NCBI GenBank assembly: GCA_020137815.1
Contig: CM035362.1
Coordinates: 5,828,001-5,892,000 of the forward strand
From: Hormiphora californensis
Lineage: Eukaryota; Animalia; Ctenophora
Reading direction: 5' to 3'
DNA length: 64,000 bases
Numbering within the stretch: the stretch's first letter is position 1; each line of letters starts with the position of its first letter. Under the pieces are notes generated by a model that saw only the letters and a program-made list of their open reading frames with translations, searched no databases and was not told the DNA's origin. The position numbers and the translations under genes were made by a program. Of the stretch, positions 1 through 64,000 are shown piece after piece.

Positions 1-590
1 CTGCGTCTGTCTAAATCTGCTTGAAACAGATCAGTTGAGCTATTCCTTTTTAGCGAGGCAATATATTTTTACATATATATCTGCCTCTTTGTTCGTCTCT
101 CCTCGCCAACTATCTAAGGAACGGCCCGTGCTCATAAGTGGTTAACTGGACTGGACAGGTAACGGCAGTGTTAGAAAGATATTTCTATCAGACCTTCGTA
201 GTTGTCGCTGCACATGCTATCATCATCCCGGAAGTCATTAGTCATGAATGGAACGTTTTTCAGAACGTTTCAATAAAACAGCTAATCTAATGGGAAAGCA
301 CGTGTGTACCCGAACGAAATCTTTATTGATTTCGTTGTAGCCTTTCCTGAAGATGTTTCTCAAGCGATATTGCGAAGTTAATGAATTCTTGTCTAAAATT
401 CTTTTAAGCGTCTTTTATAATATGTATAAGCAAGGATGCAGCTACTATTATGCCAAAAGCTTAGTGTGTCATTAAAACTGGTTCTGGTCGTGAAAATCAA
501 TGTCGAGATTGACCTGAAATTTTTGAAGGATGTAGTAGATTATTTAACAGAATAGGTGTGCTAAGATGATACGATTCCTTCTTTTCACAG

Positions 591-2035
591 CTGCATTGTG
601 GGAGACAGTTGTTCTCACAGGTTGGTCATCACTTATTAGCTAAATGAAAAATGTGTATCATAGATATATGCTAATGTCCATGATTCCTGTCTATACGAAC
701 AGTTGTATTGGGCTATATCTGTTAATTGTAAATCAAGACATATTAATTGCAAAATGTGTACATAAACGTGCACAATACAACTAGTAATTATAAATACATT
801 ATTTTCGTTTAGAGTGGACATCTGTGGAGCGGAAAGTTAAGATACCCTGGGACCTGGAGGGAAAACCTCTCCAGATAAAGACGAACTCCACACTGGGAAG
901 TGATGAGAAGATCAAGGTAAACATGTTCGACAAGGACAAGAGCTGGATCAGTTTGGTGGATATGAAGTTCTCCTCCCCAATGCAGTATTGGATAGGCCCC
1001 TGCAGCACCAATTGGGCAGACCTGCCAGTACAACCCCCGGTAAAGGTGGAGCAGATCTGGACGATAATTAAATCAGAGACCGCCCTCATCATCACATGTA
1101 ATGGTATTAAGGTGCTGAACTACCTGTTTGGAGATAGCTGTGTTAAAACGCTGGGTGGTGATGTGGTGGAGCAGATAAATTTTCACACTAATGACACAGC
1201 ATCTGACTTCTATAATGGTGCACCAGGTAAGAATAAAGTTATACCGTGTTTACTGCTGTAATAGTATACTTGTTGAGTATTAGGGGTTGACTTACTCGAC
1301 AACAGGGCTAGGATCACGTGAGTTTACTGTTTAGTTATCGCTGTTGGGTAACCGTATACAACCCCCTAGTACAGTCGGACCCTGATTTACCGGGCAAAAA
1401 CCTTTCCCCCGAGCAACCCGGTAAATCGGGGTCCAACTGCAGTCCCCTTGTTCTCCCATTAAGTGCCCGCAGAGAGGGACATATAGGACAGCCTGCCAAT
1501 AACATGTACCCATGACCCAAGCCGTGTGCAATTCAAACTGACACATTAATTCTATCTCTTATCTCTTTTTAGAACCAGTCGAGTGCCCTGCATTTACGGT
1601 TGAAGACTCGACACAAGGAAACTGGACTGCCTCACCAACAGGGACAACTGCCACCATCGAGTGTGCTCCCAACCATAGCCTTGTGGGGAATGCTACACTG
1701 ACTTGTCAGGAGGACGGAACATGGTCAAGTGATGTACCACAGTGTGATAAAATCAGTAAGTTTAGAGACATGAATAAAATATCTACCTTTTTCGACCGAA
1801 TACTCCATAAAATTTGAGAGCTAATAAGCTCACAAATCACATCTTTTAACCACCACAGTGTGTCCTGCCTATAATAACACACTTGATGGATCGATAGAGG
1901 AGAACTGGTCGGCTATGGATCCCGGGACGACCATTACAATCACCTGCGAGTACAAGCACGTTCTGATCGGTGACGTGATAACCTGTCAAGACGATGGAAC
2001 GTGGAGTGATCTGAATGCTAAGTGTATTCGACTGA
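591..2035 (+). CDS. Sushi/CCP-domain extracellular protein, copy 1 (start exon and last exon not located)
   Basis: In-phase GT-AG exons 591-620, 813-1226, 1573-1755, 1859-2035. They encode an unnamed ~135-aa Trp/Cys domain (VKIPWDLEGKPLQIKTNS...) and two CCP modules (CPAFTVEDS...C...C..DGTWSSDVPQC; CPAYNNT...CQDDGTWSDLNAKC). Confidence 0.75.
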
Positions 2036-2234
2036 GTGAGTTTTAGGGGTGTCAATGATAAATGGGGCCATGGTAGACTAGAAGTACAGACGACAACGGA
2101 CGACAACAACATGTCAAATAAAAGTAGCTGGGAACTTTTATTTGGCAGCTTGACAGACGTTTGAAAAACTGACAGAAAAAACTTTTTCCGACTGAACCGT
2201 AGAAGTAAATTTTTGGAAGGTAAAATCTGTCAGT

Positions 2235-2866
2235 CTCTGTGCCTAAGTGTCTGTGTCTGTTTTTGTGTCTGTTTTTGTGTCTGTTTTTGTGTCTGTTTTT
2301 GTGTCTGTTTTTGTGTCTGTGTCTGTGTCTGTGTCTGTGTCTGTGTCTGTCTCTGTCTCTGTGTCTGTCTCTGTATCTAGTCACTCTCTGTCTCTGTCTC
2401 TGTCTCTGTCTCTGTCTCTGTCTCTGTCTCTGTCTCTGTCTCTGTCTCTGTCTCTGTCTCTGTCTCTGTCTCTGTCTCTATCTCTGTCTCTGTCGCTGTC
2501 GCTGTCTCTGTCTCTGCCTCTGTCAACTCTTTATCTCTGCTTCTGTCTCTGTTTCTGTCTCTGTTTCTGTCTCTGTCTCTGTCTCTGTCTCTCCTTCTTT
2601 CTCTCTCTCATCTTCAGCTATATATAGCTGAAGATAGATATATCTATCTCCCTCCCTCCACTCCGAACTGGTTCTTCTCTCTAGGTCCACTACACGCACC
2701 ACTCCCACATGGGGCCGTAAGGTCCCATGCGAGAGCAGGGTTAAATCCCCCGGGCCCGGATCCTGTTGGATCTGAGGGCCCATCTCTCTATCTGTCTGTC
2801 TCTCTCTCTACCTCTCTCCCTACCATCCTCAGCTGATAGCAACCGCAAAACCGCTGTTTCTCGTAA

Positions 2867-2955
<89 letters not shown>
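2235..2955. repeat. Compound (TGTC/TCTG/CT)n microsatellite
   Basis: Directly visible. Confidence 0.95.
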
Positions 2956-3732
2956 GCTATCTCTCCCTCCTGCCACTTCCAAGTTTCAATTTAACGGTAT
3001 TTACTACGCACTTTTTGAGCTCTGCGTCTGTCTAAATCTGCTTAAAACAGATCAGTTGAGCTATTCCTTTTTTAGCGAGACAATATATTTTTACATGTAT
3101 ATATATCTGCCTCTTTGTTCGTCTCTCCTCGCCAACTATCTAAGGAACGGCCCGTGCTCATAAGTGGTTAACTGGACTGGGCGGCAGTGTTAGAAAGATA
3201 TTTCTATCAGACCTTCGTAGTTGTCGCTGCACATGCTATCATCATCCCGGAAGCCGGAAATACTGGTCCCTGATTGGCTGATAACCAGTCACGTGACCTA
3301 AATAACGAGTTCTGATTGGTCGTTTCGGTTGTTTCGGTCTAATGGGAAAGCACGTGTGTACCCCCAGTGGCGGAAGCCATTAGCCATGAATGGAACGTTT
3401 TTCAGAACGTTTCAATAAAACAGCTAATCTAATGGGAAAGCACGTGTGTACCCGAACGAAATCTTTATTGATTTCGTTGTAGCCTTTCCTGAAGATGTTT
3501 CTCAAGCGATATTGCGAATTCAATGAATTCTTTTCTAAAATTCTTTTCAGCGCCTGTTATAATATGTATAAGCAAGGATGCAACTACTATTATGCCAAAA
3601 GCTTAGTGTGTCATTGAAACAGGTTCTGGGCGTGAAAATCAACGTCGATGTTGACCTGAAACTTTTTAAGGATGTAGTAGATTAGTTAACAGAATAGGTG
3701 TGTTAAGATGATACGATTCCTTCTCTTCACAG

Positions 3733-4992
3733 CTGCATTGTGGGGGACAGTGGTTCTCACAGGTTGGTTATAACTTATTAGCTCAATGAAAAATGTGTAT
3801 CATAGATATGGTAATAATTTTATTTGCAGTATAATAGTGCATACTATAATTACAATGTCCATAATTCCTGTCTATATGAACAGTTGTATCGGGCTATAGC
3901 AGTTAATTGTAAATCACGACATATTAATTGCAAAATGTGTACATAAACGTGCACAAAGTTAGTAATTATAAATACATTATTTTCGTTTAGACTGGACAGC
4001 TGTAGACCGAAAAGTTAAGATACCCTGGGACCTGGAGGAAAAACCTCTCCAGATAAAAACGAACTCCACACTGGGAAGTGATGAGAAGATCAAGGTGAAC
4101 ATGTTCGACAGGGACAAAAGCTGGATCAGTTTGGTGGATATGAAGTTCTCCTCCCCAATGCAGTATTGGATAGGCCCCTGCAGCACCAGCTGGGCAGACC
4201 TGCCAGTACAACCCCCGGTAAAGGTGGAGCAGATCTGGACGATCACTAAATCAGAGACCGCTCTCATCATCACATGTAATGGTATTACGGTGCTGAACTA
4301 CCTGTTCGCAGATGGTTCAAACAAAAAGTGTGTTGAAAAGCTGGGTGGTGATGTGGTGGAGCAGATAAATTTTCACACTAATGACACCGCATCTGACTTC
4401 TATAATGGTGCGCCAGGTAAGAATGAACAATTCAGTTTATACCGTTTACTGCTGTAATAGTATACTTGTTGAGTATTAGGGGTTGATTTACTCGACAACG
4501 GGGCTATGATCACGTGAGTTTACTGTTTGGTTATCTCTTTTCAGAACCAGTGGAGTGCCCTGCATTTACAGTTGAAGACTCGACACAAGGAAACTGGACT
4601 GCCTCACCAACAGGGACAACTGCCACCATCGAATGTGATGCTGCTCACAGACTTAATGGAAGTGAAACACTGAATTGTCAGGAGGACGGATCGTGGTCAA
4701 GTGACGTACCACAGTGTGATAAAATCAGTAAGTTTAGAGACATGTAGAAATGTACCATACCTTTTTCAGACCGAATATTCTATAAAAATTGACAGCTAAC
4801 AGGCTCACATCGCAGTGTGTCCTGCCTATCATAACACACTTGATGGATCGATAGAGGAGAACTGGCCGGCTACAGATCCCGGAACGAACATTACAATCAC
4901 CTGCGAGTACAAGCATGTACTGATCGGTGACGTGATAACCTGTCAAGACGATGGAACGTGGAGTGACCTGAATGCTAAATGTATTCGACTGA
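3733..4992 (+). CDS. Sushi/CCP-domain extracellular protein, copy 2; possible terminal exon at ~5309-5380
   Basis: Exons 3733-3762, 3991-4416, 4545-4727, 4816-4992 are paralogous to copy 1 with the same phases and open frames. Confidence 0.75.
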
Positions 4993-5393
4993 GTGAGTTT
5001 ATAATTATGTGTGGAGGGGCCGGGGGGCTGCGGGGGGGTATGCTATGTTTCACCTTGTCCTTTGCTGCTGTAGGGGTGTCAATGAGAAATGGGGGTCATG
5101 GTAGACTAGAAGTACAGATGACAACGACAATTATAAGTCAAATAAAAGTAGCTGGGAACTTTTACTTGACAGCCTGACAGACGTTTGAATAACTGGTGCT
5201 TTACGGTATCATAGTAATAATACATTATAGGTGGGTATATGTCAAATGGTGGACTAACAGAGAATTAATTCTGACTGAGTAGTCCGACAAAGTAACCAAG
5301 TTTTCAGATCATCATCGAGTACCATGGCGAAGACCCCACAGGTACTCAGACCACGTCAAGGGACCCACAATACGATAGCCCCAAAACTCGGAC

Positions 5394-7935
5394 TCACATT
5401 GACTTAGCAAGTGTCCACTGTCCAGTAACCAGGCTCTCTTGACCCCGACACAGACAGGGCCACCACCACACAGACAGGGCTGTGCAGGAGGATGAAACCC
5501 CGGGAATTCGAAGAGGACATGTAAAGGCATACTCAGTGAGTATTCCTGTTCCAAGGAGCAAACCGAAACAAAGTTTATCTCCCTAATTACATACTAATTA
5601 GTAATTACCTAATAACATACTAATTACATAATAATTACCTAATTACCTAATTATAACCTAATATATTCACCTATCAGTTCCTTGTTGGCAGTGTGCTTCA
5701 AACTGGATGGGTTCTGTCGGTACAGCTCTATCAGTCGATCCATAGCCGTATCAGTGCGGATCATTTTATGGGACACGTTGGTTTGTAACATAAATCCTCC
5801 ATCCCTCTTTTCTACTGATGTTACATACCTGAGGAAATGTTTTAAAAATAAAGAAATTAATTAACCAATTAATTGAGTAATTACATAGTAAAATAAGTAA
5901 TTGTACGTGAATTCGTAGTTCTAATTTAATTCTTACCCAGGCCACAGTTCCAACTTGTGTTTTTCTAGCACCTTCTTGTCCTCTGGATTACTGTAATGAT
6001 TCTTACCCAGCCTAGCATACCTGGGAGTATGAGGATATTGAATAACCTGGGAATGAGGGTAATGGTTGTTTACCCAGCCTAGCATACCTGGGAATGAGTT
6101 GCCTGGCTAGACTGTGTTTCGGGCGGGAGGGTTAGAACATTTAACAAGGAATAAGGGTAATGGTTGTCTTGCTCGACCCTGTCTCCCGCGCCCCGCACGG
6201 GTAGAACAAGGAAATGGATATATTGAATAACCACCAACAGAGAGCCAAAACCATGGAACAAAGAGGTCCAGGTTTCAAATAAAATAAAGTTCTAAGTTGT
6301 CCAAATCGAACATAAATTATCAAATTTAAACTTACTTTAATTTTGAGAGTACAGTTCTGAATATAATGTTTAGAAGTGGAGTACATTCCTCAAGATTGGT
6401 GGTATCAGTTAGTTTGTAGATTATTTGTACTACCGTTCCTGAGGCAATTTATATCATGAAATATAATGGATAGAACGCTACATCAACAAGACATTTGATT
6501 GGGTTACTAAAAAAATATGACGACCCTCCTGATAACCAACAGAAATTGAAGCAACAGTATTTCATCTCTTCTAGACTTCTTTAAAAATATGAAAGTGTGT
6601 CTCGCATCGATTTGCCGAGATGCTCGGGGGAAAGGGTTTTGCCCGGTAAATTTCGGTGTTCCGGTATATTTGGGCCGGTAAATTGGGGTACAACCACACA
6701 TACTTGTTTGGGGATGTATACTCTCTGTTGTTGTTGACTGTAGTTTAGTAGACGTATACAAGACAGCACCATCAAACTTCCATGCTCTGACGTCATGAAG
6801 ATGGGGCTCCAATAACTTGTGTCTGCGGGTATATAAAAAGGAAATAAAAGTTTGTAATAGTCTGCTGAAAACAATATTTCCCTTGACTCTTGAGACGCCC
6901 TTGTTTGAGTTATGAACAATTCAATATATGTCGAATTTGTCGGTCTTTTCTCACCTGAGGAACACGCTATCAACTTCTGGTTCCATTGTCACGTGGTACT
7001 GGTAGGTCTGGGAGTTGGGGAATCGAACTCTGATAAAGTTTGTCAGGACCTCTATTTTCTCTCCCACCCTACTGAACGCTGGCCTCTCCGGGAGATCCTG
7101 ATAAATAGGGGATTAATATAATTAAATAATTAAATATAGGGGATTTTTTACTATTTAGCGTGTCAAGAAATGGGTCAACATGGTGAGATATTGCATAGCT
7201 GTCGTATTTTAATTTGTATCCCGGTAGAAAATCTACTAAACACTAACTCGCTATGAATGTCACCGTTTTTGTGAAAGCTTGGACAATTGTCACCCAGGAA
7301 TCAGACTCTTAAATTTCACAACACATGCATCATATTTAACTAGTTTTACGTTGTAGTTAACCCTTTGAGGCCCAGGGTCATATGTCCAAAAGTTTGAGGC
7401 TTCGTAGACTTACCGCAGACTGATGCTGTATAACAGAAGGCTGAACGGGTGATGATGTCACTTCAGGTGATGATGTAACTTCAGATCTAGTACTCTGGTG
7501 GGCAGCAGTGGTAGAGCTAGATGCAGAAGATGGGGGTCCCTTAGTGCTGGAGGACTGTCTGGGAATGAGCGGGGGAGCTCCTAACAGGGAGCTGAAATTG
7601 AGACAGTAATTAGCAGTAATTAGCAGTAATTATTTATGTGGCTAATTATTAGTACATAATTAGTAGAAATTAGTAATATGGATAATCGAATACAATCATT
7701 TCGTTTTCCATTAGTTTAAGCTCCAGGTAACAATGTCGAGCACTTTCGCTAGTATCTTTTCGATTAGTGTAATGAGACTAATTGTTAAACATTCATTACC
7801 AAATTAATGATGGAATTTATTGCGTGTGTTATATTATTTTTACCTCTGTATTTTAATTAGTTTGGTTCTTCTGATAGGTGGTAGTCTCTCTTCTTCCCTC
7901 AGCGCCCCTCTCATTAGCAACCCTCGACCCAACAT
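5394..7935 (-). CDS. piwi-like: PIWI-family (Argonaute superfamily) gene; only N-terminal, N and L1 regions visible, PAZ/MID/PIWI absent from the window
   Basis: Phase-consistent exons 7935-7844, 7591-7414, 7097-6955, 6822-6704, 6438-6336, 6020-5937, 5828-5671 give MLGRGLLMRG...VGEKIEVLTNFIRVRFPNSQTYQYHVTMEPEVDSVFLR..WKFDGAVLYTSTKL..LLNIIFRTVLSKLKYARLGKNHY..HKLELWPGYVTSV..MLQTNVSHKMIRTDT..NKELIG. These match the PIWI motifs TNHF/YQYH/FDG/NIIFR/GRNYY/WPG/VSHK/KELIG. A possible last exon at 5545-5394 is not PIWI-like. Confidence 0.85.
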
Positions 7936-8494
7936 GACTAGAACTGTAATAATGGATTAAACTAAATTAGTTAGTTAATTAATTAATTAAACTTTATACA
8001 GTCGGACCCCGGTAAATATCGGACTGTAGTCAACTAAACTGACCCGAAATATATAATGAGAAACTACACATTTAGAAGAAATTTAGGAGAAATTGTTAAG
8101 AAGTAAAATAAAGATAACCCACAATTCAAAAATTAAATTAAGTTAGCATGCGATATACACATATTGTCAGCTTCTATAGGAACATTTTTAGTCATGTTTC
8201 CACTTCCAATACATGTAATAATATAATCCGAACAGTAGATGATAACCCATTAATAAATAACTTTAGACCAGGAACCGACCGACACAAGTAAACAACCAAT
8301 CAGAACTCGTTATTTAGGTCACGTGACTGGTTATCAGCCAATCAGAGATCCTGATTCGGTCGGTTCCTGTTTTAGACCAAACTAAAAACGTCAATAAAGT
8401 TGTCAGAACGTCACTGTATCTCTAGACTCTCATAGAGATATCTATTCTTCTGATAGAGTCGTCTCTCTATTATAACATGGCGTCCTCTCGTGGA

Positions 8495-8655
8495 TCTCTG
8501 CAACTAGTGAAAGTCCACACTTTCTCTCTGCAACTAGTGGAAATCCACACTTTCAAGAGCTGCAACTAGTGGAAGTCCACATTTTCAAGAGCTGCAACTA
8601 GTGGAAGTCCACATTTTCTCTCTGCAACTAGTGGAAATCCACATTTTCAAGAGCA
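8495..8655. repeat. ~30-bp tandem repeat (5 copies) that includes the STK16 stop codon
   Basis: Repeated gcaactagtggaa(a/g)tccacattttc. Confidence 0.85.
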
Positions 8656-10975
8656 AAACTAGAATTACTTTCCAGCATATCAAGTTTCTGAATCACAGTG
8701 TCAATGTCAGGTCGCTTCTCAGGATCAACCTAAATGAGGTTAAATGAGTGTTAAACCTAGTGGATCAACCTAGTGGAGTGGAGGTGTAGCTGGATGTGTA
8801 ATTTAAAACTGGAATAACGACATGTAATAGTACGGAGCTAAACATTTTTAGTGTTAAACTGAGGTTAACCAAATTAAATCTGAGGCTAACCAAATGAGCA
8901 ATAAGGTTAACCAAATCAAACCATAAAAGTTAACCAAATCAAGTTGTAAAACTTCACATTACCTGAAGCATAAACTCAATAAAATCAATGAGTCCCTTCG
9001 AGTAGTTAACATCAGTAGGGTATTTGATGTGTCTGTTTAGAACTGCCAGTGCTATACTGCCTCCCTGTTCCGTAGTAATCCACTCGAAGGGGGACCGGAG
9101 AAAGGCCATGTTATACAGCGTACATCCCAGTGACTGAAATACACGTGTGTCATCATTAGAAAGTGAAAGAGGACTAATAGAGTGGAATTATCGAAAAGCT
9201 ACAACGCAACTCATAAATCTTTCAGGAATTTTAAAGGTTTAGTAGTGGGGAGTGGGGTCAGGGGTGTTGGTCGTTGGAGGGGAGGGAGTAATGTCACACC
9301 ACTATAACTCCTAAAACACCAAAACTAACATACCAAAACACCAAAACTAACATACCAAAACACCAAAACTAAAACACCAAAACTAACATACCCAAAACTA
9401 ACATACCCAGATATCAACTTTTTCGTCGATAACACAGTCATTATCGACCTCAAAGAGCTCTGGTGCTCGGAAGGGAAGTGTGCTCCTCTCTGCAGCGAGA
9501 TCTTGCATTGCAAGAGCCTCTTTTCTGGAGGATATCTTACACCGTCCCTGTATTACCGAACCAAAATCCATGAGAATAGTTCCCCCGTCATCGCCTATCA
9601 TTACATTACCTGGTGGCGGGTTTAAAAGGTCAAAAACAACGAGATCATATATTTTTTGGGCAATCTGTACTGCAATTTCTTCAGAAATCATAGCTTCATT
9701 GGCCAACTAAGGGTGGGATGTATTAAAGGGGTTAAACTCTCTTTAAACCCTGTTCCCTCACCTGGCTTCACATCTCTGTGGGTTAGTGGTCCACTAGGGT
9801 AGTTATGCATAACGTGGAGAGCTCGACAGATCCCCCGAAACAGGGAATATACCACCCTCTCCTTTAGGTGACTGTTTCCGTTCTCTATCCTCTCGATTAT
9901 CAGATCGGCCAAGCTACCGTTCTGAGGATAATTATCTATATTATCAAGCTAGCTTCAGTAGTAATATCTTTTGTATTTAACACGCTTGTCAAGGGTTAGC
10001 TTGTTTTGTTCAAACCCTTTTTATTATTCAAAAAGTTGTGAGGCACAGGGAAATATGGTCGAGAAAGGCAAGGAAAGGCCGGGCCTAATATATCGAGAAA
10101 TAGGAACTAGGTAAAGGCCGTAATAATATCGCGGTCAATATTTACCAGGAACCTACCAACACAAGTAAACAACCAATCAGATCTCATTATTTAGGTCACG
10201 TGAGTGGTTATCAGCCAATCAGGGACCAGTATTTACTGATTCGGTCAATACATTTACCTTGTAATAAGGTAGAAGTAGGTTGATCTCCGTATGTCCATCC
10301 TTCAAGTTGACCATATTGTAGTCAAGCAATGGAATAATATGCGGAGAGGCAAACAGTTTGTAACATTTTATCTGAGGGAAGCAAGAATACGTATCAAAAC
10401 CGGATTTTTTATTTAGCAAAAGTCAAAACAAAAGTTTTATTCGACAGGATAAGTATCAAATAAGTATCATTTCTACAGATTAGAAAACATATATATTGCG
10501 TACCTCATCTTTAGCTAGTGCAATCTGATCCTCTTCCTGGGCGAGGATCCTTTTCACCGCATATTGTTTCCCTGTTTTCAGGTCCTGCGCTAGCTGCACA
10601 AAACTAAAACCCCTGGAAGCAGAATCTTGTTAAATCACAATTGGAATTTTGAAAAACAAACCTGTCCTTGATATTTTTTGTTGTAAAACACGTATATATT
10701 TCCTGTGCACGATATACCTACACAACTTACCCCTCGCCAACACGTTGTAGTAGTCGGAGATAGAAGCTCTGTCTAGACTTGTGTCTAGACTTGTGTCTGT
10801 CTAGACTTGTGTCTGTCTAGATCCAGCAGTCTAGACCTGTGACCTGTATCATGTCCATGTCTTAGTCTAGATCTGTCTTTACTTACCCCTCGCCAACACG
10901 TTGTAGTAGTCGGAGATAGAAGCTGTTGATTATAAGAGTTTCAGTCCTTACACACGCACACAAATAATTACCCAT
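8628..10975 (-). CDS. STK16: Serine/threonine kinase 16 (NAK family)
   Basis: Seven exons (10975-10887, 10612-10504, ~10372-10259, ~9921-9762, ~9609-9408, ~9133-8963, ~8729-8628). N-terminus MGNYLCAC is myristoyl/palmitoyl-like; motifs GEGGFSFV, AVKRI, HRDVKP, MDFGS, AAERSTLPFRAPELF, DEKVDIWSLGC; stop at 8628. Confidence 0.92.
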
Positions 10976-12801
10976 TTACACATTAGGGACCTGGAGAGGA
11001 GGTAGAAAATGTATGGGCAGTGGCACTGACATGGAAAGTGCAAACCATGGGCCATGGCCAATGCGGATCCTAGGTCCCACGGGATTTGTTCTTTTGATAC
11101 AAAAACTAGTTGCGCAGGCTACAAAATGTATGTCCTTGTAGTGACTTTGTTCCCTAAAACTAATGATGGAAGTCGTCAACACCCAACACTGGCTGGATTG
11201 CGCTCGGACCGAGCCGCTCGGCTCGGTCCTGAACGCCCGACGCCGAACGGTGGTTCGGCTCGTTATCGGGTTTGAGAGAGCAATATAATAACTTAGAACC
11301 CTACTTAGGGGGAGCGAATATTCTTGCAGTGAGTAAAGCAATGAAGTCGCGGGTCGCAGACGCCGTGGGCATGCGAAAAATTAAAAAAAGAAGAAAAAAT
11401 TGGCATAAAGTCCGATTTTTAATAAAGCGAACCGCAAAAAATTCCCACGCACCGTGGGAAAGTTTTTTGTCGGTTGTTTCGATCATATCTCTGGCTCCTG
11501 ATAAGATAAAGACTTGATCCTGGTTGCGTTGGAAAGAGAAAAATGTTATCTTTCCAATGCGACCAATGACAAGTCTCTATCTTATCAGGAACCGGATTTA
11601 GCACGCGCAAATAGAATTATATTATTATTAATGCGCGTGAGCGGTTCGCATTATTAAAAATCGCACTTTATACTCCATTTTTTTTTCAACTGTTCACCCC
11701 CCAAAGTCGTGCGCGGAATTGTTTTGCGTGTTTATCACATGTTAACGTGTAGCGCGCGCAGCGTAAATTAAAATATCGCACGCGCACGAGTTGAGGGGTG
11801 AACAGTTGAATAAAAATGGACTTTACGTTGCAGGCCCCTTATAATATTGCGGGGGTGCGCGCATGAGGGGGCTGCAGCGCATTCCAAAAGAAAAAAGTGA
11901 GGGAAAAAATCTGGTGAAATTTTGCCTGGACAAGTTTTAAAAATGATTCAGGTCGGTGTTACCCGACCAAAGAAAATACAATAATAATTTAATTAATAAT
12001 TTAAAAACACACTCAAAAAATAAATATAGTTAAAAAAAAGAGGAAATCTGGAGAAGTGGGGAGGGAGATGGGGGAGGGAGAAGGGATCAAGGTATCTGTG
12101 TATGGGGGGGGGGTGCATAGTGATAGAGTTGGTGGTAAGTGGAGAAGAGAACAGTGTGGTTAAGGGAGTGGGAATGACCGGGTGGAAGGGTGAGAGAGAG
12201 AAACACGATGCTAAGAGAGAGGTGAACAGCAGTGAGGTGGAGAGGGAGCACTTAAACAGGGGGAAAGGAAGAAGGGAATAGAGGTAGTAAGACAACGTGC
12301 GGGAGGCGGGGGACCGGAGGTAAAGGAGGACTGAGGCTGACGAAGAGCACTGAGAGCAGCTAGGGATGGGTTCCTGGGAAAGGGCAGCGAGGTCTGGAGA
12401 AAAGGGTGAGATGAAGGAGGGCCAGAGGTGAGGAATGGAAAAGGTGAGAGTACCAGAAGAGCAAGAGGCGAGACGATGATCCGGATCAAAAAGGGGGGGG
12501 GGGGCTGGAACGAGGAGGGAGATAGGGATCCCTAAAAAAGTTCAGTATTTACACAGAGTTTACACAGTCATTACACCCAGAGCGGCGCGTGCTGCGTTTT
12601 GCGGCCTTTTCTAAGAAAATATTGGATTGTAAATGTAAATGTAAATGTAAATGTAAATGTAATATAATCATTTATATATACCACTTTATAGTGTAAAATA
12701 TTGGAGCATGCACTACTAGCCAACGCTCTACACACTCCTCACTTTCAAAAGTGGTACAGATACAAAACATGAGCATACATAAATAGTTAATTTGTAGGGA
12801 A

Positions 12802-13722
12802 CTATCCCACTTGGATAACATTATTGCGGATGAAATAACAGCCGTCTGGATCTTCTAATCGTAACCGTTTCAAAGTGGACCTGAGAGCTTTTTGCTCCTT
12901 CAGTTCAGAGGGCGTTAGGTCCGGAGAGAGATAAACAGCCGAAAACTGTTTGGAGTCCTTGAGGTTTCGTGCTTTTTTGAGCAGCGCCAGGAGAGTCGAT
13001 CTCTTCTCCAGTGATACTAAGAGCGGTCTAGGGCGCTTCTCGTTTCTTTCCCCGATGCGTTTCGTCGTTGTCACCTTTGGTTTCTCTTGCAATTCCTCAA
13101 ACAGTTCGTCCAAAGTAGTTTTAGCTACTCTATCCGTTGTTTCTGGAAGACCAAACACAACCAGGTTCTTCTCTCTTCCGGGCTGTTGGACGGGAGTAGG
13201 GTGATGTAAAGGTGGCAGTTTTCCCAATTTGGGGGAGGTTGCAGCACAATTCTGTGCAAGAACAGTAGAGTAGGCTTTCACCTTCTGCACCGATGCTGTC
13301 ACTGTACTGAGTTGTTGGTTCTGTTGGTTGATAACCGTTTGCTGAAGCTCGATCACGCTAACCCGATGACGGTCAAGTTCTTCTTTGCATTCACGCAGCT
13401 GCTTCTCGAGGTTTTCCACGCTGATAACAGTTTTAAAATTGTTCATTGTTGCTCGGGCAAGTTTCATACTGGAGAGGAAAATACGCGAAGTAGCCTCAAT
13501 TGTTTCACTCGTAGTTCGGTCCTTGAGACAATGTCTAAAATACGAACCCCAGTGCTTGCAAGGCGAAGCTACGTTGTCGTTGGTTAACGTTGAATCAGGT
13601 GCAGTTTGGATCTGTTTATAACATTGATTAAACTGAGCTAGGGTGATACTCATCGTGTTGGGATCATCAGTCGAATTCAACCGGTAAACTTCAGAAACAA
13701 AGTTATCTACTGTCTCTTTCAA
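12802..13722 (-). mobile_element. Non-LTR retrotransposon ORF1-like protein (CR1/L2/Jockey type)
   Basis: 306-aa intronless ORF: coiled coil, then REKNLVVFGLPE, RIG, RPRPLLVSL, VYLSPDLT. It is followed by a short 3' UTR and a (TTTACA)n tail at ~12627-12662. Confidence 0.85.
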
Positions 13723-14159
13723 TTGTACAAATATACATTTATTGTCCGCTTTTCATTGTCCATATTTTAAAGAACAACACGAGTTCTGTTAGGTCTTGAC
13801 TACTTGCATCACTTGGTGCGGACTTCGTCTCACTAACTCTCGTTTCAAAAGCGGTTAGTTCTATACCAAGGATTTCCAATTATTATTGCAAGATGGTATT
13901 TTTCTGAAGGTAGGTCTTGTTAGTTAAACAACATTTAAATCGGATGATGAAATATACTGTCTCTGCTTACTGCAGATTGATAAAATATGCTCTTGGATCT
14001 AGGGATCCAGAAATAAATACTTTAGCACCAGGGCTTTAGCCCTTAAACAATCGATACTGTCTTATACAACCTGGGTGAGGACTGAGGATCCGACTACTTC
14101 ACCTGTAGGAGAACCAAGGAGCGGAAGAGAAGTCATACTCGCTGTAGCCTGCATCTCAC

Positions 14160-14590
14160 CACACTGGCTGTACTTCTATAAGTGAAGCCCAACACACTCC
14201 ACTACACCATGCCATACCGACTGTACTTCTATAAGTAGAGCCCAACACACTCCACTACACTACACCATACTGGCTTCACTTCTTTAAGTAAAGCCCAACA
14301 CACTCCTCTGCACTACACCATACTGGCTGTACTTCTATAAGTAAAGCCCAACACACTCCACTGCACCACACTATACTGGCTGTACTTCTATAAGTAGAGC
14401 CCAACACACTCCACTGCACTACACCATACTGGCTGCACTTCTATAAGTAAAGCCCAACACACTCCACTGCACTACACCATACTGGCTGCACTTCTATAAG
14501 TAAAGCCCAACACAGCAGCAGCACTACACCATACTGGCTGCACTTCTATAAGTAAAGCCCAACACGCTCCACTGCACAACACCTCACTGC
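14160..14590. repeat. 53-bp minisatellite, ~8 copies
   Basis: Unit cccaacacactccactgcactacaccatactggctgcacttctataagtaaag. Confidence 0.9.
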
Positions 14591-15369
14591 AACCCTTCCA
14601 CCCCCATACCCCAATTTTGGTGTCCATTTATAATTTATATTTCCCCCCTTTTTTTACCCCTTTTTTTTGTTGTCTTTTTTTTTCTTTTTTTTTTTCTTTT
14701 TTTTTTCTTTCTTTTCTTTTTTTATTTGTTGGATCTTTTCTGCTTTACTTTTTTTGTTCTTTTTTTTTTGTTCTTTTTTTTCTTTCAATTGTGTGCTGCA
14801 CAATTGAGTAAAGTGAGCGCTGCGGCGAAAAAAGTTTCCGAAAACGCTGCAAATCGAGTGCGAAAGACGCAGTCTTTACACCCAGAGCGGCGCGGGCGCT
14901 CTGGGTGTAACGACTGTGTAAAGACTGTGTAAACTCTGTGTAAATACTGAACTTTTTTAGGGATCCCTATGGAGGAGTCCAGACCAGCGGTGGAGACGAC
15001 GAGAAGGAAGCGGAGCAAAAAGCGAATAAGAAAGCGCGCGCCGCGCAATAAAATTTGCAGCGTAATTGAATAAATTCTGCGCCAGCAATTTTACTAAAGA
15101 ATCAAATTGTGTAAAGCGACATAATTTGTCAAGCGACACCAATCAGGAGATATTATAGGGCATATCTATGCCTATAAGTCTGCACCAGTGGCGCACTGGT
15201 GTTCTAGGCAGAAAGATCTAGACTGAGAGTGAGACAAATACATTTGTCTAGATCCGCGCGCGGATATCCGGCTGTCTAGTGTCTACAGCTTTTAGACCTG
15301 TGACCTGAGCTGTGTCATTCATAAATCTTGGTATAAATCTTTGCTACCAATTGTACCATTGGTACTACA

Positions 15370-15780
15370 GGGGGCCCACGTGGACGTTGCAGTGTTTCAT
15401 CCTACTGCACCCAGTTACAGAGGAAAAGACCCAAAATCTCTGTATAAAATGAATGAAAGTCGGAAGAAGCGTGATTACCAACAACGAATCAGAGAGTCGG
15501 AGAGAGGGGCTTTCACCCCGTTCGTGATGTCTACCTCCGGTGGTGCCGGACCTGAGGCTGAACGACTAATCAAAATGCTAGCATCACGCATCTCAACTAA
15601 ACACAAGGACAAATACGCTGAGGTGATTAATTTCTTGAGAACGCGGATACGGTTCTGTCTCCTCAGAAGTACCTTGGTCTCACTAAGGGGTACGAGGAAG
15701 AAGTTCACGACCCCACCTCCCATTGCAATGTGTGATTTTACTGACTGACTTTTTATTTGTAATATTTATTGTTTATTTGA
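15370..15780 (+). mobile_element. 5'-truncated CRE-like non-LTR retrotransposon (restriction-like endonuclease C-terminus)
   Basis: DVAVFHPTAPSY...KKRDYQQRIRESERGAFTPFVMSTSGG...IRFCLLRSTLVSLRG is typical of the RLE end of CRE-clade elements. An AT-rich 3' end follows. Confidence 0.75.
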
Positions 15781-16049
15781 GTGAGTGATTTTAAGATTTA
15801 TTTATTACTAACCCCAACACCGGGGGCAAATGATCGAACCCAATGTGAATGAGACTCATCGCGATTAACTCTTCATACGGTTACCCCCTTTCTCTCTTCG
15901 GCAGCTTCTCTTCGGCTGTTGGAAAGTGATGCCAATCGGTGTTGGGGTTAGTGAATTGGTACCATTGCTACCTATTCTTGCTGTGTGTGAGATCGATCTC
16001 AGTCCAATGGTAATGTCACCCGGCCCAGTATAAATCTATATCCGTCACT

Positions 16050-16545
16050 CTGTCTAGACTTGTTTCTGTCTAGATCCAGCAGTCTAGACCTGTGACCTTT
16101 ATCATGTCTACTGTCTTAGTCTAGATCTGTCTGTATAGATTCGGCTATATATTTAGTCCTGTGACATGTGTAATGTCTAGACCTACGTCTAGACTCGTGT
16201 CTAGACCTGAGTCTAGTCTTTCAGTGTCTACCGCTAAATCTGTTTGTCTAGAGTCTAGATCATCTAGACAAATATCTCTTGAAGTAGATACTGACAGGAT
16301 AGGTATAATAGATCAAAGTATAGGATAGGTATCTGTATAGATCAAAGACACATATCATGCATATATAGACACTAGACAGACATATCTAGACATGACACAG
16401 AACACAGGTCTAGACAGCCGGATCTAGATGCAGACGCAAGTCTAGACAGACATATCTAGACATGTCACAGGTCTAGACAGTGGATGTAGACATGTCACAG
16501 GTCTAGACAGTGGATGTAGACGGGAGACAGATCTAGACAGGACAG
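16050..16545. repeat. TCTAGA-rich degenerate palindromic repeat; related copies at 10770-10880 and 15210-15310
   Basis: Many gtctagac motifs in both orientations. 16050-16130 is nearly identical to 10795-10878. Confidence 0.75.
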
Positions 16546-19310
16546 GTGTATTTAATATTTTCATAATATCGTCTCCCTTTCTTTCTCTCCCGCTCACCTA
16601 GGCAGCATTCCTCTCCCGCTCACCTAGGCAGCATTCCTCTCAATTTCACCAAACTAAGAACTACGCTGTCTGGCGCCGCGACCCCATCTGAGCGAACTGT
16701 CAAATGGGGTATGGGGCCGCCATACAGGAACTACGTCATTACACTCATGATAGAGAAAAACACGAGCTAAAGTTTGTCATATTCTGGGGGCGCCTGGAAT
16801 ATTAATTATGTGCGGTCACGTAAACATATTAGAGCAGATTTTTATAAATAGCATTCCCCCACAATTTGTGGGGAAGTTTTTTGGGGGGGGTTTTTTTCGG
16901 GAAACATAAATACCCTTGTTTTTTTGGTTTTTCCCCTTTCTGTATTAAATTAAAAAAAATCGAGAAAAAAGTTTTTCCCATATTGCAATGCCCTTGTCAA
17001 ATTTACCAGTTTGGGGGTTAAAAAAAACCCCCTTTTAAAAAACTGAAAATTTTAATCTTTGCCCTTCTGCTGGCTTGATTTGAATATCAGAATATGTATA
17101 GACCATATCACCCACTCAAAACCCACTCGGGCCCATATCCCTATCCGCACCCCTTCCATCCCCCCTCTGTTTTTCGTTAAAACCCGTTCTTTTACCCTTG
17201 GTGAGTTTTTATGTGCACACCGACAAATCAGCTCACAAAACCCGAGAATCATGGGAAAATGGTCCCCAATTTTTACCGTTTTGGGGCCGGGGTTTTTTTC
17301 CTTACTGGGGTTCCTTAGAATTTTTTCCCGCCCAATTGATAATGAAAAAATCAAAAAACAAAACCCCATAAAACGGGGGGGTTAAAAGAGAGGGGGAAGG
17401 AGGGGGGCCAGAAGGAGAAAAGGAAGAAAAAGGGAGAGAGAGAGAGAAAGGGGAAGAAAGGGGGGGGGGGGGGAAAAAATTTTTGGGGAAATTTTCTCTC
17501 TCTCCCCTCTCCCCCCTACCCCTCTCCCTCTCTCTTCCTCTCCTCTCTCTCTCTCTTCTCTCCCCTTCTTCCCCCCTTTCTTTTCTCTCTTCTCTCTTTT
17601 CTCTCTCTCTCTCCTCTCTCTCCCCCTTTTTGGTTTCTCTATTCCTTTTTCCGTTAATTTTCCCTTCTTCTTTTTTTTTTCTGCGGGACCCAATCCTGGG
17701 TGGGGTGCTTTTTTCCGGCCCAAACATCTAGGGGACTCTATCAATAGATTTTCCCTTACAATCCCATTACTTTTGGGGGCCCCTATCAGGGTTGTGACTT
17801 GCTGTTTTTAAAAGGGAGGTGAACACGTAATTGTTCCACGCTTCACAGTTCACACATTTCCATGGACACGTTATACTTCCACCTTAATTTCTTAAACATA
17901 AAAAAGTGTAATTCGTTAAGTAATAAAGTTTCCCCGATTTGTTTTATTTCCTTTAAAAGCTTTGTTCAAGCTTTGTTTTCCGGCTTGTGTAATTAATAAA
18001 TGTTTGAATCCATGTGGGCGGGGTAGCGGGGTACCATATTAATGTAACAACGCTACCACGCTACTACCGCACAATGTATGTCATGCGGATGTAGGTGGTT
18101 ACAAATTAATACACAGTCTCTTAAATTTATTGAAAAATGTATTCCTTTGCCACTATTTTGGCATTTTGTTCTGGGCACTCGTTTTGTTCTTGGTCACTTT
18201 GTCGTTTTTTGATACTTGATAGGATGCCAAGACCTGCTGGCTTCACTCTTCAGGCCTGAAGTTGCACGCATTTGGTAGAGCTTTGATGCAGAAAGAAAAT
18301 TTGCCCGGCCGCCATGTGATTTGATTATTTCTGTCAAGTTCATAGACGTTCACTTTTGCCAAAAAACTTCATGGGAATTAGTTATTATAAGAGTCAAAAG
18401 TGATATATTGTTTCAGTTTAGTAATATCAAGTTGGAATTTTAAGCACATTAAACAATTTGTATAGACACATTGTTCATCTCAACTTCATGCATCGGAAAC
18501 TGCCCCGAATATTCACTGGAACATATCCATGTAATAAAACTTTGCATGAAGATTGCGTTCATTCATTATTGACTATCGTCATCACCATATATCATTTGTG
18601 AATCTGTTAACCCTTTTATTATTTCTATGGCCCTGTCGTACATGTCGGTTAATTGACACAGAGAAAGTTTGAGATTTTCGTCAAAATCAGCGTCTCTCAC
18701 AATTAATTAGCTCAAATTTTTATACTTTCTTCCTTTTCTCTGTCAGCTGTCTAGCGCAGCTCTTTCTCATTCTGCCAACATCCACGTGTCAATTTTTGCT
18801 GTGTTTTTCTCATAGCTTCAATCTTGTTCTCTTCAAGCTCTTAGAAATATACATGTGAGTGAGCTGTTTTTGATTTGCCATCTCTAACCAGTAGAGAGAA
18901 TGGCCTGAGAAGACTCAGTTTTGAGAAATCTCGCCATCTAATCGTATAAGTTGCCTTTTGCATTTGTACATCCCCCCAGCCCCCGGGTGTGTTGTTCACT
19001 TTACATACGAGTTGCAAAAAACACAATATGAACAATACACTTTATTTGTTCCTTTTTCCTTTCTCCTATACTAGCTATTATAGTCATTCCCTCTCTTTCT
19101 CCCTACAAATGCCCTCTCAATTTCTCCCTATAACAGCTACAAATACCCCCTTTTCTCCCTATAACAACTACAAATAACCCCCTTTTCTCCCTACAAATGT
19201 CCCCTTTTCTCCTCTAAATCTCCCCTAATTCCACTATTTCTCTCCTAAATCTCCCTATTATACAACTCCAAGTACAATCAATACCCCTCCCTACAATTAC
19301 AGCTCCAAGT

Positions 19311-22300
19311 ATGCCGCGGCACGATGAACTCGTATGGCAGGTATCACAACTGGAAAGTAAGGTGGAGTTCCTTATGGAGAACCTGTACAGTCGGATAGAC
19401 CGGATATACGAGGTTCATAAACCATAATTTTTAATTGGGAACTAATTAGTTACCAATTAGTTACCAATTACAGTCGGACCCCGATTTAGTGGCCCCCCGA
19501 TTTAGTGGCACCCCGATTTAGTGGCAGGATTTTTTCCCCGATATAGGAAATAAACATTATTTGACCCCGATTTAGTGGACACCCCGATTTAGTGGACAAG
19601 AGCCTTTCCCCCGAGGATGCCACTAAATCGGGGTCCAACTGTAATTGGTAACTAATTGGGTACTAATTGGGTACTAATTTGTAACTAATTGGTAACTAAT
19701 TGGTAACTAACAGCAACACAGAACCATTCCCAGATCACATGTAACAGTGACAGAAACCACCATGAGACGGAATTATTAAGACAGGAGGTATCGCTACTCA
19801 ACGCCAGGTATATTATTAATTATCAATTAATCATTAATTAATACTTTGCACGTTTCCTATCCGCTCCTATCCTTATCCGCTCTTAATTCTCCCCTATTCT
19901 CCCCTAAGGGGAAACTCTAACTGAATGAACACGCAGTAATGGTAGCCCATCAACTGGAAATCTCTAACTGATAATGGGAGCCATCACTCTGGGCGCGCCA
20001 TGATTTGCCACATTCTGCTGGTAAAAAAGGCTTTTACGTAGAGCGCGATGACAAACACACGGATATGGTCACGCGTTCTGTCCATCATTCCTTCCAACCA
20101 GTTAGAGTTTTACCGTTGATGGGACGCCATTACTGAGCGTCCATTCAGTTAGAGTTTCCCCTAATCATCTCCTAATTCTCCCCTAATTCTCCGCCTAATT
20201 CACCCCTAATTCTCTCCTAATTCATCCTTATAATTCACCCTTATAATTCACCCCTATCCGCCCCTAATTCTCCCCTATTCGCCCCTAATTCTCCCCTAAT
20301 TCTCCCCTAATTCACCCCTATCCGCTCCTAATTTTCACCTAATTCTCTCCTAATTCTCCCCTAATTCTCTCCTAATTCACCCCTATCCGCTCCTAATTTT
20401 CGCCTAATTCTCTCCTAATTCTCCCCTAATTCTCTCTAATTCTCCCCTATCCATCCCTAATTCTCCCCTATCCGCCCCTATTTCTCTCCTATTTCTCTCC
20501 TAATTCTCCCCTAATTCACCCCTCATTCTCCCCTAATTCACCCCTCATTCTCCCCTATAATTCACCCCTATGCCGATCCGCTCCTAATTCTCCCCTAATT
20601 CTCCCCTAATTCTCCCCTAATTCTCCCCTATCCGCCCCTAATTCACCCCTATCCGCTCCTAATTCTCCCCTATTCTCCCCTATCCATCCCCAATTCTCCC
20701 CTAATTCTCCCCTATCCCCTAATTCTCCCCTCCCTATTCGCCCCTAAGTTTCCCCTAATATCCCCCTTATATCCACCCCTTATCTCGCTCTAGGTTGTAC
20801 AGCATGCAGCCAGCAGGTAATTCGCCCCTAATTCTCTCCCAATTCTCTAGGTTGTACAGCATGCAGCCAGCAGGTAACGGGCCCTGTTCAAACTGTTCCA
20901 AAGACAATGGTGAAAATGAAGAGCTGATTTTAGAAGCACTGAGTGAAGCAAGAAAAGGCACGTGTGTAGAGCAGGAAATACTGGTCCCTGATTGGCTGAT
21001 AACCGGTCACGTGACCTAAATAACGAGTTCTGATTGGTCGGTTCCTGGAATCACGTGGCTGATTTTCTCGATTTGATTCATCTCCTTTTGATTGCAGCCC
21101 TATTTTATTATGTTCAGCATGTCACTTACGCAAGAACTATATTTGATTAATGATTATTTGGTCCATACCATACTGAATGATATTATCATTGTTTTTTGAG
21201 CTCTTCAAAATTCAATTTGATCCATCTCATAACGTCACAATTACCCTTTGTTTTTCAGCTCTGGCTGCACTGAGCGATCAGAACAAGACACCTAACCCCA
21301 ACAACAGTAACCTCTGGAAGAAACTAAAGAAAACTTATAAAACTCCCCAGCCCGCTGAGCACCTTGTGGATGTTAAATCTATCGTTGCGGTAAGTGAATC
21401 TGACAGGAAATACTGGTCCCTGATTGGCTGATTGGCCAGTCACGTGACCTAAATAACAAGTTCTGATTGGTTGTTTACTTGTGTCGGTCGGTTTCTGGTG
21501 AATCATATCATATAGATCTTGAGTATTTCAAATAATTTAGCAGAAGAAATACTATTTGGCCTGCTAAAACTGGTAATTTTCTATCATTCAAATTTCATAT
21601 ATACATATAGGGTGTATCATAATAGTCGACCTCCCAATCTTGTGAACCCCAACAAGAAACACACACATTGGGAAGTGGCTGATCGGCTGTCTGGCGGCGC
21701 CGACCCGATCTGACCGCACTGTCAAAACGGGGTCTGGTGGGCGGCGGCGCCAGACAACTGAACAAGATACACCCTTCTTCCTGCTTTTCTCCTTTAATCC
21801 ATCTCCTAGTAGTCAGCCGAACAGCTTCACGGCCGAAAAGTAAGATCGTTACCTTTTCTAAAGCGAGTTAAAGAAAGATTTCGTTGTTAAGGTGAGATGG
21901 AGCTGCTTAGAGACAGGGACCGACCAATCAGAACTCGTTATTTAGGTCACGTGACTGGTAATCAGCCAATCAGGGACCAGTATTTCCTGATTAGGTCGGT
22001 TCCTGCTTAGAGCTATCCCTCTGCTAACATGTCAATTATTTTCAGAAATTCAACGTGCACCAATGGGAGTTGGATGAACCGGATATTTCACGACCCTGTT
22101 CGACCAATCCCGCCAACCAGCTACCTTCCTCAACCACCCCACCAACAATGGTAAGTGCAGCCATACCAGCAGATCAGAATGATCATCTCTCCATAGTTAA
22201 AGTAACAATCTCTCTCCAACTGACAACTTCTATAAACCCGGTTCTGAAAACCTCCCTCTCTCTCTCCATAGTTAAAGTAACGATCTCACCCTCTCAGCAG

Positions 22301-22417
22301 GTGTTATCACCGGAAACGAGTTCAGAGGAACAACAACAGGCGGCTAGCATGCAACCCACAAAAAAGAGGAAACTCCGTCTTCAATTTGTTATGAAGCGAA
22401 AAGCGAGGGGATCTTAA
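19311..22417 (+). CDS. Orphan protein with N-terminal coiled-coil-like segment and C-terminal basic NLS-like motif
   Basis: Plausible exons 19311-19412, ~19722-19807, 20851-~20957, 21259-21389, 22046-22150, ~22298-22417: MPRHDELVWQVSQLESKVEFLMENL...PTKKRKLRLQFVMKRKARGS*. Confidence 0.55.
19471..19641. mobile_element. pogo/Tigger-like MITE (TIR CAGTCGGACCCCGATTTA, TA TSD); relatives at ~1372, 6600, 8000, 38517, 42916, 48950, 58790, 62820, 63450
   Basis: ta|cagtcggacccc...ggggtccaactg|ta. Confidence 0.85.
19860..20850. repeat. Degenerate (CCCCTAATTCT)n satellite in an intron
   Basis: 11-bp periodicity is visible. Confidence 0.9.
19908..20161. mobile_element. PIF/Harbinger-type MITE
   Basis: TIR ggggaaactctaactgaatg with a 3-bp TAA duplication on both sides. 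Confidence 0.8.
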
Positions 22418-23938
22418 AATCTACCAATCAGAACTCGTTATTTAGGTCACGTGACTGGTTATCAGCCAATCAGGGACCAGTATTTCCTGATTCAGTTTGT
22501 TATGAAGCGAAAAGCAAGGGGATCTTAACAAGTTTTTAGGATATTAGACTATTAGATATGTGTCATATAGATTGGAATATGTGTGACGAGGGCGTGTTAA
22601 CAAAAGTAAGACTTTTGCTACAATAAAGACTATTTTGGGTACAAAGTTTCAGGAATTGTGAATATTTCATGTGCTAAAGAATTTTGCGAATTCCACGATT
22701 GAAATCAGTTTTATTAATTGTTTAATTAATTATATTCCATACATTTCTGATAGCTCTCTCTCCTCCACCCCTGCAGCAGTATTAGTGTATTTGAATCCGA
22801 GCATGATCTGATGTGTGATCCCGGGTGGCATGTTCTACATGCGATCATTGTCAGTGTACCTCCGATAATTTTGTGGCATGCTGTAGCAGTAGCACCATGA
22901 GTGGCATGCTGTAGCACCATGTAGCTCACCATGAGCAATGAGCTACTGCAGAACCAGCAGGATTCATACCTTTACCATGACATCTGCAGCACCGCCTGAT
23001 GACATATAGTTGAGCCGAAAGCTTCTGATTCTTGATTGAATTTTAAGACTAGGCTAAATCTTTGTTTTCTTTATATGACTTGCTACAAAAATAGGTACTG
23101 TTATACGGCCTTTTACTTGCATTCGGTCTTTCGTCTCTATACTACTGCTATTATATTATGGTCTTCCGTGCAGTGTTTGCTCCTGTAACTGGTTCAGAGA
23201 TCTGTTCCAATGGAACAACCATGAGCGATGCAACTTAATTCCTATAACTGATATTTGTATTGTGGTCAAACTGAATTGGACGGTGCGGTTTAACCGCTGA
23301 TCAGCTTTTGCAGTAATCGATACCCCTGAACAAGCAGCACCGCCCATCTCTCTGCAGGCACTGACCACTTGCTCCCTCTCTTTGATCTCTCTCTCCCTCT
23401 CTCTCTCTTCTTCTTTTCTCTCTCTCTCTCTCTCTCCTTCTCAGTATATATTTCTCCCTCTCTATTGCATTGAATGAACTGGCTGGTGGGAACTCAAGCA
23501 AGATTAGTGGTGGTGAGATAATTTAAAACAATTGAAGATATGATATAGGTGTAACGAATAATATTGATTGTTTTAATTGATATCTGGTGTGTGCTCAATT
23601 AAATTTCTCCAGTTTCAAATTCAAAAGGGATCATCACGGAGAGTGACAAAAAGTATCCTAACTATATCTCGCGTCGAGTCTCGACTCTCGAGTCAGCTTT
23701 CTTGTTTTCGCCTCACTTTATGTCTCCGATAATGTTTAAAACTTTGTCGCTCCAATGACAAGAATTAGATCACGTGGTTTTCTCTCTCTCTTCTCTCCTC
23801 CTCCTCATCTTCCTCTCTCTTCTCGAGCTCCTGATCTGCATCTCGATAGCGAGCAGGGAGGAGAGGCTCTCTCTTCTCTCTCTCTCTTGCACTCCATCTC
23901 GAGACTCTCTTCTCTTCTCTCTCTCTCTCTCTCTAGGC

Positions 23939-23980
<42 letters not shown>

Positions 23981-24975
23981 ATCTCCTCTCTCTCTCTCCT
24001 ATGTCCCTGATATATCTTTCCGTTTTCCAACAAACAGTTTGCTTGAGATTATGACAGAGAGAAAAGGATTGAGAAAGAGAGAGAAAAGGAGAGCGAGAGA
24101 GAGAGAAAAGGATTGAGAAAGAGAGAGAGAAAAGGAGAGCGAGGGAGAGAGAGAGAAAGATAGAGTGGAGAAGCAACTAAAGAACTAGCAGCACATTTTG
24201 CTCCTGCACTGTTTTGTGGTTTTGTATGTATTTAAAATTTGACAGCACGTCCAGCTCGCCGTGACGCAGTACACAATGTATGCTTCATTGAGCTTATTTG
24301 GTGAGAAGAAGGAGTTTGTAACAAAATTTGCTTGAGAGTTGGAGTGCGATGAGATATATCTGCATAGTGCATATCAAACAGGGGGAGAGATAGAGAGGGT
24401 GGTGGGAGAGAACGATGAAAGAGACGAAAAGAGAGAGGTTGGATAGAGAAATGTATCATTTGAACAGACGCCTTTTGTTCAAGTTTATTGTCTTTAAGAT
24501 TCTTTGAGTATAGAACTTGAACAGTCGTGAATTTAAAAAATTTCATACAATTAACTGACCATGCAAATACATACCTTAGTGTAATTGTACGATCCTATAG
24601 TCTGATGATATCTCAAGCTAGACTGCATTTCGCAAATGTAAAGGGAGGGTTAGAAGATAACAAGATATCTCGTGGTGAGAAAATATCTAAAACCAAAGAG
24701 ATATTATCTTCGGTCCCGTGTGATCCTACTAAATGCTTCTTTTTCGATCATATTGTTGATTGTTATACTTGATTGCTTGTAATCCATGAGAAAACAAGGG
24801 TCCTAGCATGGGCCCCCAGTCTCTGACCCTACAACTCTCTATCTCAAAGGCGGGGCCCTGCCCTCGTCGACCTCTCTCTCTCTCTCTTTTCCCCTCTCTC
24901 TCTCCTTCCTCTCTCCCTCTTCACTCCAACTCTCTCCTCTCTTCTCTTCTTCGTCACTCTTCTCCTTCCGCTTCT

Positions 24976-25028
<53 letters not shown>

Positions 25029-25466
25029 CTGGCTCGCGGCAGCACGTCTGTCGGTTAGTGTCAAAAGAAGAATGAGAGAGAAAGTGGGAATGATTGAGTG
25101 TTTTGCAGCTTCGTACTTGTGACCGATTTCAATAACTCATCACGATCATTATATTGATCCTTCGCCGGTATTTTATCCAATGATGCTGAAGGTAGAGAGA
25201 ACTTTGTTTGATACAAGTGCTTGTAAAACTAAATCAAAACGATATCATCGCTCATACGAAGCACCAATTTTAGTAATTTGCTGCCCAACGTGAACTAGGA
25301 AGTTGCCTTTGCTGCCCAAAAATCCAAAATGAACCAGGAAGTTGTCTTTTTGTTAGTACCTTGTTGAGTGAATTGACATCTGAACTTTTGAACTCCCGAC
25401 CCCCACCAGTTTATAAACAATCCAACCTCTTCTCTCCAGTGACCTAGGTAGAATTCCAGCAGCAAA

Positions 25467-25996
25467 ATGGTTCAAGTTATCACAATGAGAGATACTGGAC
25501 TTCTTCGTAATTCCCGGGTATGATTTCATGATATTGGAGTTCTAATCTATTTCAGCATTTCTCATGTCCCTGCATGTAAAGATCGTTTTCAATTTCCACT
25601 CTCAAATCACTATTTTCCCTCCCTCCCAAAATATTCCATATTCCAAATGCCTTCCATGCTTTGGTAATGAATTTCCCCCTCTGCGCTAGCTCATAATAAT
25701 AGGGGTGACTTCGTAACCAATTCCATGCTGCAGTTAATGGGTATCCCTAGTCCCTGATTGGCTGATAGCCAGTCACATGACCTAAATAACGAGTTCTGAT
25801 TGGTTCCTGACTAATCCCTATATCCCCCACGCTGCAGTTAATGGGGATCCCCGAGTTCCGGTGTATGGCCAATGATGTTGAGGTGTACAGAAGGAGTAAA
25901 GCTGTCATGTTCGGGCCACGCAGCGACGGACCTGAGGCCTACCAGGAACGATTTTATTGGTTACTGCTAGATATGTTGTGGAGAGTGTGCCAGTAA
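25467..25996 (+). CDS. Candidate small orphan protein (~70 aa)
   Basis: TATAAA at ~25412; exon 25467-25517 (MVQVITMRDTGLLRNSR) plus exon 25838-25996 (LMGIPEFRCMANDVEVYRR...LLDMLWRVCQ*). It may instead splice at cca|gtaagt to a last exon near 26190. Confidence 0.4.
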
Positions 25997-26688
25997 GTTG
26001 AAAATCTTAAACCCTGTGCCCCCTGCCCCTTATAGGTACAGCTTGACATGCCCCCGGCCCCCTTACTACCCTTACAACTGACCATACTACTGCTTCTCTC
26101 ATTCTCCCAGTCCTTCTCAGTCTGCTTCTATTACCCCACCTGACTCTCCCATGTCTCTCTCCCATCTATCTTCTGCCGATCTATACTGACTAGTGACTAC
26201 AGCTGATACAGACACTCTGACGAAGAAAATTAAATTGAAATTAACGGAGCGTGTCGTTGCAGTAGTTATTGTAGGCTGTGAGAAAATCACACAGCCGATG
26301 TTTTAACTGTTAGTTGCTTGCAGAAAATAACAATTTGTGACAAATTTAAAAACAATTTCACACACAAGATTGCAGAATGAGTAAGTGATCCGTTCTCGGC
26401 CCGCTGACTACCATTCCAAATAGAGAACTATATTAGATGCATTTGTAATTGTATGCACTATAATCATATTGGTCCTTTGTCACACCGCCTATGCCGACTG
26501 CTTCAGTGCAGTGCAGTGTATGAGTTAGTGGCCTCATAGCCTACTCGAACTCAGTTTGCCACGCCACCGTCGTCAATCACGGTGTCGGGTGATCGTTCAA
26601 AATTCTAATAGATTTTCTACAGAGCTCTTCAGAGCTCTCAGTCTTAAACTAAGTATTTGCCTTGCTCGACCCTTTTGGGTCAGCACAC

Positions 26689-27519
26689 TAGGGTGTGCTA
26701 TTTCAAATTTTTTTCGACTAGGCCATTCAGTATCTAGCTAATGTGAAACTATGGACAATTCTCTATCACATCAGCAAAACAGAATCGAGATAGTGTTTGT
26801 CAGTTACGTTGGCATCGCGATTTAAAAAGTGTAGTTTTTAACCGAAAAATGGTAAAAACAGGGAAATATGTGTGGTTTTCACCAGTTTTTGACATGTTCT
26901 TGATATCAACTTTTTATGTTCAGGATCGTGTTCAGCACCTCGAAACTGACAAGAATTGATATGCATCATTAAATGATGCTAAAGTTCATTTTTGACCTAA
27001 AAATGTTCATTTTTGACAAAAAATGTTCATTTTTGACAAAAAATGTTCATTTTGGACATGTTCTTAAATTTTGAGAGCTTTTTCATGAACGGGATCGTGT
27101 TCCGCAGGCCAAAATTAGTCGGTTACAACCGAAATTTGCTTTCCACCAAGAAAAAACTAAAAAAAATTAAAATTCGTCCCCACGATTCTGCAAGTTGGTA
27201 AAATTAGCAAGAAAAAAAGGGAGAAAAATTTTTATTTTTGTTCATAAAGTGGATATCTGAAGACTCAAACTGAAAGTAACAGTTGTATAAGTTGTCACGA
27301 GACGATTTATATGTGTGTTTTGTTCGAAATCACGCCCTAAAACAGACTTTTTGAAATGAATATGCCCATATATGGGCATAGCTCGTGCCAACGTAATTGG
27401 GCCATGGTAGAGCCAAAACTTTGTGATAAAATGTTTTAGAATGATCGTAGGAGCTCATTTAACCCGATACCAAGTGAAATTTTGAATTAAATTAGGCATT
27501 TGAAAAAATAGCACACCTA
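26689..27519. mobile_element. Non-autonomous hAT-like element
   Basis: tagggtgtgctatttcaa ... ttgaaaaaatagcacaccta inverted termini; no clear TSD. Confidence 0.6.
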
Positions 27520-28317
27520 CGGCAAAATTAACATTAACTTTTCCAATTCCTCAGATGTCGGGAAAATGTCCTAATTGAGCATAATTGGGTCTAATTGACG
27601 GTGACACTGACCCCACAACTTTTCACCTGGAAACAATAGAAGTTTCTGTGAGGGCTAATTTTGATACGCTGAATCATGTAAGCAACCTTTCCAATCCCTC
27701 AGAGCTCAAAAAGTGCCCTAATCGAGCAATTAAGACCAATTAGACCCAATATACTCAATTAGGGCACTTTCACGACCTCTGAAGGCTTGGAAAAAGTTGC
27801 TCAAGTTATTGAGCGTATCAAAATTAGTCAAAAAATTGCCCTCAAATTAAGTAGAAAGAAATAAAGATTCCTTAAACTATTTTTTAGGACTCAATCTCGA
27901 TCAATTTTTTATTTTGGTGGAGCGCGCGAGTTTATACATTTTAATCTGCAAAAAATGGCGCGCAATATTAAGCGCGCGTGAAGCTAAGTTTTTCATAAAA
28001 TTTCAAAATAAAATCTCAACGAATTTTTTGTGCTTCCGGAACGTTTTTTCAAAATTTTCGGGACCTGAAAAATGAAAAATCGACTTAAAAATATTCAAAC
28101 TTCTCAACTTGAAAGAGTGGTTAGGGAGCGTATTTTGTTATTTTCTTGTTTTAAAACGTTTGTGTTCTCTGAATCTCGAACTCTATGCGAGGAATGGCAG
28201 TGCTAGGAAAGTTGGGAAGCTCCGGACGTCGCGTCCCAAACACGACGTTAAACTGTTGACAATTACTAAAATATCAATATTTAACCGATTTCCATCCTGA
28301 TAATAGCTAGTGCAGTC

Positions 28318-31019
28318 ATGCAGGCCCCTATGTTGGTACTCAATCAGAACACCAAACGCGAGAGCGGCCGAAAGGTCCAACTCGGAAACATCAAAGCTGC
28401 CAAAACCATCAGCGACATTGTAAGTCCGATAAATTTCTCATCAACTATAATTCGTTAATTAAAATCTAACATCTATAAACATCATATTTAATCACCACTC
28501 CCTCTCTGCAGATCAGGACTTGTCTTGGACCCAGGGCTATGTTGAAGATGCTCATGGACCCCATGGGTGGAATAGTGATGACCAACGACGGTAACGCTAT
28601 CCTTCGAGAAATCCAGGTATGTAAAATTATAGGCAGGGTTAAATTAGGTGCTTTGTGAAGTGGACCATTTCCGTGGTTGCTCTTGTGAATTTGATTAATT
28701 CCAAAAGTTAATTTCAAACATCTCCCCACCCCAGGTCCAGCACCCTGCAGCCAAGAGTATGATTGAGATCTCCAGGACCCAGGACGAGGAAGTTGGTGAT
28801 GGAACTACCAGTGTTATCATCCTGGCAGGGGAACTGCTGAAGAACGCAGAGCCTTTCCTTGTTGAGAACATGCACCCTACCCTTATTATTGCTGCCTACC
28901 GACAGGTACGGGACTGTTAAACTTTGTTACTTACTTTTAATTTCCTACTTTTTCAAGGATTTGGGGATTGGTTTTAGGGACTGGTTCATTTTCCACTAAA
29001 TGGATTTATAAATTACATTTCTAAAACTAGAGATCAATCACACCGACAACAATTTCCCTCTATTTCACCATCTTACAGGCTCTTGAGGATGCAGTTGAGA
29101 TACTGAGGAATGAAGTTGCCACTCCCGTGGACACCAACAGCAGGGAGGAGATGATCAAGATCATCCGATCCAGGTAATTGGGCAGTGATTTGGGCAGCGT
29201 ATTTGGCAGCGGATCGTGGGCAGTTAGAATTTTAACCTTGTGAGCCTGTAGAGAAACTATTAAACTGATTTGTTCCAGATATTGCTTGTCAGCTTATTTG
29301 ATGGATAATTCATCCTATTGGAGTTCAAATGAATGCTTTTTGAAATATCCTGCATGATTTTTTACCATGCAGGATAATATAGCCTATGATCCCTTTAAAT
29401 CCACCTCTCCTAACAAAATATTCATTTCTTTTTAGCGACTCTGTTATAGCTTTGTGTTTTTTCCGCAAAAAGTTCTTTATTAAACCATCAAACAGAAGAA
29501 CAATTTGCCCTCTAGTACTAATATTACCGAGTACCCTTTCAAACGATCATGCCACCTCAATTGTTGCCTAGCTCGGCCCTCTTTTCGCGAGCTCCGCAAA
29601 TGTAAAGGGAGGGTTAGAACATAACAACTCATTTGTCCCATTCCGTAACAATCACCACCTCTCTTCAGTTTGGCCACCAAGTTTATGAAGGGATGGAGTG
29701 ATCTGGCGTGTGGTATTGCTCTTGATGCTGTCAGATGTGTTCACATCGAGGAGAAGGGAGGATACAAAGAGATCGACATCAAACGATACGCTAAGGTAAG
29801 AATATATCCTAGCTTTTCCTAATCTATGAAAATATTTTAATTTTCACGGTTTTTCACTGGCTGTTTTTCTCCGTCTTGGTACTTACTTCCCCCTATCTCT
29901 GAAAGGTCGAGAAAGTTCCCGGAGGTAGTATTGAAGAGAGTCAGATCTTGGACGGTGTGATGTTCAACAAGGATGTCACTCACACTGGCATGAAGAGGAA
30001 AATCGAGAACCCCAGGTAAATGGAACCGACCGAATCAGGGAATACTGGTCCCTGATTGGCTGATAACCAGTCACGTGACCTAAATAACGAGTTCTGATTG
30101 GTTGTTTACTTGTTTCGGTCGGTTCCAGGTAAATGCCTACACCAAATTGAGACAGTTTATCTCTTTCGAGGTTACAAACTTTAACTTAAAATACCAACCA
30201 ATGCCCCCTAAAAAAACTATTTCACAACTGCCCAAATCATGATAACCCCCTCCCTAGGATCCTAATGTTGGATTGCAACTTGGAGTACAAAAAGGGAGAG
30301 AGCCAGACGAACCTCGAGTTCATGCAGGAGACCGACTTCAGGAAGATCTTGGAGCAGGAGGAGGAGTATATCAAGACGATGTGTGATGAGATAATCGCCG
30401 TGAAACCTGACCTTGTTCTTACTGGTTAGTGTTCCGTGTTATGTTAGTTTTATGTTATTTGTTTTATAATTCTGTTTTATAATTCATCTGTTATGTCCCA
30501 TGTTTTCATTGTGTTATACCCTCCCCCACTAACTCCCCCCTCCTCTTCAGAGAAAGGTGTCTCGGATTTGGCTCAACATTTCCTTCTCAAGGCTGGTATC
30601 ACCGCCATCAGACGACTCAGGAAAAGTGACATGAACAGGGTCGCACGAGCTGTTGGAGGTCAGATTGTCCACAGGACTGATGAGCTGAAGGAATGTGATA
30701 TCGGAACCAACTGTGGTCTTTTTGAGGTTAGTTTTGGATTTTAGGTTCGTCATTTATTATCGAATCATGATTCAAGGGATTATTTTATGATAAATTGTGT
30801 ATAGCCAGTCTGTTTTATACGGATATATAACTTTCGGAAAGAGGGACACTGTATTATTTATTCTTGTGTACACACAATGTCACCTGTTCTCCAAGGTGGC
30901 AGTTCGGATCTCACACTGTTCAGCTCATTAGTTAACTACTATAACAGTTGTGCAGTTGTGAGCTGGAGTGGCAGTTATTACAATTATTGCATGTTGTCAG
31001 ATGTCCCACTCTCTCTCAA

Positions 31020-31072
<53 letters not shown>

Positions 31073-33162
31073 CCCTACCTCCGTTTCAGATCAAGAAAAT
31101 GGGAGATGAATACTTCACATTCCTGACAAAGTGCAAGGAACCCAAGGCCTGTACCATCCTACTGAGGGGAGCCAGCAAGGACGTTCTTATGGAGGTAAAC
31201 ACGTGGTTTTAATCAATATTATTATTAGGCTTACATTGTGCATTGGTAGCCCTTGCCAGTTGCCGGTGCGCTAAGAATTACTTGAAAATATTAGTTTCAG
31301 GTGTAATTTATAACCTGTTTGTAATTTTGTAATCAAGATCTGAATGGGGTCTCCAGTATAGTAATAGTAATCCAAAGTTATATCCCACACACTAGGTTGA
31401 GAGGAACCTTCAAGATGCCATGAATGTTGCTAGGAATGTCCTTCTCGATCCCTTCCTGGTTCCCGGGGGCGGTGCCGCTGAGGCTGCTCTCGCTTACAGG
31501 CTCATCGAGAAGAGCAAAACCATCCAGGTACATGTAGTTTGGGTTTTATTTATTTAGGGGTGGGAGCAAAACTAATTCCAAGTGGAAACTGGAAATTTGA
31601 TGGTTTAACAATGACCGGTTGCTGTCATGAATGCGTTACCTTTTTCAAATTTTGAGTCTTCAGGGTCTCTCGGTCACAGTTCCCACTTTATCTTGTTTTT
31701 CTAATTGTCCTTCCTCTTCCCAGGGTGTCGGACAGTGGCCTTACAGAGCTGTAGCTGAGGCCCTCAAGGTCATCCCAAAGACTCTGATGCAGAACTGCGG
31801 AGTGAACACAATCCGAACCATGACCACCCTGACGGCTAAACATGCCACCGGTGGAACCAGTTGGGGTGTTGATGGGGATACTGGAGATGTGGTGGATATG
31901 AAGACCTTCGGTATCTGGGATACACTTCAGGTATTGTTATCTCTCCTCTTATATGATCTTGGCCATGATATATACATGGGGATCAGAAATAGTCAAATCA
32001 GTGACAGCGCAGCAGATTTTATTATTTAATTAGGATTTAGGATCTAGGAAGTTATTGGCTTGGTAAATTTCCAAAGATCACAAATCACGGTGTGCGGACT
32101 CTAGTGCTACACTCTAAGTCTAAAGAGGACTCTATATCTAAATTTAGATTTAGATAAAGAGTCCAAATAATTCTAAACTCTAGGAGGACTCTTTATCTAA
32201 AAAGTCTACACAGGGCGGACTCTTTATCTAAAAAGTCTAAACAAAGTGGACTCTATATCTACATAAATCTAAATTAGATATAGAGTCCGCCTTTCGCCGC
32301 GAACTCGAGATTTCGGCCGTTAGGCCGGAAACGAGAGTTTGCTCTACCCCTATACTAATTTAGAAGTGTTAGGGCCGTTATTTGGGTTCGAGGTTAGGGT
32401 TAGGGTTAGTGTTAGGGTTAGGTTTTGGGTTGGGTTAGGATTTTAGACATAGAGTCCGGGTTGGAGGATTTGGCGCCAAAATGTACTAGAGGACTCTATA
32501 TCTAAAAATTCTACACAGGGCGGACTCTTTATCTAAAAAGTCTACACAGGGAGGACTCTTTATCTAAATTTTTTTCAAAATCTAACTCCCGGTGCCCGGA
32601 TTATAAAAATTTTCGATAAATACGGATTTCACGTATTAATCTTGCTGCCAAAATTTTTTCAATTTGCTGCCGATTTGCTGCCTCGTGAATCGAAATTTGT
32701 CCGATGGCAGTCCGCAATCGGTCCAATTGCTGCTGGCAGCATAATCTTATCAATTAGTTATCTAAAAAAAGGTCACCGGTTAGATCAATTTGCTGCCTCG
32801 CCCTTGATTTGCTGCCAAATTAAGGGCATTAATCTCTTGGGTATTTGCAATATCCGGGCACCGGGATCTAACTGTAGATAAAGAGTCCGTTTTTAGATAT
32901 AGAGTCCGCCTTGGATTTAGATAAAGAGTCCGTTAGCACTAGAGTCCGCCCACCACAAATCACAACCACACAAATACTAAACCCGGTGTTTCTACTACAG
33001 GTGAAATGCCAGGTAATGAAAACCGCTATTGAGACAGCCATCCTTCTTCTCCGAATCGATGACATTGTCTCCGGAGTCAAGAAAATGTCAGATATTGAGG
33101 CCGAGAAAATGGCGGGTAAATTCCAGCAACAGCAACCCCAGGAACCACCCGCAGAAGAATAG
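28318..33162 (+). CDS. CCT3: T-complex protein 1 subunit gamma (CCT/TRiC chaperonin)
   Basis: About 12 exons: MQAPMLVLNQNTKRESGRKVQLGNI, IRTCLGPRAMLKMLMDPMGGIVMTNDGNAILREI, EEVGDGTTSVIILAGE, LEYKKGESQT, KACTILLRGASKD, VPGGGA, KTAIETAILLLRIDDIVSG; stop at 33162. Confidence 0.97.
32089..32954. mobile_element. MULE/foldback-like element with 9-bp TSD, internal repeats and TTAGGG-like tract, in a CCT3 intron
   Basis: TSD acaaatcac (32080-32088, 32955-32963); TIR ggtg(t/g)gcggactctagtgcta. Confidence 0.85.
32588..32865. mobile_element. Nested MITE with 8-bp TSD
   Basis: TIR cccggtgcccggat; TSD atctaact on both sides. Confidence 0.85.
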
Positions 33163-33572
33163 GGCGTGGTGTCCTCCCTCCCTCCATTTTTTACACTATA
33201 ACATCACCCCGACACGCCGAGCTCTGGAAGCGAGATATATACAAGAGAAAGATCGGCCAGTGTGCTTTGTTTATAGTTTTATACACCCGCTTCTGTGTGG
33301 ATCGTTTTGTCCTATATATTTGTGTATTTAATTTTCTGAAAAAATCCACGTGTTTTGGTTGTCTTTTGATGACGAAAAAAATTGGAAATTTGGAAACTTT
33401 GGCCGACAGACAGACAAAATGACTCCACTCCCCAGATCCAACCACTAGTATATGAAAAGCTCGATTCACCGTTATACCTAAGCTAGCGTTTCGCCCCTTT
33501 TTCATTCATCTCTATCTGTCTATCACCTCTATCTGTCTATCATCTGTCTAGCATCTCTAATAATAGTTGAAG

Positions 33573-38234
<4,662 letters not shown>

Positions 38235-39147
38235 ATGTGTGGAGAGAGTGGAAGTTGAGTGAGGACAGCGCCCAGAGGAAGGGAAATGTGAGGAATGTGG
38301 AAATGTGAGGAAAGTGGAAGGAGTGTGGAAATTGTTGAATGTGGACTTCAGATGTTGATTGTTACAGCTCTAGGCCAATATCAGACAATTTATGAGTGTA
38401 TAAATCTGTAATATAGTGTAATCTAGCCTGTAAATATATATTGAGTGTGTATCTAGATGTTTGATCGCTCCTTATCTGTATGTGGTAAATATCTTATTCA
38501 CATCGGTTTAGCAATGCAGTTGGACCCCGATTTACCGGGAGGATAAACTCCCGATAGAGGTATTTGGCCCCCATATAATATACCATGTTGTTTTGTTCAA
38601 ACTCTTTTTAGGAGGGTCGAACAAGGCAAATACCAGGCACCCCGATTTACTCTTTCCCCCGAGCATCCCGGTAAATCAGGGTCCGACTGTATTGGTTTGG
38701 TTGGACAATTCAAAGCATGTTAGTCATGTTAGTAGGAACCGGCGATTCTTTTCGATTTCTTCTCAATCTCGATCTTAAGTTATTCCCTAAAGATCGAACC
38801 TAAATCGAGAAGAATCACCGTTCCTACTAACATGACGAACATGCTTTGAATTAGCAATTCCTTTGTGGGATGATGTTTTGTGTGTTATGTTAGTTTAATT
38901 TAACGCCAATTGGCGAATTCTTTTACAATGAAACAAAGCGTTATTTACTTTTTTAAATGTTAGGAAACAAGTAGTAGGGTCGAGAACTAATACAATCATC
39001 AAACATCACAAAGCATTTCTGTAGGAGAGAGTTCTCTAGAGCAAGATGTAACCAGGTTGAGTTCTCCAAAGGTAACCACTGGTTACTCCAGAGGTAACCA
39101 TAGTAACTGCAGCTCTCCAGAGCTGTAACCATAGCAACAGAAGCTCT

Positions 39148-39882
39148 TTAGAGAATGCACAGGATAGTCTTGGCGATCTGGATGGCGATCTGGAACTCAA
39201 CAGGAATTGGAAGGGGGATGGGAAGGCCGGAACAAAGGATGGCTTTCTTCAGTGCAATACACTTGGCAATCTGTGAGGGGGGATTTGGTGTTTTATAGTG
39301 CACTACACTATAGTGGGTCTTGATTGCCTGGCTAGATTGTGTTTCAAATGTAATTGTAAAGGGAGGGTTAGAACATAACAATGTCTTGAGGGAGAAATTT
39401 ATGCCATTCCAAATAGAGAGTGAGTGAGTGAGTGAGTGGTTGTGAAAGAAAGAAGGAGAGAGTGAGCGAGATAGAGAGATTTCTATAGAGAGTGAGACAA
39501 AAAACAAAAATAGTGTGTACTTACCCATTCCTGGAGCTCAGCGGGATCAATAAATGCGACTCCTCCCTCCAGGTTGTCGTCAAGAACAGCCAGCTCCATA
39601 CTGCAGGAGAAAGTGGTTAAGATTCGGAGAGAGAAAGCTGAGAGAGAGGGAGAGAGCGGGGAGGAATTGGTGGTTGAGTTGGGGAGGAGATGGTTGTTGG
39701 TTATTGGTTATGGGTCAAGGTTAAATGGTAGAGAGTGCACTCTACTCGAGTTCTCTAACTAAACCGACAACTCGAGTCTCTCGGAGAACTCAGGCACAGC
39801 TCGGGATAATTATAGCCTATAGTTATTTTACTTACGCCATGGAGACTGCCACGAGAAGAAGAACACCAAACACAAACTTCAT
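39148..39882 (-). CDS. 81-aa secreted prepropeptide (signal peptide, acidic pro-region, hydrophobic Cys-containing peptide)
   Basis: Exons 39882-39836, 39600-39525, 39270-39148 with gtaagt donors and matching phases: MKFVFGVLLLVAVSMA MELAVLDDNLEGGVAFIDPAELQEW IAKCIALKKAILCSGLPIPLPIPVEFQIAIQIAKTILCIL*. Confidence 0.85.
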
Positions 39883-39924
39883 CTTGAGATAATTGTAGTC
39901 ATTTTCCCTCCCTCCCACTGCCCC

Positions 39925-39931
39925 TTTTATA
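39925..39931 (-). promoter_or_regulatory. TATA box of the secreted peptide gene
   Basis: TATAAAAGGGG about 45 nt upstream of the ATG at 39882. Confidence 0.7.
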
Positions 39932-41014
39932 CCACCATATCACGCAGCATGGATTAAACCCCATGGTCACCAGGTGTCGTGACATGGGAACGAGTTGATT
40001 TAGCACCTTCCTTCTATTAGAAGTTAAAATCCGATTTAGAACTTCTAAATTGAACTGATCTGCCTTAAAGGTGTTAAATTGAATGGATCACAATGGGGCC
40101 ATTCTGTGAATGCTAATGAATAGTTATATTTAATTGTCAGACGTCAGACGTCACACAGCACAGGTGTCCTATTTGCCGTGTGAATGCTATTGCTAGGTCG
40201 AGAAGTTTCAGCTAGACGTATTCAGCATTCTTTAACTGGAGACGATTTATTTTAATTTAATTAATCCTTAAGAAAGATAAAACACCGAGTTGGAATTTGA
40301 AAATCAACCGGAATAAGAACGAGATGAAACTAAAAATCGGAGACTCCAGAATTGTGTCATACAATTTGATGACATCATCTAGATGATGCATCTACTGTCT
40401 GGCGGTGCCAATCCGACCTGAGATTGTGAATCAAAAACCGTTTTGAAAACGTAGTTTGGCGACGCCAGACACTGACAGACAGTGACACTGACAGGTGTGT
40501 GAGGTGGGGATATTGAGTGACGCTCGTCAGCGCTGGTCATTTGTGCGCGCATGCCCGTGCAAAATGAGTGTACGGTGTGTGCGTGTGTGTGTGTGTGTCA
40601 CTTCTTTCAGTCGTTGTGTAGTTTCGTTTGTTGTTCATGTACCTCTGTTTGTTTCTTAAACTGTTCTCTCTAGTCTCTATCTAACCGGGGTCGCTCAGAT
40701 ATCTCTGACAATTTAACTCGTTGTACCCCCCATGTACTTTGTCGAATCGGTTTGTCTATTTTGTCTATTTTGTATCTTTAACGGTGCCAGTCACGTGTAC
40801 CGGTACAACACACAACAGGACCCAGCTCTGATATGACAGGTACGGTGTCACGGTGAGCCTCTCTCTCTTTGCTGAGTAGTGAGTAAGGGGTTGAAGTATT
40901 AAGTATTGCACCGAATATAGGTCAAAAATAAACACAAGAAATTTCTCGAACAGATAATACGGAATTGGAAAATATCCAACTCAAACCTCAAAAACACATT
41001 CACACACAAATCTC

Positions 41015-44000
41015 TCACGACCCTCCCTGCTCTCTCTTCCTTTTCTGTTCAGCTTTCCAGGCCAAGTATTCCTTCATATCATCATCTTCTTCTCCCTCTT
41101 TATTATCACTTGAATTGTCTTGTTTTTTGATCTCTGAACTCTCTTCTCCAAGCTCTTTCATTTCTGATTCTTCATTTTCAATGGGATCATCATTTTCTGG
41201 GTTGAGAGATTCGGCTGCTGGATCGATCACTTCTTTCTCGGGTGCGTCCTGATCATCTTTCTGGTCTTTCTGGTCCTGGTCTTCTTTCTGGTCCTCTTTG
41301 TCTGCCTCCTCATCTTCTTTCCTTTTTTCCTCATCTTCTTTATGTTTCTCTTCCTCAACCCTTTTCTTCTCGTCCTCAACCCTTTTCTTCTCTCCATCTT
41401 CGTTTCTCTTTTGTTCTTCTTCTTCTCTCATTTTCTCTTCTTCCCTTTCCCTTCTCATCTCTTCCAGTTCCCGTTCTCTCTCCTCTACCTCTTTCCTCTC
41501 CCTCTCCTTCCTCTCCTTTTCCTCCTTCTCCCCAGCCTTCTTCTTCTTCTCTTCTTCCTTCCTCTTCTTTTCCTCTTTCCATGCTCTCAGTTCCTCTTCT
41601 TCCCTCTCTCTCTTCTCTCTCTCATCCACTTCTCTCTTCTTCTTTTCCTCACTCTTCTCCTCTATCTCTCTCTTCATCTTGGCCTTCTCTGCTTCCTCTT
41701 GCTTAGCCCTCTCTTCTTTCTCCTTCTTCTCCTTCCTTTTCGCCTCCTTGCGCTCCTTATCCCGCTTCTCCCGCTCCCGTTCAGCATCCTCCCGTTCAGC
41801 TTTAGTCCGGTATCCGAATTGTTTGGAGTGCATGGCGTAGAACTTCTTGGCTACCTCAGGGTCACTACCTGTGGGAGAGGAGAGTGATTTGTATTTCGTA
41901 GTTCACAGCATGTCCAATGAAGCAGGGTAACCTGAATACTTATTCCTAATTCCTAATTCCTAATTCCTAATTCCTAATTCCTAATTCCTAATTCCTAATT
42001 CCTAATTCCTAATTCCTAATTCCTAGTTCCTAATTCCTAATTTTCCTTAATTCCTAATTCCTTACTCCTACCTGTAAAGTGCCAATAAAAGCGGTCATCA
42101 TTTTGATCACAGGGTAATAGAAGAAGGTGCCGTCCGTCGTGACTCAGGCATTTCCCGCTTCCCCCATGTCTCGTGAATCCTTCCTGTAAAATACATTAAA
42201 ATAATAATTAATTAAAATAATTACTTCTACAAGATCAGAGAGTGATGAAATTCGGTAATAATTCTTTTACCGAATACAGTAAATCAAATAGTAAATCAAA
42301 GCACAATCCCCATTCCCCAAATATATAAACTTAATTGATTAATCAATTAATTAATTAATTAAATTAATGAATTAATTAAATGATTAATAAATTACCTCAG
42401 TGATGAACCACTGTTGGTTCCCATTGAGCCCATGGCATTTGAATAGTTTCACATCCCTTGGGTTCTCTCCGTCCCCGTCCAGACATCTCCCGTCATTTTT
42501 TATCTCACCAGTTAGTAACAACTTCCAGAACTAAATAACAATTCGGAATGAGCAATTACCATTGATTACTAAATGTTACAAATTGCCTTAAACTCTCAAT
42601 CTAGGTTGCCATGGTAACCTACTGTCTGGCTCTGACAGGTTACCTGGGACCTGTTTGGGCTGGTTAATAGGGTGTGCCAGTTGCCCCGACCTCTTCTTGA
42701 AGCCAATCGGATGTAGTTAACCGGTGGCACCGTGGCTATAAAGGTTATAGCCACATGCGCGGGAAGTAGCACTTCCCAAACGGCTCCAAGATACTCGGAC
42801 TTTTTAACCACCTTAATCGAACCGCAATATAATGTTAATATACGATTTATGAAAAAATATATAGCCTAAAGTCAACCGTTTACAAGTTATTGGCCAAAAA
42901 CCACATTACAATATACAGTCGGACCCCGATTTAACGGCCCCCGATTTAGCGGCACCCCGATTTAACGGCAGGATAAATTTCCCCCAAAATTTTTTTTGAA
43001 ATTTTTTTGAAATTTTTTTTTTGAAATTTTTTTGAAAAACCACGTCCGAATCGTGTTTCGAATCGGTGCATCTTATTGCATGTCTTGCCGGTAATTAGAC
43101 GGTTCGAAACGAACAGATATGTGATCCCCATGAGGTCCATCGAATCGCAATTTTGACGCTTGTTAAACTAGCCTCATGGGGATCACGTATCGGTTCGTTT
43201 CGAACCGTCTAATTAGCGACAGGACGTGCGATAAGATGCACTGATTCGAAACACGATTCGGACGTGGTTGATATAACTTTGAAAAATTTTCATAATTTTT
43301 TTTGCAAAATTTTACAGAATGATTTTCAATGCTTTGATCGGTGCTCCCCATGCATTTTCAGAAAAAAATATATTTTGAAATTCAAATTCTTCCTCACCCC
43401 GCTTAAAGTGCCCCGATTCAGCATGGTATCACGTATCGGTTCGTCTAATTAGCAGCAAGACATGCGATAAGATGCACTTATTCGATAAACGATTCGGACG
43501 TGGTTGATATACATAGTACCTTAGAAAATTTTTATAACTTATTTTGAAATTATTTTGAAATTTCTTTCTTTTTCTAATCAGAAATGATCATGTAATCAAT
43601 ACATGGACATTGCATTTAACACTTAGAGGTGTTTTAGTATAGCATTTTGGACAAAAATAGGGTTTTATGGGCCAAATATGCTCTACCCCGATTTAACGGA
43701 CACCCCGATTTAACGGACAAAACCCTTTCCCCCGAGGGTGCCGTTAAATCGGGGTCCGACTGTATCAAAATAGTTGCGCATATGACCAGATATGCCCAGA
43801 TGTGCTAAACCGTTGAATATCTTGACTGGCAAATTGGGTTTTCGATATGAGCGTTTGTAGAGTTGCCTTAGACCCTCTCTGACTAGGTTAGGACCAAATG
43901 ACCATGATTCAGCCCGATCCACGCCCGTTTCCAACCATCTAATCGCTAGGGTAGTGAGCAAACCAGGATTTGGTCTATTTTATGAAGCTAAATATCAGAT

Positions 44001-47000
44001 TTCCGGCATGAAACCCATCAGACTTCAATTATTTGAGGTCCCTCATCCACCATGTAGCTTGGTAGATGGTATTGGCCCTCTAGGCGGTTGTATTAGTTCT
44101 TGTGGACAAACTAGACAGGAAGGCAAGTGCCAAAACTCCTATAATTAGCCGGCACCCAAAAGTTGACCACTTCCTGGCTATTCAAGTCAGCAAAAAGGAC
44201 TAATACTGCCGCCTAAAGGGCCAATACCATCTGCCAAGCTACAAGGTGAATGAGGGACCTCAAATAATTGAAGTCTGATGGGTTTCATGCCGGAAATCTG
44301 ATATTTAGCTCCATAAAATAGACCAAATCTTGGTTTGCTCACTACCCTAGCGATTAGATGGTTGGAAACGGGCGTGGATCGGGCTGAATCATGGTCATTT
44401 GGTCCTAACCTAGTCAGAGAGGGTCTAAGGCAACTCTACAAACGCTCATATCGAAAACCCAATTTGCCAGTCAAGATATTCAACGGTTTAGCACATCTGG
44501 GCATATCTGGTCATATGCGCAACTATTTTGATATATTGTAATGTGGTTTTTGGCCAATAACTTGTAAACGGATGACTTTAGGCTATATATTTCTTCATAA
44601 ATCGTATACTAACATTATATTGCGGTTCGATTAAGGTGGTTAAAAAGTCCGTAGGAGTATCTTGGAGCCGTTTGGGAAGTGCTACTTCCCGCGCATGTGG
44701 CTATAACCTTTATAGCCACGGTGCCACCGGTTAACTACATCCGATTGGCTTCAAACTTCACAATTGTGTTTATATTATCAAAAGCAACTCCCAAAAAAAC
44801 TTCTACAAAAATCGGATGAGTTTGAAAATTTCATGGGGCAACTGGCACACCCTACTGGTTAATACCCATGACAGCCTCTGACTCAGAGCATTGGCGGAGT
44901 GCACGAAAACCTTGGTTAGAGCATTGGCAACCTCGTTAGATTAATTACCTGATTAATTTAATTAATTAATAGTTAATTACCTGGTTGTATCCCTTTCCGT
45001 GGCAAGACCAAACCCCAACTTTGTTGCCCAGACCAGGTTGGAGGGCATCCATACAGATATCTCCCGGTCCTTTCAACTGAAACACATGGTGTCATTAATT
45101 AATTGATTAGTTTTAACTAACAGAGAAACTCAAGCATATAAAATGATTCGTTTTAAATCGGTCTAAGTCTAACGGTCGGCTCCCAAATTTCGGCCCTAAA
45201 ACTTCTAAATGAGTATAGAGGCACTGCGAATGATTTTAGACTTAGCGTCAGGGTCCCTTTTAAATCCAAAAGAATGATTATATGCGTTATTTAACAATAA
45301 AAACAATTTGATTGAAAGAAGTTTTTAGTAAAACATAAATAGTGAAATCAACGAAAAGTGCAAAAAATTAATCAAAGTGAAATCAGCGAAAAGTGCAGAA
45401 AATTAATCAAAATTGTATCGTTTAGTCTGATATGAAACAATAGTGAAAATTAATTAAAGTTGTATTGTTTAGTATCTGATATGAAACAATAGTGAAAATT
45501 AATCAAAGTTGTATTGTTTAGTCTGATATGCTGTCTGTGCTGGTATTCCGATAAGATGTGTTACATCAAACCGCTTCAATTGATCACCCTCTTCCACCGT
45601 CCCTGCAATATTGTGTGGTGATGGATGAGTTAATTAATTAATAATTAGTAATCCAGTCTGTCAAAGCATTGGCCTGACAGAATCCAGTAGTGTTTTAAAT
45701 GGACATAATAAACAAATCGGACTAAAATTTAGTAACAATATGGTGCTTGAAACTTCCTGTCAATAGACCATTTCAAGGTTTCCATTTTGTCCCCATCACA
45801 TTGTAGTAGTACCTGGCAGGAACCGACCGAACCAAGTAAACAACCAATCAGAACTCGTTATTTAGGTCACGTGACTGGTTTTCAGCCAATCAGGGACCAG
45901 TATTTCCTGATTCGGTCGGTTCATGGTACCTGGATTAACATGGTCAAAGTATCCCGTCTGTGCCTGGTTCATACACTCCCCTCCATACAACATCTGACAC
46001 AACTCAACTCCCCTGGCTGGTACCCTCACTGTAACAGGTCCCAACCTGCCCTCCACCACCGGATCCACCCACTTTCTTGGTGCCGTGTCAGTCTCACATG
46101 ACAGAGATCCCAGGACGGTGTAATCCGTGTCAGATGCAGTATAGAAGTTGATGTCAAGAAACACGTTCCTGTTTAGCTCTGGAACGTGTGTCCAGATTTT
46201 GAACATGGTGTCCGTTACCAGGGAAACGCCGTCTGAATCTTTGGCGTAGTCATAGTAACTGAGGCGGTATCCAAAACATGTTCGGAGGATGTCTTCCAGT
46301 GCTTCAATATCTTTCTTGTACTCGACAGGCACCTATTATAAAGTTTGTTTTGTTCAAAACTTTTTTATCTTATCTATTTGTTCGCGGGGAAGGAGGGTCG
46401 AACAAGGCAATATAAAGTGATACACTTTAGAGGCAAATAAAAAAACGGTTTTCCTCGGGAATATATCGCCAGTAAGATTATGGAGGAAAGGGGGACCCTA
46501 AGAGATTCAGGACTGTTTACCCCCAAATTATCACAATTCTCCCTCTCACCATTATATCGATATGTTTCCCCCCACTATACCACAATTCTCTCTCACCATT
46601 ATATCGATATCATCATCCCACGGTATTATTCCTCCATGTCGGGTGTATCCTAGCAACGTACCATAGTAACACCAATAAGGGATACCACGTGATACAAGTA
46701 GCTGGTGGGTCACATCCATCAGCTTGTAAAGGGTGTTGATGAGTGGTTCCGGTGTGTAGAGGGAGGAGATGGCAGATGTGGGAATATCCCTCACTCCCAG
46801 GGCCTTCTTTCGTTCTATTTCTTCATCCCACCTCTATATGATAAACAGTAGGTTTAAATCAGCAGCTCAACAACACTTTTGAGAGTTATTGAGAGAGCTG
46901 GATCCCTCAAACTCAAAACCTTTGTGGCAGCCATGTCTAGCGGTGAAGTGCTCTAAAATCTTATCCAGGGGACCCAGATCGGGCAGCAGACAGCAGCCCC

Positions 47001-50000
47001 TGGGTGGTGACATGTGATCGTTGCTCTCTCTCTTACCTTCCAAGCCTGCCGGACACCCTCATTATCCATCTTGTAGTCATTCCAATATTCCAAACTCCCG
47101 CCCTCCCTCATCAACTCCTTCTCCGATGTCTTGTTCTTCTTCTTTTGATGGTGGTCTCCTCCCTGATCCCCAACTTTGAGCACTTCCAGCTTACCAGACA
47201 TTATGTTGGTATATGTTTCGATATACTCAGAACAAATAAAACGAATGTTTCGATTACGTCTTACGATATACGCAGAACTTTGTCAACTAATCACAAAATG
47301 AATCAAAGAGCAGTAGCCGAAATATTGTGTGGGTTTGTCTAGTACATTGGTGTGATTTCAGCGGTGAATTTGTGGTAAATTTGATCATATCCTTTGAAAC
47401 TGCAGGGAACCTGTGTCGTGTTGACAGTGCCCTAGATGTGCAAGCTGATTAAGTAATGGGAGACATGAGTACGAAGAAAATAAAACAAGCCAAGCAAAGT
47501 CTACAAAAACAAATACCTAAAATTATGTATTGTCTTGTGTTTCAAAACACAATTTACTGAAGAAAGAAAAATCGGAAATGTGACTTGATGCCATAGTAAA
47601 AGGTGTGTTGTATGTGTTTCTTTGCCTAGCTATAGACTCTGTTTCGCGCGCCCCACCCGTGAAACATAGTACAAAATATGTAAAGGAGGGTTAGAAAATA
47701 ACAAGCGTTTCTTACCTCTTGTTGTCATGGTAACAAGTTTCTTACCTCTCGTTGTGATGGTAACAAGTATTTTCTTACCTCTCCATACCCAGCATAGTCT
47801 CGATCGGGTCGGGTCTGATCCGGATATACCTCTCTGAGGTACCAGGAGAAGGAGCGGCACTTTAGTCTCTGTCGGAGTAGCACCCGCGATACGAAATCAC
47901 CAGCTTCCACTTCTCTATGGGTGAGATGTGTGTTACACTTGGCTGGTGTGTTACACTTGGCTGGTGTGTTACACTTGGCTGGTGTGTTACACTTGGCTGG
48001 TGTGTTACACTTGGCTGGTGTGTTACACTTGGCTGGTGTGTTACACTTGGCTGGTGTGTTACACTTGGCTGGTGTGTTACACTTGGCTGGTGTGTTACAC
48101 TTGGCTGGTGTGTTACACTTGGCTGGTGTGTTACACTTGGCTGGTGTGTTACACTTGGCTGGTGTGTTACACTTGGCTGGTGTGTTACACTTGGCTGGTG
48201 TGTTACACTTGGCTGGTGTGTTACACTTGGCTGGTGTGTTACACTTGGCTGGTGTGTTACACTTGGCTGGTGTGTTACACTTGGGTGAGATGTGTGTTAC
48301 ACTTGGCTGGTGACATAGATAGACACATGTATGAGATCTAAGTCGCGTGAGAAAAACGGATTACTAAGTCATCCAGAAGCAATGCTAGGTGTAGTAGTAG
48401 AAGGGAATACTTTGACTATCCATCGACGTCTGTTCGGGTGAAATTGTGGGCCTGTCTCGATAAAAAACGGTATTCAGCAAACTGTTTCAATAACAACTGA
48501 GAACTCTCAGCATCAAAGATTGTTTACGGGAGTGCTCTCCCCCCAAAAAAACTGTTTCGATGAAATAAGAAGTTCCCTACACTATGCCTGATCACTATAA
48601 TAACAGGGATCATCCCCTCAACACTTGTTGAGTTCCCCCTTACTCAACAACTCAACACGTATTGGTTACGAAGTCACCCCTATTATTGCATCTGTGAGTT
48701 CCAGCTTACTTGTTTGATGGCACAGCGGTGTAATGGGCGTCTTTATAATCATCCAACCAGACCTCAACAAGTCGCTTAGTGTTTTGCTGTAAAGCTGTCT
48801 CTCCTGATACCGTCTAAATATTATATGGGATCGATTTAGCTGGTGATTGTATAATTGTGGTAACCTTGGTTACCATTTGGTCGTAGAATATCATATTTTG
48901 TTTGAAGCAATTAATCGTTAAATTATCATTGCATTATCATTCATTGATACAGTCGGACCCCGATTTACCGGGCAAGACCCTTTCCCCCGAGCATCCCGGT
49001 AAATCAGGGTCCAATCATGTACTATGAAACGAGTTTAAATATGGTTTGAAGCTGCTAGAAACAATTGCTGTTACCTTGGCAACGACGCTGCCTCTTCGGA
49101 AGATATGTGACACGTAACTGCATGTGTTTATCTCCAGTGCTCCCCCACACATCCAGATCTGTGGGAAGTGTCTCTGGGTTAGGATTGATTTGATCTGATA
49201 AGAGCAGTTGCCATGGGCGTGAACCCCTGTTGGGGACCCTTTCTGGGTAAGAAGTAAACGCTAGTACGAACTAGGCGTACTCAAACTACTAGTAGCACGG
49301 AAGGCCTTTGTATTGGCCTAGTTATTAAAAATTGAAAACATCATACTTTCCGCAGAGTTCACTTACTCTCAGGAACCGACCGACACAAGTAAACAACCAA
49401 TCAGAACTCGTTATTTAGGTCACGTGACTGGTTATCAGCCAACCAGGGACCAGTATAATTCCTGTCACTTACCCTAAAAGACATTTCGAGGTTCTCCGCT
49501 CCCCACACCTTCATCCCAGGGTCGTATGCCCCAATTTCAAAGAAGAAATCCTTGTCCATGGCAAACAGACCACCAGCCATTGCCGGACTCCTGTGGAATT
49601 ATAGCTGGTTACCATTGGTTACCATTGGTTACCATTGGTTACCATTGGTAATGAAATTCCCCCTCTGCGCTAGCTCACGGAGGGGTAATAATATCGCTTG
49701 TACGGCGGGAAAAAAATTCCTGTGTCCAAACTACAAAACAGAAAGTTCTAATTTTTTGAACATACCGAGGAAATTGTCTGAGCTACCATTACATACCGGA
49801 ATTTTTTGATATTTTTGCCATTAACACTGATTTTGTTTTTGGAAAACTATGAAGATGCTGGAATTTGGCTACAAAAACCTTCAGAAATGTGCAAAATGCC
49901 ATTCCAAAGGTATTAGAGGTGGATTCATTGATAACTAAGCTATAGTCGAGTCAGAAAAAATTCCACAAGATTGGAATTTTATGCCCATATAAGGAGTTAT

Positions 50001-53000
50001 GCGACACACCTCTGTTGTTAAACATGTGGTGTAATCGCTACCGGTCGTTACTTTCTGTAGAATTCAGGTCCTGGTTATTATACAAACTAGTACCATACGT
50101 TTTAGATAGGTTTTAGACAAGTTTTCGATAACTTTTTATGAGAAGGTCCCGTAAATTTTCATTTTTAGGTAGGCGGTATTGTCACCCCTATATGCAATAA
50201 TAGGGGTGACTTCGTAACCAATGGTTACCATTGGTTACCAATGGTTACCATCAGTTACATGCAAACGACCACCAGCCATTGCCGGATCTATAATGTGGAT
50301 TTAGGGGTACCATTAGTTACCATTGGTTACCAATGGTTACCATGCAACAGACCACTGCCATTGCGGGACTCCTATAATGTGGAATTATATAGTGTGTCAC
50401 AAACTGTAATCATGTATATGTGTTGTATCATGGTAACCTTGGATACCATTAGTTACCATTAGTTACCATTGGTTACCATTGGTTACCATTAGTTACCATG
50501 GCAAACAGACCACCTGCCATCGCCGGAGTCCTATAATAATGTGGAATTATATAGCTGGTTACCATTAGTTACCATTGGTTACCATTAGTTACATTGGTTA
50601 CCATGGCAAACCGACCACCTGCCATCGCCGGACTTCTATAATGTGGAATTATATAGCTGGTTACCATTAGTTACCATTGGTTACCATCAGTTACCATGGC
50701 AAACAGACCACCAGCCATTGCCGGACTCCTATAATGTGGAATTATAGGTGGTTACCATTAGTTACCATTGGTTACCAATGGTTACCATGGCAAACAGACC
50801 ACCTGCCATTGCCGGACTCCTATAATGTGGAATTATATAGCTGGTGTCACAAACTGTAATCAATGATATAGCTGTGTTGTATCATGGTAACCTTGGATAC
50901 CATTAGTTACCATTAGTTACCATTGGTTACCATTGGTTACCATTGGTTACCATTAATGTTACCATTAGTTACCATCGGTTACCATTAGTTACCAATGGTA
51001 ACCATTAGTTACCATTGGTTACCATTAGTTACCACTGGTTACCATCGGTTACCATTAGTTACCAATGGTAACCATTAGTTACCATTGGTTACCATTAAGG
51101 TTACCATTAGTTACCATTAGTTACCATTGGTTACCAATTTATACCGACCTAATGGGCTGGCTATCATCAAAGTCTCTCCTCTGCATTTCCCGGGGTGGAA
51201 TGGGCCTCCATTTGAACACCATGTCCCAATCCCAGGCACCCCACTGTGTGTTGTATTTGTCAATAACCAGGTCCAATGAGGTGTGGTCTATTGCTGATAT
51301 AATTGGGCATACCACCTGCGTGGAGTTTAATAGTTAAAACAGGAACCGACCGAACCAAGTAAACAACCAATCAGAACTCGTTAGTTAGGTCACGTGACTG
51401 GTTATCAGCCAATCAGGGACCAGTATTTCCTGATTCGGTCGGTTCATGAGTTAAAATCTCATTCGTAGTTCAGAAATGTGATTAGATTATCCTTGGTGTA
51501 CTGCTTGGGGTAATATCTAGTTGGTGGTAGGGTCTCCCATGATTTTATGAAGATGGTGATTCGAGTATAGTAGAGATTCCTAAACATTAAATGCATTTAA
51601 ATTTGACGAAAGTTATGGGATTTCGCATACCGTTTTGGGGTCTCCCATGACTCTATCAACCAGTGGGGCGTACCATCCAGGAAGAGGTTCCACGTGACTA
51701 TCCAGGAATATCAGAACTTTTCCAGTCGCCTCCTTTGCACCGATAATCCTACTCCTGATCAGACCCTCCCTGATAACGAAACCGCTGTTTTAATGATGTC
51801 ATTAGTGATGTCATTAGTGATGTCATTAGTGATGTAATTGCATTGGTGATGTTATTAGTCATGTCATATTGTCAATGACAATATGACATGACAATTTGTC
51901 ATTCGGATGGCTCACTAAAATTTAATAATGATTTCTTTTAATATATATTAAGTTTACCTTTTGGTGTTCCGTAAAAGTCGTACAAAGGGAAATTGAGCGA
52001 GTTCCTGGTCCAATCGTGGTCCTAATTCATCTACAAATTAGATGACGTGTTAGTTTTTATATGTCATTAATTGCCGTCAAAGGAGCAAAAGAGAGGTTAC
52101 TAAGATAGCTGAAGTGATGTCGTTACAGTGAGATTGTTACAGTAACTAAAGTGAGATTGTTACAGTTACTAAAGTGAGATTGTTACAATAACTAAAGTGA
52201 GATTGTTACAATAACTAAAGTGAAATTGTTACAGTTACTAAAGTGAGATTGTTACAGTTACTAAAGTGAGATTGTTACAATAACTAAAGTGAGATTGTTA
52301 CAATAACTAAAGTGAGATTGTTACAATAACTAAAGTGAGATTGTTACAATAACTAAAGTGTGATTGTTACAATAACTAAAATGAGATTGTTACAGTTACT
52401 AAAGTGAGATTGTTACAATAACTAAAGTGAGATTGTTACAATAACTAAAGTGAGATTGTTACAATAACTAAAGTGAGATTGTTACAATAACTAAAGTGAG
52501 ATTGTTACAGTTACTAAAGTGAGATTGTTACAATAACTAAAGTGAGATTGTTACAGTTACTAAAGTGAGATTGTTACAATAACTAAAGTGAGATAATATA
52601 CCTCTAGAACTCTTGTCGTCCACAATTATAATCTCCTTCAGGCTCTCCATCGGTGTATTAAGCATTATACTGAAAGGGTTAACATAATCAGTTGTTAGGA
52701 TTCTAGTTGTTAGGATGGTAACCATATTGCCATGATGCAGTTGCCATGGTTGCCATGATGCAGTTACCATGGTTACCATGATACGGTTGCCATGGTGATG
52801 GATTGGTACCTGATTATCGTCCGAAGAAGAACGGCCAGCTCTTCATTGTACATGACTATTACCACGCTACTTGTAGTCAGTTCTCCATCTGGTCGGAGTT
52901 TCCTCGCTACCACTCGGCACCTGTGTAGTAGAGACATGTGTTCAGTTATAGGGAACAACCTGGAGACATGTGTGGATCAGAGTCGGTTTGCGACTAGCCC

Positions 53001-54531
53001 TTGAGGCCTTGACCCCTCGTCACTAAAGGCGAGGTAGCTCAATATAATAGGTTAGAGAAATGTACATGTAAAGCAGAGGTTGTCGGTTCGAGCCCGGCCC
53101 TCGCCAGATATTTTTCTGGTTTCCTCCCTATATTAGATCCAGGAACCGACCGAACCAAGAAATACTGGTCCCTGATTGGCTGATAACCAGTCACATGACC
53201 TAAATAAAGAGTTCTGATTGGTTGTTTACTTGTTTCGGTCGGTTCCTGATCAGATCTCGAATTCATTACAATCTTACCCTTCTGTTCGCGGGTCTTTGTG
53301 GCGTCTGTTCAGCGGTAATTTATCACTTAGATAAGTGTTAAACTCATTAAGTTTGAACAGTTCCTCCTTGTAGGATTCTAAATCTAATATCTAAAGGAGA
53401 GATGAGTTTGTAAAAGAACTGATCAACTGCTGTAGTAGGCAAACAACAAACAATAACCTTTTGAAAATATGGGTGTAAATGAATATAATCCTGCAAAGTA
53501 CAAATTGGAAATATATACAGAATTCTGAAAGGGGTAGGTTACCTAGCCTCTGACTAGCATTTTCATGGTCCGGAAACATGGTTTGTACACAAAGAGTGAC
53601 AAATGTTAGGAAACACAAAAAAGAAAGTATACCTCTGACTCTGCTGTTCTGAAGGCTGATGTGTCTAGGTAACGCGGTGTTGATGGATCATAAAACTCCA
53701 ATAAATACGATACGGGATTTCTGGGAGAAGGGATATAATGGGTTTAAAACATAAAACAGTCGGATTTCGGTAAATTATAATAGGGGTCCCCTCAGACGGA
53801 AGGTACATTGACTTATACTAGATACTTGACCCCGATTCTGAAGGCCACTAGGCCAACTGAAGGCGCCTGGTTCAAGTGGTACTGCAGACTGCACTGTATG
53901 GCGTCGCCATACCCCATTTGATTCTCAGTGCGCTCAGATGGGTCGCGGCGCCAGACAGAGACTGCAGCAGCAGTACCTGTAATAATATACGGTGCTCCAA
54001 ATTGCAGCAGCAGTACCTGTAATAATATACGGTGCTCCAAATTGCGGCCACAATGGTCCACAGGAGAAGTAAACCAAGAATTCCGGCAACAATTCCCACT
54101 CCCTTTAGTATAACGGGGGCGTCAGATCGTTCAGAGAACTCCAAAAACTGAGAAGTGAGATTGTTACATTAACTAAGGGAGAGAAGTGAGATTGTTACTT
54201 TAACTAAGGGAGAGAATTCCCACTCCCTTTAGTATAACCGGGGCATCAGATCGCTCAGAGAACTCCAAAAACTGATGAAATAGAGTTCTTTTAGACTCTT
54301 TTAGAACTTTCTTTTCAAATCAGAGAATGCACGGGAACACACTAGATAAACGCAATGGTACTGCTGCATTGCCACCTATAATTCACTTCTTGTATGTGTG
54401 AGATCTTGCACATAACAGGTGTCTATGTCACCAAACACATGCAGGAGCACAATGAAAGCCTAATCTCCAACCTTTTTCTGAGCATGGTGTCTGAAAGTGA
54501 GGACTTTTAACCGGATTTCCGCAGCCCGCAT
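41015..54531 (-). CDS. GALNT: Polypeptide N-acetylgalactosaminyltransferase (GT27) with ricin-B lectin domain and long charged tail
   Basis: ATG at 54531 ([10 protein letters not shown]...), TM segment [59 protein letters not shown] (DxH), [37 protein letters not shown]. Ricin exons are ~45076-44981, 42530-42396 and 42183-42072; last exon 41868-41015. Confidence 0.92.
41942..42070. repeat. (AATTCCT)n heptamer repeat
   Basis: Directly visible. Confidence 0.95.
42668..44854. mobile_element. hAT-type foldback element with ~600-bp inverted arms
   Basis: 8-bp TSD ctggttaa; termini tagggtgtgccagttgcccc; mirror-image ORFs 43710-43961(-) and 44335-44541(+). Confidence 0.92.
42916..43762. mobile_element. 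Long pogo-like MITE nested in the left arm of the foldback element
   Basis: ta|cagtcggacccc...ggggtccgactg|ta; absent from the right arm. Confidence 0.9.
45796..47201 (-). CDS. LicD/fukutin-family nucleotidyltransferase nested in a GALNT intron
   Basis: Exons 47201-47036, ~46833-46597, 46332-~45800; motif [26 protein letters not shown]. Confidence 0.85.
45817..45925. mobile_element. ~107-bp hAT-type MITE (TIR CAGGAACCGACCGAA, 8-bp TSD); about 20 full or partial copies in the window
   Basis: TSD gtacctgg here, agttaaaa at 51340 and atagtttg at 57982. Other copies at ~3258, 8269, 10146, 20972, 21404, 21913, 22423, 25750, 30022, 49370, 53140, 55300, 56190, 57050-57920. Confidence 0.92.
47925..48312. 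repeat. 18-bp perfect tandem repeat (~21 copies) next to a GALNT acceptor
   Basis: Unit tgtgttacacttggctgg. Confidence 0.95.
50215..51137. repeat. (GTTACCATTG/A)n satellite interleaved with partial GALNT exon copies
   Basis: 10-bp periodicity plus six copies of catggcaaacagaccacc(a/t)gccattgccggactcctataatgtgg. Confidence 0.9.
52126..52593. repeat. 23-bp tandem repeat (~20 copies) next to a GALNT donor
   Basis: Unit aaagtgagattgttacaataact. Confidence 0.95.
53028..53106 (+). pseudogene. tRNA-like pseudogene or tRNA-derived SINE head
   Basis: Perfect acceptor stem GGCGAGG/CCTCGCC+A, box A TAGCTCAA..GG and box B GGTTCGAGCCC. The D-loop is expanded and the anticodon stem is broken. Confidence 0.65.
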
Positions 54532-54928
54532 TCTCGGTGTCACTGGCAGAATTCCAAGATTCCGCGGGTAGAGCCCCTGATCCACACTGCAGTAGTAGTG
54601 CTATAAATAGTGTGATCACGTGTTAACGATATTACTGGCAGAATTCCAAGATTCCGCGGGTAGAGCCCCCGATCCACACTGTTGTAGTGCTATAAATTTT
54701 AGTAATCAAATGAGTAATCAAATGAGTAATCAATTGAGTAATCAAATGAGTAATCAAATGAGTAATCAAATGAGGTAAACATTTAAACAGATCACGCGTT
54801 ACTTATATGTATGATATATCATGTGCATACGATGGAAACTTAGATAAAATCAAAATATCAAAATAACGACAAACTAGGGCATATAATCTACGTAACCAAA
54901 TGTACTAAATCACACAGAAGTAACCGAA

Positions 54929-54999
<71 letters not shown>

Positions 55000-55750
55000 T
55001 TGTAAGATGGCAATGCGTGTACCTCACTACCTCATGGAATGCTGGGGCCTTACAACACACACACACTCATATGGTGGCTGTGGGGGAAAACCGCGCTACA
55101 ATTGACCTTATTTGGTCATGTCCTTTTATGGATCGATTTTTTATAGTCTATAGTTCCCAGTTATTTGGAGTTGTATCATATGGATCAGAGTTTCTGTATA
55201 CCGCATTCAAGTGTGTGTACGGCAGAAGAACAGTGCTACATGACTCTGCTGCATGTCGGCATCATGCCACCTAGCACTTAGCAGCCCCATCTTGATACTC
55301 GTCCCTGATTGGCTGATAACCAGTCACGTGACCTAAATATCGAGTTCTGATTGGTTGTTTACTTGTTTCGGTCGGTTCCTGCCCCATCTTGATATGTGTG
55401 GCACAGTCCAATTCCTTTCTTTCCTCTGTCAGTGCGATACCTGCAACCAATCTCGCACAAGAAAGGGTCAGCGTGATACCTAACCACTCTCCTCGCTCCG
55501 CTCGCACGAGAAAGGGTTAAGAGAAAGGATCATTGCGATACTTGATAGTTCTCCCTCAATTCTTGTACAATCATAGTTTTTTTCCGCTTCTTGACTCAGT
55601 CATTACTGCATGGCGGAACACACTGATTTATCCAATCGCTACAATTTAGTACATGTGCTTTATCACTGCATGGCTCTTTGTTCTATCAAGTTTTTAATCC
55701 ACTTGAATCAATCAAGGTCGGAAGGGTATTTGATCATTCACATCTCTCTC

Positions 55751-55781
<31 letters not shown>

Positions 55782-55808
55782 CTCTCTTTCTCTCTCTTTC
55801 TCTCTCTT

Positions 55809-55895
<87 letters not shown>

Positions 55896-56018
55896 GAGGT
55901 ACCTGTTCATTTCGTTCAATACGCGTTAAACATTGCTCTCAATTATGCTTGCTACTCTGATCTTGCACTCATATTAGGGTCCACACAGAGAAAAAAAAAG
56001 AGAGAGAGAGAGAGAGAG

Positions 56019-56066
<48 letters not shown>

Positions 56067-56885
56067 AGAGACTTTGTGCATGCAGTGTGTAGATTCTGTT
56101 TGTAGCGACGAGACACTTTATTTTCTCTGTGACTCCTCAACCGGCTAAATAACGGAATGTCTTTTCCAACCACGTAAGTTCAAACACAAGTAAACAACCA
56201 ATCAGAACTCGTTATTTAGGTCACGTGACTGGTTATCAGCCAATCACGGACCAGTATTTCCTGATTTGGTCGGTTCCTGTTCTAACACCAACCAATAATT
56301 TCTAACTGCATCCACCCGTCTGATACCCTGCATCCATAATTTGTCCATCTATTTATCTGTTTGTTGTGTGACGTCACCTATAATAATACACGTGTTACAA
56401 ATGGTGATAGAATTGAGAAGCACATGTTTCGTCCTGATGTTAGCTCTGCGGTGAAAACATAAAAAACTGATGCGATGAACTCCCTCTCTCCATGAGAGAG
56501 AGCTTGTTCAAATTAAGCAATTGCGTTGCTTGATAAACAAATGGTGGTATATCAATATCAAGCTATAGATCTAAAGAGACCCGTTCACACAGAACTTTCC
56601 AGTTTCCACTTGCAGTTCTATACTGTTTCTTGTTGTTTTTTTGTGTGTGTGAACGCAGTAAGTCTTGTCTTTTTTGAATAGATTCTGAAATCTGAATCCA
56701 ATAATTTATCACCACCTGACAAACCCCTGTCACCATGATAACTCCCATCACCCCCTGTAACCATGACAACCCGGCCTGACACCATGACAACACGGCCTGA
56801 CACCATGACAACACGGCCTGACACCATGACAACACGGCCTGACACCATGACAACACGGCCTGACACCATGACTCCCCCGCCTCAG

Positions 56886-59113
56886 GAACGAGGGGCACGG
56901 AGAACACCTCCGGCAAGCATACGGATTCCAGGCAACAGATAACCCCTTTGCGAACCGGAACATAGTTTATCCAGTTGGTGTTGGGGATATTGATATGGAG
57001 GGTTGGAGTACCTTCCATCATACCGCCGCTTCTAATGACACTGCCGTGAGTAAACAACCAATCAGAACTCGTTATTTAGGTCACGAGACTGGTTATCAGC
57101 CAATCAGGGACCAGGGTTGGGTGGGAACTGGGGGGGGGGTTGGTGTTGGGGATATTGATATGGAGGGTTGGAGTACCTTCCATCATACCGCCGCTTCTAA
57201 TGACACTGCCGTGAGTAAACAACCAATCAGAACTCGTTATTTAGGTCACGAGACTGGTTATCAGCCAATCAGGGACCAGGGTTGGGGGGAACTGGGGGGT
57301 TGGTGTTGGGGATATTGATATGGAGGGATGGAGTACCTTCCATCATACCGCCGCTTCTAATGACACTGCCGTGAGTTAACAACCAATCAGAACTCGTTAT
57401 TTAGGTCACGTGACTGGTTATCAGCCAATCAGGGACCAGGGTTGGGTGGGAACTGGGGGGTTGGTGTTGGGGATATTGATATGGAGGGATGGAGTACCTT
57501 CCATCATACCGCCGCTTCTAATGACACTGCCGTGAGTAAACAACCAATCAGAACTCGTTATTTAGGTCACGTGACTGGTTATCAGCCAATCAGGAACCAG
57601 GGTTGGGGGAACTGGGGGGTTGGTGTTGGGGATATTGATATGGAGGGTTGGAGTACCTTCCATCATACCGCCGCTTCTAATGACACTGCCGTGAGTAAAC
57701 AACCAATCAGAACTCGTTATTTAGGTCACGTGACTGGTTATCAGCCAATCAGGGACCAGGGTTGGGTGGGAACTGGGGGGTTGGTGTTGGGGATATTGAT
57801 ATGGAGGGTTGGAGTACCTTCCATCATACCGCCGCTTCTAATGACACTGCCGTGAGTAAACAACCAATCAGAACTCGTTATTTAGGTCACGAGACTGGTT
57901 ATCAGCCAATCAGGGACCAGGGTTGGGTGGGAACTGGGGGGTTGGTGTTGGGGATATTGACACTGCCGTGAGTATAGTTTGCAGGAACCGACTGTAAACA
58001 AGTAAACAACCAATCAGAACTCGTTATTTATCAGCCAATCAGGGACCAGTATTTCCTGATTCGGTCAGTTCCTGATAGTTTGTCTGTGAATTATTTTTTG
58101 TCTGTTATAACAGACCACTGCGCTGGCAAAATTGACCACCCTTCCTCCACAGCTGCAAATTAAAACACTGATCCTAACCTGCCACAGGTGCTCAGTGACA
58201 TTATAAGCCAAGACGGATTCGAGCATTTGGAATCCCGGACCGAGATACTAGATGGACACCAGTTCACCCCTCTCCTCTGTGCGGTAAAGGGTGATGCCAC
58301 TGACACTTTTCACCTCTTAGTTAGTAGTGGAGCAGATATTGAGGCAAGGGATTGTAATGGTCTCGGTCTTGTCGAGGTATAGTGATCAGATGTTTTAATT
58401 GACCATGAATATGGGGTGATAATACATGTGACCAAAATCCAATATAATATGGCTTAAACTTAACTAAGGGATATTACTTTTTTACACATGGAATATTATG
58501 GTGATGATACATTTTACTAAATATGGCTAAGAGATATGCATTTTTGCCCATATATGGTCATTTTTTCAGATTGCTGTCAAGTTCAACTCGACTGAGGTGT
58601 TCAGCCACTTACTGGATCAGGGTTACGAGCACAAGGGTATCGATATTTGGGCAACTGTGCTCTCTCTGCTCTGTCAACGGGATCACCCTGACATGAGAGC
58701 TGCTGCCATGGAGGTAATATTATATGACCTTATTTGGTCGGATAATTATATGACCTTATTTGGTAATATTATAAACTAAATATGGTCACACCCCGATTAC
58801 CGGGATGCTCGGGGGTTTTTCCCGGTAAATTTAATCGGGGTGCCTGGGTCAAATACCGTTAATTTCCTATTTATCGGGGGAAGTTTATCCTCCCGGTAAA
58901 TTGGGATTCGGGTAAATCGGGGTTCCGGTAAATCGGGGTCCGACTTGTACATGTATGGTGCTGTAACTCTATGCCCATATATGGTATCTTTTTAGATGGT
59001 GGGTGAGATATTGTCACGGGATACGGATCACGTGACTGCATTTGTTACCCGTGGAGGACTCATTGCAGTGAAAGACATCCTGACTGACCTGGTGAATAGC
59101 TCCCGTAACAAAG
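56886..59113 (+). CDS. Ankyrin-repeat protein with following ARM-like helices (partial)
   Basis: Exons 56886-57045, 58188-58376, 58570-58713, 58996-59113: DMEGWSTFHHTAASND, FTPLLCAVKGD...GADIEARDCNG, FVTRGGLIAVKDIL. Start and 3' exons not found. Confidence 0.75.
56973..57972 (+). repeat. ~160-bp tandem array (6 units) of exon 3' end, donor site and MITE core
   Basis: Repeated ...aatgacactgcc|gtgagt aaacaaccaatcagaactcg...gggaccag ggttggg. Confidence 0.93.
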
Positions 59114-59120
59114 GTGAGTT

Positions 59121-59190
<70 letters not shown>

Positions 59191-59418
59191 CTTTCTCTCT
59201 CGGTACCACTACACGCAACCACTCCCGCATGGGGCCGTAAGGTCCCATGCGTGAGCAGGGTGAAATCCAAAGAGCCCGATACTTGGGTTCTCTATAGATT
59301 ATAGAGAGAGCAGAGAGATAGAGAGCAGAGAGAGAAGAGAGGAAGAGAGAGGAGGAGAGCTGAATGATAGCTAGATCGTATCTCGCGATAAGGAGAGAGC
59401 TCGCTCCTCTCTCTCTCC

Positions 59419-59468
<50 letters not shown>

Positions 59469-59585
59469 CCTGCTGTCTCTCTCGCTCTTTCTCTCTCTCG
59501 GTCCACTACATCGCACCACTCCCGCATGGGGCCGTAAGGTCCCATGCGTGAGCAGGGTTAAATCCCCCGAGCCCGGATCCTGTTG

Positions 59586-59640
<55 letters not shown>

Positions 59641-59643
<3 letters not shown>

Positions 59644-62600
59644 CTTTACCCATAGTTGTATCGATTACCCATAGTCGTATGGCTGATACGACTATGGGTA
59701 CTGCTGATACGACTATGGGTACCAGCCAGCGACATTACCCATAGTTGTATCAGAATTACCCATAGTCGTATGAAATTACCCATAGTTGTATCAGACACAA
59801 ATACAACTATGGGTAAATTTCCCAAATTACCCATAGTCGTATCGATGGCAATGGATCTGTTCTGTGAGCTTCAAAAATATGTACCCATAGTTGTATGAAG
59901 GTACCCATAGCTGTATTGCTCGGAGAGGAGCGGGAGAGAGGTGTAAATTTAGCACTTTTTACCCATAGTTGTATTATATTGAAATTGTGGGCGTTAAAAT
60001 TATTGCTTATTAGCGATAATAATTAGTAATAATTAGTAACATGAAATAATTACTATAACTATTAATATAACTATTTTTTTGTAATATCATAGCACCGTTT
60101 TGGTCACATTGGGGTCACTTTTGGATCAAATCGGAGTCATTTTGGGGTCAAATCGGGATCGTTTCGGGGTCAAATCGGGTTGTTTACGGGAGCGTTTTAA
60201 TGTCATTTCGGGGTCAAATCAGGCGTGTTTCGGAGTCATTTTGGGGTCAACTCAGGAGCATTTCAGGGTTGTTTGGGGGTCGAATCAGGGTCAAATTGGG
60301 GTTAAATCAGGGCCAATGCATTTAGCCCGAATGCTTCCGATTTTACCCCCATTCGACCCCGAAGACCGAAATTACCCCGAGACGCTCCGATCCCGACTCT
60401 CAAGTGAGTCATTAATTGGCCCTCCAAAACAACATATAGAAATGGAGGATAAATTATTGAGGTTGGGACATTTTTATTTCTTAAAGTGAGAGTGGACAGA
60501 ATCAGAATTGCACAAGTTTGACAAACTTAGTTTGTTGGAGGTCGTAGAGATAAGTTCTACGAGCATTTTGCCTTTTTGCCGCTCAAAATTGACCCATCCA
60601 TCACTAAGATATTTTGGTTACTCTCGGGGAATTCCTGCTGGATCAATATTTATCAAACAGGATAGAAACTAACAAATTCTAAAATTTTTAATATGCTGAA
60701 TTGCATTGCTCTGCTTCTGGACATGGACATGTCAATTCCTCACTGCTTATATTCAGAATGTGTTAGTAAAACACGACGATTGTTTCTATCCTGTTTGTTA
60801 CATACTGATTAAACAGGAATTCCCCGAGAGTAACAAAAATATCTCAGTGATGGATGGGTCGATTTCGAGCGGCAATAAGGCAAAATGCTCATAGAACTAA
60901 TCTCTACAACCTCCAACAAACTTGTCCAATTCTGATTTTGTCCACTCTCACTTTAAAAATAAATATCCTTTGGGGTGTTGTCAAAATTGGTCAATATGTC
61001 AAATTTCCCATTTTTAGGAGAGAAATTTTAACGGCCGCCGGTGTGTGCAGGTTTAAAATCAAAATTTTAATTTTAATTTTAACTTTGGTATGTGCTGAGT
61101 GCTGACCCCAATACCGGAGTCTAAGGTTCGAATTGCCAAGGTGCGTTAACCGAATTGCCCCCACCTAACAACACCAGTAGGAGATCCTCGTCTGGTATTG
61201 TGAGGACGTTCACGTGATTCCCACGTGAACTCCTATTGTTGTGGTCCGAATGTAATACTGTCAAACTTTACTCTTTTACTTACCCGGCCGAAGTCATTAT
61301 ATGTAAGAAATGTGTTCTGGTTATCCTTGGCAGGTTTGAATCAATGTCAGGTAAAAAGTACCATGCATGGCAGTACATACACTAAAGGCACTATGTAAAT
61401 ACATAACATGAACAATTCTATTTTTGGAAATTATGATAAATCAACGTTTTAGATACAGATCAGACTAGCGGATGGCCTATTTGAGACCGGTTTCGTGTCT
61501 AACACCGTTAAATCTCGCTTAGATATTGCTAAGCGCTAGTTTTTGACATTTTTGTCGAATCGGTTATGTTTCTCGCTTAGAAAAACTCCAAAGCGTAGCC
61601 CTCGCTTAGCGCTAAGCGGGAAGACCCATAGTCGTATAAGTGTTACCCATAGTCGTATTGCTGATACAACTATGGGTAATTTCCCCATACAACTATGGGT
61701 AGGTGTCTGCGATAGTACCCATAGTCGTATGGAATCCCCAAAATTACCCATAGTCGTATGAAAATGATACGACTATGGGTAAACCCCCATACGACTATGG
61801 GTAGTTGTATCACTGGATACGACTATGGGTAGCCGCTCATACGACTATGGGTATTCCCGCTTAGCGCTGAACGAGGGTTACGCTTTGGAGTTTCCTAAGC
61901 GAGAAACTTTCACGATTCGAAAAAAATCCAAATTTCAAATAATTTATGCTTGGCGATCTCTTAGAGAGGTTTTACGGCGTCTGAAACAAACCAGTCTCAA
62001 GTAGGCCCCCCACTAGTCTAATCTGTATCACAAATGTTGGTTACAACGTACAACTACGGGTCATCCCGCTTAGAGCTAAGCGGGGACTGTGCTTTGGGGA
62101 TTTTTTCAAAGTTTGATTTTCCAAAGCGGCGAAAGTTTGTAAAAGATTCTAGCAAATTTTAGCGAAGTTTTACCTTCTGACAAGTACAGAAACTCGGGAA
62201 CTAATTACATGATTCCAAACACACATCTCAAAATTACCCTTAGCCAAAATTACCCCCATCAGAATGTCGCTCGGCAATTTCCGCATTGGCTCGGTGATTG
62301 GTTCGGTAACAACAGGTGGTTTGCCGAACCAGTGGTTCGGAGAGTCAAGGAGGTCGCCGAAAACTTACCGCACAAGGACGCATGGCTCGGCAAACCACCT
62401 GTTGTTACCGAACCAATCACCGAGCCAATGCGGAAATTGCCGAGCGACATTCTGATGGGGGGCCTACTATTAAAGCCAAACTTTGATCAAAGTCTCGAGA
62501 TGCAGAAACTAGTGATTGTCCTAATTTAATGTGATACAGTTGAAACTTGAAAGCATCATGTAGTATGCACTACACTTAAAGCGACATGTTTAATGGTCAG

Positions 62601-64000
62601 GTATTCCTACCAAATCATGGATTAATATGGGGTAAGTAATCGGGTGAAGCGGTAGGGGATTGCATATCATGATTGCAGTAAACTAGGGTATAATAGTGGT
62701 AGGAGTACAAAATGATACATTCAATTGTATCACTCTTGATTAGGCCAACCACTAGTGTCTCGAAACTTGGTATGGCTAAGTATTTGTTCAGAGTAATCTT
62801 AATAAATAGGGGTTTATGGGCCAAATTTGCCCTACCCCGATTTAACGGACACCCCAATTTAACGGAAAAAAGCCCTTTCCCCCGATGGTGCCGTTAAATC
62901 CGGGTCCGACTGTATCACGTTATGTGTTCGTGAAACGGTAAAACCTCGCTAAAATTTCCTAAACATCGGTTTGAAATTTTCGTCATTTCTCGCTTAGAAT
63001 AATTCAAAATCATAGTTCCCGCTTAGAGTTAGCTCTAAGCGGGATGACCCATAATCGTATAAGGAGCTACCCATAGTCGTATCCAGTGATACAACTATGG
63101 GTACCATCACACATACCTACCCATGGTCGTATGGGGGATTACCCATAGTCGTATCATTTTTATACGACTATGGGTAGTTTTGTGGATTTCATACGACTAT
63201 GGGTACCATTGCAGACACTAACCCATAGTTGTATGGGGAGATTACCCATAGTCGTATCAGTGATACGACTATGGGTAACACATATACAACTATGGGTATT
63301 GCCGCTTAGCACTAAGCCAGGGCTACGCTTAGGAGTTTTTCTAAGCGATAAACTTTCTCAATTCGACAAAAATTTCAGATTTCAAATAATTGGTGCTTAA
63401 CAATTTCTTTAAAATATGTTTATCTCAATTAGTCTTTGTATCTACAACTACAGTCGAACCCTGATTTAACGGCACCCTCGGGGGAAAGGGTTGATGAATG
63501 AATGTTTATATGGACCAAATATGCTCTACCCTATTTTTGTCCAAAATTATATACTGAGACACCTTTAACTGTTATATGCACCTATGTGATGACATGATCA
63601 TTGCTGATTATAGATAAAACATTTAAAAGTAAATTTTTCAAAAGTAGTTTTTTGGAGATATACATACCAGCCACGCCCGATTCGTGTGTCGATTCGCATG
63701 CCCTGCAGCTAAATAGACGGTTCGAAACGAACCGATACGTGATACCATGCCGAATCAGGGTACACTAAGCGGCGTGAGGAATTATCAGCATTTTAAAATA
63801 ACTATTTCTCTAAAAATTCTTGTGGAGCACCAATCAAAGTATCGACAATCATTCTATAAAGTGTAAAATTTTGCAAAAACATGATTGTACTTTCAACTGT
63901 ATCACACTAGATTAGGACAACCACTAGTTTCTGCATCTCAAAGTTTGGCTTTAGTATAATTTTAGCTAAGGGTAATTTTGAGATGTGTGTTTGGATGCAT
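59641..64000. mobile_element. Complex of nested non-coding DNA-transposon/foldback elements with ACCCATAGTCGTAT subterminal-type repeats
   Basis: Dozens of acccatagt(c/t)gtat motifs in both orientations; inverted blocks 60470-60700 vs 60800-60960, 61530-61760 vs 63170-63400 and 62210-62545 vs 63890-63995. Confidence 0.75.
62253..62460. mobile_element. Young palindromic MITE with ~75-bp perfect arms
   Basis: cccccatcagaatgtcgctcggc...gccgagcgacattctgatggggg; an empty paralogous site lies at ~63950 on the opposite strand. Confidence 0.85.

What the first reader, a model, noticed from the sequence alone, without database searches (positions are those of the whole stretch)
45796..47780. LicD/fukutin-family gene nested on the same strand between the GALNT catalytic and lectin exons; in-frame fusion possible
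Seen in sequence: the LicD gene lies wholly inside the GALNT intron between ...YAGYGE (donor ~47777, phase 0) and the first ricin exon (LKGPGDIC, ~45076). Its second exon ([10 protein letters not shown], acceptor ~46833) is also phase 0, and its own N-terminus has no signal peptide or TM anchor. Established knowledge: LicD/FKTN/FKRP enzymes transfer phosphocholine or ribitol-phosphate from CDP donors to glycans, and same-strand nesting is less common than opposite-strand nesting. Inference: alternative splicing could swap the lectin domain for LicD, giving a Golgi-anchored bifunctional GalNAc-transferase/phosphotransferase and hence a new O-glycan modification route. Otherwise this is an unusual cytosolic LicD.
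Basis: partly seen in the sequence, partly recalled or inferred. Interest (0 to 1): 0.75.

Follow-up and report, generated by a model that had tools for sequence, protein, structure and literature searches.

The report
Stand-alone LicD gene inside GALNT intron
A four-exon gene for a LicD/fukutin-family phosphotransferase sits on the same strand inside an intron of a sugar-transferase (GALNT) gene in what is likely a comb jelly, and it most likely works as its own soluble enzyme, not as a spliced fusion, because an unanchored stand-alone relative exists and a related GALNT gene appears to have the same intron empty.

Summary
The nesting is real, but the gene's end was misplaced: the last exon is 45602-45499, giving an intact 302-aa LicD with all catalytic aspartates. 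The fusion is possible on paper and weakly supported. The phase match is cheap: 8 of 16 modelled introns are phase 0. The end of exon 1, which the 47778->46833 splice would skip, is conserved in a stand-alone, anchorless 272-aa relative (34% identical). The only in-frame acceptor before exon 1 is a GAG, whereas 16 of 16 modelled acceptors are YAG. A close GALNT relative appears to have a 141-nt, LicD-free intron here. Parallel nested genes are reported as common in a ctenophore (PMC8527503). No RNA could test the junctions. In favour of the fusion: it would copy FKRP's layout (GALNT-like fold plus LicD), hard-wired glycosyltransferase-LicD fusions exist in viral contigs and a Chlamydiae genome, and the ricin acceptor is weak. 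Verdict: likely an independent nested gene for a soluble LicD; functional fusion about 12%.

The parts
47037..47201 (-). LicD exon 1, coding part (ATG at 47201, 55 codons, donor phase 0)
   Evidence: last 14 codons continue the ungapped alignment with P0013
46597..46833 (-). LicD exon 2 (79 codons, phase 0-0): YGT motif and D128, D130, D132
   Evidence: (PF04991 E 9.6e-15)
45930..46332 (-). LicD exon 3 (phase 0-1): third catalytic aspartate D194
45499..45602 (-).
45817..45925 (.). MITE with terminal inverted repeats and 8-bp target duplication across the exon 3 donor; source of the false 45812-45796 ending
47779..47914 (-). GALNT last catalytic-domain exon; donor GT at 47778, phase 0, echoed twice by a 30-nt tandem repeat
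44981..45076 (-). GALNT first ricin-lectin exon, phase 0; weakest of 16 modelled acceptors (1.4 bits)
45077..47778 (-). host intron, 2702 nt; about 141 nt and without LicD in the relative P0009-P0011 (inferred from read-through translation)
47202..47700 (-). likely LicD 5' region (own promoter and/or outron); YAG acceptors without a later upstream ATG at 47338 and 47286; GAG acceptor at 47225; E2F-like motif 47642-47650
   Evidence: function inferred, motif name recalled
41015..54147 (-). host GALNT gene (membrane anchor, GT-A catalytic domain with DxH, ricin domain, long charged tail)
   Evidence: start codon and stem exons not resolved

Best explanation
An intact four-exon LicD gene lies on the same strand inside the GALNT intron and is likely an independent nested gene, made as its own mRNA and likely encoding a soluble, cytosolic phosphotransferase. 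Shown: gene anatomy, open frame, catalytic residues, lack of an anchor, a stand-alone anchorless relative. Inferred: the gene entered this intron after the split from the lineage that gave P0009 (direction not proven); its 5' end comes from a promoter in 47700-47250 and/or from spliced-leader trans-splicing at a YAG acceptor such as 47338 or 47286; GALNT mRNA is spliced 47778->45077 across it and keeps its lectin. Inferred chemistry, by analogy with LicD, FKRP and Mycoplasma mf1: with divalent metal bound by D128/D130/D132/D194 it would split a CDP-alcohol (CDP-choline or CDP-ethanolamine most likely, both made on the cytosolic side by the Kennedy pathway, recalled) and put the phospho-alcohol on a sugar hydroxyl of a cytosol-facing glycolipid or small glycan, releasing CMP. 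Donor and acceptor are untested guesses.
For: P0013 (272 aa, single open frame, own Met, LicD the only Pfam hit, no anchor) aligns with window residues 42-294 at 34%, E 2e-44, next best 2e-17; window LicD, P0013 and P0012 form one branch, SH-aLRT 99. The last 14 residues of exon 1 score 27 in the register fixed by exon 2; 1 of 20000 shuffles and 2 of 61894 stop-free 14-mers of the window reach it, the GALNT exon end scores -13 there; that stretch begins predicted helix 18-37 of the P0013 model. P0009-P0011 match both flanking GALNT exons (32 of 38 and 22 of 32 residues) and hold only 47 intervening codons starting V-S and ending Q, as a GT..AG intron of 141 nt read through would. 16 of 16 modelled acceptors are YAG; of 26 AGs upstream of the LicD ATG only 47225 is in frame and stop-free, and it is GAG, -0.9 bits against 1.4-10.2. 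2357 nested genes, many parallel, and a leader on 56% of Iso-Seq reads in Hormiphora (PMC8527503). P0013 model matches FKRP best (Foldseek E 1.5e-10); aspartates essential in FKRP (PMC6965139) are kept.
Against: No transcript of either gene from this organism was available, so an own start site, a leader and even expression are unshown. The ricin acceptor is the weakest modelled (1.4 bits) and LicD exon 2's is average (5.5), so a read-through host transcript could use 46833. No AATAAA-type signal was found after the LicD stop beyond one AATACA. No sequence pairing that would loop LicD out of the host transcript was found. The source organisms of P0009 and P0013 are unknown, their DNA was not seen, and P0008-P0011 probably represent one species. 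The comb-jelly identity rests on earlier AI notes and recall.
Confidence: 0.74

Rival explanations
1. Regulated alternative splicing joins the GALNT donor 47778 to LicD exon 2, giving a Golgi type II protein (anchor, active GalNAc-transferase, LicD) laid out like FKRP, which would add GalNAc to Ser/Thr and cap it or an extension with a phospho-alcohol; the soluble form may exist beside it.
For: The join stays in frame to the LicD stop. FKRP's stem is structurally like the ppGalNAcT-10 catalytic domain and precedes its LicD domain (PMC6965139, passages). Hard-wired fusions occur among relatives: LicD+GT25 in 4 viral loci and GT10+LicD in a Chlamydiae genome, of 6 long loci picked for length; similar names in BFVD. 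Ricin acceptor weak. All catalytic residues lie in exons 2-3.
Against: Phase match expected about half the time; the join removes conserved exon-1 residues and part of a predicted helix; nesting appears absent in the close relative; the nearest LicD relative is unfused and unanchored; no fused GALNT-LicD protein among the longer-protein searches (3 hits of 41 candidates; 2 of 7; weak negatives).
Confidence: 0.12
2. LicD has no promoter of its own: it is cut from GALNT read-through pre-mRNA by spliced-leader trans-splicing inside the intron, so the two genes form an operon-like unit and each transcript yields either GALNT or LicD.
For: Leaders are widespread in ctenophore mRNA (PMC8527503); several YAG acceptors lie 85-355 nt upstream of the ATG; Schultz et al. 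note that parallel nested genes need special processing.
Against: Operons have not been reported in ctenophores (PMC7986045, passages); about 500 nt of upstream room with an E2F-like motif (2 in the window, 0.19 expected, 3 of 100 shuffles, a post-hoc weak lead); nothing here separates this from trans-splicing after an own promoter.
Confidence: 0.09
3. LicD is a silent or decaying recent insertion, or the arrangement is an assembly error.
For: No RNA support obtainable; MITE insertion at a donor and tandem repeats at exon edges; no close ortholog found for a selection test.
Against: 302 open codons over four exons, canonical splice sites, all catalytic residues kept, no N in the window, host frame intact on both sides.
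Confidence: 0.05

Closest known systems
Nested intronic genes of the ctenophore Hormiphora californensis (PMC8527503; abstract, outline and passages read, supplements not available)
   Same: Protein gene within one intron of a host, parallel orientation reported as common, transposons nearby, leader trans-splicing in the background.
   Different: This pair is not mentioned in the passages seen; no transcript evidence here; no LicD-ctenophore or LicD-GALNT paper found (0 papers each).
LicD / Fukutin / FKRP nucleotidyltransferase family (PF04991; group XXIII in PMC2794190, passages)
   Same: Pfam match above cut-off, hG[GS]-type motif (YGT), DxD plus distal D, NTase fold nearest to FKRP.
   Different: No anchor, no stem domain, no zinc-finger test made; donor and acceptor unknown; not shown to be an FKTN or FKRP ortholog.
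Human FKRP (PMC6965139, passages; PDB 6KAJ series)
   Same: Catalytic fold and aspartates; the hypothetical fusion would share its order anchor - GALNT-like fold - LicD.
   Different: FKRP is one gene with an inactive stem; here two genes, the GALNT keeps its DxH, and the join is unshown.
Single-domain and GT-fused LicD proteins of giant viruses, Chlamydiae and Dependentiae; Mycoplasma mf1 (PMC11982090, passages)
   Same: Short single-domain form of 220-300 aa; nearest named neighbours in the tree and in BFVD.
   Different: At most about 30% identical over long alignments; the joining branches are unstarred (81-87), so transfer from these groups is a lead only; the window gene has three spliceosomal introns.
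Same-strand host/nested pairs in mammals (PMC11694760, PMC3192792, passages)
   Same: Orientation near even, pairs mostly species-specific, host transcripts sometimes splice aberrantly near the nested gene.
   Different: Those chimeras are described as interference products, not as designed domain swaps.

Membership tests
LicD/FKTN/FKRP family | PF04991 match above gathering score | tested here: met
   55.7 bits vs 22.6 for exon 2; exon 3 alone has no Pfam hit but Atlas neighbours are LicD clusters, 0.95
LicD/FKTN/FKRP family | hG[GS] motif, [DE]h[DE]h and distal h[DE]h acidic residues | tested here: met
   YGT 112-114 (Thr for Ser, as in many relatives fetched), D128/D130/D132, D194 (motifs from PMC2794190, PMC6965139)
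LicD/FKTN/FKRP family | NTase fold | tested here: met
   on the relative P0013, not the window protein: pLDDT 77.7, best PDB match FKRP E 1.5e-10
LicD/FKTN/FKRP family | transfer of phospho-alcohol from an NDP donor | not testable with these tools
   needs enzyme assay
Golgi FKTN/FKRP orthologs | N-terminal membrane anchor and stem domain | tested here: not met
   no hydrophobic segment, 302 aa
Nested intronic gene | all exons inside one intron of an intact host gene | tested here: met
   (gene models from sequence and homology)
Nested intronic gene | own transcript, separate from the host mRNA | not testable with these tools
   no RNA holder listed
Alternative 3' domain-swap isoform (GALNT-LicD) | in-frame splice route | tested here: met
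   47778->46833 open to the stop
Alternative 3' domain-swap isoform (GALNT-LicD) | junction reads | not testable with these tools
Alternative 3' domain-swap isoform (GALNT-LicD) | arrangement conserved in relatives | tested here: not met
   one relative of unknown species, inferred 141-nt intron
Horizontally acquired gene | supported nesting inside a bacterial or viral clade with eukaryote outgroups | tested here: inconclusive
   quick tree, 51 rows, one named animal sequence, deep branches 81-87
ppGalNAc-transferase (host) | anchor, GT-A domain with DxH, Gal/GalNAc-T motif, ricin domain | tested here: met

The most novel reading that the evidence does not exclude
A young nested insertion has rebuilt the FKRP architecture by splicing: the GALNT donor at 47778 joins LicD exon 2, swapping the lectin for a phosphotransferase and giving a Golgi enzyme that both starts and phospho-caps O-GalNAc glycans, caught while the soluble ancestral form still exists.
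Probability: 0.12. Interest if true: 0.72.

Novelty: new member of a known kind. Interest (0 to 1): 0.3.

Why it matters
As read here it is an ordinary nested gene, with two modest points of interest: an uncharacterised anchorless LicD branch (window gene, P0013, P0006/P0012) whose nearest named neighbours are giant-virus and intracellular-bacterial proteins, and a clean test case for how comb jellies splice a host gene across a same-strand multi-exon guest. If the fusion were real it would show a new O-glycan modification route and a living intermediate for how FKRP-like two-domain enzymes arise.

Tried and rejected
RNA: no RNA holder listed; one run (X1, same species label, 0.00 of the words) was laid twice, at 85% on 40900-47920 and 80% on 44960-47920; it covered only the MITE, a repeat near 42900 and short pieces of the GALNT last exon, with no joints. 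One 151-nt X1 contig matches 41805-41851 with 4 differences and its 25 loose letters read by eye in register with the previous exon's end, a hint of a diverged spliced GALNT, too short to count. No evidence either way on expression. No whole genome held. JGI metagenome scan with exon 3 gave 1 locus from 599 stretches, a chance match in a GC-rich frame. Profile-free search of 1.84 billion representatives with exon 3: 2 hits, one real (P0006), one unrelated (P0007). Viral scan with P0006: none of 4. Acceptor 47225: disfavoured. Loop-out of LicD by pairing of the intron ends: best duplex -26.8 kcal/mol beat 30 of 30 shuffles (best -26.5) but 8 of 19 composition-matched real window pairs did as well or better, and no strong inverted repeat joins the ends; rejected. 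Spliced-leader copy in the window: 0 matches with up to 3 mismatches to part of the Hormiphora leader. CpG island upstream of LicD: not distinct. Second LicD copy in the window: none. Second nested protein gene: none recognised in 150 of 203 filtered ORFs scanned. Careful tree on 71 rows did not finish; the quick tree used 51 rows from 225 de-duplicated of 262 hits, P0006 dropped as a near copy of P0012. LicD is not named in the main text of the Mnemiopsis HGT paper (PMC6005172, passages). Supplements of PMC8527503 (nested-gene list, could give orientation counts or this pair) and PMC13342648 (HGT list) could not be seen; PMC2844618 not held. Literature searches with no paper: ctenophore+LicD (12), LicD+giant virus+glycosyltransferase (92), LicD+GALNT (93). 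PMC8478517 passages do not cover ctenophores; PMC10282587 passages call about 10% nested exonic bases normal. No complex was predicted.
Full report
Observation. Reading 39000-58000 and modelling exons gave an open 14-exon GALNT frame on the minus strand from 53363 to 41015, with a membrane-anchor exon near 54147-54017 whose link to the rest I did not resolve. GT2, GT7C and ricin matches support the name. The intron between the last catalytic exon (donor 47778, phase 0) and the first ricin exon (45076, phase 0) is 2702 nt and holds a same-strand LicD gene (PF04991, E 9.6e-15). The protein is 302 aa, without a hydrophobic segment, and keeps the YGT motif, D128, D130, D132 and D194, the positions shown essential in FKRP (PMC6965139, passages).

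Organism. Not tested here. Earlier notes on this genome call it a comb jelly with spliced leaders; no leader copy lies in this window.

Relatives of LicD. The best relative by far is P0013, 272 aa in one open frame, 34% identical over window residues 42-294. It starts at its own Met, has no anchor and no second Pfam domain. With P0012 it forms a branch with the window protein (SH-aLRT 99; quick tree of 51 rows). Deeper branches toward Chlamydiae, Dependentiae and giant-virus proteins are unstarred and only one named animal protein was in the set, so horizontal origin is open. A model of P0013 (pLDDT 77.7) matches FKRP best in the PDB and giant-virus LicD proteins in BFVD. The source organism of P0013 is unknown; it lacks the window's three introns or is a transcript.

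Tests of the fusion. (a) Frame: 47778->46833 is open to the LicD stop, but 8 of 16 modelled introns are phase 0, so the match is unsurprising. (b) What is skipped: the last 14 residues of exon 1 continue the P0013 alignment without a gap (score 27; 1 of 20000 shuffles; 2 of 61894 window 14-mers; the GALNT exon end scores -13) and begin a predicted helix, so exon 1 is a true, constrained part of the enzyme. (c) The route that keeps exon 1, 47225, is the only in-frame stop-free AG of 26 and is a GAG; 16 of 16 modelled acceptors are YAG (two upstream GALNT acceptors left out as unresolved). (d) Conservation: a search with the GALNT exon found P0008 and P0009 (84% identical); P0009-P0011 run from that exon through 47 codons into the ricin exon, as a 141-nt intron read through would, leaving no room for LicD. 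This is one lineage of unknown name, inferred from protein only. (e) RNA could not be tested (see Tried and rejected). Against my reading: the ricin acceptor is the weakest modelled (1.4 bits against 5.5 for LicD exon 2); no pairing that hides LicD from the host spliceosome was found; FKRP itself is a GALNT-like fold followed by LicD; and glycosyltransferase-LicD fusions exist in 5 of 6 long loci chosen for length. Human work shows host transcripts do splice aberrantly near same-strand nested genes (PMC3192792, passages), so low-level chimeras would not by themselves prove function.

Mechanism. Most likely (0.74) an independent nested gene. Hormiphora has 2357 nested genes, many parallel to the host, and a leader on 56% of long reads (PMC8527503); mammalian pairs are near even in orientation and mostly species-specific (PMC11694760). 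LicD mRNA would start from a promoter in the 500 nt upstream or receive a leader at a YAG such as 47338 or 47286 (no ATG between these and 47201), while GALNT splices across. The product would be a soluble metal-dependent transferase of phosphocholine, phosphoethanolamine or a polyol phosphate from a CDP donor to a sugar hydroxyl, as shown for Mycoplasma mf1 with a glucosyl-lipid (PMC11982090, passages); cytosolic location fits where CDP-choline is made (recalled). Donor, acceptor and location are inferred. Rivals: functional fusion 0.12, promoterless release from host transcripts by trans-splicing 0.09, silent copy or artefact 0.05.

Novelty. New member of known kinds (nested intronic gene; LicD family). 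Searches for ctenophore+LicD, LicD+GALNT and LicD+giant virus+glycosyltransferase found no paper; look-ups of earlier scan notes by place, words and sequence found none on this arrangement. Interest 0.3; 0.72 if junction reads show a regulated fusion.

Noticed in passing
window 45817-45925 (also 8272-8357, 30023-30116, 51343-51436, 53143-53236): Palindromic-ended MITE family; the copy at the LicD exon 3 donor has an 8-bp target duplication that contains AG|GT and so offers a clean new intron, an introner-like property (term recalled).
   Followed up: partly
window 42667-44862: About 2.2-kb element with terminal inverted repeats and an 8-bp target duplication fills the next GALNT intron (hAT-like by duplication length, recalled); no Pfam scan of its ORFs was run.
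   Followed up: partly
window 41015-41868 (-): The GALNT last exon adds about 280 highly charged (E/K/R/D) residues after the ricin domain, no Pfam match; unusual for ppGalNAc-transferases (from recall).
   Followed up: no
window 47707-47783, 46514-46610, 45398-45530, 50260-50860: Exon edges with their splice sites are echoed as tandem copies in neighbouring introns of both GALNT and LicD; the LicD stop lies inside a 49-nt repeat.
   Followed up: partly
P0013, P0006, P0012 (ENA contigs of about 1 kb): An anchorless LicD branch without the window's introns; organism unknown; possible transfer from intracellular bacteria or giant viruses is unresolved.
   Followed up: partly
L019, L003, L018, L067, L082, L006: Hard-wired fusions: LicD+GT25 in viral contigs, GT10+LicD in a Chlamydiae genome, aminotransferase+LicD in a viral contig.
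   Followed up: partly
window 53028-53106 (+): tRNA-like match (Rfam RF00005, 33.1 bits) inside a GALNT intron, opposite strand, next to a MITE; may be a SINE head.
   Followed up: no
window 794-5174 (+), 8957-9948 (-), 28479-33159 (+), 58164-58379 (+): Other genes: duplicated sushi-repeat units, a protein kinase, a CCT chaperonin subunit, an ankyrin-repeat gene.
   Followed up: no
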